Positions 1 to 47,474 of a stretch of 47,474 bases of DNA are shown here, one piece after another. Within the stretch, counting starts at the first letter, position 1; each line of letters opens with the position of its first letter. The stretch is from IMG/VR virus record IMGVR_UViG_3300015189_000001, positions 1 to 47,474 of that record; one strand, given 5' to 3'. A program made the translations under genes and the position numbers. The DNA is from a virus. The notes under the pieces are model-generated. The model searched no databases and was not told where the DNA came from. It saw nothing but the letters and a program-made list of their open reading frames with translations.

Positions 1-127
1 ACGGCAGCGACCGTGCGTAGTTGGAATACCACGCCAACCCACTGCCTGCAACGTACTGACGGCGCGGATCGGCGGTGACCTTGCCGGTCGTGCCTGCGAT
101 CGGTGCAATGCTGCCGTTGGGGCTGCC
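1..127. repeat. Terminal overlap copy 1, identical to 47348..47474
   Basis: Read directly: the first and last 127 nt are the same string. This implies a closed circular or terminally redundant unit of 47,347 bp. Confidence 0.95.
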
Positions 128-172
128 GGGCGTGTCGCCGGTCGTGACGAGTTCTGTCAGGGTGTCAGTCAT
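1..172 (-). CDS. Portal protein, 5' end (wraps the junction; ATG at 172..170; 1..127 duplicates 47348..47474)
   Basis: The frame of ORF 46038..47384 stays open to 47474 and continues in phase from 128 to an ATG at 172 (MTDTLTELVTTGDTPGSPNGSIAPIAG...). Confidence 0.75.
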   Translation of the reverse strand, partial: MTDTLTELVTTGDTPGSPNGSIAPIAGTTGKVTADPRRQYVAGSGLAWYSNYARSLP

Positions 173-305
173 GTCGCCACTTCTCTATAAGCTCTTTGTA
201 ATCGGCGTCCATACACCGCATTGCCCAAACATGAGAAACCACTAGCCCAAGCAATCCGGCGGCATAACAAGTAATTAGATACACTAAGAACCATGCAATA
301 GTCAT
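165..305 (-). CDS. Small single-pass membrane protein (46 aa) between terL and portal
   Basis: MTIAWFLVYLITCYAAGLLGLVVSHVW... The start makes an ATGA overlap with the terL stop, and the stop overlaps the portal ATG. The segment is visibly AT-richer than its surroundings. Confidence 0.45.
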   Translation of the reverse strand: MTIAWFLVYLITCYAAGLLGLVVSHVWAMRCMDADYKELIEKWRHD

Positions 306-1780
306 CCGCGTCGTCCTCCGATCGGCTGTACTGCTGGGAAGCGCGCCGGGCCAGCGGCGGCGTTGAAGGCGACTGCCGGGCGGCGTGCGACCATGAGCGC
401 AATCGCCCACATCATCACCCGATCATCGTAGTAGCCGCTCGGTGCGCCAGTTGATCCGTCCTTCAGTACCCGATAGATCTGCAATTCGTCCAGGGTTGCC
501 TGGGTATGAATCACCGCGCTCTCATCGCGTAGCGCCGTGGCCAGCAGGTCGATCATCTGCGGCTTGGTCTGCGCGTTCGTGAGCCAGCCGGGCCGGTCAT
601 CGTGCCCAAGTGCGACCTTGGGCGTGTGCAGCGTTTTACACTTGACCAGTACCGCATGTCCGTGATTATTGCGCTCAACCGCCAGCGTGGCGTTGTAGGC
701 GCGGGTGAGCAGATCGAGTGATACCGCGTACTCATCGGGCTCCCAGTGCCCATGCAGATGGAACAGTTCTTCCCAGGAGGCTGCATCAATACCCGTCGCC
801 GCGCTATAGTCGCCGTGCTCTAGGCCTTCCGCCACATCCGCGCCGATAATCACCCGCTGGGTTGCCCTTGGTAGCGCGTAGATCGTGAGCCCCTCAATCA
901 CACGGAGCGCCGTTGGCCACTGGTTACGCGGCAGGCCGATGCGCACATTGCGCGCCTGCTTCGTTACCCAGTCACTGGTGAAGCGTACGCGCCCGCTCAC
1001 TAAAAAGGCTTCCGTCGCGCTAGATGGGTATTCCTGTTTGACCATCGCCAGATCGGTGTACTCGGCTTCCTGATTAGCGTACCATGCGGCATCGCGCCCC
1101 GGCCTGCTCCACCAGGGGAGAAAGATCGCCTTGAAGCTGTTGAGTCCGCTACTGGCGCGTGTCCAGAGCCGGTGAAAGAGATTACCGATACCAAGCGCTG
1201 AGCTGAGCACAATCAACTGGCCACCTGCGTCGATCGTCGGCTTGAGCGCGGTGTACAGCGCATCGGCAAACATAAGCTTGGCAGCCTCGTCCAAGATGGC
1301 CAGTGACGCCGTGTAACCACTACCTGCGTTCGGCGATGCGGGCAGTGACATGATCGTTGATGTGTTCTCCCAGATCGCCTCTGATGTGTTTCGCTTGGTC
1401 AGCTTTGGCGCGCTCTCACGCAGCCAGGATGGCAAGCGATCATACAGCGCCAGAATGCGCCGTAGCATCTCGTTGGCCTCGGGTTGCCCTTTGGAAAATA
1501 CCAGCACGACCTTGCCTCTTTGGAATAAACACAACCAGAGCGCGTACCCACAACAGATCCAGGAAATACCCAACTGGCGAGCCTTCAGGATAATAACCAA
1601 TCGCTCGGTCATGAGCGCCCACATGACACCGATCTGTGCTGGCCAGAGCTTGAATGGCATCGTACCGCCGCCATCGCCATGCCCTTGTGCGTCGTCTATG
1701 ATTCCGTAGTGATCGATGAAATAGGCGGCGTCGGCGCTACATTTGAGGTATTCAATTGTTCGCGCATCTGCTTCCGCCAT
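302..1780 (-). CDS. terL: Terminase large subunit
   Basis: 492 aa. Walker A-like LKARQLGISW, Walker B LAILDEAA, and a C-terminal nuclease-like half. It sits between the small terminase and the portal. Confidence 0.9.
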   Translation of the reverse strand: MAEADARTIEYLKCSADAAYFIDHYGIIDDAQGHGDGGGTMPFKLWPAQIGVMWALMTERLVIILKARQLGISWICCGYALWLCLFQRGKVVLVFSKGQPEANEMLRRILALYDRLPSWLRESAPKLTKRNTSEAIWENTSTIMSLPASPNAGSGYTASLAILDEAAKLMFADALYTALKPTIDAGGQLIVLSSALGIGNLFHRLWTRASSGLNSFKAIFLPWWSRPGRDAAWYANQEAEYTDLAMVKQEYPSSATEAFLVSGRVRFTSDWVTKQARNVRIGLPRNQWPTALRVIEGLTIYALPRATQRVIIGADVAEGLEHGDYSAATGIDAASWEELFHLHGHWEPDEYAVSLDLLTRAYNATLAVERNNHGHAVLVKCKTLHTPKVALGHDDRPGWLTNAQTKPQMIDLLATALRDESAVIHTQATLDELQIYRVLKDGSTGAPSGYYDDRVMMWAIALMVARRPAVAFNAAAGPARFPAVQPIGGRRG

Positions 1781-2076
1781 AGCTCCAATTCCTTTGCCGC
1801 CTCGTCCTGCGCGGCGCTCGTGATGTCAATCGGCGCGCCGTCTGGGCCGCTGACCTCTTGGCGCTCTACGGGCTTGCCATAGGTGTAGGCGAGCAATAGG
1901 GTACGTGAAGCGCTGCGCACATCCCAATCATCGCTCATGGCATCTTCAACAAGTTTATCGATCACCTTGCGGCGCTTCGTGATCGGGAAGCGCTCATCAA
2001 GGAGGGCATTCAGCGCCTGCCGAGCCTCGCCGGGCTTGCCCCCAGGATTCCCTGATTGTCCTTTTTGAAATGGCAT
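1696..2076 (-). CDS. Terminase small subunit-like protein
   Basis: The N-terminal KGQSGNPGGKP motif is typical of a small-terminase/DUF5681-like family. It lies directly upstream of terL with an 85-nt overlap. Confidence 0.6.
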   Translation of the reverse strand: MPFQKGQSGNPGGKPGEARQALNALLDERFPITKRRKVIDKLVEDAMSDDWDVRSASRTLLLAYTYGKPVERQEVSGPDGAPIDITSAAQDEAAKELELWRKQMREQLNTSNVAPTPPISSITTES

Positions 2077-2079
2077 AGG

Positions 2080-2307
2080 TCAGTGTTCAACTTCAATGAT
2101 GATCGTCGCATACCACCCGCGCCCCACGCGCACGATGCGCCCCTGCGCCAGCAGCCGCCTGAGCGCCCGCCGCACCGTCGCCATGCCGCGATAGTGCATC
2201 AGCGCAACGTAGCGCACCAGACGCTTCGCGGTCACCGCGTCGTCTGCGCTGGCGAGGTAGGCGACGATGGCGTCGGCGGTCGGTGGATGGCGGATGGTGG
2301 GGGTCAT
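2080..2307 (-). CDS. Winged-helix DNA-binding protein (75 aa)
   Basis: The pattern VTAKRLVRYV...TVRRALRRLLAQGRIVRVGRGWY resembles a helix-turn-helix followed by a wing. Confidence 0.5.
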   Translation of the reverse strand: MTPTIRHPPTADAIVAYLASADDAVTAKRLVRYVALMHYRGMATVRRALRRLLAQGRIVRVGRGWYATIIIEVEH

Positions 2308-2561
2308 AATGAAGACGCCTCATACACCGACACACCAGGATCGTTATACAGCGTGTAGGTGTGCTTGTCAGTCGATGACGTGGTTGTCAATGTCACACAC
2401 ACAGGCCCCCGCATCGGCGGGGCAGGATGTACCCACCACGGATAGTAGGGCGTGGGCCGATACGTCCAATCAGGCACGGCGGCGGGGCTACACTGCGCAC
2501 ACTTTTGCACAGCCGGTGCCCATACCGTTTTACATACGGGGCATTGCCATCCTTGATTCAT
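2304..2561 (-). CDS. Zinc-ribbon protein (85 aa)
   Basis: MNQGWQCPVCK...CAQC. The start makes an ATGA overlap with the upstream mini-ORF. Confidence 0.5.
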   Translation of the reverse strand: MNQGWQCPVCKTVWAPAVQKCAQCSPAAVPDWTYRPTPYYPWWVHPAPPMRGPVCVTLTTTSSTDKHTYTLYNDPGVSVYEASSL

Positions 2562-2677
2562 CGCAGCACCTTGCTCCACAGCCATGCGCCGATCGCACAT
2601 CCGCTTGTCCATCCGAGTCCCGCTAGGAAAGTCAGCACCAGCACGGTTCCCACAACAATCCATGTCAGTTCAGGCAT
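2558..2677 (-). CDS. Mini membrane peptide (39 aa)
   Basis: An AAGGAG Shine-Dalgarno lies 5 nt upstream of the ATG. MPELTWIVVGTVLVLTFLAGLGW... Below the ORF-track length cut-off. Confidence 0.45.
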   Translation of the reverse strand: MPELTWIVVGTVLVLTFLAGLGWTSGCAIGAWLWSKVLR

Positions 2678-2686
2678 AGCAACTCC

Positions 2687-2788
2687 TTATCGACCATACA
2701 TCCGCAGCCACAGCTCCGCGCAGACGCTGCCAATCCACCAGCCGCCGATCCATATCGGGATGAGCAGCAGCCACTTCAGCGCCGCCAT
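2687..2788 (-). CDS. Mini membrane peptide (33 aa)
   Basis: MAALKWLLLIPIWIGGWWIGSV... The start overlaps the stop of the preceding mini-ORF. Confidence 0.35.
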   Translation of the reverse strand: MAALKWLLLIPIWIGGWWIGSVCAELWLRMYGR

Positions 2789-2853
2789 AGCAGCACCCCG
2801 ATGATACAGAGCGCGACGATGACCACGACGATCAGCAGCATCGCTTGGCTCAT
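2776..2853 (-). CDS. Mini membrane peptide (25 aa)
   Basis: MSQAMLLIVVVIVALCIIGVLLWRR. ATGA overlap with the stop of 2850..3092. Confidence 0.3.
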   Translation of the reverse strand: MSQAMLLIVVVIVALCIIGVLLWRR

Positions 2854-3092
2854 GGTGTGGCTTTCGCCGGAACGTACTCAGGCCAGTGCCACGTCAGCGG
2901 CGCGCCACTCTCATCATGGCGACATGCCATATCCCAGAGTGTCAAGCCTTCCTCCATCATCAGGAACGCATAGAGCGCGATAGTATCGCCGTCGCCGGGA
3001 TCGATAATAATGGCTGGCCGGTGTTTGCCCGAATCAGCCACATAATGCACCACCCGCCCAACGCTTGGTACTTGCTCTGCCATTGTTCTCAT
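2850..3092 (-). CDS. Hypothetical protein (80 aa)
   Basis: ORF in the co-directional, translationally coupled chain. No recognisable motif. Confidence 0.55.
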   Translation of the reverse strand: MRTMAEQVPSVGRVVHYVADSGKHRPAIIIDPGDGDTIALYAFLMMEEGLTLWDMACRHDESGAPLTWHWPEYVPAKATP

Positions 3093-3098
3093 CCTCCG

Positions 3099-3530
3099 TT
3101 ACGGGGCTTTCCGCAGCACGGTCACATCGACCGGGCATTCTTTCGCGCGACTGAGAAAGAACCGACGCGAGCAGATCGCCAGCGCGGAGTTGGCGTCCAG
3201 TTCCACCAGCCGTGCTTTCTGATGGCGCTTCAAGTCGATCGTCTGGCTCACATCAATCACGGTACACACCCGCGTCACACCTGTGCGCACGCCCGTCACC
3301 CGCACCCGCGCGCCGATGCCCGGCCCGTCTATCGCCATACCGCACTGCCCCACGACCCACGGAATGCCGCGCTTCTTGGCGACTCGGCGCATCACGCCCA
3401 GATCGTAGCGACCTGCGATCATTCTCGTGACCAATGCCTTCTCCACAGCGGGTGCATCCGGCACCGCAGGGCACAGGAGCGCGGCGCTCACGAGGAGGCA
3501 CCGCAGCAGCGTCACTTCGACGCCTTGCAA
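3099..3530 (-). CDS. Secreted protein, possibly an RlpA/3D-like (DPBB) wall-binding or lytic fold
   Basis: Signal-like N-terminus LLRCLLVSAALLCPAVPDAPA. The core ...VRVTGVRTGVTRVCTVIDVSQTIDL... loosely resembles RlpA-like barrels. The functional call is weak. Confidence 0.4.
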   Translation of the reverse strand: MQGVEVTLLRCLLVSAALLCPAVPDAPAVEKALVTRMIAGRYDLGVMRRVAKKRGIPWVVGQCGMAIDGPGIGARVRVTGVRTGVTRVCTVIDVSQTIDLKRHQKARLVELDANSALAICSRRFFLSRAKECPVDVTVLRKAP

Positions 3531-3730
3531 TCAGCCGCCCGTTGCGCGAGCAGTCGCCCGGCGCCATCGTCACCAGATGCCTCGTTGACGGCGGGCGTGT
3601 GTCCACGACACCACTGCAATGCTAATTTGCAATTTGGACATATTGCATACATGCCATTGCTATCCACGATCTTCCGTTGCGGCGCGGCGGGCGGCTTCAC
3701 CGACAATGGCAGGGTGATATCCAGTTGCAT
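3512..3730 (-). CDS. Hypothetical CxxC protein (72 aa)
   Basis: ICPNCKLALQWC motif. A GGAG sequence lies upstream of the ATG. Confidence 0.5.
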   Translation of the reverse strand: MQLDITLPLSVKPPAAPQRKIVDSNGMYAICPNCKLALQWCRGHTPAVNEASGDDGAGRLLAQRAADCKASK

Positions 3731-3739
3731 ACGGATCTC

Positions 3740-3844
3740 CTATTTTAGATGCACCAGCAGCGGCGCAAGGATCGCGCAGATGACGATGCCAATCACGATG
3801 GCGGCAACGATCACGCGGTGCCACGGCGGCGGCGCATCATTCAC
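3740..3844 (-). CDS. Mini membrane peptide (34 aa, GTG start)
   Basis: VNDAPPPWHRVIVAAIVIGIVICAILAPLLVHLK. It starts 2 nt after the upstream stop. Confidence 0.3.
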   Translation of the reverse strand: MNDAPPPWHRVIVAAIVIGIVICAILAPLLVHLK

Positions 3845-3845
3845 G

Positions 3846-4388
3846 CTAGATGCGATCGAGCCCGGTTTTCGCATCGGGCGGCAAAATCACGGTGGTATCG
3901 CCCGTTGGCGTGATCTGCACCGGCCCGGCGATCGTTGTGCCGGTCGGTGTACCGCCATGGGCGATCGCGGGCCCGACCAGCGCCGCAACCGCCTGATCGT
4001 TCGTCGCCTGCGCGCGGCCAATCTCCACGCCCTCCGCTTTTGATGTGGCCTTGTCGAGCTGCCCCTGGCTGGCGGCGGCGGCGTTCAGTGCGTCAATCAG
4101 CTGGGTAATCCGCCCATCAACCGCGACCTTCAGCTCAGTCGTGAGCGAGGTGTTATCGTCAACTTTGGCGTTCGTGTTATTCAGCTTATCATCGACTTTT
4201 GTGATCTTCTCTGCGTTCCCGGCACTTTTGAGATAGGCCGCGATCTGAAAACAAATACCCCCGAACGCCGTGCTAAGGATCGTCGCCAGCGCGACTTTAT
4301 CCTCACCTGCATAGAACACGAGAAGCAGCGTGAGGCCGACGCCGTAGATCACCGTGGCCAACCCGTAGAGAATTGTTCCGCTATCCAT
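3846..4388 (-). CDS. Membrane protein with 2 N-terminal TM helices and a long C-terminal region (holin-like or lysis-accessory candidate)
   Basis: MDSGTILYGLATVIYGVGLTLLLVFY...ILSTAFGGICFQIAAYL, followed by a polar coiled region. It lies in the lysis cassette. Confidence 0.5.
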   Translation of the reverse strand: MDSGTILYGLATVIYGVGLTLLLVFYAGEDKVALATILSTAFGGICFQIAAYLKSAGNAEKITKVDDKLNNTNAKVDDNTSLTTELKVAVDGRITQLIDALNAAAASQGQLDKATSKAEGVEIGRAQATNDQAVAALVGPAIAHGGTPTGTTIAGPVQITPTGDTTVILPPDAKTGLDRI

Positions 4389-4692
4389 GTGCATGCACCA
4401 ATACGTACCACGTAATTGTGAGGGCAATCGCCACAATCCCCAAGAGCGCCGCGCAGATGATGATTGTCGCCCATTGCCAATACTTCACCGCTTTGCGCAA
4501 CTCTTGCACTTCGGTGTACACAAGATTTAATGCCGCATAGAGTGTTCTGCGTAAATCTGTTAATGCGGTGCGTGTCTCAGCCTGCACCGTACGCACCTCA
4601 TCACGCTCTTGTGCAAAGTCACGGATAGCGCGCAGCACGTCGCGGTTATACGCCTGATCGTCGTCATCGACATTATTATTCCGCGTTGCCAT
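4381..4692 (-). CDS. Coiled-coil protein with a C-terminal TM anchor (103 aa)
   Basis: MATRNNNVDDDD...WATIIICAALLGIVAIALTITWYVLV. It overlaps both neighbouring genes. Confidence 0.5.
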   Translation of the reverse strand: MATRNNNVDDDDQAYNRDVLRAIRDFAQERDEVRTVQAETRTALTDLRRTLYAALNLVYTEVQELRKAVKYWQWATIIICAALLGIVAIALTITWYVLVHAHG

Positions 4693-4915
4693 GCCCACTC
4701 GCACGTAGCAGGCCAATAACGGCGCTTGCGGCCATCTCCGTACATCGGCCGATAAGATGCTCGGCAAACGTGCGCAGATCCTGTTCGCTCTGCGAGCGAG
4801 CATAGGCGGCAATAGCGGCATAAAGCGGGTCACTCTCAACCTTTGTCAGGGTTTCTGCTAATAGATTATCAGCGCCATTAGTGCTATGCTCGTTCATGTC
4901 GTGGCGCGCTCCCAC
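4676..4915 (-). CDS. Hypothetical protein (about 73-79 aa)
   Basis: ORF in the coupled chain. The start is ambiguous (4915 or 4897). Confidence 0.45.
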   Translation of the reverse strand: MGARHDMNEHSTNGADNLLAETLTKVESDPLYAAIAAYARSQSEQDLRTFAEHLIGRCTEMAASAVIGLLRASGHGNAE

Positions 4916-4978
4916 GCGCTGCGATGTGTAGGGCTCGTCGGTCTGCTCAGGGCTGGCGAGCTCTCTGGTTGCCTGGCC

Positions 4979-5326
4979 TTAGTATTCCCCGCGCCTGCGC
5001 TCCTGCGCCGCCTCCAGCGCCCGCACGCGCTTGGCCAAGTCGTGCAGCGTCGTCTCGTCGCGCTCCATCATGCCGAGTGTGAGATTGCGGGTGAGCGCAC
5101 TGGCGTCGTCCTGTGCCAGTTGCTCAGCTTGGATGCGGTCAACGTCGCTGGCGTGGAGCGCCTTGGCTGCCAGCTGTTCGCGCAACACCGTGATGTTCTG
5201 GCGCATCGCCGCCCCGCCCGATTCGTTGACCAGCGCGGCCACAATCGCACGCAGGGCCGCGACCAGCTGCGCCATGCCCCGGTCAAGCTCCCAGTGGGTT
5301 TTGTCGGTTGTCGGTTGCTCGCTCAC
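4979..5326 (-). CDS. Coiled-coil protein (115 aa)
   Basis: Heptad-like, charged sequence. It lies downstream of the endolysin. Confidence 0.55.
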   Translation of the reverse strand: MSEQPTTDKTHWELDRGMAQLVAALRAIVAALVNESGGAAMRQNITVLREQLAAKALHASDVDRIQAEQLAQDDASALTRNLTLGMMERDETTLHDLAKRVRALEAAQERRRGEY

Positions 5327-5550
5327 GACACTTCTCCCTGAAAACGATCATCCGCAGATTGCCAGCGCGCCTCATTGATCAGTGCGGCCGCCTGCTCAAG
5401 CACGTCCGTCGTCCAGTGACGATCGGGCCAGTGCGGATCGCGGCACAGATCGCCCTGCATTGCGACGAATACCCCACGCACGATCAGGTGCCAGCGACCC
5501 ATGCGCAAGACAACTTCTGCTATTTTGTCGGCGGGTTGCTCGCTCATCAT
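5323..5550 (-). CDS. Hypothetical protein (75 aa)
   Basis: The MMSEQPADK start overlaps the endolysin stop. Confidence 0.5.
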   Translation of the reverse strand: MMSEQPADKIAEVVLRMGRWHLIVRGVFVAMQGDLCRDPHWPDRHWTTDVLEQAAALINEARWQSADDRFQGEVS

Positions 5551-6608
5551 GCCTCCATGATCGTATTGCCAATTGACAGAATCCGCTGGGTGTAGCTCGC
5601 ACTCGGAGCCCAACGCCCGTTCAGCCCGTTGATTGTCGGCGCACTGCCGCGATACTTGGACGGCAGCGCCCGTAGGGACAGCGCGTCAGTGATGAGCTGC
5701 TGCTGGTCGGCGGTGCCTTGCCCTTGTGGGAGCGCGTAGGCGAGCAGCCTGCCGACGTGGGCCTTTGCCGCATCCTCCCAGGTATCGAAGGTCAAACCCT
5801 TGCCCGGCTCACCTGTGACGCCCAATCCTGCCGGGTTGCGGTTCGGACGGGTGGCCCATTGGCTGCTGAGATAGCTCGTTTCATGACACATCTGCGCAAT
5901 CGCAATCAGCGGGTCGAGCCCTGCCGCGTACGCGAAATACGAGCGCACAATGCTGGCAACATCGTAGGACGTGTACGCGCCGTGTTCGTGCGCCATGATG
6001 ACGGCGGCGCACTGCGCTTGCGTCGCGCGCGGCGGGGTGATCAGCACGCTGGCGTTCGTGAGCGGTGGGACGGGTGGTGGGGTGTTCTGCATGCGGGCGA
6101 GTGCCGAGCGCACCACGTTCATATCGATCATCTTGCCGGGGCAACTCTTGTTCGGTAAGCACTCGCGATGCCCAAGCACCTGGCTTGGCGCAATGTCGGC
6201 CCAGTCCATCAGCAGCAGCACGACGCCGTACACGAGGTCGGCAACGGCAGCCGTCCACGGCTCGGTGTCGTAGTTGCCGACCACTTCTATACCGATGTGA
6301 TCAGGATTGCAGCCGCCCGCGTGGATGCCGGACATGGCTAGCGGGGTGCCAGCCCAGATCCCGGCGTCGGTCGGGTGTGGCACATCAGATGCGAGGAACA
6401 GATGCGGCCCAGCTGACCACCCCTTTGCGATGTAGTATTGCTTGGTGCCTTCCATCGTGGCACGCCCATGCCATTGCGCGCGCGTCGGCACGAGGCTGTG
6501 GTGCAGTGTAATGCCTTTAATCCACGCGGGCGGCTTGAACGGCAGCAGCGCAGCGCGATAGGCGGCAAGCGTCGGGTACCGAATGGTGTCCCATGCGAAT
6601 ACGCTCAT
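5547..6608 (-). CDS. Endolysin: N-acetylmuramoyl-L-alanine amidase (Amidase_2/PGRP-like) plus a C-terminal glucosaminidase-like domain
   Basis: The N-terminal half has ITLHHS...GIHAGGCNPDHIGIEVVGNYD...VLGHRECLPNKSCPG. The C-terminal half has AIAQMCHETSYLSSQWATRPNRNPAGLG. Confidence 0.85.
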   Translation of the reverse strand: MSVFAWDTIRYPTLAAYRAALLPFKPPAWIKGITLHHSLVPTRAQWHGRATMEGTKQYYIAKGWSAGPHLFLASDVPHPTDAGIWAGTPLAMSGIHAGGCNPDHIGIEVVGNYDTEPWTAAVADLVYGVVLLLMDWADIAPSQVLGHRECLPNKSCPGKMIDMNVVRSALARMQNTPPPVPPLTNASVLITPPRATQAQCAAVIMAHEHGAYTSYDVASIVRSYFAYAAGLDPLIAIAQMCHETSYLSSQWATRPNRNPAGLGVTGEPGKGLTFDTWEDAAKAHVGRLLAYALPQGQGTADQQQLITDALSLRALPSKYRGSAPTINGLNGRWAPSASYTQRILSIGNTIMEA

Positions 6609-6877
6609 GGCTCCACGACTCTCACTGGTAGCCAGCCGTGCGCTTCTGCGGACACGATGCCGTATGCCAATCCAATACCATACAGCGCCAGCGCAGCATG
6701 AGGATCAGTGCCCGCACAGGGAGCCATCCAAATCGAGTTGATCCAATAGGGCAGCACCTCAATGCGCAACCATGACAAAATGTCACTCACACAGGTACGC
6801 CATGTCGGCGCATCCGCGCCATATGTCGCGATGGCATCTCCCGTATCTTTGCGGTAAATAACTACATCCACTCTCAT
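6605..6877 (-). CDS. Hypothetical protein (90 aa)
   Basis: ATGA overlaps on both sides. One hydrophobic stretch, ALALYGIGLAYGIV. Confidence 0.5.
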   Translation of the reverse strand: MRVDVVIYRKDTGDAIATYGADAPTWRTCVSDILSWLRIEVLPYWINSIWMAPCAGTDPHAALALYGIGLAYGIVSAEAHGWLPVRVVEP

Positions 6878-7113
6878 GGTGCCACCACCTCAATCCCACA
6901 CGCGCAGCCAGGCGCGGCAAAGCGCGGCCAGACGCCATGCTGCCCGTAGAACGCCGCCGCCGACACGCTGTAGAGCGTGAGGATCAGCGACTCATCGGAG
7001 GGGGCGGGCTGGGGCAGGCGCGGAAACGCGAACGCGTGGTCGAGGCGCGGCGGGGCGACACGAGGAAGCAGTCGTGTGAGGGCGGGGGGCTGCGTTCGGC
7101 GTTTGGATGGCAT
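6874..7113 (-). CDS. Hypothetical protein, first gene of the late/lysis operon (start uncertain: 7113 ATG or 7179 TTG)
   Basis: The stop makes an ATGA overlap with the next gene. There is no clear SD before 7113. Confidence 0.4.
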   Translation of the reverse strand: MPSKRRTQPPALTRLLPRVAPPRLDHAFAFPRLPQPAPSDESLILTLYSVSAAAFYGQHGVWPRFAAPGCACGIEVVAP

Positions 7114-7128
7114 TGCACACACTTGTGT

Positions 7129-7144
7129 GCGTCGAAGATCTTGC
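7129..7144. repeat. 16-bp motif GCGTCGAAGATCTTGC, copy 1 (candidate operator)
   Basis: Exact second copy at 7300..7315. The core AAGATCTT is palindromic. It sits at about +1 of the putative late promoter. Confidence 0.6.
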
Positions 7145-7150
7145 GCGTTT

Positions 7151-7179
7151 ATCCTATCACAAGGCACCACGCAAAGCAA
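7151..7179 (-). promoter_or_regulatory. Sigma-70-like promoter TTGCTT-17-TAGGAT facing the lysis/late operon
   Basis: Hexamers and 17-nt spacing read on the minus strand. Confidence 0.4.
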
Positions 7180-7268
7180 GTTACAATTGTGACAACTTCC
7201 GCCTCATTACTATTTACGATGCGAAGGAGCGCGCTATGTAGTGGCATAGAACGGATGTCTGTACGATA

Positions 7269-7277
7269 TGGTATACT
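7269..7277 (+). promoter_or_regulatory. Extended -10 element TGgTATACT
   Basis: Read directly. It faces hairpin 7290..7337 and terminator 7354..7394, so it could make a transcript of about 110 nt. Confidence 0.3.
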
Positions 7278-7299
7278 GTATTGAAAACAATCAGGGCCA

Positions 7300-7315
7300 G
7301 CGTCGAAGATCTTGC
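7300..7315. repeat. 16-bp motif GCGTCGAAGATCTTGC, copy 2
   Basis: Exact repeat of 7129..7144. It lies in the loop of inverted repeat ATCAGGGCC/GGCCCTGAT (7290..7337). Confidence 0.6.
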
Positions 7316-7353
7316 AATCTCGCCGTATGGCCCTGATTGTGCGTTGGGCACAC

Positions 7354-7394
7354 AAAGACCCGGCGATCGGCTATACATCGATCGCCGGGTCTTT
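7354..7394. terminator. Bidirectional intrinsic terminator-like hairpin
   Basis: Perfect 16-bp stem AAAGACCCGGCGATCG / CGATCGCCGGGTCTTT with a 9-nt loop. Short A and T runs at the stem ends. Confidence 0.6.
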
Positions 7395-7502
7395 GCCTAC
7401 ATTGCCAGTTACTTTGTCTGGCGCTCCATCGTTGCCCGCTTTTCTTACGGAGCAGTCCTGATTAAACATTCCCGCTCGCGCGGGCGGGGCGTATCACAGG
7501 AT

Positions 7503-7579
7503 TGGAGGATCGCGACGGAGTTGCACCGCCGTCTCACGAGGTTGCGCCCCGTGCGCTCTAGCTGTTGAGCTATTGAACC
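7503..7579 (-). ncRNA. tRNA-sized degenerate tRNA-like element (77 nt, ends in CCA)
   Basis: On the minus strand: D-arm-like TA-GCTC-AACAGCTA-GAGC, stem CACGG/TCGTG with a 9-nt loop, T-arm-like GGCGG-TGCAACT-CCGTC, then GCGATCC-T-CCA. The acceptor pairs at only 4 of 7 positions. Confidence 0.3.
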
Positions 7580-7867
7580 ATTGGTGCCGCTACACTGGAA
7601 AGATCCCAGCTAACGGCATGACAACTGCGCGCCCTGGACTTGCACCAGGATTCCCTCCGTTGTGACCCGGATTACAAGTTCGGGGATGGATTATCAGTCC
7701 ATCCGGTGGGGGTCGTGCTCGTTAGACTAACGCCGCATCCACAGGATACCATAGCGCCCCACCGTCGTCAAGGCACCACAACGCCGCCGTGATAAGCGAC
7801 GGGCGTTGCGGGCCGATGCGGAACTGTGAAGGCAAGGGAGAGTGGAGTGGGGACAGTATAGCACAGG

Positions 7868-8125
7868 CTAGCGGGCCCATGCTCCCATCTCTACCATGCA
7901 ATCCCGATACGCGATACTCGCGGCGTCGGTCGAATAGTACCACGCTTTCCACGAGCCATCTGGCAACTCTTCCAATTGGTAGATCTCTGTCGTCACACGG
8001 AAATACGCCTCTCGTGAACCGCTAGCGTGAACGTAGTAGCATGGAAACTTGCCCCAAAATGCCTCCTTGAAGTCGTGCGTTGTCGTCGTACCAATGGAAT
8101 TGCTGTGCGTTTGTGGAAATTTCAT
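7868..8125 (-). CDS. Hypothetical protein (85 aa)
   Basis: Last ORF of the early-left chain. ATGA-type coupling to 8122..8457. Confidence 0.55.
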   Translation of the reverse strand: MKFPQTHSNSIGTTTTHDFKEAFWGKFPCYYVHASGSREAYFRVTTEIYQLEELPDGSWKAWYYSTDAASIAYRDCMVEMGAWAR

Positions 8126-8457
8126 CGTGTCCCTTCTTTCGTATTGTCCCGCACCCGCGCCGCCAGCCCGAACGCCGCCCCGCGCAGCGTGGCCACGAGG
8201 TGCGCCGGGTCGTCGGTGTCAAGCACGGACTCCAGCAGCTCGCGCAGCTCGGCCTCGTGGAGCGTGGCGACAGCGGCGCGGATCTCGGCACGGCTGGCCG
8301 GGCTCCAATAGTCGGGTAGGTCAGCGATGATCGTGCGCCACTCTGCGCGGGTATACGCCTTTTCTATGTAGAGCTCACCATTCATCGGGTCGGCGTAGCC
8401 AGCGCGCGCGAGGGCGGCGATCTCGGCGTCGGTCAGGGGTGCGTCGTTGGTGCTCAC
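8122..8457 (-). CDS. Hypothetical protein (111 aa)
   Basis: ORF with plausible composition in the co-directional chain. Confidence 0.6.
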   Translation of the reverse strand: MSTNDAPLTDAEIAALARAGYADPMNGELYIEKAYTRAEWRTIIADLPDYWSPASRAEIRAAVATLHEAELRELLESVLDTDDPAHLVATLRGAAFGLAARVRDNTKEGTR

Positions 8458-8475
8458 AGTACGACCTCCTAGTGC

Positions 8476-8628
8476 TTAATCTTTGTTCCACTTGATTGAT
8501 ATATGTGGCCAACGCTCATAATAGGCGTGACTTATGTCGTAGGAAACCTGCCACCAGCCGAGCCAAAAGATACGAAAAACAGGCCCGCTCCAATGTACGC
8601 CGATCAGGAAGAACGGCCATTTTCTCAT
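8476..8628 (-). CDS. Small Trp-rich hydrophobic protein (50 aa)
   Basis: MRKWPFFLIGVHWSGPVFRIFWLGWW... ATGA overlap with the upstream stop. Confidence 0.45.
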   Translation of the reverse strand: MRKWPFFLIGVHWSGPVFRIFWLGWWQVSYDISHAYYERWPHISIKWNKD

Positions 8629-8834
8629 CGCTCGCCTCGCTTCGTCGGCAGCCGCCGCCCGGCCATTGCGCCCGGCGTGTTGACGACAGTCGGCAGCAGA
8701 TCGACCGCGCCGCCCTGCTTCCACGCGACGGTGAAATAGCCGCCGCAATAGCGGCACAGCACCGTGTCACCGGTCACGCGACCGCTCAGGTCGTACCAGG
8801 CTTGGCAGTGCGGGCACGGGTGGGTGGTGGTCAT
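8625..8834 (-). CDS. Zinc-ribbon protein (69 aa)
   Basis: CPHC...CRYC. Confidence 0.55.
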   Translation of the reverse strand: MTTTHPCPHCQAWYDLSGRVTGDTVLCRYCGGYFTVAWKQGGAVDLLPTVVNTPGAMAGRRLPTKRGER

Positions 8835-9031
8835 CTCGTGTTCCTCACTTCATCAAACGAATGCCGCCCGCGCGTGTAGCGCACACTGCGCGGATTGCGG
8901 CGCGGGCCACGCGGGCGCTTGGTGGGCAGGCGCTGCGGGTCGAATGGCACGGACAGGCGGCCTTCGGCAATCCAGCGGTAGATTGTCTTGGGGGTGACGC
9001 CGCACAGCGCGGCAGCTTCGCGGGCGGTCAT
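8831..9031 (-). CDS. HTH DNA-binding protein (excisionase/MerR-type HTH)
   Basis: MTAREAAALCGVTPKTIYRWIAEGRL. Confidence 0.65.
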   Translation of the reverse strand: MTAREAAALCGVTPKTIYRWIAEGRLSVPFDPQRLPTKRPRGPRRNPRSVRYTRGRHSFDEVRNTR

Positions 9032-9381
9032 GAGGGCACCCCAAACTTTTTATCGAGCATATCGCAGAAGCCATTAACCGATGTATTTGTGCGCTCGATC
9101 ACCGTAAACCGCTCACCGTGCGCCACCCCCGCGCTGATCGTGAACAAGTAGTCGGTGTTGAGCATGTCGTAGAACGTGTCCAGTGTCATGCCCTGTGCAA
9201 TAACTGTCAGGTGGTAGCCGCGATACTCAAATGCGGTTGTGAGTGTAATTACCGACGGCTCACGCATCACCCGCTCGCCCGGCGGCTCCGCGTGCGCGTC
9301 GGCCGCGGTGATCGGCGTCGTCACATCGGCGTAGCGCGACGGGCGCGCGCGGGTGATGGATTTCATCGGGGTGTCAGTCAT
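9028..9381 (-). CDS. Hypothetical protein (117 aa)
   Basis: ORF in the chain, starting MTDTPMKS. Confidence 0.5.
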   Translation of the reverse strand: MTDTPMKSITRARPSRYADVTTPITAADAHAEPPGERVMREPSVITLTTAFEYRGYHLTVIAQGMTLDTFYDMLNTDYLFTISAGVAHGERFTVIERTNTSVNGFCDMLDKKFGVPS

Positions 9382-9416
9382 CGGAATGCTCGCTTTCTTG
9401 TGGGGATTATACAATG

Positions 9417-9905
9417 CTAGACAAGATACAACACACAATTCTTTTCGTTTCGCGCCTTGCTGACCAAGATGCGCCGCTCAGCTGCTTCAAGCATCAACCG
9501 CATATCTCGGCTGTCGACCTGCACACATGCGGTCGCGGTCAATCCGACCGCTGCCAATCGCGCCGCCGCAATGTCGAGTACCTGATCGGCGTAGCCGACT
9601 GGGCAGCTCAGCAAGAGTTCGTCACCGCCGCGTTTCACAATCCGTACGTCGTCCGCGCGCCGGAATGCCAGGTGCCACACCCCGCGCACACGCCGGTCAG
9701 CCTCGCTGTGTCCGTGGGCGGTGTTAAAGGCCTTGAAGTTGTCAAAGTCCAGCAGGATGAGATCGCGGCGGCGGCGGTCGTGATGTACCAGGAACAGGCC
9801 AGCGGCGGCGGTCAGGATACCGTAATTCGGGTCGTAAGCCAGCGTGCGGATGACGGCAAGCAGGGCGACGATGATGGCGATGAGTAGTGCGATGATCGAG
9901 TACAA
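9417..9905 (-). CDS. Membrane-anchored minimal GGDEF-type nucleotide cyclase (GGDEL variant)
   Basis: N-terminal TM YSIIALLIAIIVALLAVI, then DPNYGILT, LILLDFDNFKAFNTAHGHSEAD, RGGDELLL and ILVSKARNEKN, which together match the GGDEF-domain landmarks. TTG start. Confidence 0.65.
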   Translation of the reverse strand: MYSIIALLIAIIVALLAVIRTLAYDPNYGILTAAAGLFLVHHDRRRRDLILLDFDNFKAFNTAHGHSEADRRVRGVWHLAFRRADDVRIVKRGGDELLLSCPVGYADQVLDIAAARLAAVGLTATACVQVDSRDMRLMLEAAERRILVSKARNEKNCVLYLV

Positions 9906-9934
9906 TGTGTTAGGCCTTTCTGGAGGCTTAGGCG

Positions 9935-9966
9935 GTGCTGAGATCGAGTTGTAGCCCTCTCAGCAC
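9935..9966 (-). other. Hairpin (9-bp stem GTGCTGAGA/TCTCAGCAC) just upstream of the GGDEF-like gene
   Basis: Inverted repeat read directly. No U-tract. Confidence 0.4.
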
Positions 9967-9978
9967 TGCCGATCAATT

Positions 9979-10140
9979 TTACGTGATTCCCTTGCCCTTC
10001 AGCGCGTCCCGGAGCGCCGCAAGGCTCTCAGCGGTACCAGCGCCCTGCGTGGGTGCTGGCGTGGGGTGCGTCGGCTGGCCGGTCTTGGCGGCTACGACCG
10101 CGCGGTCGAAGTCGGCGTGGGTGGGCGGGTCATTCGGCAT
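9979..10140 (-). CDS. Small hypothetical protein (53 aa)
   Basis: MPNDPPTHADFDRAVVAAKTG... The ATG overlaps the upstream stop. Below the track cut-off. Confidence 0.4.
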   Translation of the reverse strand: MPNDPPTHADFDRAVVAAKTGQPTHPTPAPTQGAGTAESLAALRDALKGKGIT

Positions 10141-10255
10141 TGGGCGCTCGCTTCAGCGTCTCAGCTGCGAGCGCGATGGCGTGCGACCATCCGCGCGCCT
10201 TGCCGTTCGCCAGCAGGCTGCGGGCGCGGCTCAGGATGCGTTGGGCATCACTCAT
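10130..10255 (-). CDS. Small hypothetical protein (41 aa)
   Basis: The MSDAQRILSRARSLL start overlaps the stop of 10248..10436. Confidence 0.4.
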   Translation of the reverse strand: MSDAQRILSRARSLLANGKARGWSHAIALAAETLKRAPNAE

Positions 10256-10436
10256 CGTCATCAGACTCATCGGCATCAGACTCATCGGCATAGTCATGGG
10301 CGATGCGCCAGCAGATGTCAATTAACTGCTTCCTCGCGCGTTTTTCCTCGTCGCTCAGTTCCGTGTCGTCCATGTACTCTTGACAGTCCTTCAGGTCGAT
10401 CAACGTGTTCTGAAACCGGCAGTAACTCATGTTCAT
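10248..10436 (-). CDS. Small acidic protein (62 aa)
   Basis: MNMSYCRFQNTLIDLKDCQEYMDD... The tail ESDADESDDDE is encoded by a 15-bp tandem duplication (10261..10290). Confidence 0.55.
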   Translation of the reverse strand: MNMSYCRFQNTLIDLKDCQEYMDDTELSDEEKRARKQLIDICWRIAHDYADESDADESDDDE

Positions 10437-10476
10437 CGTGTATCCTCTTTCTCGCTTGTCGGATTAGTTCGGATAA

Positions 10477-10959
10477 TTACGCCCCCGCGAACCGCCCCGC
10501 CGCGCACAGCCGCCGCCCGAGCTGCGCCCGCATCGTGTCCAGCGTGGCTGCCGTGCGCGCCAGGGCAGGCCCCGTCAGCAGCCGCTCGGTCATATACGCC
10601 GACAAGTGGAGCGGCGCGGGCGTCAGCGGCTCATCGTCGGCGTCCAGTTCGAAATCGCAATCACCGGCCTGCTCGTCAAGCAACTCTAGCGCCAGCTCAT
10701 ACGCCCCGACGTGCCAACACGGCTTGCGAGCGGGGCAATCACACACGCCGCACGACACCGTGTACTGCGCGCCCGGGCGGTTCGCGCTCGTGACATGCAG
10801 GTCGTACATGTCCCAGGTCAGCTGTGCGCCCTTGGCGATGTTCTCGCACACGCGAGAGAGCACGGCGATGGCGGCGGTGTCACCGTGGCGCGTGGCCGTG
10901 GCGATGAGCTCGGCTGCGCGGTCTGCGATGCGGGCGGTGGTGGGAAGGATGTGGGTCAT
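10477..10959 (-). CDS. SWIM zinc-finger protein (160 aa)
   Basis: CGVCDCPARKPCWHV fits the CxCx(n)CxH pattern. Confidence 0.6.
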   Translation of the reverse strand: MTHILPTTARIADRAAELIATATRHGDTAAIAVLSRVCENIAKGAQLTWDMYDLHVTSANRPGAQYTVSCGVCDCPARKPCWHVGAYELALELLDEQAGDCDFELDADDEPLTPAPLHLSAYMTERLLTGPALARTAATLDTMRAQLGRRLCAAGRFAGA

Positions 10960-11135
10960 GATTGCTGTCCTTTGATTGCGATGTAGCACAGGCCTTTCGC
11001 CATCGCCTGTGCAATTGTCGGGTCGACGCCGAACTTGATTGAAGCGTTATACCGATCCTGTTCCGTAATTGTCTGGATGATGATCGTCCGTTTGTGCTTT
11101 GTGTGAGTGAGTTGGTTGTCGATCATCGCTAACAT
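10956..11135 (-). CDS. Small hypothetical protein (59 aa)
   Basis: MLAMIDNQLTHTKHKRTIIIQ... TAATG and ATGA coupling at the two ends. Confidence 0.45.
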   Translation of the reverse strand: MLAMIDNQLTHTKHKRTIIIQTITEQDRYNASIKFGVDPTIAQAMAKGLCYIAIKGQQS

Positions 11136-11284
11136 TACTTCCCCGCCGCCTTCCGTACCAGCTTGCTCTTGGCCGTGCGCCGCTCGCTCTTCGTGATGTC
11201 CAGCGGCGCCGCTTTGACCGGGCCACTGAACGCGGGGCGGGTGGCGGCGTAGGCGGCGAGGGCGGCTTTGGTGGCGTCGGTCAT
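11135..11284 (-). CDS. Small basic protein (49 aa), first gene of the early-left operon
   Basis: MMTDATKAALAAY... lies downstream of the predicted TSS. GAAAGG lies upstream of the ATG. Confidence 0.45.
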   Translation of the reverse strand: MTDATKAALAAYAATRPAFSGPVKAAPLDITKSERRTAKSKLVRKAAGK

Positions 11285-11333
11285 CATTGCGGGGGCCTTT
11301 CGTGTTGCGTTGCTTTGTTTCTGTGTTACCATT

Positions 11334-11361
11334 ATTATAGCACGCCGTGTTAGTTTGTCAA
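11334..11361 (-). promoter_or_regulatory. Consensus sigma-70 promoter TTGACA-16-TATAAT (leftward)
   Basis: Hexamers read on the minus strand. It drives the 11284-to-7868 gene chain. Confidence 0.7.
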
Positions 11362-11378
11362 TACCCAATATTGCCTTC

Positions 11379-11407
11379 TTGACACGGATTATAGAATTTG
11401 CTATACT
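11379..11407 (+). promoter_or_regulatory. Consensus sigma-70 promoter TTGACA-17-TATACT (rightward)
   Basis: Read directly. It is followed by an AAGGAG SD and the ATG at 11445. Confidence 0.7.
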
Positions 11408-11444
11408 GAGCAGCACCAAGTATCATGCGAAAAGGAGCAACCTT

Positions 11445-11693
11445 ATGCAGGTATCAAGCATGCCGGTCAAAAGCCGATTGAAATTACTCTTGTCGGAGAA
11501 GAACACAGAGCGTATTCGCGCTGGGGAAGAGCCTTGGAAACTGCGCGAGCTGGCCGAAGCCGCAAACCTATCACCATCAGTCGTGTCTGGTCTCACATCC
11601 AATCGCGCCAAACAGGTGCATTTCGACACGCTCTATAAGCTCTGTAAAGTGTTGAACTGTACGCCGGGGGATATTCTGGGGATTGAGGAGTGA
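11445..11693 (+). CDS. XRE-family HTH regulator (82 aa)
   Basis: WKLRELAEAANLSPSVVSGLTSNR...LCKVLNCTPGDIL is a typical Cro/CI-type HTH. Confidence 0.8.
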   Translation: MQVSSMPVKSRLKLLLSEKNTERIRAGEEPWKLRELAEAANLSPSVVSGLTSNRAKQVHFDTLYKLCKVLNCTPGDILGIEE

Positions 11694-11720
11694 GGCTTGT
11701 GTATAAAATTCAGACACAAC

Positions 11721-11755
11721 AAAAGTCCCTGATCGAATGTTCGATCAGGGACTTT
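11721..11755. terminator. Bidirectional intrinsic terminator
   Basis: Perfect 15-bp stem AAAGTCCCTGATCGA / TCGATCAGGGACTTT with a 4-nt loop, between convergent genes. Confidence 0.7.
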
Positions 11756-11807
11756 GCTAGACCATCGCTCCCGACTCTCGCACGAAGGGAGCTAGATCGT
11801 CAACATA

Positions 11808-12425
11808 TCAGGGGTCGGTCGTGAGGTTATCCAGGTGCCAGTTATCGCCGCCCGTATTCGTTACGGTGCAGGTGTACTGCATCCTGATATTTGCGCCGAA
11901 CCCGTTCTGTGAGTCCACATAGGCATGGTTGCGAAACTGAACCGCACTCAACTTTTCGGTCTGGGTATCAATCGAGGATGGAAATACCGCCGTGGCAGGT
12001 GCCTTCAGTCGGTCGGTCACGAACTGCTTACACATCAGGTATGCGCCGACCGCATCGGGTGCCGCTGGTGGCGCTGGTGCTGATGGCGCGGTAGCTCGGG
12101 GTCGAGTCGTACCCGCAACAAGCGCAACAAATACAAGAAGAACCGCTGCAATCCCACACACAATAAAAAACGGGTGTATCCCCTTTTTTACGGGCGGGGT
12201 CACAGATGCCAGCATCGGCGGCGCGTTCTCAAATCGCGCATTGCAGCTCGGACAGCTCGCGGCCCCAGGCGCAACCGACGCATGGCACACCGAGCATTGC
12301 GGGCCGCTGGGGGTCGCCAGCCGACGCGGCCCGCTCGGCAGTTCCCGCCCGCAGTACCGACACACAACCGCTGCCGCCTGAATTGTTTCTGCGCAGAATG
12401 GGCACTGCTTCGTTGTTTCGCTCAT
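11808..12425 (-). CDS. Double zinc-ribbon / TM / extracytoplasmic-domain membrane protein (205 aa)
   Basis: CPFC...CRYC and CSVC...CPSC, then TM FFIVCGIAAVLLVFVALVAG, then a C-terminal globular domain. GGAGGGG SD. Confidence 0.7.
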   Translation of the reverse strand: MSETTKQCPFCAETIQAAAVVCRYCGRELPSGPRRLATPSGPQCSVCHASVAPGAASCPSCNARFENAPPMLASVTPPVKKGIHPFFIVCGIAAVLLVFVALVAGTTRPRATAPSAPAPPAAPDAVGAYLMCKQFVTDRLKAPATAVFPSSIDTQTEKLSAVQFRNHAYVDSQNGFGANIRMQYTCTVTNTGGDNWHLDNLTTDP

Positions 12426-12532
12426 CGATTCCCCTCCGTGCTACGTTGCTATGCATGGGAACCGGCGAGCATGGCCGGAATAGTTTTGGCACGCAATTGT
12501 CAAGAGAGTAGAGCTTTTAACTATATCCTCAC

Positions 12533-12561
12533 TTGACGGTGCAATATCAAAGGATTATACT
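12533..12561 (+). promoter_or_regulatory. Sigma-70-like promoter TTGACG-17-TATACT pointing into the 3' end of the repressor gene
   Basis: Hexamers and spacing read directly. Confidence 0.55.
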
Positions 12562-12657
12562 TTTTTAACAATCCCCTACCTAGCGCAGTTGTGCGCTGTC
12601 TTTGCGCCCCTGGCTCCGTGCCTCGCACGCCCACCGACGCTACACCCAAAAGGATCG

Positions 12658-12900
12658 ATGATGATGCGATTGATCGTTGGGCATGGCCTCTTCTTAGCGG
12701 CTGGGCTTTTTTCAGTTTCTTTTGACCGGTTCGTGTATCGACTCGCCTGTATCGGCATTATGATCGCCATGCGGGTACTTTGGATGCGTACGCGAACTCG
12801 TCGCACTACCCAGGATCTCGCCGACGCCGAGCGCGTTTTCGTGGCGGAACGTCAGCGGCGGGCTGCACATCGCGCTCGGCAGCGGCACGAAGTATACTAA
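12658..12900 (+). CDS. Possible small 2-TM membrane protein (80 aa), or a non-coding antisense transcript
   Basis: MMMRLIVGHGLFLAAGLFSV...LACIGIMIAMRVLW. AAAGGA lies upstream. It overlaps the convergent repressor gene by 95 nt. Confidence 0.35.
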   Translation: MMMRLIVGHGLFLAAGLFSVSFDRFVYRLACIGIMIAMRVLWMRTRTRRTTQDLADAERVFVAERQRRAAHRARQRHEVY

Positions 12901-13198
12901 TCGTTTCAATAACGCGATCTAGCTCCTCGTCGGAAAGTGTAAGCGCCAGCGCTGCGAACTCTGCGCGACGATTCGGTTGTGGGTCTCCGTCAAACAAGAG
13001 ACTTGCGACCTTTTCCACTTGCCCATGAATAAGCCGAACAAAACGAACCATCAGATCAAAGCTGGGGACGTAGCGCCCCGCTTCCCAATCTGATACCGTG
13101 CGCTCGACAACGCCAAGCTCCTCGGCGATGTCACGTTGCGTCAGCCCTGCTTCATTGCGTTGACGCTGAAGATAGACCCCTACTGCACTCATATTCAT
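12806..13198 (-). CDS. CI-like repressor (XRE-family HTH, 130 aa)
   Basis: LTQRDIAEELGVVERTVSDWEAGR. It is divergent from a cro-like gene across an operator-rich spacer. Confidence 0.75.
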   Translation of the reverse strand: MNMSAVGVYLQRQRNEAGLTQRDIAEELGVVERTVSDWEAGRYVPSFDLMVRFVRLIHGQVEKVASLLFDGDPQPNRRAEFAALALTLSDEELDRVIETISILRAAAERDVQPAADVPPRKRARRRRDPG

Positions 13199-13236
13199 GT
13201 CCCTCAGTATCCCACATTACGCAATAAATTTCCATA

Positions 13237-13262
13237 GAAGCATACTTCTAGAAATATGCTTC
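13237..13262. promoter_or_regulatory. Operator pair GAAGCATACTTC / GAAATATGCTTC (together a near-perfect 26-bp palindrome)
   Basis: Read directly. Same GAAG-N4-CTTC architecture as 13302 and 13335. Confidence 0.6.
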
Positions 13263-13293
13263 AAAATGACCCCTTGAGAACCCTTTATACCTG

Positions 13294-13322
13294 TTGGCTC
13301 GGAAGTAGACTTCGTTTATACT
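13294..13322 (+). promoter_or_regulatory. Rightward early promoter TTGGCT-17-TATACT
   Basis: Read directly. Operator 13302..13313 lies inside the spacer. Confidence 0.55.
13302..13313. promoter_or_regulatory. Operator GAAGTAGACTTC
   Basis: 12-bp palindrome (GAAGT-N2-ACTTC). Confidence 0.6.
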
Positions 13323-13334
13323 GCTTCTATACCG

Positions 13335-13346
13335 GAAGTTCACTTC
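13335..13346. promoter_or_regulatory. Operator GAAGTTCACTTC
   Basis: 12-bp palindrome between the -10 element and the SD of the cro-like gene. Confidence 0.6.
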
Positions 13347-13361
13347 TACCAAGGAGTTCTC

Positions 13362-13583
13362 ATGAGCGAGCCATTTGAAGACCGCCTCATGCGCGCCATT
13401 AAGCGACTAGGCAAAACAGAAGCAGAGCGCGCGGCTCGGCTCCAATGTACCGTGCGCGCCGTTGACTACTGGGGCGAAGGCAAGGGCTTGGCTGCCCGCC
13501 TCGCGCTACTAGAAGACCTCGGTGTTATCCGCATTCTTGACACCCCCGATCAGCAGCCCGTCGCCGAGCAGGTGGCCGCATGA
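13362..13583 (+). CDS. Cro-like small regulator (73 aa)
   Basis: First gene after the rightward promoter. AAGGAG SD. An HTH-like segment AARLQCTVRAVDYWGEGK. Confidence 0.55.
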   Translation: MSEPFEDRLMRAIKRLGKTEAERAARLQCTVRAVDYWGEGKGLAARLALLEDLGVIRILDTPDQQPVAEQVAA

Positions 13584-13846
13584 CACCCACCACCGCACCG
13601 CTCGAACCCCCGCCCGGCATGCCCGACGACGACGATGGCAGCCCCGATGGCGGCGGGCCTCCACGCCGCGCCGCACTCGCCAACGCGCGCTTTGCCGCGC
13701 AGAACTGGGCGAACGTGACCGGCGTGCAAAAGTACGTCGTTGAAAACGGCCCGTACGTGTTTGTCGCGTTGATGCCGATCTGGAGGATTGGCATCAACGC
13801 GACCTCGACGCGGGGCGGGCAGTCAAGTGGGACGTGCAGCCTGTAG
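13580..13846 (+). CDS. Hypothetical protein (88 aa)
   Basis: ATGA overlap with the upstream gene. Confidence 0.5.
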   Translation: MTPTTAPLEPPPGMPDDDDGSPDGGGPPRRAALANARFAAQNWANVTGVQKYVVENGPYVFVALMPIWRIGINATSTRGGQSSGTCSL

Positions 13847-13931
13847 GTTAGGGTAAATACTGACAATCGTAGTATAGACGGACGACGCCGCCCGTTCAAT
13901 CCGGAACACGCACGATAAAGGGACGTTTTGT

Positions 13932-14249
13932 ATGCACCCAATGCGGAAAAGTGTTGCACTCGATTGCGCACTGATCACGACAACCAGCGCGTGGGCCTTC
14001 TGGCTCGCGCAACACAAAGAGTTTGAGCCAGATTTCACCTGGGTGCAGGTCGTGGTTGGGACGCTGGTGTGTCTCGGTCACGCGCATGCGCAAGGGGTGG
14101 CGTCGGGTGGCGACTGGCAGGCACAGCAATGGCGTGTGGTGCGGTCGTTCATCGTCGGCGGCACGCCGATCATCATTGGCGAAATAGCCCAGTGGCTCGC
14201 CCGCCCCGCAGAACGTGCGCGGGTGTTACGCGATTTCTCGGAGGACTAA
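13932..14249 (+). CDS. Hypothetical membrane protein (105 aa)
   Basis: Several hydrophobic segments. Confidence 0.5.
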   Translation: MHPMRKSVALDCALITTTSAWAFWLAQHKEFEPDFTWVQVVVGTLVCLGHAHAQGVASGGDWQAQQWRVVRSFIVGGTPIIIGEIAQWLARPAERARVLRDFSED

Positions 14250-14252
14250 GAC

Positions 14253-14468
14253 ATGGCCCGAACGCGGCGATGGCCCGACGATGCAGAAGAAGAACGAACA
14301 GACGCCATCGCGTATTTTGTCGATTTGGAAAAGCTCGGACGGATGATCGAGGCACAGGCGCGACTTGATCCCGTTCTTGTCGAAAAGCTCGCGATTAAAG
14401 TCCAGCTGGCAGCCGCCTACGGCAAACACGTGCTTGAGATGGCACGACCGACGAAGCCCACGGAATAA
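14253..14468 (+). CDS. Hypothetical protein (71 aa)
   Basis: ORF in the rightward chain. Confidence 0.5.
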   Translation: MARTRRWPDDAEEERTDAIAYFVDLEKLGRMIEAQARLDPVLVEKLAIKVQLAAAYGKHVLEMARPTKPTE

Positions 14469-14532
14469 CGAAGCCACGCGGTGCGTAACCACCCGTGGCG
14501 CGGCACACAAGCAACTGTGGAGGCAGTCACCT

Positions 14533-15375
14533 ATGAGCAATCCAAGTATACACCAAGACCGGCTCAGCGACACAACGACTTCCTACCTTGCGCGCATTGG
14601 CGAGACGCCGTTGCTCCGCCCTGCCGAGGAGCGCGCGCTGATGGCGCTGATCCGGGCGGGCGATGCTGATGCGACCGAGCGCTTTATCTGCGCGAACTTG
14701 CGGCTAGTCGTGAGTATCGCCAAGAAGTACACGCGACGTGGGCTCGACTTTGACGACCTCATTCAGCTCGGCAATCTCGGGCTGCTGAAGGCCGTCAGCA
14801 TGTTCAATCTGGACGCAGGAACCAAGTTCTCGACCTACGCCGTGCCGTGGATTAAGCAGGGTATCCAGCGGGCACTGGACGACCAAGTGCGCGCGATTCG
14901 CGTGCCGGTGCATGTGTCCGAGTCGCTGCGCATGATCCGGCGCGCCTACAACCGCTTCGATCATGAGCCGACGCGGCAGGAACTGGCCGACGCGCTCGGC
15001 TGGTCGGTTGCGAAGATCAACGCGGTCTTGGAAGGCACCAAGGACGTGCGCAGCCTGGATGCGATGATCGGCCCAGAAGAGCATCAGCAGCCATTGGCCG
15101 ACGTGCTGGCCGCGCCGCCGGAGGACTTCAGCGCGCATCCAGCACAGGCCGACCTACGCGCAGGCCTGGACGCGGCGCTCAGCGCACTACCGGATCGGAC
15201 ATCCCAGATGTTGCGCTATCGCTACGGGCTAGAGGACGGAACACCGCACACACTCGACGAGACGGGCGCGCTGCTCGGGCTGACCCGCGAGCGCGTGCGA
15301 CAAATCGAGTATGAGGCACGCAAAACACTACGCGAGTCCTGCCAAAGTCTGCGCGTGTACATGGAGGCGGTGTAG
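14533..15375 (+). CDS. Sigma-70-family RNA polymerase sigma factor (280 aa)
   Basis: Region 2: LRLVVSIAKKYTRRGLDFDDLIQLGNLGLLKAV..FSTYAVPWIKQGIQRAL. Region 4.2: LGLTRERVRQIEYEARKTL. GGAGG SD. Confidence 0.85.
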   Translation: MSNPSIHQDRLSDTTTSYLARIGETPLLRPAEERALMALIRAGDADATERFICANLRLVVSIAKKYTRRGLDFDDLIQLGNLGLLKAVSMFNLDAGTKFSTYAVPWIKQGIQRALDDQVRAIRVPVHVSESLRMIRRAYNRFDHEPTRQELADALGWSVAKINAVLEGTKDVRSLDAMIGPEEHQQPLADVLAAPPEDFSAHPAQADLRAGLDAALSALPDRTSQMLRYRYGLEDGTPHTLDETGALLGLTRERVRQIEYEARKTLRESCQSLRVYMEAV

Positions 15376-15377
15376 CT

Positions 15378-15626
15378 ATGAACACGCCATACGACGCCAT
15401 CATGGCGCAGCTCGTGGAGATCTACGCCGCTGGCCGGGCCGATGCAACGTGCGGGCGCTACGCCGCCAGCACGCCCGAGATGACCGCGCTGCTTGACACG
15501 ATCCATGCGGAATGGATGGAACAGCTGTGCCGCACGAGCGCCGGGCTACTGCCCTTCGATGACACGCACGAGCGTGCGGTAACGCCGGATTGGCTGCGGC
15601 GGATGCAAAGTAATCACCATGTTTGA
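15378..15626 (+). CDS. Hypothetical protein (82 aa) immediately after the sigma gene
   Basis: It starts 3 nt after the sigma stop. Confidence 0.55.
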   Translation: MNTPYDAIMAQLVEIYAAGRADATCGRYAASTPEMTALLDTIHAEWMEQLCRTSAGLLPFDDTHERAVTPDWLRRMQSNHHV

Positions 15627-15741
15627 CAAAACACTGTCCTATCAAATCGACTGCATCGTCTATCTGCTAGAGTCGCGCCCGCCCTGGCCGGTGCGGATTA
15701 TCCTACGCGCCTGGAAGCGCACCCTAGAGCGAAAGAACTAA
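15619..15741 (+). CDS. Mini-ORF (40 aa)
   Basis: MFDKTLSYQIDCIVYLLESRPPWPV... It overlaps the upstream stop. Below the cut-off. Confidence 0.3.
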   Translation: MFDKTLSYQIDCIVYLLESRPPWPVRIILRAWKRTLERKN

Positions 15742-15744
15742 CCG

Positions 15745-17814
15745 ATGAGCCATGCATCACTTCTTGATACTGCGCTCCATTATGCTCAGCAATTCGGCTG
15801 GGCGGTGCATCCGGTCAACATCAAAAAGAAGCCGATCACCGAACACGGACGCAATGACGCCACAACTGAGGAATCGGTTATTCGTCGTATGTTCCACAAC
15901 GGTGCGCAGATTGGCGTGGCAACCGGCACCGAGAGCGGCTTATTTGTGTTTGATGTCGATTACGACGAAAAGCGCGGCATTAACGGCTATGAGACGCTTG
16001 AGTACCTTGAAGCAACATATGGCAAGTTGCCGCTCACCCCGCACCAACGCACCGGGCGCGGCGGCACACAGTACCTGTTCCGCTATGTGGATGGCCTCAA
16101 GAACAGCGCCAGCGCCAAGGAGATCGGTGCAGGCATCGACACACGCGGCGCTGGCGGCTACATCGTCATCGCACCGAGCCACAATACCAATGGCCCCTAT
16201 GAGTGGATTGCGAGCCCCGATGATACGCCGCTGGCCGATGTGCCGGAATGGCTGGTGACACTGCTCAAGAAGCCCAAGCAGACCACACCAGCAGGCACCA
16301 CAACCGCGACGGGGGATGATCGGGCCTACTGCCTCAAGATGTTGGGGCAGGCGGTCGCACGCTGCGCAACCGCTGCCGATGGCACCAAGCACGATACGCT
16401 GCTGAAGATGGCGACATGGATGGGCGGCTTTGTTCCTGCGATTTCGGATTTAGAGATCGAGAACGCATTGTTCTCCGCTGTGGCGCTGGTGGCGGATGAC
16501 CCAGACGGCGCGCGTAAAACCATCCGTGACGGCATCGCCTACGGCAAAACGCGACCGCTGAATGTGCCGCCGTTGCGCACCGCGTCTGTGCGAACAGATG
16601 TGAACCCAGCGACGGGCGAGGTTATTGCAAAACCGCCTGTTGAATATATCCCAGGCCCACAGGAAGACCCCGAGAGCCAGCAAATTATCGACCGCCTAAA
16701 GCTCATGGGTTATTCCTTTCGACTGAACCTCTGCACGGATAGCATCGAGGTCAACGGCACCAAGATTAGTGATGTGATGGCAGCCGAGATCCGCACAGCG
16801 TTGCGTGACATCGGGCTATCTAAAAAGATAGCAGCTGCGGAGGATGCGTATGTTTCCTACGCAAAAAAGGACGCCTACCACCCTATTCACGATTACTTGA
16901 ATAATCTGAAGTGGGACGGTCATGATCACATCGGGCAACTTACCAGTTGTATGGACAGTAGCGACCCACCGATTGTGTATCAGGACGGAACGATCGTCCC
17001 GCAACACGCCGTGTACATCTACCGCTGGCTGATCGGCGCTGTCGCCAAGGCACTCGATGCGCAACAGCTCATGATGCTGGTATTGGACGGTGTAACCAAA
17101 CTCGGCAAGTCAACGCTCTGCGCGTGGCTCTGCGGCGGCATGCCGGATTATTTTATCGAGTCGAGCATCAACCCATCTGACAAAGATACGGATGTACGGC
17201 TGATCGATCGCTGGATTTGGGAAGTTGCCGAACTCGACGCCACCACGCGCAAGGCCGATCAGAGCGCACTCAAAAGCTTTATTACCAAGCGACATGTGAC
17301 TGTGCGCAAATCCTATGGGCGCTATGACATCACGAAGCCCGCTTTGGCGTGCCTGATCGGGACGGTCAACAACTCAACCGGCTTCCTGAAAGATGACACC
17401 GGCAACCGGCGCTTCATGATTACCTGCCTCACCCGACTGGATTTCAGTTACGAGATGATCGATGTGAATCAGCTTTGGGCGCAGGCTGTTCATCTGTACC
17501 GCAACGGTGAACCCTGGAAATTGGTAGGCGAAGAGGAAGAAGCGCAGAATGATACAAACAAACGCTATGAAGAAGAAACGACCATGGCCGACTGGCTTGA
17601 TTATTATTTTGATTTCGACCCTGAACTCTCTTCTACTGAATGGAGTTTAGCCGATTTGTTGATCGTGATGGCCGCTGAGTACAAACCGACTGGCACGGAG
17701 GCCAAGCAGACCGCTGAGCTATCCCGCATTTTACGCAGCAAGGGCGCAACGAAGAAGCATGGCCGCACAGGTAACCGCTGGGTTGGTATATCACGTCGAA
17801 GAGAGTCCCTGTGA
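15745..17814 (+). CDS. Bifunctional primase-polymerase (prim-pol) / SF3 P-loop helicase (VirE/D5-like), 689 aa
   Basis: N-terminus: GWAVHPV...GLFVFDVDYD...GGYIVIAPSH. Walker A: VLDGVTKLGKST. A basic C-terminal tail. Confidence 0.85.
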   Translation: MSHASLLDTALHYAQQFGWAVHPVNIKKKPITEHGRNDATTEESVIRRMFHNGAQIGVATGTESGLFVFDVDYDEKRGINGYETLEYLEATYGKLPLTPHQRTGRGGTQYLFRYVDGLKNSASAKEIGAGIDTRGAGGYIVIAPSHNTNGPYEWIASPDDTPLADVPEWLVTLLKKPKQTTPAGTTTATGDDRAYCLKMLGQAVARCATAADGTKHDTLLKMATWMGGFVPAISDLEIENALFSAVALVADDPDGARKTIRDGIAYGKTRPLNVPPLRTASVRTDVNPATGEVIAKPPVEYIPGPQEDPESQQIIDRLKLMGYSFRLNLCTDSIEVNGTKISDVMAAEIRTALRDIGLSKKIAAAEDAYVSYAKKDAYHPIHDYLNNLKWDGHDHIGQLTSCMDSSDPPIVYQDGTIVPQHAVYIYRWLIGAVAKALDAQQLMMLVLDGVTKLGKSTLCAWLCGGMPDYFIESSINPSDKDTDVRLIDRWIWEVAELDATTRKADQSALKSFITKRHVTVRKSYGRYDITKPALACLIGTVNNSTGFLKDDTGNRRFMITCLTRLDFSYEMIDVNQLWAQAVHLYRNGEPWKLVGEEEEAQNDTNKRYEEETTMADWLDYYFDFDPELSSTEWSLADLLIVMAAEYKPTGTEAKQTAELSRILRSKGATKKHGRTGNRWVGISRRRESL

Positions 17815-17820
17815 ACCCTC

Positions 17821-17855
17821 TGTGAACCCTCTACTGCGTAGGGTTCACACTTTTT
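17821..17855 (+). terminator. Intrinsic terminator built from two inverted iterons
   Basis: TGTGAACCCT-CTACTGCGT-AGGGTTCACA followed by CTTTTT. Confidence 0.55.
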
Positions 17856-17900
17856 AAGGCTTCCTGATGCGGCTGTGAACCCTGTGAACCCTGTGAACCC

Positions 17901-17933
17901 TATATACCTATATACCTATATACCTATATATAG
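17901..17933. repeat. Tandem 8-bp repeat TATATACC (about 3.9 copies), probably the DNA-unwinding element
   Basis: Read directly. Confidence 0.8.
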
Positions 17934-18088
17934 CCTAGAGCAGCAGGGGTACACAACCGCACAGCCGTCTATGTTGTTAGCTTTTTCGGGTTCACAGGGT
18001 TCACAGACCGTTTCACCGCAACACAATGCTCTATCCTGTGTGAGCCCTACGGTTCACAGAGGGTTCACACACACACAAGAGGGTTCAC

Positions 18089-18412
18089 ATGAAGCAATAT
18101 GCAATACCGCCAAGAGGGCGCACCAAACTGATTCCCTGCCTTGATTGCGGCGTGACGTTTGAGGATTTGAGCGGGCATCAACTGTGCGATGGTTGCCTGG
18201 TCGAGTATGTCAACGGCGCTGGCGAACTAGAGTACGACGAACTACCCACCGCGCCCACCACACGCCCGGCCCTAATCTTTATCGGCATTGCACGCGAGTA
18301 TTGGCGTGAAGAGGCCGCACGCGGCTGCACAGCGGCGCTGGGACGGCTCCGCACGATCGTTGCGCAACGCGGATGCGACTTCGATGCGACGATGCGCGAG
18401 GTGGGGCTGTGA
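18089..18412 (+). CDS. Zinc-ribbon protein (107 aa)
   Basis: CLDC...CDGC. The ATG abuts the last iteron. Confidence 0.55.
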   Translation: MKQYAIPPRGRTKLIPCLDCGVTFEDLSGHQLCDGCLVEYVNGAGELEYDELPTAPTTRPALIFIGIAREYWREEAARGCTAALGRLRTIVAQRGCDFDATMREVGL

Positions 18413-19041
18413 AATACAGTGTGATTACACTTGACCCGCCCTGGCCGTACGACCGCACAGCGGGGCAGGGCGTGGCGAACAAGCAGTACAGCCTCATGAC
18501 GTGGGATGACCTATACGCGCTCGGGCCGCTGGTCAAGGCCGTGGCTGCGCCCGATTGTGCGATCTTCATGTGGACAACCGCGCCGCTGCTGTTTGAAACA
18601 GTGGACATGGTGAAGGCATGGCGGCTGCGCTACGTGACCAAGGCGTTCAGCTGGGTCAAGACCTACCGCACGGGCGGGATCTTCTTCGGGATTGGGAGCT
18701 ACACCGCATCGAACACAGAGGATATGTGGCTGCTTTCCAATGGCACGCCAAAGCGCAAGGCGAAAAACGTGTCGCAGATTGTGCCGACAGTTGAACAGGC
18801 CGTCGTGACGCCGATGGGCGCGCACAGCGCAAAGCCCGAAGAAGTGTATAGCCGGATTGAGCGATTGATGAGCGGGCCGTATTTGGAGCTGTTCGCACGT
18901 CGGCAGCGACTTGGCTGGACGTGCATCGGGAATGAACTGGACGGCCTTGATGTGCGCGAGTCGTTGCGACGGCTTGCCGCTGATGAGACGTTGCCAAGCG
19001 TGGCGCTCGCCAGCCCGCAGGCTGCAATGGAGCTTGTATGA
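18409..19041 (+). CDS. MT-A70-family N6-adenine DNA methyltransferase
   Basis: VITLDPPWPY (DPPW motif) ...GAHSAKPEEVY...ELFARR. GTG start overlapping the upstream stop. Confidence 0.8.
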   Translation: MKYSVITLDPPWPYDRTAGQGVANKQYSLMTWDDLYALGPLVKAVAAPDCAIFMWTTAPLLFETVDMVKAWRLRYVTKAFSWVKTYRTGGIFFGIGSYTASNTEDMWLLSNGTPKRKAKNVSQIVPTVEQAVVTPMGAHSAKPEEVYSRIERLMSGPYLELFARRQRLGWTCIGNELDGLDVRESLRRLAADETLPSVALASPQAAMELV

Positions 19042-20384
19042 CGCACACACCCAACGCGCGCCACCGGACGCCGCTGGCAGCCGCTGAGACGCCCGCCGCG
19101 CTGGCCGATGGCACGATGCCGTGCGAGGATGCGGTGGGGGTGCCGAAGCAGATGCCAGAGATTGGCGGCAATGGGTGGGGAACATCGTACACAGGAATAC
19201 AGGCAAAGCGCTACAGCAAAGGCTACGACATGACCGCACCACTGAAAGCGCCCTACCCCTGGCCGGGCGGCAAATCCGACGCCGCGCCGCTCATCTGGAG
19301 CTATCTGGGGGATTGCGGCAATTACGTCGAGCCATTCGCCGGGAGTGCCGCCGCGCTACTCAGCCGCCCGCACGACCTCACCGGCAAGACCGAGACGGTC
19401 AACGACATCGATGGCTTCGTGGTCAATGCGCTGCGTGCCATCGCTTACGCACCCGATGAGACCGCGCACTGGTGCGACTGGCCGGTGTCTGAGGCCGATC
19501 TGACCTCGATCCATTTGTGGCTGAAAGCGCAACGCCCTGACCTGACCGCGCGCCTGTTTGCCGATCCCGAGTATTGCGATCCGAAGATCGGAGGCCGATG
19601 GCTGTGGGGCATCGCATCCTGGATTGGTGATGGCTGGTGCGTGGCCGATGGGCCGTGGATTGTGCAGGACGGGCTGCTGGTGGACAGGCGCACGATCGGG
19701 AGCGAGGTGGAGGGGGTGAAAAAGCAGATGCCGCAAATACAGGCGAAGAGCGCGCATCAACAACAGCACACAACCGGCATTCAATCCTACCGCGCACAGG
19801 GCGTGCCGCGCCAGATGCCGGTTGTGAGCGGCAACAAACCAGGCACCGAGCGCATGGGCATCAACACCTACATCGCCCCCGGTGCGCTGCTCGACTACTT
19901 CGCACGCCTCTCCGACCGCCTCCGCCGCGTGCGCTTCCTGTGCGGCGACTGGCAGCGCGCGGTCAAAGATAGTGTGACCGTCAACCACGGTATGACCGCA
20001 ATCTTCCTAGACAGCCCCTACCCGACCGCAGAGCACGATATGGCCTATCACGCCGAACATGGCCGCGACGTGTGGTACGAGGCCGCACAGTGGGCCGTAG
20101 GGCACGGTGACGATCATCGTCTGCGCATCTGTGTAGCCGGGTACTACAGCGAGGCCACCGACGCGCTGTTTCCGCCGACATGGGCGCGCGAGCGCTGGCA
20201 GGCGCGCGGCGGGTACGCCAATCAAAAGACCGATGGGCGCGGGCGGGCGAACGCCAAGCGAGAATGTTTGTGGATGTCGCCGCATTGCCTTGACCCACTG
20301 GAACAGGCCAGGGACGCGCTGAGCAGGCCGGTGGTGGTGCGCGAGAGCGATTACGCGGGCACGCTGTTTGAGGAGGCCCTATGA
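19038..20384 (+). CDS. Dam-like (D12-class) N6-adenine DNA methyltransferase with an N-terminal extension and a large insertion
   Basis: YPWPGGKS...YVEPFAGSAA...NDID and FLDSPYP. ATGA coupling at 19038. An alternative start lies at 19230. Confidence 0.7.
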   Translation: MTHTPNARHRTPLAAAETPAALADGTMPCEDAVGVPKQMPEIGGNGWGTSYTGIQAKRYSKGYDMTAPLKAPYPWPGGKSDAAPLIWSYLGDCGNYVEPFAGSAAALLSRPHDLTGKTETVNDIDGFVVNALRAIAYAPDETAHWCDWPVSEADLTSIHLWLKAQRPDLTARLFADPEYCDPKIGGRWLWGIASWIGDGWCVADGPWIVQDGLLVDRRTIGSEVEGVKKQMPQIQAKSAHQQQHTTGIQSYRAQGVPRQMPVVSGNKPGTERMGINTYIAPGALLDYFARLSDRLRRVRFLCGDWQRAVKDSVTVNHGMTAIFLDSPYPTAEHDMAYHAEHGRDVWYEAAQWAVGHGDDHRLRICVAGYYSEATDALFPPTWARERWQARGGYANQKTDGRGRANAKRECLWMSPHCLDPLEQARDALSRPVVVRESDYAGTLFEEAL

Positions 20385-20542
20385 CTCAGCACTGCACCCA
20401 CTGCTGGACACCGACCGCGCAGGCCCTGGCGCGCGCGAACGCCGCAACGGTGGCGCACGAGGTCGCACAGGCGCTGCTGGCACGGCTGCTGCGCGAGGCG
20501 ACGGATGCGGAGAAGGAAGCGAAGGGACGCGATGACGACTGA
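20381..20542 (+). CDS. Small hypothetical protein (53 aa)
   Basis: MTQHCTHCWTP... ATGA overlap with the Dam-like stop. Confidence 0.4.
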   Translation: MTQHCTHCWTPTAQALARANAATVAHEVAQALLARLLREATDAEKEAKGRDDD

Positions 20543-20870
20543 ACGCTATGCGGTTAAAATAGCCACAGCGGCGGCGATGCTTGAGGTGTCGCACTCCACG
20601 ATTCGCGCCTACATTGCTGATAATAAGCTCCAGGCGATCGGCAGTGGGCGCGGGTTGCGGGTGTCCGTTGAGTCGATCGAATCCTATGCACGAGGGGAGC
20701 ACCGGCAATGGCAAAACGTAAAAATGGCAAGGGTGGAAGTACCTACGGGGCCGGGAGCGTCTATCCGAATCCTGACGGATCGTGGAACGCCCAAATCTAC
20801 ATCCACGGCAAACTCATCCGGCGCCGCGAAGCCACTCGTGCCGCCGCTGAAACCACGCTCGCCGCGCTGA
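20532..20870 (+). CDS. Excisionase-type HTH protein (xis-like). The frame runs 163 nt into int.
   Basis: VKIATAAAMLEVSHSTIRAYIADNKL. It lies directly upstream of the integrase. Confidence 0.5.
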   Translation: MTTERYAVKIATAAAMLEVSHSTIRAYIADNKLQAIGSGRGLRVSVESIESYARGEHRQWQNVKMARVEVPTGPGASIRILTDRGTPKSTSTANSSGAAKPLVPPLKPRSPR

Positions 20871-21925
20871 ACGATCAGAAGCGCGAGGGTGTTGATCTCA
20901 AGCGTGGATTGCAGTCGCTCACCACGTTCGCGGATTACTGGTTCCGCGAAATCTACCTCCAGCGCACACTTGCCATCAGCTCGATCAAGCACACCCGCGA
21001 CATGTTAGAGTTGCATATTTTGCCCACGATTGGCAATCGCCCGATTATGGATGTGAGCCATGCCGAGTGTCAGCAGCTGCTGAACGACTTGCGGCGGCGT
21101 CCGAAGAAAAAGCCGCTATCCGCCCAGACGATCACCCATGTCCACGGTGTGCTGGTGCAGATCTTTGATGCTGCCGAGGCCGAGCACCTCGTGCGCTGGC
21201 ACCCGGCCCGCGCATTAGAAATCCCCAAGATTGTGCGGATACAAAAAGACGCCATGCCCGTCGCCGCCATGCAACGCTTTTTGCACTCCATCGAAGGGCA
21301 TCGGAATGCGACCGCGTTTCACATCATGGCGACGCTCGGCACACGCCTGGGCGAGACGCTGGGATTGCGGCGCATCGACTGTAACGCCGACTTCACGGTG
21401 ATTCGTATTGAGCAGCAGATTGACTATCACACCGTCACGGCCACCGACCCCAAGCACGGATCGAAGCGCCCGCTGCCGGTGCCTCCCAGGCTGGCTGCGC
21501 GCCTCGCTGCGCAATGGGAGAGTGTATCGCCGCATGCTGACTGGGCCGAGCATGGGCTGCTGTTCCCGAGCGAGGTCGGCACGCGGATGCACCCGCGCAA
21601 CTTTGAGCGCACCTGGCATGGGCAGGATAAGGTTGTGATACGCAAGGGCAAGAAAGAAAAGGTCTATTATTCCGGCCTGCGTGAGCGGGGCGGGCTGCCT
21701 GAAGGAACGATCCTGCACGACTTTCGCAAGTTCGTGGCGTCCCAGCTCGAAGATTGCGGCGTCGAGCAGCGCACGATTGGACACATTCTCGGACACGGCG
21801 CGAAGAACGTGACCGAGAAGTACATTCTTCGCAGCCTGCCGACGATGCGGCGGGCGCTGGAAAAGCTAGAGGCGGCGCTGTGGGCAGAGCAGGAAGCGGC
21901 GGACGCGGGCGAAATTCTCTCATAA
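20708..21925 (+). CDS. int: Tyrosine recombinase (phage integrase)
   Basis: TLGTRLGETLGLRR, HDFRKF, GHILGH and EKY supply the R..H-x-x-R..H..Y residues. The N-terminus GSVYPNPDGSWNAQIYIHGK looks like an arm-binding domain. Confidence 0.9.
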   Translation: MAKRKNGKGGSTYGAGSVYPNPDGSWNAQIYIHGKLIRRREATRAAAETTLAALNDQKREGVDLKRGLQSLTTFADYWFREIYLQRTLAISSIKHTRDMLELHILPTIGNRPIMDVSHAECQQLLNDLRRRPKKKPLSAQTITHVHGVLVQIFDAAEAEHLVRWHPARALEIPKIVRIQKDAMPVAAMQRFLHSIEGHRNATAFHIMATLGTRLGETLGLRRIDCNADFTVIRIEQQIDYHTVTATDPKHGSKRPLPVPPRLAARLAAQWESVSPHADWAEHGLLFPSEVGTRMHPRNFERTWHGQDKVVIRKGKKEKVYYSGLRERGGLPEGTILHDFRKFVASQLEDCGVEQRTIGHILGHGAKNVTEKYILRSLPTMRRALEKLEAALWAEQEAADAGEILS

Positions 21926-21972
21926 TATTGCAATAAAACTCGCTTGCATTCTTCTTGGTTTTAGGGTACAAT
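21915..21972 (+). promoter_or_regulatory. Promoter module A: conserved upstream box plus TTGCAT-17-TACAAT
   Basis: About 31 of 36 nt match module B at 29392. It contains the palindrome TATTGCAATA. Confidence 0.55.
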
Positions 21973-22013
21973 AACCATATTGAAGTTATGTCGTTACCCG
22001 AAAGGTCAAAGCC

Positions 22014-22265
22014 ATGTATCGCGATGTTATCCTCCAAGCGCTCACCACGAACGCAACCATGAACGACGATCAGTTCGTCGCGTTCCTGCATACACTCGGA
22101 ACCGATGCTGTGGGGATGCTCGGCGCGTTACAAGAACTGATCGCGCTGGTTGAGGATGGCATGGTCATTATGTCGGAGCGGGTTGATGCTACGGGGCGTG
22201 TAACTGGTGGCGTGTACAGTCGCCCCACAATGCAGCGGGTCGCTGCACAGAAGCTTGCAGCATGA
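22014..22265 (+). CDS. Possible winged-helix protein (83 aa)
   Basis: LQELIALVEDGMVIMSERVDATGRVTGGVYSRP. Confidence 0.45.
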   Translation: MYRDVILQALTTNATMNDDQFVAFLHTLGTDAVGMLGALQELIALVEDGMVIMSERVDATGRVTGGVYSRPTMQRVAAQKLAA

Positions 22266-22474
22266 CCAACAAGGCAAAACCAGGCGGCCGCCGGGAACCT
22301 CCCGGCGGCCGCCCGAGAAAGCACAATGTCGAACTCAAGGTTCACATTAAAAAAGAAGTACGCGAAAAAATAGTGAGCGCGGCGCAGAGTGAGGGGTTGA
22401 CGCTTGGGGAGGTGGTTGAATATTTGGTTGATGGTCGTTTGGACTTAACTACAGAAAGCACAGTTAAGGACTGA
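22262..22474 (+). CDS. Ribbon-helix-helix-like small protein (70 aa)
   Basis: Basic N-terminus, then LKVHIKKEVREKIVSAAQSEGLTLGEVVEYL. Confidence 0.45.
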   Translation: MTNKAKPGGRREPPGGRPRKHNVELKVHIKKEVREKIVSAAQSEGLTLGEVVEYLVDGRLDLTTESTVKD

Positions 22475-22564
22475 ACCACTCGCAAGATGATCATGAAACC
22501 AAGGGCTCAGGGCAAAAGGAAAGCCCTAGCGTAAACCGCTAAGGCTTCACAGAGGGATCGGGAG

Positions 22565-22614
22565 TGGTGAGCCGCGAAGGACTTGAACCTTCAACCCGCT
22601 GATTAAGAGTCAGC
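22565..22614 (-). other. attP core: 3' portion of a tRNA-Lys(CUU) (anticodon arm, variable loop, T-arm, acceptor 3' strand, CCA)
   Basis: Minus strand: GCTGA-CTCTTAA-TCAGC GGGTT GAAGG-TTCAAGT-CCTTC GCGGCTC A CCA. No matching 5' acceptor or D-arm is present. It lies 640 bp from int. Confidence 0.7.
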
Positions 22615-22767
22615 GGGTTGCGATACCGGCAGATACCACTCCCTCTGTATTCCTCTCTGTTATGCGGAATTTCGCATAACCCCCCCACACTTGGTGCCGA
22701 TAGGCGCTAACACAGTCACTCATGGAATGATCATTTTTTGTTTTAGTCGTTATAAGAGAACACGCTA

Positions 22768-23178
22768 ATGTCCGAAACATCCGCGCACCTGTCCCTCGTG
22801 GACTTCCTCGATCGCCACGCCGATCGCCTGCCGCTGCTCAGCTACGTGTTTCACGTCGCCAACGAATCGGCGGGCGGGGCGAAGTCCAGGAGCGGGATAC
22901 CGCTGGACGTGCTGAAGGAAGCGCGGATGGGCTGCCGCGCAGGCGTGTGGGATTTTCAAATAATCCTGCCCGCTGGGGGCATCGCTATCGAGTTGAAGAG
23001 CAATGCGGCGTACAAGCGCCCGCACAACGGTCTCAGTCCCGCTCAGCTGACCTGGCGGGCACACTACGAGGCGTGCGGTTGGGCGTGCTACGTGTTCCCC
23101 GAATCGCGCTGGACTGAGGCGGCGCTGACGCTGGTGGCAGCGTGCGGCGGGGATGTGGATGCGTATGTGTTTAGTTGA
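22768..23178 (+). CDS. VRR-NUC domain nuclease
   Basis: GVWDFQIILPAGGIAIELKSN...LSPAQLTWRAHYEACGW shows the PD-(D/E)xK pattern. Confidence 0.7.
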   Translation: MSETSAHLSLVDFLDRHADRLPLLSYVFHVANESAGGAKSRSGIPLDVLKEARMGCRAGVWDFQIILPAGGIAIELKSNAAYKRPHNGLSPAQLTWRAHYEACGWACYVFPESRWTEAALTLVAACGGDVDAYVFS

Positions 23179-23456
23179 GAGGGATGGCGATGACCGAGCA
23201 AAACGACGATGAGCGCGTACCATTGACCTACGAGCAGGCGTTGGCGATGCTCCCGGCAGGCGAACGAATACACACATTCCGTGCGGGTGGAAATCTCTTG
23301 CTCGGTGCGGATTGGCCGCGCGAATCACTCTATGCTGTGATACGTGAGTTTGGCGCGGAACTTTCTGGGCCGAGTGCGACGGGCATGGGGCATGGTATAG
23401 CGGTGATCGATCGCGTCGGCGTGCTGTTTATCGAAACGAAAGCCAAACAGTTATGA
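23175..23456 (+). CDS. Hypothetical protein (93 aa)
   Basis: ORF in the coupled chain. Confidence 0.5.
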   Translation: MRGMAMTEQNDDERVPLTYEQALAMLPAGERIHTFRAGGNLLLGADWPRESLYAVIREFGAELSGPSATGMGHGIAVIDRVGVLFIETKAKQL

Positions 23457-23977
23457 CCGAGCACGACCTCAAGACCGCGCCTGAGCACTTCCAGGCGCTC
23501 TGGGATGGCGCGAAGACCGCCGAGCTCCGCAAGGACGATCGCGGCTTCGCGGTCGGCGATACGCTGGTGTTGCGCGAGTGGGGATTGGTGGCTGCATTCG
23601 ATCGTAAAGATGGCGCTTGGCAGTTTGCTGATTGTATAACATACACCGGGCGCGCGCTCACCCGCACGGTCACGCACATCCTGCGCGGCGGGCCGTGGCT
23701 GGCCGATGGCTACGTGATGCTGAGCCTTGCGCCGGTTGAGACGCCTACTGAACGCGCAGTTGCAATCCTCCGTGAGTATACACACGAGATTGGGCATGCG
23801 CCAACTTCTCCTGTTTTCCTTGGTCGTGCCATTGCCGACGCCTTGCGAGGTCGCACGCTCACCGCACGCGAGCAGCTTGACAACCTTGCGGAGTTTGACG
23901 GCGATCCTGAACAGTACACCGCAAAGATGCGGGCGCGCTTTAAGCAGACGAAGGAGGCACCCCATGCCGACGAATGA
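23453..23977 (+). CDS. ASCH/DUF3850-like domain protein
   Basis: HDLKTAPEHFQALWDGAKTAELRKDDRGFAVGDTLVLREW. Confidence 0.6.
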   Translation: MTEHDLKTAPEHFQALWDGAKTAELRKDDRGFAVGDTLVLREWGLVAAFDRKDGAWQFADCITYTGRALTRTVTHILRGGPWLADGYVMLSLAPVETPTERAVAILREYTHEIGHAPTSPVFLGRAIADALRGRTLTAREQLDNLAEFDGDPEQYTAKMRARFKQTKEAPHADE

Positions 23978-24266
23978 GCCCGCCCCCAGCGCATCGGAGG
24001 AAGTCGCCGCCGCCCTGGTATCCAAAGCCGCCTACGACGCGGTATGGGAGCAGAACGCGCTACTCCTGAAGGATAACGATTACTGGCGCATCCAAGCCGC
24101 CGACGTGTTACTCGACCTGCACGCCACACAGGCCCAGCTGGACGCCGCCCGTCCGATCGTGGAGCTTGCGCGGGGTTCATACAACGCCAACTGTGACTGC
24201 GCTGGCTGTCAGCGCACGGCGGCGCTGTTCGCGGCGTACGATGCGCTACGGGGAGGTGCGGAGTGA
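23964..24266 (+). CDS. Hypothetical protein (100 aa)
   Basis: MPTNEPAPS... Coiled region, with CDCAGC near the C-terminus. Confidence 0.45.
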   Translation: MPTNEPAPSASEEVAAALVSKAAYDAVWEQNALLLKDNDYWRIQAADVLLDLHATQAQLDAARPIVELARGSYNANCDCAGCQRTAALFAAYDALRGGAE

Positions 24267-24439
24267 CGATCACACACTGCCATAGTTGCGGAGAGGCACA
24301 CACGGACTGGCGCGCAGGCGAGATCTGGCAATGCCTGCGCTGCACGTTCCGCATTCCCGCCGCGCATGTGTGGCAGTGGTGCTGGGTTAAGGATGCGCCG
24401 CCGAAGGTCGTGCAACATTCGCTTTGGGAGGGATTATGA
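24263..24439 (+). CDS. Small zinc-ribbon protein (58 aa, GTG start)
   Basis: CHSC...CLRC. Coupled at both ends. Confidence 0.4.
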   Translation: MTITHCHSCGEAHTDWRAGEIWQCLRCTFRIPAAHVWQWCWVKDAPPKVVQHSLWEGL

Positions 24440-24831
24440 ATCAGGCACTACAGGATGTTTTATCGGAGCGCGCTCGCCAAGATGCGAAGTGGGGAGAGCA
24501 GAATCATGACCCGATTACGTATCTTGCTATTCTCACAGAAGAAGTAGGAGAGTTGTCGCAGGCAGTACTCCATGTGCGCTTTGGCGGGCCAAAGGCTGAC
24601 GGGTTGCGGGAGGAGGCGATCCATACGGCGGCTGTTGCACTCGCGATTGTGGAAAGCCTTGACCGCGCTGAATGGTCGTGGCCCGAAGCGCCTGCTATTG
24701 GAGCGCTTCAAACGGCGATCAATAGTGTTGAGTGCGATTCAACGGATCAGGATGGCGATGATTTGCCCTGGTACACGCAGGCGCAAAAAGCGATACGCCA
24801 ATGGTTGAATACCCAAAAGCAGGGCAAATAA
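24436..24831 (+). CDS. MazG-like nucleotide pyrophosphohydrolase
   Basis: ERARQDAKWGEQNH...ILTEEVGELSQAV. Confidence 0.65.
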   Translation: MNQALQDVLSERARQDAKWGEQNHDPITYLAILTEEVGELSQAVLHVRFGGPKADGLREEAIHTAAVALAIVESLDRAEWSWPEAPAIGALQTAINSVECDSTDQDGDDLPWYTQAQKAIRQWLNTQKQGK

Positions 24832-24833
24832 CC

Positions 24834-25103
24834 ATGAAATGTGACGCATTCAAGGATGGCTGCACAAGCGTAGCCCGCCACCACGTTGAAGGCTACGACC
24901 TGTGTACGCCCTGCGCGCAGGCATTCGCGGGCTACACGCCCGATGTGACGTATTACAACGCGGCAGAACTGGCTGATATTTTGGCCGATACGGTCGATGC
25001 CTATCTGGAGGCGATCGGGCGTGGCATCCTCCACGCCGAGATTGGATTGCGGCAGGTCATCACGACCTACCGACTAGCACGAGAGGAAGAGAAAACACCA
25101 TGA
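24834..25103 (+). CDS. Hypothetical Cys-containing protein (89 aa)
   Basis: ORF in the chain. Confidence 0.45.
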   Translation: MKCDAFKDGCTSVARHHVEGYDLCTPCAQAFAGYTPDVTYYNAAELADILADTVDAYLEAIGRGILHAEIGLRQVITTYRLAREEEKTP

Positions 25104-25297
25104 CCGACGACGAAGAGGCGGCGATCCTCGCAGAAGGCTGGGCCATTGCCGACGCGCAGATGCTCGAAACGTTGCTGACTCTCGATCCTGTGGCGCATGA
25201 GCAGTTTATGTATATTGCCGAACACGCCTATAGTGATATGCCTTTGGTAGACTTTGTGCAGGTTTGGCGGGATTTGTATGACGCCGCCCCCACGTAG
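25100..25297 (+). CDS. Small acidic protein (65 aa)
   Basis: ATGA overlap with the upstream gene. Confidence 0.5.
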   Translation: MTDDEEAAILAEGWAIADAQMLETLLTLDPVAHEQFMYIAEHAYSDMPLVDFVQVWRDLYDAAPT

Positions 25298-25331
25298 CCC
25301 CGACGCCTCCAGCGATGGCGCGGCGGGCGGG

Positions 25332-25360
25332 GGTTGACAGGCGGGGAGGGGAGGTGAGAC
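25332..25360 (+). repeat. 29-bp direct repeat, copy 1: GGTTGACAGGCGGGGAGGGGAGGTGAGAC
   Basis: The second copy at 25680..25708 differs at one position. The pair brackets gene 25364..25705. Confidence 0.8.
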
Positions 25361-25363
25361 AGA

Positions 25364-25705
25364 ATGAATCTTGCAATCAATATTGCACTAACCAAAGCGC
25401 AGGCGATGCTCAGTTTGAAAGAAGATTGGGACGATGAAGGCGCGTTGCCGATCGCACCTGAACGATTCGCGTATATGACAGCCCTTCTGATCGATACGCC
25501 TGAAAGCACACCAGTGCCCAGTATAAATCCGGTCAACGATGGATCGATTGACCTGCACTGGCGTGTGCGCGAGCTGCTGGTCAATGTGGGTGAGAAGGTC
25601 ACGTACTACGGAAGCGATGGCACAAGCGAGGTCAAAGGCGAAATTGTGACCATGGAGCATTGGCAGACGCTGATGGCGTGGTTGACAGGCGGGGAGAGGA
25701 GGTGA
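25364..25705 (+). CDS. Hypothetical protein (113 aa) bracketed by 29-bp direct repeats
   Basis: ORF. The SD GGAGGTGA lies inside repeat copy 1. Confidence 0.55.
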   Translation: MNLAINIALTKAQAMLSLKEDWDDEGALPIAPERFAYMTALLIDTPESTPVPSINPVNDGSIDLHWRVRELLVNVGEKVTYYGSDGTSEVKGEIVTMEHWQTLMAWLTGGERR

Positions 25706-25708
25706 GAC
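25680..25708 (+). repeat. 29-bp direct repeat, copy 2
   Basis: See 25332..25360. Confidence 0.8.
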
Positions 25709-25808
25709 GGACATCAGATAGGTAAGCGGCCCGAGCGTCGTTAAAAGACGCCCGAGCCGAGTGTATCAGCCCGTTAGCACAAGCAAAATACGAAAGGATT
25801 TTACCACA

Positions 25809-26405
25809 ATGGCACAGTATCGTGTTCGCCGCCCGCCCGCCTCCAGCCGCTTTGACGTGATCGCGAATGTGATCACGATCAGCATGGTTGTCTTCGTGGT
25901 CTGGCTGGCCTGGCCGTTCCTGTCCGAGATGTTCCGCCAGCGCGTCGGCCTCGCACCGACCACGCCGCCCACCAGCGCCCGTCCTGCCATCGGCAACCAA
26001 GCGCCGCCCGAGGTGCGCAGTTCGTACCCCATCAGCGCCGCGCCTGCGCTTCCCAACGTCGCGCAGAACGACGCGACGGCGCAAGTGCAGTATCAAGCCG
26101 CGATCGATGCGGCAAACGGCGCACAGCCCACGCCAGCGCCTGTGTTGCCACTCAACAGCGCCGGGCAGCCGATCATCGACGCACGCCAGCAAGAGCAACA
26201 AGCACAGGCGCTGCAACTCGCCGCTGACGAGGCTGCCCAGGCCGCACGCGCCGCACAGCTGGCCGACGCCGCACAGCGCCCGCCTGATGTGAGCGCCGAT
26301 CAGGTCGCGACGATGACCGGGCGCAATCCGTGCGCCGTGCCACGCGCCGACCCAGCGACGTGCGCGACGGGGCTGTATAAGCCGACGCCGGTGGTGCAGC
26401 GATGA
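25809..26405 (+). CDS. N-terminally anchored Pro/Ala/Gln-rich envelope protein (198 aa)
   Basis: TM VIANVITISMVVFVVWLAWPFL followed by a low-complexity ectodomain. Confidence 0.55.
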   Translation: MAQYRVRRPPASSRFDVIANVITISMVVFVVWLAWPFLSEMFRQRVGLAPTTPPTSARPAIGNQAPPEVRSSYPISAAPALPNVAQNDATAQVQYQAAIDAANGAQPTPAPVLPLNSAGQPIIDARQQEQQAQALQLAADEAAQAARAAQLADAAQRPPDVSADQVATMTGRNPCAVPRADPATCATGLYKPTPVVQR

Positions 26406-26659
26406 GTAGTAGCTTGACAGGCGAAGAAATGATTGATTTTCGGGGCGGTGGGCTGTATTCGGTAGGGTGCTTGTCGGGGCAGCGTTCGGCGCATATTTAC
26501 TGCGGGAGCGATGTGCAATCGCTGTGTCATAACTCACGACGCGATAACCCTGGACTCGCAGAAGGGCACAGATTGCGCTTCAGTCATGGGTATTTTGCGG
26601 GCGAGCTGACCTGTCAAAAGTGCCTTGCCAAGTATCGACGGCTGAAGGCACAGCCATGA
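26402..26659 (+). CDS. Cys/His-rich small protein (85 aa)
   Basis: ATGA overlaps on both sides. Confidence 0.5.
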   Translation: MSSSLTGEEMIDFRGGGLYSVGCLSGQRSAHIYCGSDVQSLCHNSRRDNPGLAEGHRLRFSHGYFAGELTCQKCLAKYRRLKAQP

Positions 26660-27129
26660 CCAGCGTGCGCCTGCTCGCGTGCGCCCTGCTGTTGGTCGGG
26701 GTGATTGCGCTCCGGCCAGCAGCCCCAGCGCTGCCCGCCGACGACACACGCGCCCGGCTTGTGGCCTATGCGCTTTCGCTTCAGGGCATTCCCTACGTGC
26801 GCGGCGGGCGCTCGGCAACGGGCGGCGATTGCAGCGGCACGATGGAGCACATCTATTTGACGGTGACCGGTATCGACATCGGCGCGACGACGTTCAGCCA
26901 GTACCCGCAGTTGCAGCCGATCACGGAGGGGGAGCTTCAGCCTGGCGATCTCTGGTATGGGCAATACACGGACGATCAGCACACCGGGCTTGTGGCTGAT
27001 GTCGATGGGGATGGTCGATGGGACATCGTAAATAATGGGGGGTTGCAAGACAATCTCCATGTGGATTTCGATTTTATGGCGAACCCCTATTTCTACGAAC
27101 ATACGATGGGCTATCGGAGGGCACTATGA
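26656..27129 (+). CDS. Secreted NlpC/P60-family peptidoglycan endopeptidase
   Basis: Signal peptide LLACALLLVGVIAL, then GIPYVRGGRSATGGDCSG with the catalytic Cys, and a downstream HTGLV His. Confidence 0.75.
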   Translation: MTSVRLLACALLLVGVIALRPAAPALPADDTRARLVAYALSLQGIPYVRGGRSATGGDCSGTMEHIYLTVTGIDIGATTFSQYPQLQPITEGELQPGDLWYGQYTDDQHTGLVADVDGDGRWDIVNNGGLQDNLHVDFDFMANPYFYEHTMGYRRAL

Positions 27130-27296
27130 CCACACTGATTCTCATTACGGGCGCGATCATCGTCGCGCTGCTGGCCGCACGACCACGCCAGACGGTCGCT
27201 GCGCGCGTTGATCGTGAGATTGATCGGCAACTGGCCGAGCTGGCGGCACGAGGCATTGTGCCCGATGGCAACATTTGGAAGGAGCTGGGGCAATGA
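27126..27296 (+). CDS. Small single-TM protein (56 aa)
   Basis: MTTLILITGAIIVALLAA... Coupled at both ends. Confidence 0.45.
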   Translation: MTTLILITGAIIVALLAARPRQTVAARVDREIDRQLAELAARGIVPDGNIWKELGQ

Positions 27297-27532
27297 GCTT
27301 TTTCAGACAAGCCCAGCCGCCGACGATTCACGGCGATTACATCGGCTGGGATTATTCCGGCCTGAAATTGCGTGGCTACACGTTGAGCGGCAACTTCACT
27401 GGATCGGACTTTCGCGGGGCGGATCTGCGCGATGCGTATCTGTGCGGCAATTTCACCTGCTGCGATCTGCGCGGCGCGGATCTGCGCGGCGCGACGTTGA
27501 CGGGGACATTCATGCAAGCGATATGGGAGTGA
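27293..27532 (+). CDS. Pentapeptide-repeat protein (79 aa)
   Basis: About ten consecutive A(D/N)LXX-type pentapeptides: LSGNF TGSDF RGADL RDAYL CGNFT CCDLR GADLR GATLT. Confidence 0.75.
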   Translation: MSFFRQAQPPTIHGDYIGWDYSGLKLRGYTLSGNFTGSDFRGADLRDAYLCGNFTCCDLRGADLRGATLTGTFMQAIWE

Positions 27533-27536
27533 GGCG

Positions 27537-28214
27537 ATGACACAGTATTGGACGCGCCGCCGATGGGCGTCACTGGCGGTACATGTCGTATTTGTGAGCG
27601 TGCCGTTCACGCTCTCGACAGTAAGCGCGCTCCTGTTTTGGCAGGCAATGTTCAACAGCTGGTGGCTGGCCGTGCCGATGGTTGCGGTGATCGAAGTGCT
27701 TTCCCTTATTGGCCTGGCACTCTTCATTCTGCGTATCGAATCGCCGTTCACGGTGCTACGCCATTTGCTGCCGTTCATTTCGATTATCCCGCTCGCGCGC
27801 GAGATGTATTTGCTTCTCGCGCACAACGAGGCGTGGATTGCGTGGAGCCTCACGACGCTGGCGACGGTCGTGCTGGTCATCATTTCGTGGCAGTGCTTCA
27901 AGACGATTGAGCGACTGTTCATCGACCCGGTAGCGGCGGCGCGCGAGAAGGCGCACGAGCAGGTGGCGGCATTCCAACGCACGCTGGCACAGCACGAAGA
28001 AATGAGTTTGATAGTGGATTCCTTCGTGTCGGAGCGGCTGGACTATCATCGGAGTGTCACGACAGTGCAGCCGCTGGCGATTGAGAGTAGCGCGCCAGTG
28101 CTCTCACTGTCAAAAACAGCGCGCGTGAAAGCACTGGCACAGTCAACAGGGCAAAGTGAAAGCACGGTTTGGCGTGGCGTAAAGAACGGCACTATCAATC
28201 TTGAGGAGGAGTAA
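27537..28214 (+). CDS. Polytopic membrane protein with a C-terminal HTH (225 aa)
   Basis: About 4 TM helices, then SKTARVKALAQSTGQSESTVWRGVKNG. Confidence 0.6.
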   Translation: MTQYWTRRRWASLAVHVVFVSVPFTLSTVSALLFWQAMFNSWWLAVPMVAVIEVLSLIGLALFILRIESPFTVLRHLLPFISIIPLAREMYLLLAHNEAWIAWSLTTLATVVLVIISWQCFKTIERLFIDPVAAAREKAHEQVAAFQRTLAQHEEMSLIVDSFVSERLDYHRSVTTVQPLAIESSAPVLSLSKTARVKALAQSTGQSESTVWRGVKNGTINLEEE

Positions 28215-28217
28215 ATC

Positions 28218-28724
28218 ATGCAACCACAACGACAAGGTGCGCCACAACCGGGCGTACAAAGCACGCCAATGAGCAACCCGACCCAGCGGCGCAAGGAGTC
28301 GGCGGTCGTGCGTCGCGCAACGCTTCGTAAGCAGCGCAGTGTGATTGAGCGCGCAACCGCATGGATTGTGCTGTTCCTTTCCGTGCTCGGCACTATTGCG
28401 GCATTCGCCGGTGGGTTCACCCCGCTGATTGCTGGCATTGTGGCACGTACGCCAAACTGGGCAGCAATTAGCGGCGGCATTGGGCTTCAGGTCGTGCTTA
28501 CGTTTTTGGAATGGTACTACTTCGATAGTCCGTTTGTCAGCTGGCCAGCGCGCGCGATCGATACCGTAACAACCGCGCTCGGCTATGGCCCGCTGGTGCT
28601 CGTTCCGCTGGTTGCGGTGTTAGCGGGGCGCGGCGTGCCCAGCGTCGTAACAGTGGCATGGCTACTTATTGGCGTGGTGTCGTTCGGTGTGGCGTATTAT
28701 CCTGAGTCACGACTTGTGGAATAG
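28218..28724 (+). CDS. Polytopic membrane protein (168 aa)
   Basis: Basic N-terminus followed by about 4 hydrophobic helices. Confidence 0.6.
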   Translation: MQPQRQGAPQPGVQSTPMSNPTQRRKESAVVRRATLRKQRSVIERATAWIVLFLSVLGTIAAFAGGFTPLIAGIVARTPNWAAISGGIGLQVVLTFLEWYYFDSPFVSWPARAIDTVTTALGYGPLVLVPLVAVLAGRGVPSVVTVAWLLIGVVSFGVAYYPESRLVE

Positions 28725-28764
28725 CGTATAATGATCGTGTCGTTATAACTATGTGAGGTAAATC

Positions 28765-29313
28765 ATGGCACAAGAGCAGGTCATCAACTGGGTGGTACTG
28801 ATCATCACCGTTGGCGCATTGGCGATCGGCCTGCTCTCTGTGCTCGTGGGGAAGATGATCGACGGGTGGGATCATGTCCGTGGATGGTGGGAGGATGGGA
28901 TCACTCGCCAGCGCGCACGCTACGAGGAGCGTGCGCCGCTCTATGGGCTGCGCGCTATGTCAAGTAATCAGGGCGACGATGATGATCAAAAAAGCAACGA
29001 CGAACCGACTTTTTCATCAGCAACAACAACGCCGCAACCAGCAACAACGGCATTGCAATCAGGCGCAACGGATAGCAACGCATTGTTGCAGGGACAAGCG
29101 CGGGCGCTGGCCGCAATGGTCAAGGCTGGCAAAATTGGAGAGACTGACGGAATCAAAATGGTGTTCGGTGTGTCTGCCTCTTCAACCAATCCACGCTACC
29201 AGGCGGCGCGCGCCGCGCTGAAAGAAGAGCTTGCTAAGCTTGAGCCTGCGAAGTTTCGCCGCTCCCCCGAGCAAGAGGCGGCGCGCGAAGCGCTCGGTTT
29301 AAGCGGACACTAG
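28765..29313 (+). CDS. N-terminally anchored protein with an acidic/disordered linker (182 aa)
   Basis: TM VVLIITVGALAIGLLSVLVG. Confidence 0.55.
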   Translation: MAQEQVINWVVLIITVGALAIGLLSVLVGKMIDGWDHVRGWWEDGITRQRARYEERAPLYGLRAMSSNQGDDDDQKSNDEPTFSSATTTPQPATTALQSGATDSNALLQGQARALAAMVKAGKIGETDGIKMVFGVSASSTNPRYQAARAALKEELAKLEPAKFRRSPEQEAAREALGLSGH

Positions 29314-29343
29314 CCCCCACCGTCCCCCACCGTCCCCGTCGCC

Positions 29344-29376
29344 ACGCCCCGCCGATCGTCGCTGATCGCGGGGCGT
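29344..29376 (+). terminator. GC-rich hairpin (13 bp with one bulge) after the membrane-protein block
   Basis: ACGCCCCGC(C)GATC-GTCGCT-GATCGCGGGGCGT. No U-tract. Confidence 0.4.
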
Positions 29377-29391
29377 CGGTGCGCGCGGCAG

Positions 29392-29449
29392 TTCTCTCAT
29401 CTAATTGCAATAAATCTCGCTTGCAATATGTATTGCACTGTGCTATACT
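29392..29449 (+). promoter_or_regulatory. Promoter module B: conserved upstream box plus TTGCAA-17-TGcTATACT
   Basis: Homologous to module A (21915). It contains the inverted repeats ATTGCAAT and CAATA-TG-TATTG. Confidence 0.6.
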
Positions 29450-29503
29450 AGTAACAAGTCAAGAAAACAAACACGAAAAAATCAGCACGAAAGAGCTAAA
29501 CAA

Positions 29504-29764
29504 ATGACAACCTACACCGAAATTCGCAAAATCACCGGGAACAACAAAGCCTACGCCGCCGCCGCCCTCGCCCTGACAATCCAAGAGAATGATTGGATCA
29601 CCGCTGACGATACAACCATTGTTTACCTCAAGTCGAAGAGCAACGACTGGGTTGCCATCCCGGACTGCTACGCCGACGAGGGCGCGGAGTTCAACACAGT
29701 CGGCGGCGTGAGCGTCATCCTGACCGACGGCGGCAGCGGCTACGTCGCCACCGAGGCCGAATAA
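29504..29764 (+). CDS. Small acidic protein (86 aa)
   Basis: 13 D/E against 5 K/R, counted by eye. First gene after promoter B. Confidence 0.55.
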   Translation: MTTYTEIRKITGNNKAYAAAALALTIQENDWITADDTTIVYLKSKSNDWVAIPDCYADEGAEFNTVGGVSVILTDGGSGYVATEAE

Positions 29765-30012
29765 TGCTGACCACCGCAGAAGCCGCCGCGCTCCTCACTG
29801 AGCGCGGCGTGACGGTCATCGGGAAGGGCACAGAGGCGCACGCGCCGACTGCGCGCACCGTGGAGGCGTGGTGCAGGTCAGGCGCGCTTGTGTGTGAGCA
29901 TGTAGGTGTCGGGCGGCGTGGGATGTGGCTTGTGAGCGAGGCGGCGCTAGAGGGGTTTGAGCCGCCGACGATGGGGCCAAAGAAGAAGCAACGAATTACA
30001 CACGAGGCGTAA
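29764..30012 (+). CDS. HTH DNA-binding protein (excisionase/MerR-type, 82 aa)
   Basis: MLTTAEAAALLTERGVTV...TVEAWCRSG. Confidence 0.6.
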   Translation: MLTTAEAAALLTERGVTVIGKGTEAHAPTARTVEAWCRSGALVCEHVGVGRRGMWLVSEAALEGFEPPTMGPKKKQRITHEA

Positions 30013-30069
30013 GGCGGCAGTGCGCCGCCCTGAACCGCGCGGATGACGCGCAGAAAGTAGGAGATGAAT

Positions 30070-30219
30070 ATGGAAGGCACACGCGTAGTTGTTGACGGAC
30101 GCGAGGGCACGATCTGCGAGGTATTCAATGGAGACAGTATTTCCATTGAGTTTGACGATCGGCCCGGCGTCGTGATGGTCGTTGAACTGTGCGACCCGGC
30201 GCTGATCTTCGTGGATTAG
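30070..30219 (+). CDS. Small protein (49 aa)
   Basis: AGGAG SD 7 nt upstream. MEGTRVVVDGREGTICEVF... Below the cut-off. Confidence 0.45.
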   Translation: MEGTRVVVDGREGTICEVFNGDSISIEFDDRPGVVMVVELCDPALIFVD

Positions 30220-30273
30220 CCCCTTCGCACAGTAGGTGGCGGGCGCTGTGCTCGCCGCATCACATAGGAGACG

Positions 30274-30525
30274 ATGATGAGCAACTACACAAATCCCGCT
30301 CCAACATTCATCGGACGCGAGATCGTCACTCGCGAGGCTCCCGGTGCGCACCCCGTGCGCCAGGCGCACACAACCACAATTGTGGATGCGTCTAACCCGC
30401 AGATGGGCGGTATCACATTTCAGGCCAGCGATGGGATCTCCTATCGCTGGGAGGATGAGGGAGCGGCGTGGCGCTGGGTTGAAGACACAAATCCAAGTAA
30501 TCCGGCGCTCAACAAACGGATGTAG
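30274..30525 (+). CDS. Hypothetical protein (83 aa)
   Basis: Last plus-strand ORF before the convergent junction. Confidence 0.5.
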   Translation: MMSNYTNPAPTFIGREIVTREAPGAHPVRQAHTTTIVDASNPQMGGITFQASDGISYRWEDEGAAWRWVEDTNPSNPALNKRM

Positions 30526-30532
30526 TCCCCAC

Positions 30533-30565
30533 CGCCCGCGCTGATCACGGCCAGCGCGGGCGTTT
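30533..30565 (+). terminator. Intrinsic terminator at the convergent junction
   Basis: 11-bp stem CGCCCGCGCTG/CAGCGCGGGCG with an 8-nt loop, followed by TTT. Confidence 0.6.
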
Positions 30566-30918
30566 CAATGCCTCCACACCGGCAGCCACACGCGGCGCAG
30601 CCCCTCCGCCCTCGGCGCGACGTTGTCCCGCCCCCACACGTAGGCGTGCGCCTCGACCGCCCCCACACGCACGATAATAACTCCCAGCCCCACGGCATCG
30701 CCAGGGTCAAGGTGATAATACCGCACCTGCACGCCGCTATCCACCGCCTGCTCAGCGGGCGCACCGCTCCACCCCGGTGGCAGCGTGATGCGCAGCGTGC
30801 TGGGAGCGTCCGCACGCACGACGATGGTCAGCGTGTGGCCCTGGGCGCTGGCGTCCACGCTGAGCGCGGGCGGCTGGAAGAGAGGGGTTAGGAGGATCAG
30901 GATGGCGGCGATTCGCAT
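30565..30918 (-). CDS. Secreted protein (117 aa), last gene of the late operon
   Basis: Signal-like MRIAAILILLTPLF. Confidence 0.5.
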   Translation of the reverse strand: MRIAAILILLTPLFQPPALSVDASAQGHTLTIVVRADAPSTLRITLPPGWSGAPAEQAVDSGVQVRYYHLDPGDAVGLGVIIVRVGAVEAHAYVWGRDNVAPRAEGLRRVWLPVWRH

Positions 30919-31280
30919 GCAGCCTCCACCTCGGCGAGTGCCTTCAACGCCGTTTCATTCGCCGATTGAAGGAGCTCTTCAATCTCCTTGGTATGGTGAT
31001 GCGGGTCGTCGGCAACCTGAAACGTAAAGAGCATGTCGAGCGCCTCCACAACAGATGCAGTTACCGATCGGACGTATTCCGATGCTCGCCACGCATGTGC
31101 CGCACGATCGTTTTCTTCTGGGAGCGCCAGCAGCGCGTCCAACTCCTGCACACCGCCCTGCATTGCGCAAATCTGCCGGTCGAGTGTTGCGATCATGACC
31201 TCAAGCTCCGCGTACTGCTGCTGCGCCTGCGCTACTTGTGCGGCGAGCGCATCGCGGCGGTCTTGGATGGCTGCTCTCAT
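30897..31280 (-). CDS. Coiled-coil protein (127 aa)
   Basis: Heptad-rich N-terminus. It lies downstream of the fibre gene. Confidence 0.5.
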   Translation of the reverse strand: MRAAIQDRRDALAAQVAQAQQQYAELEVMIATLDRQICAMQGGVQELDALLALPEENDRAAHAWRASEYVRSVTASVVEALDMLFTFQVADDPHHHTKEIEELLQSANETALKALAEVEAACESPPS

Positions 31281-31558
31281 CGCGAAACCTTTTCGAGCGA
31301 CGGCGCGAACTGGCCGGTCGGAATGAGTACCAGCATGCTGCGAATACTGGCGATGGCGGCGCGATAGTCCGCCACGGTCGTGCCGGTGCCTGCTACTGCC
31401 AGCGGATCGAGCACCGTGTCGAGCGAGAGCTGCATGCGATCGAACGTGTCAATGTTGCCTTGCAGGCGCACAAACAGATCGAGCTGTGCGCGCACGTTTT
31501 GCTGAAACGCGATGATGATGCGTTGCTGTTGCGAAATCTGATCGGTAGTAGCTGCCAT
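31277..31558 (-). CDS. Hypothetical protein (93 aa)
   Basis: ATGA-type coupling. Confidence 0.5.
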   Translation of the reverse strand: MAATTDQISQQQRIIIAFQQNVRAQLDLFVRLQGNIDTFDRMQLSLDTVLDPLAVAGTGTTVADYRAAIASIRSMLVLIPTGQFAPSLEKVSR

Positions 31559-31570
31559 AGGGATGCTCCT

Positions 31571-32254
31571 TTAGAGAAGAACAACAAACAGGGATATATC
31601 ATGCGACCCATTGGTGCCAACGGTGCGTTGCACGGTGATAGCGCCGCCTGCGGTGACGGCAACGGTGATCGTATCCGTGTTGGTGTAGGTAAAGTTCGTA
31701 CCCACCGCAGCTGCGGTATAGTTCGGCGCGCCGATAGCGCCGCCCGTATTGTTTCGGTCAATGATCAAAAACCCTGCCGCGCGTGGAACCGTGCCCGCCG
31801 CCGCGATTGTTTGCAGGGTCGTGACCGCCGTCGCTTGGAGCACGAGATGCCCGCCCTGTGCCACGCCGCCCGTTGTGCGCCCGATGACGTGCAGCGCGCC
31901 CTGGGGTGCACCCGCCCCGATCATGACATTGCCGCCCTGTGCGATGCGCAGGCGCTCGGTTGTGGCTTCGTAGATCGCGAACTCGGAGAGGTTAATGCCG
32001 TTGGCCAGAAAACGCCAATCCACTGGAACGCCGCCTTGAAGACACAACATTTTGTAGCGTGCGAATGATGGATTGCTCGTGCCCTGCGCGAGCAAGGAGC
32101 CGCCCGCCGCAACCACGGATTGAATTTCATCGCTGATGACGACCGCACCCGCGTTGCCCTTGAGGTAGTTCATATTGTCGCGCAGGTACGTGTTCAGATT
32201 TGCGGCGGTGAGCACGTCGCTGACCGCGTAGGAAGCTGGTGCCGTCCAAGCCAA
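31571..32254 (-). CDS. Tail fibre / receptor-binding protein candidate (227 aa)
   Basis: The N-terminal W..P..Y...DVLTAANLNTYLRDNMNYL motif is common in fibre proteins. Gly/Ala/Thr-rich body. It lies after the Dit-like gene. Confidence 0.55.
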   Translation of the reverse strand: MAWTAPASYAVSDVLTAANLNTYLRDNMNYLKGNAGAVVISDEIQSVVAAGGSLLAQGTSNPSFARYKMLCLQGGVPVDWRFLANGINLSEFAIYEATTERLRIAQGGNVMIGAGAPQGALHVIGRTTGGVAQGGHLVLQATAVTTLQTIAAAGTVPRAAGFLIIDRNNTGGAIGAPNYTAAAVGTNFTYTNTDTITVAVTAGGAITVQRTVGTNGSHDISLFVVLL

Positions 32255-32266
32255 TTTTTGTACCTC

Positions 32267-33700
32267 TTAGTAGCCGAGTCGATTGGTGTCAAGGATGCCG
32301 CTGGTCGTGCTATCCAAAATGAACCACACATCGTTGCCGACTGGCGCGAGCTGCCAGGTTGTCAGCCACACGTTTGCGCCGATGCTCTGATTCATCGCCT
32401 GAATGCGTGCGGGCTTGGCGATCGGGCTGCCCCCGCCGGGCGGGCGGCGAATGACCGTGATCTTGTCGTCAAAGGTGCGCGCCAGGATCTGCGGCCACAG
32501 TGCCGCTGGCGACAGGTCACCATTCAGGATCAGTGATTGCACGCGCAGATACGGCTGTGCGTAGAGCCCAACCAGATACTGCGCGCGGCTCAGCGCCTCG
32601 GCGTCGGTCGTGATCGGCAGCCCGGTGATCTGTGTGCCGCGCAGCCCATAGGTTGCCTGACTACCGGTGTCGTCCCACACTTGCGCCGCCCCGCCCGCGC
32701 GCGTGACCTCGGCGTGGTTGATCAGCCGCGTGTCATCAAACGAAAACGACACATCCACATACGGAAACTCGCCCGCTGTGACGGCTGCAAGGTTGCTGTG
32801 GCTTGCCGCTGTGCTCCCATACGCGCCGCGTGTCGCCCCCAGCAGCTGGTTGGTGCCGAGACTCGTGTAGGCAATCCACTCCGCGTCGATCAGCACGGTG
32901 CCGCCACTCGGGAAGCCTGCGTTACTCGTCACGTTGATCGTCGTCACACTGGCATTGTGCGCGCCCGCTAAGGTCGTGCTCGGTAGCACCGACGCATCGC
33001 CAAACAGCGCCTGGCTGGTATTGTTGCGCACCGCCCAATAGCGATCGTGATAGGCCGTTTTGCCGTCGTCCTCGGCGAAGAACGATCCGCCGTCTGCGCT
33101 CGCAATTGTTTGAATGCTGGTCAGCGCGGGCGCGGGCCCCCAGGTCTGCGCGGCGATTTGTGTTGACGTGACTACGCTTCCAGTGCCACGATCCGCCGCT
33201 GGCCAGCCCGCCGTGTTCAGAATGTCGCCGATGACTTGCGCCGCGCTGTTGGATCCCCCTTCGAATTGGGTGACCGTCGTATAGTTGAACGGCTTCAGGA
33301 GATCGACCGCCGTCAGCCGCACCAGATTGAGCGCCACATTGCCGATCGCGACATCGATCGGCACCCAGCTTTCCACATAGCCGGTGTACAGGTCGTAGGT
33401 CACGCTATTCCAGGTTGCGCGCACGTTGACACGTTTGGTCGGGATGATGTTTGGGGCGTACGGGCTGGCGACGTTATCGGGGTCGAAGCGCCGATCACGG
33501 TTATCGAGCAACAGGGTCAACGTCCCGGCCTGGATCTTATCGAGCTCAAACTGCCGCCCGCGCGTGATACTGATCGGACTGCCGCCGGGGCTGTTTTCCA
33601 GCCACGCATAGGCACTGATGTCCGTCCACGTTAGGCCCGCGATCGGGTCAAATGGCGCGGCGGCGAGGGCGATGCGGATGGTCAGTACTGGCCGTGTCAT
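32267..33700 (-). CDS. Distal tail protein (Dit-like, siphovirus tail family) with an extra domain (477 aa)
   Basis: Immediately after the tape measure. N-terminus ...ISITRGRQFELDKIQAGTLTLLLDNRDRRFDP. Confidence 0.65.
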   Translation of the reverse strand: MTRPVLTIRIALAAAPFDPIAGLTWTDISAYAWLENSPGGSPISITRGRQFELDKIQAGTLTLLLDNRDRRFDPDNVASPYAPNIIPTKRVNVRATWNSVTYDLYTGYVESWVPIDVAIGNVALNLVRLTAVDLLKPFNYTTVTQFEGGSNSAAQVIGDILNTAGWPAADRGTGSVVTSTQIAAQTWGPAPALTSIQTIASADGGSFFAEDDGKTAYHDRYWAVRNNTSQALFGDASVLPSTTLAGAHNASVTTINVTSNAGFPSGGTVLIDAEWIAYTSLGTNQLLGATRGAYGSTAASHSNLAAVTAGEFPYVDVSFSFDDTRLINHAEVTRAGGAAQVWDDTGSQATYGLRGTQITGLPITTDAEALSRAQYLVGLYAQPYLRVQSLILNGDLSPAALWPQILARTFDDKITVIRRPPGGGSPIAKPARIQAMNQSIGANVWLTTWQLAPVGNDVWFILDSTTSGILDTNRLGY

Positions 33701-36700
33701 TAGTGAATTCCCGTTGTGCCGTTACGCATTTGATTTTGAAGCAGCGCCTGTTGTGTGGCATTGCCAAGTGCAATTGGGTCGCCCACATTCGTCCCTGCGG
33801 GCAGCGTTACATGCAGATCACCGTTGATCACAAATCCTGCCTGTCCGCCGCCGCGCACGGTGTCGCCAGCGGTCGGGCTCGTGGAGTTGGTGAGCTGTGC
33901 TAAAATCGCCGCGAACTGCTGTTGGGCCTTGGCGGGGTCAACACCGAACTCACTCGCAATCAGCGCGGCGCGTTTCTGGGCCTCCTGGGACGTAATGGCG
34001 GTCATCTGTAGCTGTGTGTTCGTATAGGCCAGCAGTTGCTTGCCGACCGCCGTTTCAAGCTGGGTCTGCTGCTTGTCATAGCTGGTTTGCGCGGTTTGCT
34101 CCTGTCGTGCGAGGCTCGCATTTTCGTTTGTGATTTGCTTTTGGCGTGCCAGATCCGCCGCCGCCTGCTGCTTGTCGTAGGATTCTTTAGCCTTCGCCTC
34201 ACCCACACCGTAGGCGATGCCCGTATCGTTGATCTGCTGTGCTAAGGCCAGATCGCGGGCCTGCTTTTGTGTTGCCAGATGCGTGGCCTGCTTCGCCTCG
34301 CTTGTGGCGTAATCGGCTAACTCCGCATCGTAGGATTTGCGCAGATTCGCGACATCGGCCTGATATTTCGCATCGTCGCTCGCGACCTGCTTGGCGTGCG
34401 TGTCCTGTAATTTCGCCAGCGCGGTCGTATTGGCCGCGTCCTGGGCCGCAAGCTGCCGCGCATAGGCCGCGTTGGCTTTAGACTCCGCGTCGACGTAGGC
34501 TTTGTCCTGGCTGGCCTGCTCGGTCGCTAAGGTCGCCTGCTGCTTGGCAAGCTGTGCCGCCGCCTGGGTATCCTGCTTTTGCAGCGCCTTGGCGTCCTGT
34601 GCCTCCTGTCGCGCTTCGGCCTGCGCGGCCTGGTCAAGCTGCCGCTGAAGGGCAACGGCAGCCTTTGCCGCCTGCCGGTCGTAGCTGGTTTGGGCTTTGT
34701 CCTCCTGCTTCGCGTAGCGGTCATCCTCAGCGTCGATCTGCTTTTGGATACTGGCTTTTTGCTTGGCGTCCGTGGCCGCGTTCAGTTGCTCTTGCAGGTC
34801 GCTCAGCCGGTCGGTGTGGTCGCTGGCGCGGCTGGTTTTATCCTCCTGAAACTGCTCATCGTTGGTCTGCTGGTTCTCGGCTGCCGTCGCCTGCAAGTCG
34901 GCGGTGCGCTGCGCATACTGTTGCTGACGATCGGCCAGTTGATCCGCCGCCTGTTGCTGGCGATCAGCCGCCGCCACGACATATTGCGTTTGTAGGTCGG
35001 TTGCGCGCTGGGTCAGTTGTGTGGCGCGATCCTGGTAGGACTGCGCGGCGCTCAGCTGGCGGTCGTGTTCGCGGGTTTGCAGATCGGTGATCTTCGTCGC
35101 GCCCTGGGTCGCAAGCTCCACCGCACGCGCCTGATAGTCGGCGTCACGCGCCTGATCGGCTTGCAGGTTCTGTACGGTGCGTGCGCGGGCCTGGTCGTTG
35201 ATGCCGCTCAGCTTGTCGTTGCGCGATTGGACGGCCTGCACTTGTCGATCGTGCTCGGTCGCAAGGGTGTCGGTCTCTTGGCGCGCAGCGGTCTGCTGAA
35301 GCTGCCGCAGTTGCTCCATGTAGCTGGCGCTGCGATCGGCATCGGCGTCGCGGTAGTTTTGCAGGCGTGTGGCACGCTGTTCCTGTGCTTGGCTGTCGAT
35401 GGCGGTCAACCGCGCCTGGTGATCGCCCTGGCGCTGCTGCTCGGCGTCCTGAAACTGCGCTTGGCTATCGGCCAGCTTTTCATAGGCGGCTTGGCCGGTT
35501 ATACCGGTTTTGTCGAGCTGGTCTTGATATTTCTTTTGGGCCTCGGCGCTCGCTTGGGTGTTGAGCGTGAGCGCGGATTGTGTGTCCGCAAGCGAACTCA
35601 GCGTATTCCCTGAGTTTTCAATGCCCTGTGCGTAATCGCCGGTCGTCCACGGCCCGCCGCTGACCGCCGCGTTGAGCGTGGTTGTCGCCGCCGTGGCGTT
35701 GGTTGCGGCATAGCCCATCTGACCGAGATACCCGACCACATCGCCCGATCGGAGCGCGTCCACGAATTGATGCAGTGGGCCAAAGCCCATCTGCTCACCG
35801 ATCTCGCGGCTACTCGGAAATGAGCTTTTAATCTGATTGAACCCATCAACCAGCTTTACGACATCAACATATGCGTCATGAACCGACCCGGCGAAATCCT
35901 TAATATCCTGCACAAAAAGCGGCAGTTCCCCCTGCACCAAGTCGCCAATGACCTTGCCGATTGCCTGTATGTTCTCTTTGCCCGCCGGGCTGTTCAGGGT
36001 GTCAACCAACCCTTGCAGAATGGGCTGGACTTCCTTAATCGCGGGCCCCAACAGATCGCGGCTGCCGATGGTTTGCAGGTCGCTCAAACTGTTCAGTAGC
36101 CCCGACATCGTGCCGGACTGTCGCGCCGCCGCGCCGCCAAAGTCGTTTTCCAGCGAGTAGGCGATGGCCTTGACGGCCTGATCGGCGGGGATCAGCCCCT
36201 GCTCACGCAACGCGACGATTTCAGCGGTCGTTTTGTTAAAGGCCTTCGCCAGAATCTGATCAACCGGAATGCCCGCGTTGACCAGTTGCAGGACTTCTTG
36301 GCCGGCCACCTTGCCCTTGGCCTCGATTTGCCCCAAGGCCAGCGCGACCTGGTTGACCGTCTCGGATGTGCGCCCGCTGCCCGCCGCGAAGTCCACCAAG
36401 TCTTGGGTGAGTCGTTTCGCGCTGATCGCGGTCTTATCCGCTGATTCGGACACGAAGCCGTAGCCCTCGGCGGTGCGGAACGCCGCCGCAATGCCCGCCT
36501 CATCAAACGGGCTATTGATGGCGAGTTGTTCATTCCACTTCAGCAGTTCGGCGGCTTTGGGGCTGGCCTGACTTAGCGCGTCGCTCATGCTCAGCGTGGC
36601 ATCGGCGTTGCGTAGCTCGCGCGCGACCAGGGTCTGGAGAGATTGATCGAGGCGCTCATTGGCGGCATAGGCATCGACGGCATGCGACACAAAGCCCGCG

Positions 36701-36924
36701 ACCGCCTGCCCGGCCTGCACGACCGCCTGAAAGGTCAGGAACTTGCCGAAGAAGTCATCAATTTGCCCGCCGCTGCCGCCGCCGCCACTCCCCAGCCCGT
36801 CGATTTTGCCCTCGATCGTCGCCAGCTGCTCAGCGGTGTGGGTCGCAAATTGTGCGATCGTCGCATCAGCGCTGGTGGTATTCGCGCCAACCTGGACGAC
36901 TAAACTTTCAGCGGTGATCGACAT
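33700..36924 (-). CDS. Tape measure protein (1074 aa)
   Basis: Size and position after the G/GT genes. A long Q/A/D/K-rich coiled-coil core. Confidence 0.85.
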   Translation of the reverse strand: MSITAESLVVQVGANTTSADATIAQFATHTAEQLATIEGKIDGLGSGGGGSGGQIDDFFGKFLTFQAVVQAGQAVAGFVSHAVDAYAANERLDQSLQTLVARELRNADATLSMSDALSQASPKAAELLKWNEQLAINSPFDEAGIAAAFRTAEGYGFVSESADKTAISAKRLTQDLVDFAAGSGRTSETVNQVALALGQIEAKGKVAGQEVLQLVNAGIPVDQILAKAFNKTTAEIVALREQGLIPADQAVKAIAYSLENDFGGAAARQSGTMSGLLNSLSDLQTIGSRDLLGPAIKEVQPILQGLVDTLNSPAGKENIQAIGKVIGDLVQGELPLFVQDIKDFAGSVHDAYVDVVKLVDGFNQIKSSFPSSREIGEQMGFGPLHQFVDALRSGDVVGYLGQMGYAATNATAATTTLNAAVSGGPWTTGDYAQGIENSGNTLSSLADTQSALTLNTQASAEAQKKYQDQLDKTGITGQAAYEKLADSQAQFQDAEQQRQGDHQARLTAIDSQAQEQRATRLQNYRDADADRSASYMEQLRQLQQTAARQETDTLATEHDRQVQAVQSRNDKLSGINDQARARTVQNLQADQARDADYQARAVELATQGATKITDLQTREHDRQLSAAQSYQDRATQLTQRATDLQTQYVVAAADRQQQAADQLADRQQQYAQRTADLQATAAENQQTNDEQFQEDKTSRASDHTDRLSDLQEQLNAATDAKQKASIQKQIDAEDDRYAKQEDKAQTSYDRQAAKAAVALQRQLDQAAQAEARQEAQDAKALQKQDTQAAAQLAKQQATLATEQASQDKAYVDAESKANAAYARQLAAQDAANTTALAKLQDTHAKQVASDDAKYQADVANLRKSYDAELADYATSEAKQATHLATQKQARDLALAQQINDTGIAYGVGEAKAKESYDKQQAAADLARQKQITNENASLARQEQTAQTSYDKQQTQLETAVGKQLLAYTNTQLQMTAITSQEAQKRAALIASEFGVDPAKAQQQFAAILAQLTNSTSPTAGDTVRGGGQAGFVINGDLHVTLPAGTNVGDPIALGNATQQALLQNQMRNGTTGIH

Positions 36925-37559
36925 TTAGGCGGGTTCTTTCTGTGCTTGCTCGGCGTTCATCGCACGCATTTGCGCGCCCTCGATCTCGGCACGGATACGG
37001 CATTGGACGCGGCTTAACCACTCAGGATGCGCCTCCCAGTCCCACGGCCCAATGCCAGGGTAGCGGCGCGCGAGGCTCGGCTCTACGTAGTCATCCCACC
37101 AGTAGAGCCGCCCGTAGGTGTGACCGGGGCCGGAGCCGATCCATTGGCGGATATTCTTCCGCGCCAGATCAAGCCCAAAAAATCGTCCAGCACCCCCGCA
37201 TCGACCGCGAACACGAAGTCGCGCGGCAGTTGGCCCAGAATGTCGTCCCAGGCTGCCGCGTAGGCGCTATCCCGCTCTGCGGGTGTCGCCACACGCGATT
37301 CGCCCTCCGATCCGATGATCTCTTCCCAGCTTGGGTCATCTTTCGGCAACGGCTGCCAGGGCACGCCGTCTTTGAGGAGATCCCAGCTGAGTAGCACGCT
37401 TCTCAGGCGCGTGCGGATGGGCATATTGCGAAAGTTCTCGGTCATGTCCATCGTGAACGCGGCCCGGTCGTACACGAGGCGCAGATCCTGGCCCTCGAAT
37501 ACCACGGTGATCGGCGTGGGCTTGGGTGTGCTGTGCATCGATTCAAATGTGAACGACAT
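36925..37559 (-). CDS. Tail assembly chaperone GT-like product via a programmed -1 frameshift at T-TTT-TTG (37182..37176)
   Basis: The -1 frame is open for 84 codons from the slippery heptamer to a TAA directly abutting the tape-measure ATG. Confidence 0.7.
37083..37559 (-). CDS. Tail assembly chaperone (G-like, 158 aa)
   Basis: Positioned between the major tail protein and the tape measure. It contains the slippery site. Confidence 0.7.
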   Translation of the reverse strand: MSFTFESMHSTPKPTPITVVFEGQDLRLVYDRAAFTMDMTENFRNMPIRTRLRSVLLSWDLLKDGVPWQPLPKDDPSWEEIIGSEGESRVATPAERDSAYAAAWDDILGQLPRDFVFAVDAGVLDDFLGLIWRGRISANGSAPAPVTPTGGSTGGMTT

Positions 37560-37567
37560 CGTATCTC

Positions 37568-38851
37568 CTAAAGAGCGGTCAGCGTGTTGATCATCGTTAT
37601 CTTGCTGGCGCTACCCCACGTTGGGTCATGCACCCACTCGCCCGAGAAGGTGTTGCCCAGCAGCGTGCCATCCACGTCCTTGAAGTCACTAATCTTGGTT
37701 AGCGCGATGGCGGTGTCGATCTGCAAGCTATGAAAGATCGTGGTTTCAATCAGCGGGCCGGTCGCAACCACACGCGCGAATATCGTGTTGCCGGTGCGGA
37801 TGTTCGCAAGGTTCTGCATGCCGATATCATCGGCTGCAAGATCGATTGTCACTTCGCCCTTGGGGTCGGCCTCGACCGTGCCGCCAAAGCCCGCGCCAAA
37901 GGTCGGGTTCATCGGAAAGAACGGGTTATCGCGGCTTGAGAGCTTCCAGGTATACTGGAAGTCGCGGGTGAGCAGCGGCGCGGCGCCCAGGCCCGCCTGC
38001 GTGGTCGCCAGCGCCAAGCTGACCGTAACCGGACTGACCGGCAACAGCGTTAACTGGGTCGTCGCTGGCGAGATCCGCCCGATCAGTGACGTGCCGCCGG
38101 TCAGCGTGTCGGTTGTGCTCACAGTTGGGATCGTTGCCGTCGCGAGGGTGCCGGTGAACAGGATACGCATCGGCGTGCTGGTCAGCAGCCCGCCGGTCAC
38201 CAGCACGTTGCCGCTGCCCACGCTCGCCAGGGCTGCGATGGCGGTTTGGATGGTCGCATTCGTCGCGTTGTAGGCCAGTGCGCTCGTGGTGTTTGCGCCG
38301 ACCGTGATCGTGAACGTGCCAGCGGTGACCGTGCCGACATACGACAGCCAGCGCACCTTATCATCGTAGCCTGCCTGTCCCAGGATCGTGCCGGCCATCT
38401 TCACCACATCCTTGCGATTGAAGGTCAGGCCCAACTCGGTGAAGATGCAGTTGCGCACATGGAACGCACGGATCACATTGGTGCCGAACTCCATCGAAAA
38501 GGTGCGCTGGCTATCGGGCGCGGTGTCGTTCATCGAGAACACCCACTGGCGCGATAGGGTGCCACCGCCGGGGGTCGTAATCACCGGGTCGCTCATCACG
38601 CTTGCCAAGGGGTACACGCCCTCGTTGTAAGTCATCAGGCCGTCGATCTTGATGTCGGTCTGCTCTTTGATTGGCACATTCGCCGTTGGAAACTTGTTGC
38701 CCTTGGGCGTAAAGGTCTTGTTGGTCGGATTCGGCGTCACCGTGGTGCTGAAGCCCGCAACGGCTTTCGTTGCCTGCACCGCAGTACCGGGGGTCGCGAG
38801 GGCTTCAACGCCCAGATAGGCGTTTTCGAAAACCATTGCGCGTTCTGCCAT
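37568..38851 (-). CDS. Major tail protein with an inserted display module (427 aa)
   Basis: Positioned upstream of the chaperones. The insert at aa 171-256 has the motif AGTFTITVGANTTSALAYNATNATIQTAIAALASVG. Confidence 0.65.
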   Translation of the reverse strand: MAERAMVFENAYLGVEALATPGTAVQATKAVAGFSTTVTPNPTNKTFTPKGNKFPTANVPIKEQTDIKIDGLMTYNEGVYPLASVMSDPVITTPGGGTLSRQWVFSMNDTAPDSQRTFSMEFGTNVIRAFHVRNCIFTELGLTFNRKDVVKMAGTILGQAGYDDKVRWLSYVGTVTAGTFTITVGANTTSALAYNATNATIQTAIAALASVGSGNVLVTGGLLTSTPMRILFTGTLATATIPTVSTTDTLTGGTSLIGRISPATTQLTLLPVSPVTVSLALATTQAGLGAAPLLTRDFQYTWKLSSRDNPFFPMNPTFGAGFGGTVEADPKGEVTIDLAADDIGMQNLANIRTGNTIFARVVATGPLIETTIFHSLQIDTAIALTKISDFKDVDGTLLGNTFSGEWVHDPTWGSASKITMINTLTAL

Positions 38852-38863
38852 GAGGGTATCTCC

Positions 38864-39577
38864 TTATGATTGTGTGTTTATTTCGTAGATACCACCCAGA
38901 TGGCGGTACTGTATGCCGTTGGTGATCTCGGGCAGCCGGAAGGGCCGTTGCCGCACACACGAGATGATGCGCCCGCCGCCCGGTACGCTATCGGCCTTCG
39001 TCGCCTGCAACAGCGCATCAATCTGGTTGGCGATCTGCTGAATGACGGTGCTGTAATACTGCCCGCCAACCACGCCTTTGACTAGGTAGAGCGCCTGCAC
39101 CATGACGCGGTAGGGGCCGGTCGCGACCACATCAACCGCGCTCTGCTGTCCAGTGATGATGTACGGAAACGGCACGCCCTGCGGCGCGACATCTGACCAC
39201 ACCCGCGCCCGCTGCGCGACGCTCACAAACGCGCCCGGCCCGGTCAGCCCCGCGCCGTTGGCGGTGATCGGCAGCAGCGTGTTGGCGAGGTTGCCCACGA
39301 ACACAATCGACCAGCCCGCCACCTCACGATTAAAGACCAGGGTCTGCTTGGCCCCGACCGTGCTCAGCGCCTCCAGCGCGGTCTGAAGGCTACCTGTGCC
39401 GATGACCGGCGCGCTGTAGCTAATCGGCGCGGTCGTCTGCCCGTTAAACGTCAGCGTAAAGGTGCCGCCGCTTGCGCTGATGCTGATCTGCTGCCAGGGC
39501 GCAAGCGTGGCCAGCGTCGGATCGCTGCCGAGCACACTGGCAAGCCATGCGTCAATGTAGAGCGTTTCAACGGCCAT
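38864..39577 (-). CDS. Tail completion/terminator-like protein (DUF3168-like ends) with an inserted display module (237 aa)
   Basis: The C-terminal half has the pattern of a neck/tail-completion protein. The insert at aa 29-118 contains GGTFTLTFNGQTTAPISY...LQTALEALSTVG. Confidence 0.5.
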   Translation of the reverse strand: MAVETLYIDAWLASVLGSDPTLATLAPWQQISISASGGTFTLTFNGQTTAPISYSAPVIGTGSLQTALEALSTVGAKQTLVFNREVAGWSIVFVGNLANTLLPITANGAGLTGPGAFVSVAQRARVWSDVAPQGVPFPYIITGQQSAVDVVATGPYRVMVQALYLVKGVVGGQYYSTVIQQIANQIDALLQATKADSVPGGGRIISCVRQRPFRLPEITNGIQYRHLGGIYEINTQS

Positions 39578-39581
39578 CGGG

Positions 39582-40061
39582 CTAGCCCTCCGGCGGAATG
39601 TAGGCGTCGATGTTCGCCTGTGCGGTCAGTACCTTGCCCATAGCGGCGTTAAACGGCCCGCGCGCGGTTGCTGCCGCCTGCGTCATTGCGCCGTCGCCGC
39701 CGCGCGCCTGTTCACCGTCAGGGCCAACCGCGCCGCCGTATTCATTCACGAGTGCGTATTTCACACCGACCGCCACCAGCGCCGTAAACGGATCAGGGCG
39801 TGGCACTTCGGGCAGCAACTCCACGCCTGGATTAGACGCCTGCGCTTTTGCCACTGCCTGCGGATAGGTGCTCGTTTGCGCGGTCACAACGTAGGCGCTG
39901 TTGACCTGCGCGCCGCTATCGCGCCGCGCGTTCTGCTGATAGTCGCGCTGTATATCGAAGGCGGTTTTGCGCACGATCTGCCCAGCGTTGGTGCGCAGCA
40001 TGCCGCGTAGCTCATCGAAGCGATTGAACTCGACAATGATCTTGGTGTTTATGCTACCCAT
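39582..40061 (-). CDS. HK97 gp10-like neck/tail-component protein
   Basis: ...IVRKTAFDIQRDYQQNARRDSGAQVNS... fits the gp10-family pattern, and the position is consistent. Confidence 0.55.
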   Translation of the reverse strand: MGSINTKIIVEFNRFDELRGMLRTNAGQIVRKTAFDIQRDYQQNARRDSGAQVNSAYVVTAQTSTYPQAVAKAQASNPGVELLPEVPRPDPFTALVAVGVKYALVNEYGGAVGPDGEQARGGDGAMTQAAATARGPFNAAMGKVLTAQANIDAYIPPEG

Positions 40062-40366
40062 GAAAATGCCTTTTCAAAGTCTTGCCAGCGCGCCTCGGCA
40101 TCCGCTTGTATTTCGGGGCTATCGAACCGAAATACAACACGTCCAATGACGAGATGCACCACAATGCCGCCAGCCGCTTCAAGTGGCATCTCCCCCGGCT
40201 TCCAATCCCGATGGAGTTGCTCAGGAATGACGTTGCCCGTAGCACTTAGCACCGCACAGATCGCAAGCCCGTGCTGATCATCGGCTGCGAAGCAGTGCTT
40301 TTGCTCGATGCCATCAATGAATACCTTTGTCGCACTTCGCCACGGTGTGTTCAGGTGTAGTCTCAT
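40049..40366 (-). CDS. Hypothetical protein (105 aa)
   Basis: ORF coupled at both ends within the connector module. Confidence 0.45.
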   Translation of the reverse strand: MRLHLNTPWRSATKVFIDGIEQKHCFAADDQHGLAICAVLSATGNVIPEQLHRDWKPGEMPLEAAGGIVVHLVIGRVVFRFDSPEIQADAEARWQDFEKAFSWVA

Positions 40367-40710
40367 TGATCGCCGACCTCCACCGCCTGCACTTGCCGGA
40401 TGAGCGCCTGATCGAGCGGGTCAACCGCGCCGTCCACATTGAACACGCGCCCGGCGATGATGATGCGGTCAGCCGCGCGCACATCGGTGCCGGTTGGCAG
40501 ATTGATATGCCACGGAATAACCGCCCGCAGCTCGCCCGCAATCACGACCTCCTGCGCGGTCGTCGCCGTGGCGCGACAGGGCACACCTGTGGCGACGGTC
40601 TGCCAATTGTCGTCGCCAGGATTGCGCTGGATCGTCGCCGTCTGTGTCCAGCTCTGGGTCAGGCTGGCGAGCATATCGGCGCGATCGGCGGGTGTCAGGA
40701 AGCCGATCAT
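40363..40710 (-). CDS. Head-tail joining / head-closure protein (115 aa)
   Basis: Size and position, plus a pattern ending ...RIIIAGRVFNV that is typical of head-tail adaptor families. Confidence 0.55.
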   Translation of the reverse strand: MIGFLTPADRADMLASLTQSWTQTATIQRNPGDDNWQTVATGVPCRATATTAQEVVIAGELRAVIPWHINLPTGTDVRAADRIIIAGRVFNVDGAVDPLDQALIRQVQAVEVGDQ

Positions 40711-41165
40711 GGTATCCTGCTTCTCCCGCGCGGCGGGAGATATGGCGAGCCTTGATAGGCGGGATCGTTCGCATCGGGCGGATAGGTCGGCGTGATCGGC
40801 GCGGTGGTGGTGATCTGTCCAGCCACGCCCGGCCTGCCACTGCGCGCCTGGGTCTCAAGCCGCGCGATCTCGTCTTGGGTATCCTTGCGCATGCTCAGCA
40901 GCGTTTTCGCCTTGTCGCTCTGGTTGCGGCTGTGGTCGTTCGCAATGTTGAACGTGACCTGATTGCGCACGATGCCCAACACCGCATCGATCGCCCGCCG
41001 CTTGGTGTACAGCTCCTGCAAGCGTGGCGATACAAGCGCCTTATCCGCGAACGATGCCCACATGGTCGCAATGTTCGCAGTCAACACGCCCGTTGGCCAT
41101 GCGGCGGTCACCTCGTCGCCGACCTCCAGGATGATCAGTCCCTGAATGTCGGCGTCGCTACTCAT
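40707..41165 (-). CDS. Head-tail connector (gp6-like) candidate (152 aa)
   Basis: Position. The MSSDADIQGL start overlaps the upstream stop. Confidence 0.45.
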   Translation of the reverse strand: MSSDADIQGLIILEVGDEVTAAWPTGVLTANIATMWASFADKALVSPRLQELYTKRRAIDAVLGIVRNQVTFNIANDHSRNQSDKAKTLLSMRKDTQDEIARLETQARSGRPGVAGQITTTAPITPTYPPDANDPAYQGSPYLPPRGRSRIP

Positions 41166-41454
41166 CAGCGGGCGCATCCTCGATCGGCGCATCGGTCACC
41201 GCGATCGCACCGAGCTTCAGTAGGCGATCGATGTCGTGAACATTAGCGACCAACTCGTCGCTGCTGATGACCGCGCCCTGCGCCCACACGCCCACGGCCC
41301 CGTGTAGCACCTGGTAGTAGGTCACTTTGGGCGCTTTGGCCTGCGCAACAACCTGTGGCCGCTGCGGTGCCTTCTCGGCGGGCTTGTTCGGCGCTGGCGC
41401 GTTCGGATCGGGCGTGACAGTTGGGGTTGAGGTTATCTCTGGCATGGAAATCAC
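41158..41454 (-). CDS. Hypothetical protein (98 aa) downstream of the capsid gene
   Basis: Pro/Ala-rich N-terminus. Confidence 0.5.
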   Translation of the reverse strand: MISMPEITSTPTVTPDPNAPAPNKPAEKAPQRPQVVAQAKAPKVTYYQVLHGAVGVWAQGAVISSDELVANVHDIDRLLKLGAIAVTDAPIEDAPADE

Positions 41455-41510
41455 TCGCTTTCTGGTATCAACGTTCAGTAGAAGGGCGCTCAGACGGTCA
41501 TCAGTGCGGC

Positions 41511-42539
41511 TTAGACATGCATAACGACAAGGCCGGACGGGAAGTACAGGGCAGGCCCACCGTTGTGGCTGTCGAAGCAGGCAATGCTCGGCGCGTTACC
41601 TTCGGCCTCTTCGCCCGTCTTGTTGCTCACGTACATGTAGGCACCCGGCCCGAGCGTCGGGTTATTGGCGTTGCGGGTCATGATGTACTTGGCGATCGGC
41701 TGGCCAGCGGGGCGCTTGCCGGTGATCAGCACGGTCGCATCCGCGATGAACGGCGTGAATGTGCCGGTGACATCGGCCAAATAGCCCTCATCGTAGATGC
41801 GGATGGTCGGCAAATCGTCGCCCATGAAGATCTCGTTGATCTGTCCCAGGTTGTTGGCCGTGCCCAGGCCGGTCGTGCGCCGCCCGTACAAGTCCACGCT
41901 GTTGCCGTTCGTGCGCAGGTTGTTGTAGGTTTTGCGGTTCATCCAGGCGGTCGCAGACGCGCCCAGATTGACGCTATGCCCCCGCGCCAGCAACTGCACC
42001 GCCGAGAGGTCAGCCAGCGGCGTGGCGGTTGCGGACGTGGCCCACGGCACCACAGAGGAGTACTGCTGGATGGTGTACGCGCCCTGATGCGCGAGCGCGC
42101 CGTTTTTGGTGAACACGCTGAATTGCCCGGTCGTCAGCAGTGTCCAGCCGAGCCACTCGATCCGGTCGAGCCGCCGCTGCAACAGCTTGTCCTGCTTCTC
42201 GCTGATGAGATCCTGAATGTTGATCGACGTGGCGAACGTGCCGCGCTGGCGGCGCTCGGTCAGCTGAATCTCATCGATCATCTCGCCCTCGCCGTAGTAG
42301 CCGGGGCGCTCGATGTACGTCTTGCTGCCGGTCTGTGAGATCAGCGGCAGCGCGCCATTGATGCCGCGCAGGTTTTGCAAGCCGGTGTAGTTATCTTGCT
42401 GTTCCCACATAATGATCGAGGTGTCCATTTCCTCGATCGGCATGATCTCGAAGATGGGCCGATTGGACTCAAGGCGCGGCAGCTTGTCCTGCGCGATCTC
42501 GTTCAGCTCGGCGTTCGTCTGATACGTGTATGTTGGCAT
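41511..42539 (-). CDS. Major capsid protein (lambda gpE-like family)
   Basis: 342 aa, directly after a decoration-protein gene. ...YIERPGYYGEGEMIDEIQLTERRQRG... fits the capsid-E family layout. Confidence 0.8.
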   Translation of the reverse strand: MPTYTYQTNAELNEIAQDKLPRLESNRPIFEIMPIEEMDTSIIMWEQQDNYTGLQNLRGINGALPLISQTGSKTYIERPGYYGEGEMIDEIQLTERRQRGTFATSINIQDLISEKQDKLLQRRLDRIEWLGWTLLTTGQFSVFTKNGALAHQGAYTIQQYSSVVPWATSATATPLADLSAVQLLARGHSVNLGASATAWMNRKTYNNLRTNGNSVDLYGRRTTGLGTANNLGQINEIFMGDDLPTIRIYDEGYLADVTGTFTPFIADATVLITGKRPAGQPIAKYIMTRNANNPTLGPGAYMYVSNKTGEEAEGNAPSIACFDSHNGGPALYFPSGLVVMHV

Positions 42540-42595
42540 GGATCAAATCTCCTACTACTAGCCGAGTCGGCGCTGCCGATCGGGTCATGCATCGT

Positions 42596-43336
42596 TTAGC
42601 CTAATCGAACAACCCCAGCGGCAACCGTACCGCTCACGAGTCGCCACTTCGCAGCGGTCACTGCGTTGGCGTCGAGCCCGACCAGTGTCGCGCAGTCGAA
42701 CGTGCCCGCGAAATAATATGGGCCGTCCTTGCGCACTTCGCCCCACTGGCTGACGGCGGATGTCGCACCCAAATACACGTTGCCCACCGCGTCGATGTAC
42801 ATGTCGTACTGTGCGATGCCATACGGGATCTGGCTGCCATCGCTGTTGCCCGAGGCGTAGGCCTTCAGCACGCCCGCCGGTGCGCCGCTGGTCGTGTGCG
42901 CAAACGAGGCCGTGCCGCCGGTCAAGAGCGACGTGTTGACAGTCAAGAGCGGCTGCGCCTTGCCTGCGTACAGCGTGCCGCTGAAGGTGTAGACCCACGG
43001 CCCGGTGCTGGTGACCGCGACGCCCGAGGTGCCGAGCACGCCCGCCGCGTTCATGGCTGCTGCCTGGGTGGCCGCGTTGTCGCCAAAGTTGAGCGCGGTC
43101 GTGGTCTTCACCACGCCGCTGATCGGGTCGGTGTAGGAAATGGTGTAGGTGCCGCCCGATGCGGTGACCGTCAGGGTCTGCACGTCGTTGACGGCGGCGG
43201 TGACCGGGCCTAGAATGGTGCCCTTCAGAATCGTGCTATTGGGCACGAAGTTGGACACCAGGGTGATCGCGTCCTCGAAATCGTACACCGGATCGAGTCG
43301 GCTCGCAGAATAGATATTATTGGCTGCTACTGGCAT
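42596..43336 (-). CDS. Head decoration protein (gpD-like ends) with an inserted display module (246 aa)
   Basis: The C-terminus ...YYFAGTFDCATLVGLDANAVTAAKWRLVSG resembles gpD. The insert at aa 52-145 contains GGTYTISYTD...AATQAAAMNAAGVLG. Confidence 0.6.
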   Translation of the reverse strand: MPVAANNIYSASRLDPVYDFEDAITLVSNFVPNSTILKGTILGPVTAAVNDVQTLTVTASGGTYTISYTDPISGVVKTTTALNFGDNAATQAAAMNAAGVLGTSGVAVTSTGPWVYTFSGTLYAGKAQPLLTVNTSLLTGGTASFAHTTSGAPAGVLKAYASGNSDGSQIPYGIAQYDMYIDAVGNVYLGATSAVSQWGEVRKDGPYYFAGTFDCATLVGLDANAVTAAKWRLVSGTVAAGVVRLG

Positions 43337-43386
43337 GGTGTGTGCTCCTTAGCTACTGACAAAATGACAAGCAGGGATGCGCCCCG

Positions 43387-44478
43387 CTAATGCTGACCGT
43401 TCTTCAGGACATCCCGCCCGATGTCGGTGTCCTTCAGCAGATCTTTCTTGCGCTCGGGAGTCATCGGCTTCTCGGCGTCGGTCGTGCGCGGCTGTGTGTC
43501 TTTGTTAAACAGCGCGCCGCCCTCGCTGGTCGTGATCACCTCAGTAGTGAGCGTGTGCGCCGTGCGGGCCGCAAACATGGCGGTCAGTTGCTCCGCGCGG
43601 CTGCTGGTTTTGCCATCGGTGAACGTGACCGCGCCGTGCTGGCCGTCGTCCTGTGCGGCCTGGGTGAATGCGGCGATGATTGCCTCACGCTCGGCAGGCA
43701 GCGCCTTGTGGGCGGTGATCTGACTCTCCGCGAAGTGCGTGGCGTCGCTCGTGATGCGCGCGGCGGTGGCCTTGGCAAGTTCCGCCTTGAGGCGTGCGAC
43801 CTCGGCGGATTCGTCGGGCGTGGGGATTTTCAGCGGCTCACCGACTAGGGCGAACGCCGCCGGGGAGATCTCGGTTGTGGGCTTCTTGCCGCCGCCGAGA
43901 AGCCAACTAAGCCAGCTCTGACGTTCCTCATCCATGGGTGTCTCCTTGTTCATTGTTGCGGCTCCTGGGCACGTTGCCCCAGCCTTGACCAGTGCGTCAT
44001 GTGCGCTATCAAGATGTTTCTGATCGAGTGTGCTATTGCGTTTGGCAATAAACTGCACAATCTCATCACCAAACGTTGCCAGCTCGTCAGTGGGTAGCCC
44101 TTCGCTGGCACTGAACGCCGCCATCATCGCGGCCTCAGATACACGCGGGGTCTTCGCCAAGGCCAGCCCGATAATCTGCTTTTGTGGCCCACGGCTCCAA
44201 GTAGTGGAAACCGGGATCGGTGCGCCATCGGGGAAAAGATCGTGCAACCATTGCGGCACGGCAATCGCGCCATGCAGGATGTCGCCGCGCAGTTCAACCG
44301 TTTGGAGTTCACCGAGCTTGCCATCGAACACGCTGCCTTTGTGTTCGGAGTCGATCGGCACGGGCTGAAACGCCGCAATGGCCTGCTTGGCTTCATCAGC
44401 CGTAAGCGCAAACTGTTTATCGGGATAGTCACCGAGCTTGAAGATCGGCCCACGCCGTACTACCGTCGTCATAGCCAT
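43387..44478 (-). CDS. Prohead protease / scaffold-like protein (363 aa)
   Basis: Positioned between the MuF-like and decoration genes. N-terminal domain with PIDSEHKG (like Mu gpI) and a coiled-coil C-terminal half. Confidence 0.5.
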   Translation of the reverse strand: MAMTTVVRRGPIFKLGDYPDKQFALTADEAKQAIAAFQPVPIDSEHKGSVFDGKLGELQTVELRGDILHGAIAVPQWLHDLFPDGAPIPVSTTWSRGPQKQIIGLALAKTPRVSEAAMMAAFSASEGLPTDELATFGDEIVQFIAKRNSTLDQKHLDSAHDALVKAGATCPGAATMNKETPMDEERQSWLSWLLGGGKKPTTEISPAAFALVGEPLKIPTPDESAEVARLKAELAKATAARITSDATHFAESQITAHKALPAEREAIIAAFTQAAQDDGQHGAVTFTDGKTSSRAEQLTAMFAARTAHTLTTEVITTSEGGALFNKDTQPRTTDAEKPMTPERKKDLLKDTDIGRDVLKNGQH

Positions 44479-45311
44479 GCTCCAATCATCAGACCGGGCG
44501 CATCCTGCACCGTAAAGTCCGCTATGCTCATCGCAATGCCCAGATCCGCCCATGATTTCGTGACCGGAATTGGCGCGCACCGTCCGCCGGGATGCTCATC
44601 AAACGGCGCGGTCAGCGGGTAGCGCGTGCCATTCTTTGCCGCGCAGATGTCGCAGGCCTTGCTATCTGCGCTCCACTCCCACATACCGACCACATCGCTA
44701 TTGGCCTGATAGTTCGCCAGCGCCGCCGATCGGTATGCGTTCAGCGTCTCAGTCCTCGCAATCAGCTCCGCCCGCTTGTAGCCGCCCTCAAGCGCCCCGG
44801 CGAACGTGCGGGCAATCTGGCGTGGCCCATCGCCCGCCGCAAGCCCGCTCAGCAGCGCCTGACGCACCACGGCGGCCGTTTCTGGCGCGAGTGTGCCCAG
44901 TAGCGTAGAGAGCGGCGAACCGTCAAAAGCCCGCCCGACCAGTTGCTCGATCGCCTCGACTGGTACGCGATTCCATGTCAGGCTCACGCCCGCAGGTGCG
45001 CCCACGCCCGCCGTGATCTGCGCGTGCGTGTGCTCGCCAGCCAACAGCGCCGCATCGCGCTGCGCCTCGCTGATCAGCGCCGTGGACACGCGGGCGAACA
45101 CGGCCAGCCGCGCATCGACCTGCTGAATGAGCGCGGGCAGCCGTGCCTGCTCAAACGCGCCGCCGTTGCGGGTCTGGAGCGCCGCCAACCGCGTGCGCAG
45201 ATCGGTGGCTATGCCCGCGTAGGCGGCTTCCAGCGCGGCCTGTAGCTCGACCTCGCGCTGCATGAGCGCCGGGTCATCGAAGGGGTGCAGGTTGTTGGCA
45301 ATGTCGGTCAT
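44469..45311 (-). CDS. Head morphogenesis protein (SPP1 gp7 / Mu F family)
   Basis: ELIARTETLNAYRSAAL ... ACDICAAKNG ... HPGGRC. Confidence 0.8.
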   Translation of the reverse strand: MTDIANNLHPFDDPALMQREVELQAALEAAYAGIATDLRTRLAALQTRNGGAFEQARLPALIQQVDARLAVFARVSTALISEAQRDAALLAGEHTHAQITAGVGAPAGVSLTWNRVPVEAIEQLVGRAFDGSPLSTLLGTLAPETAAVVRQALLSGLAAGDGPRQIARTFAGALEGGYKRAELIARTETLNAYRSAALANYQANSDVVGMWEWSADSKACDICAAKNGTRYPLTAPFDEHPGGRCAPIPVTKSWADLGIAMSIADFTVQDAPGLMIGAWL

Positions 45312-45317
45312 AGCAAC

Positions 45318-45360
45318 AAAAAAGCGGCAGACAATCGAGGGTTTCTCGACTATCTGCCGC
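45318..45360 (-). terminator. Intrinsic terminator inside the head operon (stem GCGGCAGA...TCTGCCGC followed by TTTTTTG)
   Basis: Read on the minus strand. The U-tract ends 6 nt before the MuF-like ATG. Confidence 0.65.
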
Positions 45361-45404
45361 TGCCTTATTCAGGGGGGGGCAATGGTTATGCGGTTGTCAG
45401 GTTG

Positions 45405-45875
45405 TTATTCCTGGATTACGGTATACCCGTTCATCCTCAAAAAAGTGATCAGTACCTGCAAGAACTGCTCTTCAGATTCGAACTCCGCATTGATCTCTAC
45501 CGTGCTTTCGACGATTGTCAGCCGCCTACGTTGCGACAAGGCTACCATGATCGTACCAACAGGCTTGAACGAACTATCGGACATATCACGCGGCGTGCCG
45601 GGTACTGATTCAACGTTGAATAGGTGCTTCATGCCGCCGATGTCTCCCACTCCGCGATCTGTGCCGCCAGTGCCTTGCGCACCCGCGTACCGGCCTGCGC
45701 GTCCTGCCTTATCATAGGCGCTCTTGGCTTGGCGGAGGTAGTCATGGGATAGGTTGTACCGTTCAGCAACTTGCTTTAAGGTAATTTTACTTCCGGCGGC
45801 GCGGCTACGGTAGTACCACTCAATCGCCACATCAGCCGTGCTTACGATCTCTTCCCCGCAATGCGGGCAAATCAT
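45405..45875 (-). CDS. Moron: Zn-ribbon plus HTH-like N-terminus fused to an AT-richer C-terminal domain of unknown function (156 aa)
   Basis: MICPHCGEE..., KITLKQVAERYNLSHDYLRQAK. The C-terminal half, from MKHLFNVES..., is encoded by visibly lower-GC DNA. Confidence 0.6.
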   Translation of the reverse strand: MICPHCGEEIVSTADVAIEWYYRSRAAGSKITLKQVAERYNLSHDYLRQAKSAYDKAGRAGRYAGAQGTGGTDRGVGDIGGMKHLFNVESVPGTPRDMSDSSFKPVGTIMVALSQRRRLTIVESTVEINAEFESEEQFLQVLITFLRMNGYTVIQE

Positions 45876-46060
45876 CGTTCTATCCTTGCACTGCGTCGTC
45901 GCTCGGCACGCGTTGGGCGGCTCGGCGGCAGGCCTAACAGCTTCTCCAGGCGCTCAGCTGCCGCAACATGGATGCGGTACGCTTCGAGCAGCGTGGCGCG
46001 TTCTGTATCTAGTATAGCACGCTCCGCAAGGGGCTGGCTAGTTTGTGTTTGCATTGTCAT
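45872..46060 (-). CDS. Small protein (62 aa) overlapping the portal 3' end
   Basis: ATGA coupling to 45405..45875. Confidence 0.45.
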   Translation of the reverse strand: MTMQTQTSQPLAERAILDTERATLLEAYRIHVAAAERLEKLLGLPPSRPTRAERRRSARIER

Positions 46061-47474
46061 TTTCAGGTGCCTTGTCGTTCGGCGGCGGCTGCGTGGCGTC
46101 GGCGGGCGGAGCGATCTGTGGTGTACTCCCAGGGTCGCGCGCGGGCAGGTTCAGCAGCTCGTCAACCGCTGGATATTGGCTGGGGTCAAGGTAGCTCGCC
46201 TTCACCAGCGCGGCGATGGCGTTGGCGGTCGTACCGAAATCGACCTGCTCGACGTTGCCCAAGCTGACCTTTGGGCACAGCTCCTGCGCGGACTGCTCAC
46301 CGAAGTTCAGGCGAATGATCTGTTGCAGCACATCGCGTCGGAGCATCCGCACGACGGCGCGCCGCCCCTGCCTGATGAGGGTTGTGAGCACGTCCTGATG
46401 CGAGCGCGCCGCCGCACGCGCCTGGTGCTGCCCTTCGCCGGTCGCGAGCGTCTGTGTCAGGATGGCCTTGCTAATCTGCCGGTCGTATTCATCAAAGGCC
46501 GACAGGAACGCGCGCCCCTCGCCTTGTGACTGCACAACCGTGACCAGCGACCCCGCCTGGAACGCCAGCGCCGCGCCGTTGCGCCATTGCGTCAGCGTGG
46601 TGACCATCTGCTGCTCAGGATAGACCAGCGGGCCGGGTAGAATGTTGCCCAGCCCATCGGTCGGCGGCGTAGCCTCGGCACCTTCGGGCGTAAAGCCGAT
46701 CAGTCCAGGGCTGGCGAACTGCGCGAGATAGCGCAGATATTCCGGCCACGTCTGCATCTTGTTGTACCAGGCGGTGTTGGCGGGCCTGAGCAGGCTTGTG
46801 CCGCGCGGATCGTTGTCCTTCGGTCGGAAGGTCAGTACCGCGAACTTGGAGCGCGGCAGCAGGTTCTCAAGCTGCCCAGGGTCAGCAATCGCCAGCAGCG
46901 TACCCGTCTGCACCGGCACACCAGTGCCAGGGATGCGCGCAACGAGACCGAGCACGTTCAGGTAGGTATCCACGACGAACGCGGTTGAGCGGCGCGGCTT
47001 GACCTTCATCGACACGAGCCGCAGATGCTGCTGTCCGGTATACGTGCGCTCATCGCTCCAGTTCAGTTCCGCAACCTTGTTGCCGTAGGCGCACGCATCA
47101 AGCATGCCCCACAGCGTGTCGTCCATACTCGGATCGAGGTCGTTCAGCACCCGCTCGCAATATTCCAGCATCAGCTTGCTTTTGTCGTAGCCGTCCGCAT
47201 CCTTGTCGCTGATCGCAGGCGCGAGCGCGATGCCCTCTTCCAGCACCGACGCTTTGTAGATCGTGACGCAGCTGCTGACCACGGCATCAAACAGCATGCG
47301 CTCGTAATAGTCATCGCCAAAGTCGGCGGTCAGGTCATCGAAAGCCCACGGCAGCGACCGTGCGTAGTTGGAATACCACGCCAACCCACTGCCTGCAACG
47401 TACTGACGGCGCGGATCGGCGGTGACCTTGCCGGTCGTGCCTGCGATCGGTGCAATGCTGCCGTTGGGGCTGCC
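46038..47474 (-). CDS. Portal protein (body; the N-terminus continues at 128..172 across the circular junction)
   Basis: About 493 aa in total. It sits between terL and the MuF-like gene. The frame is open to the window end. Confidence 0.85.
   Translation of the reverse strand, partial: GSPNGSIAPIAGTTGKVTADPRRQYVAGSGLAWYSNYARSLPWAFDDLTADFGDDYYERMLFDAVVSSCVTIYKASVLEEGIALAPAISDKDADGYDKSKLMLEYCERVLNDLDPSMDDTLWGMLDACAYGNKVAELNWSDERTYTGQQHLRLVSMKVKPRRSTAFVVDTYLNVLGLVARIPGTGVPVQTGTLLAIADPGQLENLLPRSKFAVLTFRPKDNDPRGTSLLRPANTAWYNKMQTWPEYLRYLAQFASPGLIGFTPEGAEATPPTDGLGNILPGPLVYPEQQMVTTLTQWRNGAALAFQAGSLVTVVQSQGEGRAFLSAFDEYDRQISKAILTQTLATGEGQHQARAAARSHQDVLTTLIRQGRRAVVRMLRRDVLQQIIRLNFGEQSAQELCPKVSLGNVEQVDFGTTANAIAALVKASYLDPSQYPAVDELLNLPARDPGSTPQIAPPADATQPPPNDKAPENDNANTN
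47348..47474. repeat. Terminal overlap copy 2, identical to 1..127
   Basis: See the first feature. Confidence 0.95.

Follow-up and report, generated by a model that had tools for sequence, protein, structure and literature searches.

Canonical GGDEF cyclases (PleD, WspR, SadC, DgcZ, GcbC; PF00990) and the 162-residue phage protein described here have in common a palm fold, predicted for the latter, and a metal-binding Asp, base-contacting Asn and Asp, GG(D/E)E hairpin and phosphate-binding Lys in identical order and register; as in stalk-linked cyclases, its catalytic domain directly follows a helix. In contrast to these enzymes, the phage protein is about 23 residues shorter (as is its domain when set against the Pfam GGDEF model), the helix behind the DxLT turn being shortened and the extra β-hairpin between α3 and the last core strand absent. 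Its fifth motif residue is non-Phe, DPNYG stands for DxLTG, RxxD is out of register and the Arg of AKxxGRN is displaced; moreover, it has no sensor or receiver domain and is phage-encoded.

Its closest analogues are the small GGDEF proteins of Bordetella and Pseudomonas siphoviruses, which are predicted cyclases too. Like the protein described here, these Vojvodinavirus/Yuavirus proteins (e.g. Bordetella phage CN2 APL99257.1, 152 aa) are phage-encoded, about 150–160 aa long, single-domain and sensor-less, shortened at the same two places and specified by early/middle genes. An hhalign comparison with them (85% probability, E 5.9e-6, 119 columns) sets the deletions at the same places, with a differing N-terminus, and the viral structure library, too, returned proteins of this type as fold matches. 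They differ in having no TM helix, AGDEF where GGDEL occurs here and a canonical DPLTG turn, their similarity to our protein is undetectable by tblastn, and their phages belong to another lineage. Lysogens of LK3, a Bordetella/Pseudomonas siphovirus with a small GGDEF protein, are reported to over-produce biofilm. Since cultured Yuavirus and Vojvodinavirus phages already have such proteins in their annotation, the novelty implied by an earlier, sequence-only reading of this DNA was overstated. Our search of the literature on characterised phage cyclases returned annotation-level reports only, with no biochemistry found for any phage GGDEF protein.

Two further systems bear comparison. mCpol/OptS of Panoptes, which is related to GGDEF and Cas10, is likewise a palm-domain nucleotide cyclase in stripped-down form and comparable in size, and mCpol makes 2',3'-c-di-AMP or 3',2'-cGAMP; it is, however, bacterial, paired with a 2TM-β effector and largely without the GGDEF motif, whereas GGDE and the guanine residues are intact here. 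Identity with mCpol was rejected, given that the Pfam mCpol match is not significant (PF18182, E 0.22, 12.3 bits against a cut-off of 26.4) and that neither mCpol, Cas10 nor OptS occurs among the sequence matches or the top 50 fold matches. The YIP peptides of Pseudomonas phages, which activate the host cyclase YfiN by binding (PMC8085984), are early phage products that raise host c-di-GMP, the outcome also proposed here, but YIP, a small peptide, binds to an enzyme of the host, whereas our protein would be the enzyme itself.

The gene, its phage and its family

The window, a stretch of 47,474 nucleotides of viral DNA (IMG/VR record IMGVR_UViG_3300015189_000001), carries genes for terminase, portal, tape measure, endolysin, primase/helicase and integrase, which bears out the earlier statement that the gene is phage-encoded. 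The phage is temperate, and an exact terminal overlap of 127 bp indicates that its genome is complete and circular. Host inference via the terminase was rejected: among the top matches listed, TerL is at most 31.5% identical to any phage in the collection, the best cultured relative being only 31.5% identical, and the matches are spread across unrelated hosts.

On the minus strand, the ORF runs from a TTG start codon at 9905 to a TAG stop at 9419–9417 (162 aa), and its translation includes every string that had been quoted for it, namely DPNYGIL (residues 25–31), LILLDFDNFKAFNTAHGHSEAD (49–70), RRAD (82–85), RGGDELLL (92–99) and ILVSKARNEKN (146–156). Considering its 14 homologues and the constraint on it (dN/dS of 0.21–0.46 against homologues, with dS saturated), we judge the ORF to be a real gene and no shadow ORF. 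The features of the locus are collected in Table 1.

Table 1. Features of the phage GGDEF gene and of its upstream region (positions in the window)
Feature	Position	Strand	Basis
CDS, 162-aa TM-anchored compact GGDEF protein	9417..9905	-	ORF list, Pfam GGDEF, 15-member family, dN/dS
N-terminal transmembrane helix, residues 2–23, predicted N-out/C-in	9837..9902	-	Kyte–Doolittle, AF2 helix 2–23
DPNYGIL, residues 25–31, variant of the DxLTGL wide-turn motif opening GGDEF domains	9813..9833	-	Family conservation
Strand β1 and helix α2 block LILLDFDNFKAFNTAHGHSEAD, residues 49–70	9696..9761	-	Invariance; ungapped HMMER alignment to SadC 4wxw and GcbC 5euh
RRAD, residues 82–85, RxxD-like	9651..9662	-	R at −11, D at −8 from G93
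Active-site hairpin RGGDEL, residues 92–97	9615..9632	-	R92–E96 invariant; flanked by AF2 strands 88–92 and 96–102
C-terminal KARNEKN, residues 150–156	9438..9458	-	Alignment to SadC/GcbC AKxxGRN
Small hairpin GCCU/AGGC, pairing part of the Shine–Dalgarno GAAAGG (9915–9920)	9914..9927	-	Predicted fold, 91-nt leader
GC-rich hairpin in the 5' leader	9931..9970	-	MFE −21 kcal/mol, z −5.1
Sigma-70-type consensus promoter, TTGACA-16-TATAAT, TG-extended	11334..11361	-	12/12 match

The 14 homologues (49–73% identity to the window protein) bring the family to 15 members, each standing for a cluster; invariance was counted over these 15 sequences, among which identity goes down to 44%. Every homologue comes from a metagenomic contig that is phage or phage-like. 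The family was absent when 185,579 species genomes were scanned, the matches there being ordinary cellular GGDEF domains with 27–43% identity over the core, so that no host can be inferred from prophage copies. Searches of GenBank phage records returned no close relatives, whether by megablast (with the locus and with each half of the genome) or by tblastn (with the protein); at E≤10, tblastn gave two short matches in 50,697 phage records, both spurious. Of 1.84 billion representatives searched with a profile of the family, 76,033 proteins matched at E≤0.001, and the matches inspected outside the family, among those listed, are GGDEF-domain proteins. More distant small TM-plus-GGDEF-like proteins were also seen, with degenerate SGDEF/SGDEL sites.

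Domain, active site and membrane helix

The match to Pfam PF00990 (GGDEF) barely passes, with 25.0 bits against a gathering score of 23.8 (E 1.8e-5), and is limited to residues 43–98 (profile positions 29–85 of 161); a precomputed PF00990 match exists for 10 of the 15 members. NCBIfam TIGR00254 (GGDEF) is the best-scoring family, yet its 29.9 bits (E 3.8e-7) stay below the cut-off of 37.4. Set against PDB sequences, the family profile finds SadC, PA0861, GcbC and DosC at E 6.5e-10 to 8.7e-9. The AF2 model (pLDDT 81.8, pTM 0.72) has a β-α-β-β-α-β palm topology followed by a terminal helix and strand; in this predicted structure the strands (47–54, 88–92, 96–102, 124–132 and 158–160) alternate with helices, as in a palm fold, and GGDE (93–96) falls between the second and the third of them. 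The top 50 Foldseek matches in the PDB are GGDEF domains throughout (probability 1.00), nearly all of them diguanylate cyclases and one the c-di-GMP receptor LapD. The distance from GG to the Lys, 57, is the shortest in 139 GGDEF domains examined.

Invariant in all 15 sequences are D53, D55, F57, K58, N61, G65, H66, D70, R92, G93, G94, D95, E96, K150, K155 and N156. We take D53 to be the equivalent of PleD D327 (metal), and N61 and D70 those of N335 and D344 (guanine contacts); D53 lines up without gaps with the DxD of SadC and GcbC, and N61 and D70 stand at exactly the PleD/SadC spacing. Together with D55, K58, H66, GGDE and K150 (the PleD K442 position), these residues are ungapped against SadC and GcbC in the HMMER alignments. 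The sequence-only reading had described a GGDEF-type domain with its landmarks in order, and had named as grounds against it the lack of an HMM or structural match, or catalytic residues out of register; the profile and fold matches and the alignments uphold the description, and these grounds were not encountered. In the opening turn, D25, N27, Y28, G29 and L31 are invariant across the family, and we equate DPNYGIL with DxLT by position and from established GGDEF knowledge, the AF2 model being unreliable there (pLDDT <50 for residues 24–32).

Other parts of the site depart from the canonical pattern. The canonical inhibitory RxxD lies at −9 and −6 from GG, whereas RRAD is two residues further away, with seven residues rather than five between D85 and G93; A84 and V87 occupy the canonical positions, and the SadC alignment sets RxxD on D85–R88. 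The non-canonical spacing reported earlier for this motif is thus real. An R..D pair of this type occurs in 12 of the 15 members and is missing from three; RxxD inhibitory sites are common in GGDEF cyclases, not obligatory. At the C-terminus, the PleD R446 position is E154 here and N/H/T/C/R in other members, with the invariant K155–N156 one residue later. GGDE itself is found in 15/15 members, followed by Leu here and by L/V/I/M/K/Q across the family, K or Q in three members; according to a published analysis, a change from GGDEF to GGDEL should abolish activity, as in WspR (PMC4331095).

Such a residue at motif position 5, the shifted second phosphate-binding residue, the R..D pair kept near the inhibitory site in most members and the degenerate sites of the more distant small proteins all speak for a catalytically dead or crippled GGDEF domain that works by binding nucleotide, not by making it; the YfiN-interacting peptides are a precedent for phages acting on host cyclases by binding. 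Such a protein might be a membrane c-di-GMP/GTP binder, through the RxxD-like motif or half an active site, or a modulator of a host cyclase or effector. We consider this reading and its variants unlikely, given that GGDE, the phosphate-binding Lys and the residues that contact metal and base have stayed unchanged in 15/15 members despite saturated synonymous divergence, that the RxxD-like motif is out of register and dispensed with in three members, and that there is no output domain for signalling through binding. Degenerate receptor-type GGDEF domains usually lose the whole catalytic set.

With regard to the substrate, the GGDEF fold is able to make cGAMP, as the Hypr GGDEF enzymes do, and their hallmark is Ser at the PleD D344 position. 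D70 is Asp in 15/15 members, and Asp rather than Ser at this position points to GTP over ATP as the probable substrate; so, too, the invariant Asn at the N335 position specifies guanine under the Asn/Ser base rule for guanine versus adenine choice (PMC12657218), Ser being found there in the adenine-using mCpol/Cas10. Both residues, and the lack of mCpol, Cas10 and OptS among the matches, argue against an active palm-domain cyclase with some other product (3',3'-cGAMP, a c-di-AMP isomer or a short cyclic oligonucleotide) that would jam or decoy CBASS or Panoptes/PanDA-type immunity; nor does PADLOC give a match, or the neighbourhood a conserved adjoining effector or sponge gene. That reading seems to us very unlikely, even considering the Hypr precedent, the weak, sub-threshold resemblance to mCpol (E 0.22) and a domain as stripped-down as the mCpol-type enzymes. 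The Panoptes authors do expect countermeasures on the part of phages; that bacterial immune systems may have exapted GGDEF domains is a speculation of the PanDA preprint.

The protein had also been described as membrane-anchored and without a sensory domain, and both statements hold: a hydrophobic N-terminal helix is present in 15/15 members, and the single TM helix is essentially without a periplasmic part. The highest Kyte–Doolittle mean over 19 residues is 3.03 in the window protein and >2.0 in every member; Lys/Arg are missing before the helix in 14/15 members, and 5–8 Lys/Arg occur in the 30 residues that follow it in 15/15. The whole family accordingly has a TM helix with positive-inside topology, 1–7 residues ahead of the DPNYG motif. 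It is the only candidate dimerisation module, and we propose that it may serve as a dimerising stalk.

Expression signals and genomic setting

As claimed in the sequence-only reading, the gene lies behind a consensus promoter, which lies upstream by 1.4 kb, or about six ORFs, and heads the leftward operon containing the gene; no minus-strand terminator is predicted between the promoter (11361–11334) and the gene start. The GC-rich leader hairpin is 26 nt from the start codon when measured from its extended stem and 29 nt from its 9-bp core stem, and has no Rfam match. Equivalent leader hairpins with differing (covarying) stem sequences are found in 12 of 13 homologous loci, covariation having been judged from per-locus folds, not from a structural alignment. 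The smaller hairpin that pairs with the Shine–Dalgarno sequence may have a regulatory role; its CCUCC...GAAAGG arrangement is found again in several homologous leaders.

Wherever flanking DNA was sufficient, at about 10 of the 13 loci, early genes of a phage surround the gene, which lies between HTH regulators and lysis/packaging genes. No conserved partner gene was found in an all-against-all BLAST of flanking ORFs (six loci) or in gene tables (13 loci); the neighbours vary by locus (a 316-aa protein, DUF4326, Rad52-like recombinases and others), which argues that the gene product acts alone. A Pfam/PHROGs scan of about 45 other ORFs of the phage returned no PilZ, EAL or HD-GYP (c-di-GMP effector or phosphodiesterase) domain, and PADLOC no defence-system match for the gene or its neighbours.

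These observations bear on whether the protein could be the nucleotide-synthase half of a prophage defence or superinfection-exclusion module with an adjoining partner effector. The phage is temperate, with an integrase, a minimal cyclase with a membrane effector is a known defence design, and the downstream 136-aa ORF has a 66-residue segment in common with the downstream gene of two relatives. Nevertheless, the adjacent genes differ by locus and PADLOC is blank; further, as the gene belongs to a leftward operon whose promoter adjoins Cro/CI-type regulators, we expect it to be silent in a lysogen. We regard such a module as very improbable.

Proposed function and implications

We propose, with a probability of roughly 55%, that the protein is a sensor-less, membrane-tethered, helix-dimerised c-di-GMP synthase made early in infection. 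Counting against this proposal are the non-Phe fifth motif residue, the short and marginal Pfam match, the sub-threshold TIGR00254 score, E154 at the R446 position, the reduced size of the domain, the unreliable model of the DPNYG turn and the lack of a recognised c-di-GMP effector or phosphodiesterase among the phage ORFs scanned. Its single N-terminal TM helix is predicted to anchor the protein to the inner membrane, so placed that the catalytic domain faces the cytoplasm. Since the helix is followed by a very short linker and then the DxLT-like turn, it probably plays the part of a parallel helical stalk uniting two GGDEF domains, as in cellular cyclases. Each domain would bind GTP-Mg via D53, D95/E96, N61, D70 and K150, and two GTP would be joined by the dimer to give c-di-GMP. 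Without a sensor domain, and with RxxD out of register, output may be set mainly by the amount of protein; expression would seem deliberately low, considering the TTG start, the partly buried ribosome-binding site and the conserved leader hairpin. Transcribed early with the leftward operon, the gene would cause host c-di-GMP to rise shortly after infection or induction. Most likely, surface and motility functions would be switched as a result (pili, flagella, exopolysaccharide), by which, for example, superinfection may be blocked or the cell fixed in place.

A more specialised role is conceivable, to which we give very little credence: the protein might be a counter-counter-defence or exclusion device and not a general booster, an always-on membrane cyclase supplying membrane effectors locally with a cyclic dinucleotide, its dose set by the previously undescribed leader hairpin that travels with its gene. 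It might, for example, keep Panoptes/PanDA-type nucleotide-guarding pore toxins silent while the phage depletes host signals; alternatively, it might turn off pilus or flagellar receptors in the first minutes of infection.

With no host inferred, the practical impact of the proposed synthase is limited until a host or a heterologous assay exists. If active, the protein would be among the smallest natural diguanylate cyclases, with a catalytic core of about 138 residues and one membrane helix as its sole accessory, and would offer a clean system for the minimal needs of GGDEF dimerisation and function. The idea of a phage-borne c-di-GMP synthase has so far consisted of annotation and one lysogen phenotype; an active enzyme would be direct evidence of temperate phages with a c-di-GMP synthase of their own, used to rewire the surface and motility of the host.

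Gene, selection and fold

The open reading frame that the sequence-only reading had named a phage-encoded, membrane-anchored minimal GGDEF-type cyclase with a GGDEL signature is present on the minus strand (162 codons, TTG start), and its translation carries all the motifs then quoted, in the order proposed. Homologues (14 clusters, 49–73% identity, all of 160–190 aa) are known solely for this product, and pairwise dN/dS against ten homologues is 0.21–0.46, with dS close to or past saturation, which argues for a genuine gene under purifying selection. The opposite-strand ORF at 9414–9887 was rejected as a shadow.

The Pfam GGDEF model matches the protein above its gathering score (25.0 bits against 23.8, E 1.8e-5) only within the model's central third; the NCBIfam GGDEF model is sub-threshold (29.9 against a cut-off of 37.4), yet still the top match in that library. 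Against PDB sequences the protein alone retrieved mostly diguanylate cyclases, with weak aminotransferase tails only above E 0.08, and the profile of the 15-member family matched SadC, PA0861, GcbC and DosC at E 6.5e-10 to 8.7e-9, its alignment to solved cyclases extending over the full domain as far as the C-terminal helix. Of the 76,033 matches at E<=0.001 that this profile found among 1.84 billion representative proteins, only three were below E 1e-30; the close family is therefore tiny and nested within the GGDEF superfamily. An AlphaFold2 model built from the 15-sequence alignment (pLDDT 81.8, pTM 0.72) comprises helices 2–23 and 30–41, strand 47–54 and helices 57–64 and 66–78 in its N-terminal half, and strands 88–92 and 96–102, helix 106–119, strand 124–132, helix 135–151 and strand 158–160 in its C-terminal half; the top 50 Foldseek matches in the PDB are exclusively GGDEF domains, nearly all cyclases, at probability 1.00. 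Both the Pfam score and the fold thus support the GGDEF identification. Moreover, four PHROG families annotated as 'unknown function' (phrog_5594, phrog_14602, phrog_9661 and phrog_8342) hit the GGDEF core of the protein (E 7e-7 to 0.011), so that phage GGDEF domains are under-annotated in PHROGs.

Active site, anchor and putative activity

HMMER aligns LILLDFDNFKAFNTAHGHSEAD of the window protein with LALIDLDHFKRINDRHGHAAGD of SadC without gaps, which places the catalytic residues in register, and pairs KRGGDELLL with RYGGEEFVL and AERRILVSKA with ADQALYRAKR. In PleD numbering, we take D53, K58, N61, D70, G93–E96 and K150 to be D327, K332, N335, D344, G368–E371 and K442, respectively; all are invariant in the family, as are D25, N27, Y28, G29, R92, K155 and N156. 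At the position aligned with PleD R446 the protein has E154, and the residue that follows is an invariant Lys. Compared with the Pfam model the domain is some 23 residues short: the helix that comes after the opening turn is truncated, and no insert separates helix alpha3 from the final core strand. Its GG-to-Lys distance, 57, is smaller than in any other of the 139 GGDEF domains retrieved (mode 67–75, a few cellular domains at 59).

The proposed membrane anchor is borne out by a hydrophobic N-terminal helix in all 15 members (mean of a 19-residue Kyte–Doolittle window 2.07–3.03), preceded by no Lys or Arg in 14 of them and followed in every one by 5–8 Lys/Arg within the next 30 residues. This pattern predicts a single-pass N-out/C-in anchor with practically no periplasmic part, and for that reason the protein would have no sensory domain, as had been claimed. 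In cellular cyclases the DxLTG wide turn comes after a dimeric helical stalk; here DPNYG sits in place of that turn, 1–7 residues from the end of the TM helix, and by analogy the helix may stand in for the stalk.

We suggest, with a probability of roughly 0.55, that the protein works as a sensor-less diguanylate cyclase that is constitutively dimeric; expressed with the early leftward operon, it would elevate c-di-GMP in the host following infection or induction. Its cyclase activity and biology are plausible hypotheses. A role confined to binding is unlikely: GGDEF domains without catalysis usually lose the catalytic set in its entirety, and this family keeps it invariant. In its favour, the fifth motif residue (Leu in the window protein, L/V/I/M/K/Q across the family) is Lys or Gln in three members, and a genome analysis states that a GGDEL motif in place of GGDEF should leave the enzyme inactive, as the equivalent substitution leaves WspR (PMC4331095). 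For the cyclase that we favour, weak feedback inhibition would be expected because the RxxD-like motif is displaced: its non-canonical spacing, already remarked upon, is confirmed by R82..D85 lying seven residues before GG, not five, and the pair is absent from three family members. Specificity for GTP would follow from the invariant Asn and Asp; Hypr GGDEF domains have Ser at one of the two guanine-contact positions. Given that adenine-using relatives likewise carry Ser at one of two base-contact positions (PMC12657218), an alternative nucleotide product seems improbable.

Two more distant small proteins of the representative library, P0033 (168 aa) and P0152 (170 aa), share the layout: a hydrophobic helix at the N-terminus, a DPxY-type turn, then a compact GGDEF-like core. 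With SGDEF or SGDEL and changes to some base or metal ligands, their sites are degenerate, which points tentatively to a broader clade where catalysis was possibly lost.

Phage genome and neighbourhood

An exact 127-bp terminal overlap (1–127 = 47348–47474) indicates that the contig is a complete, circularly closed phage genome of 47,347 bp, its ends falling between the portal and terminase genes. The gene is phage-encoded, with terminase, portal, tape measure, endolysin and integrase in the same genome, which also encodes two methyltransferases; the recognised gene set, including the tyrosine integrase and Cro/CI-type HTH proteins, marks the phage as temperate. No near relative was found among 50,697 GenBank phage records, to which the terminase shows at most 31.5% identity among the top matches listed.

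Positions of features in the window
Feature	Position	Strand
Large terminase	302-1780	-
Amidase/glucosaminidase endolysin	5547-6608	-
Zinc-ribbon-like ORF	8625-8834	-
GGDEF gene	9417-9905	-
Leader with second hairpin	9914-9970	-
Leader hairpin	9931-9970	-
Cro/CI-type HTH protein	11268-11693	+
Divergent consensus promoters	11334-11407	
Leftward sigma-70 promoter	11361-11334	-
Palindrome	11722-11755	
Cro/CI-type HTH protein	12806-13198	-
RpoS/RpoD-like sigma factor	14365-15375	+
Primase/helicase	15745-17814	+
Tyrosine integrase	20708-21925	+
tRNA-Lys(CTT)-like sequence	22565-22641	-
Tape measure	33700-36924	-
Portal	46038-47384	-

The consensus promoter claimed earlier is a perfect sigma-70 match heading the leftward transcription unit that holds the gene, with no predicted terminator between the two, and this direction runs on into lysis, packaging and structural genes. 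In homologous loci with enough flank, the gene likewise comes after HTH regulators along with small early genes, and ahead of endolysin, terminase or portal. Since its immediate neighbours vary by locus (a 316-aa protein, DUF4326, Rad52-like recombinases, others), the gene works without a dedicated partner; we give very little credence to a partner-dependent defence module. A scan of one genome per species (185,579 species) found no family members in cellular genomes, only ordinary cellular GGDEF domains (27–43% identity). IMG/VR holds four loci, and all family members recorded so far come from phage or phage-like metagenomic contigs.

The best-conserved neighbour is a 69-aa CxxC...CxxC zinc-ribbon-like ORF two genes downstream (84% identity to homologous locus L001, 78% to L086). 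The sigma factor is full-length and group-1/2-like (sigma-70 regions 1.2, 2, 3 and 4), with best NCBIfam matches to RpoS and RpoD (about 230 bits, all under equivalog cut-offs) and a match to MzaA, the MZA-system sigma factor. Next to the integrase gene ARAGORN predicts a tRNA-Lys(CTT) that is complete; Rfam at gathering score finds no tRNA anywhere in the window, and the sequence may be degenerate or attP-associated. A perfect 16-bp palindrome, a predicted minus-strand terminator, lies between the zinc-ribbon/CI-like genes and the divergent promoters and is probably an immunity-region boundary.

Expression and place among phage GGDEF proteins

A GC-rich hairpin precedes the start codon by 26 nt (29 nt from its 9-bp core stem), with up to 12 pairs (9 perfect and 3 past a mismatch), a 14-nt loop and an MFE of -21 kcal/mol (z -5.1); part of the Shine–Dalgarno sequence is base-paired within a second, small hairpin. 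Such a hairpin occurs in 12 of 13 homologous loci (the window and L001, L002, L004, L087 and L090–L096), 22–33 nt before the start, with an 8–14 bp, sometimes interrupted stem, an 11–21 nt loop and an MFE of -14.5 to -29.4 kcal/mol (z -2.7 to -6.9); as background, 12.5% of 83-nt tiles of the window hold a stem of at least 9 bp. Stem sequences differ wholly between loci, implying probable compensatory change, and because the upstream gene varies the hairpin is part of the GGDEF cassette. The hairpin is followed by no U-tract on the sense strand, the antisense sequence beyond it is somewhat rich in T in several loci, and Rfam gave no match for it; translational control, mRNA end protection and termination of antisense transcription are candidate roles. 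Further, TTG or GTG starts in 7 of 11 homologues (the window, L001, L002, L087, L091, L093, L096) suggest selection for weak translation initiation, and together with the partly paired Shine–Dalgarno sequence and the conserved hairpin suggest low expression.

Phage-encoded GGDEF proteins already exist as annotations, and at that level the concept is not new. A viral structure library search gave several from uncultured Caudovirales phages and a 152-aa 'diguanylate-cyclase GGDEF domain protein' of Bordetella phage CN1. The phage CN2 orthologue (L089:30325-30783; 85% probability against the family profile) is compact and shortened where the window protein is; unlike the window family, it lacks a membrane helix, carries AGDEF and keeps a canonical DPLTG turn. 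The Vojvodinavirus paper notes the GGDEF gene at annotation level, without biochemistry, states that Pseudomonas Yuavirus phages have it too, and reports hyper-biofilm LK3 lysogens; our literature search found no paper characterising a phage cyclase. The window family is thus a new, membrane-anchored addition to a known but uncharacterised type. The physiological pay-off may be a block to pilus- or flagellum-mediated superinfection, immobilisation, or matrix production, if early phage proteins aimed at such functions and the phage peptides that activate host YfiN (PMC8085984) are a guide.
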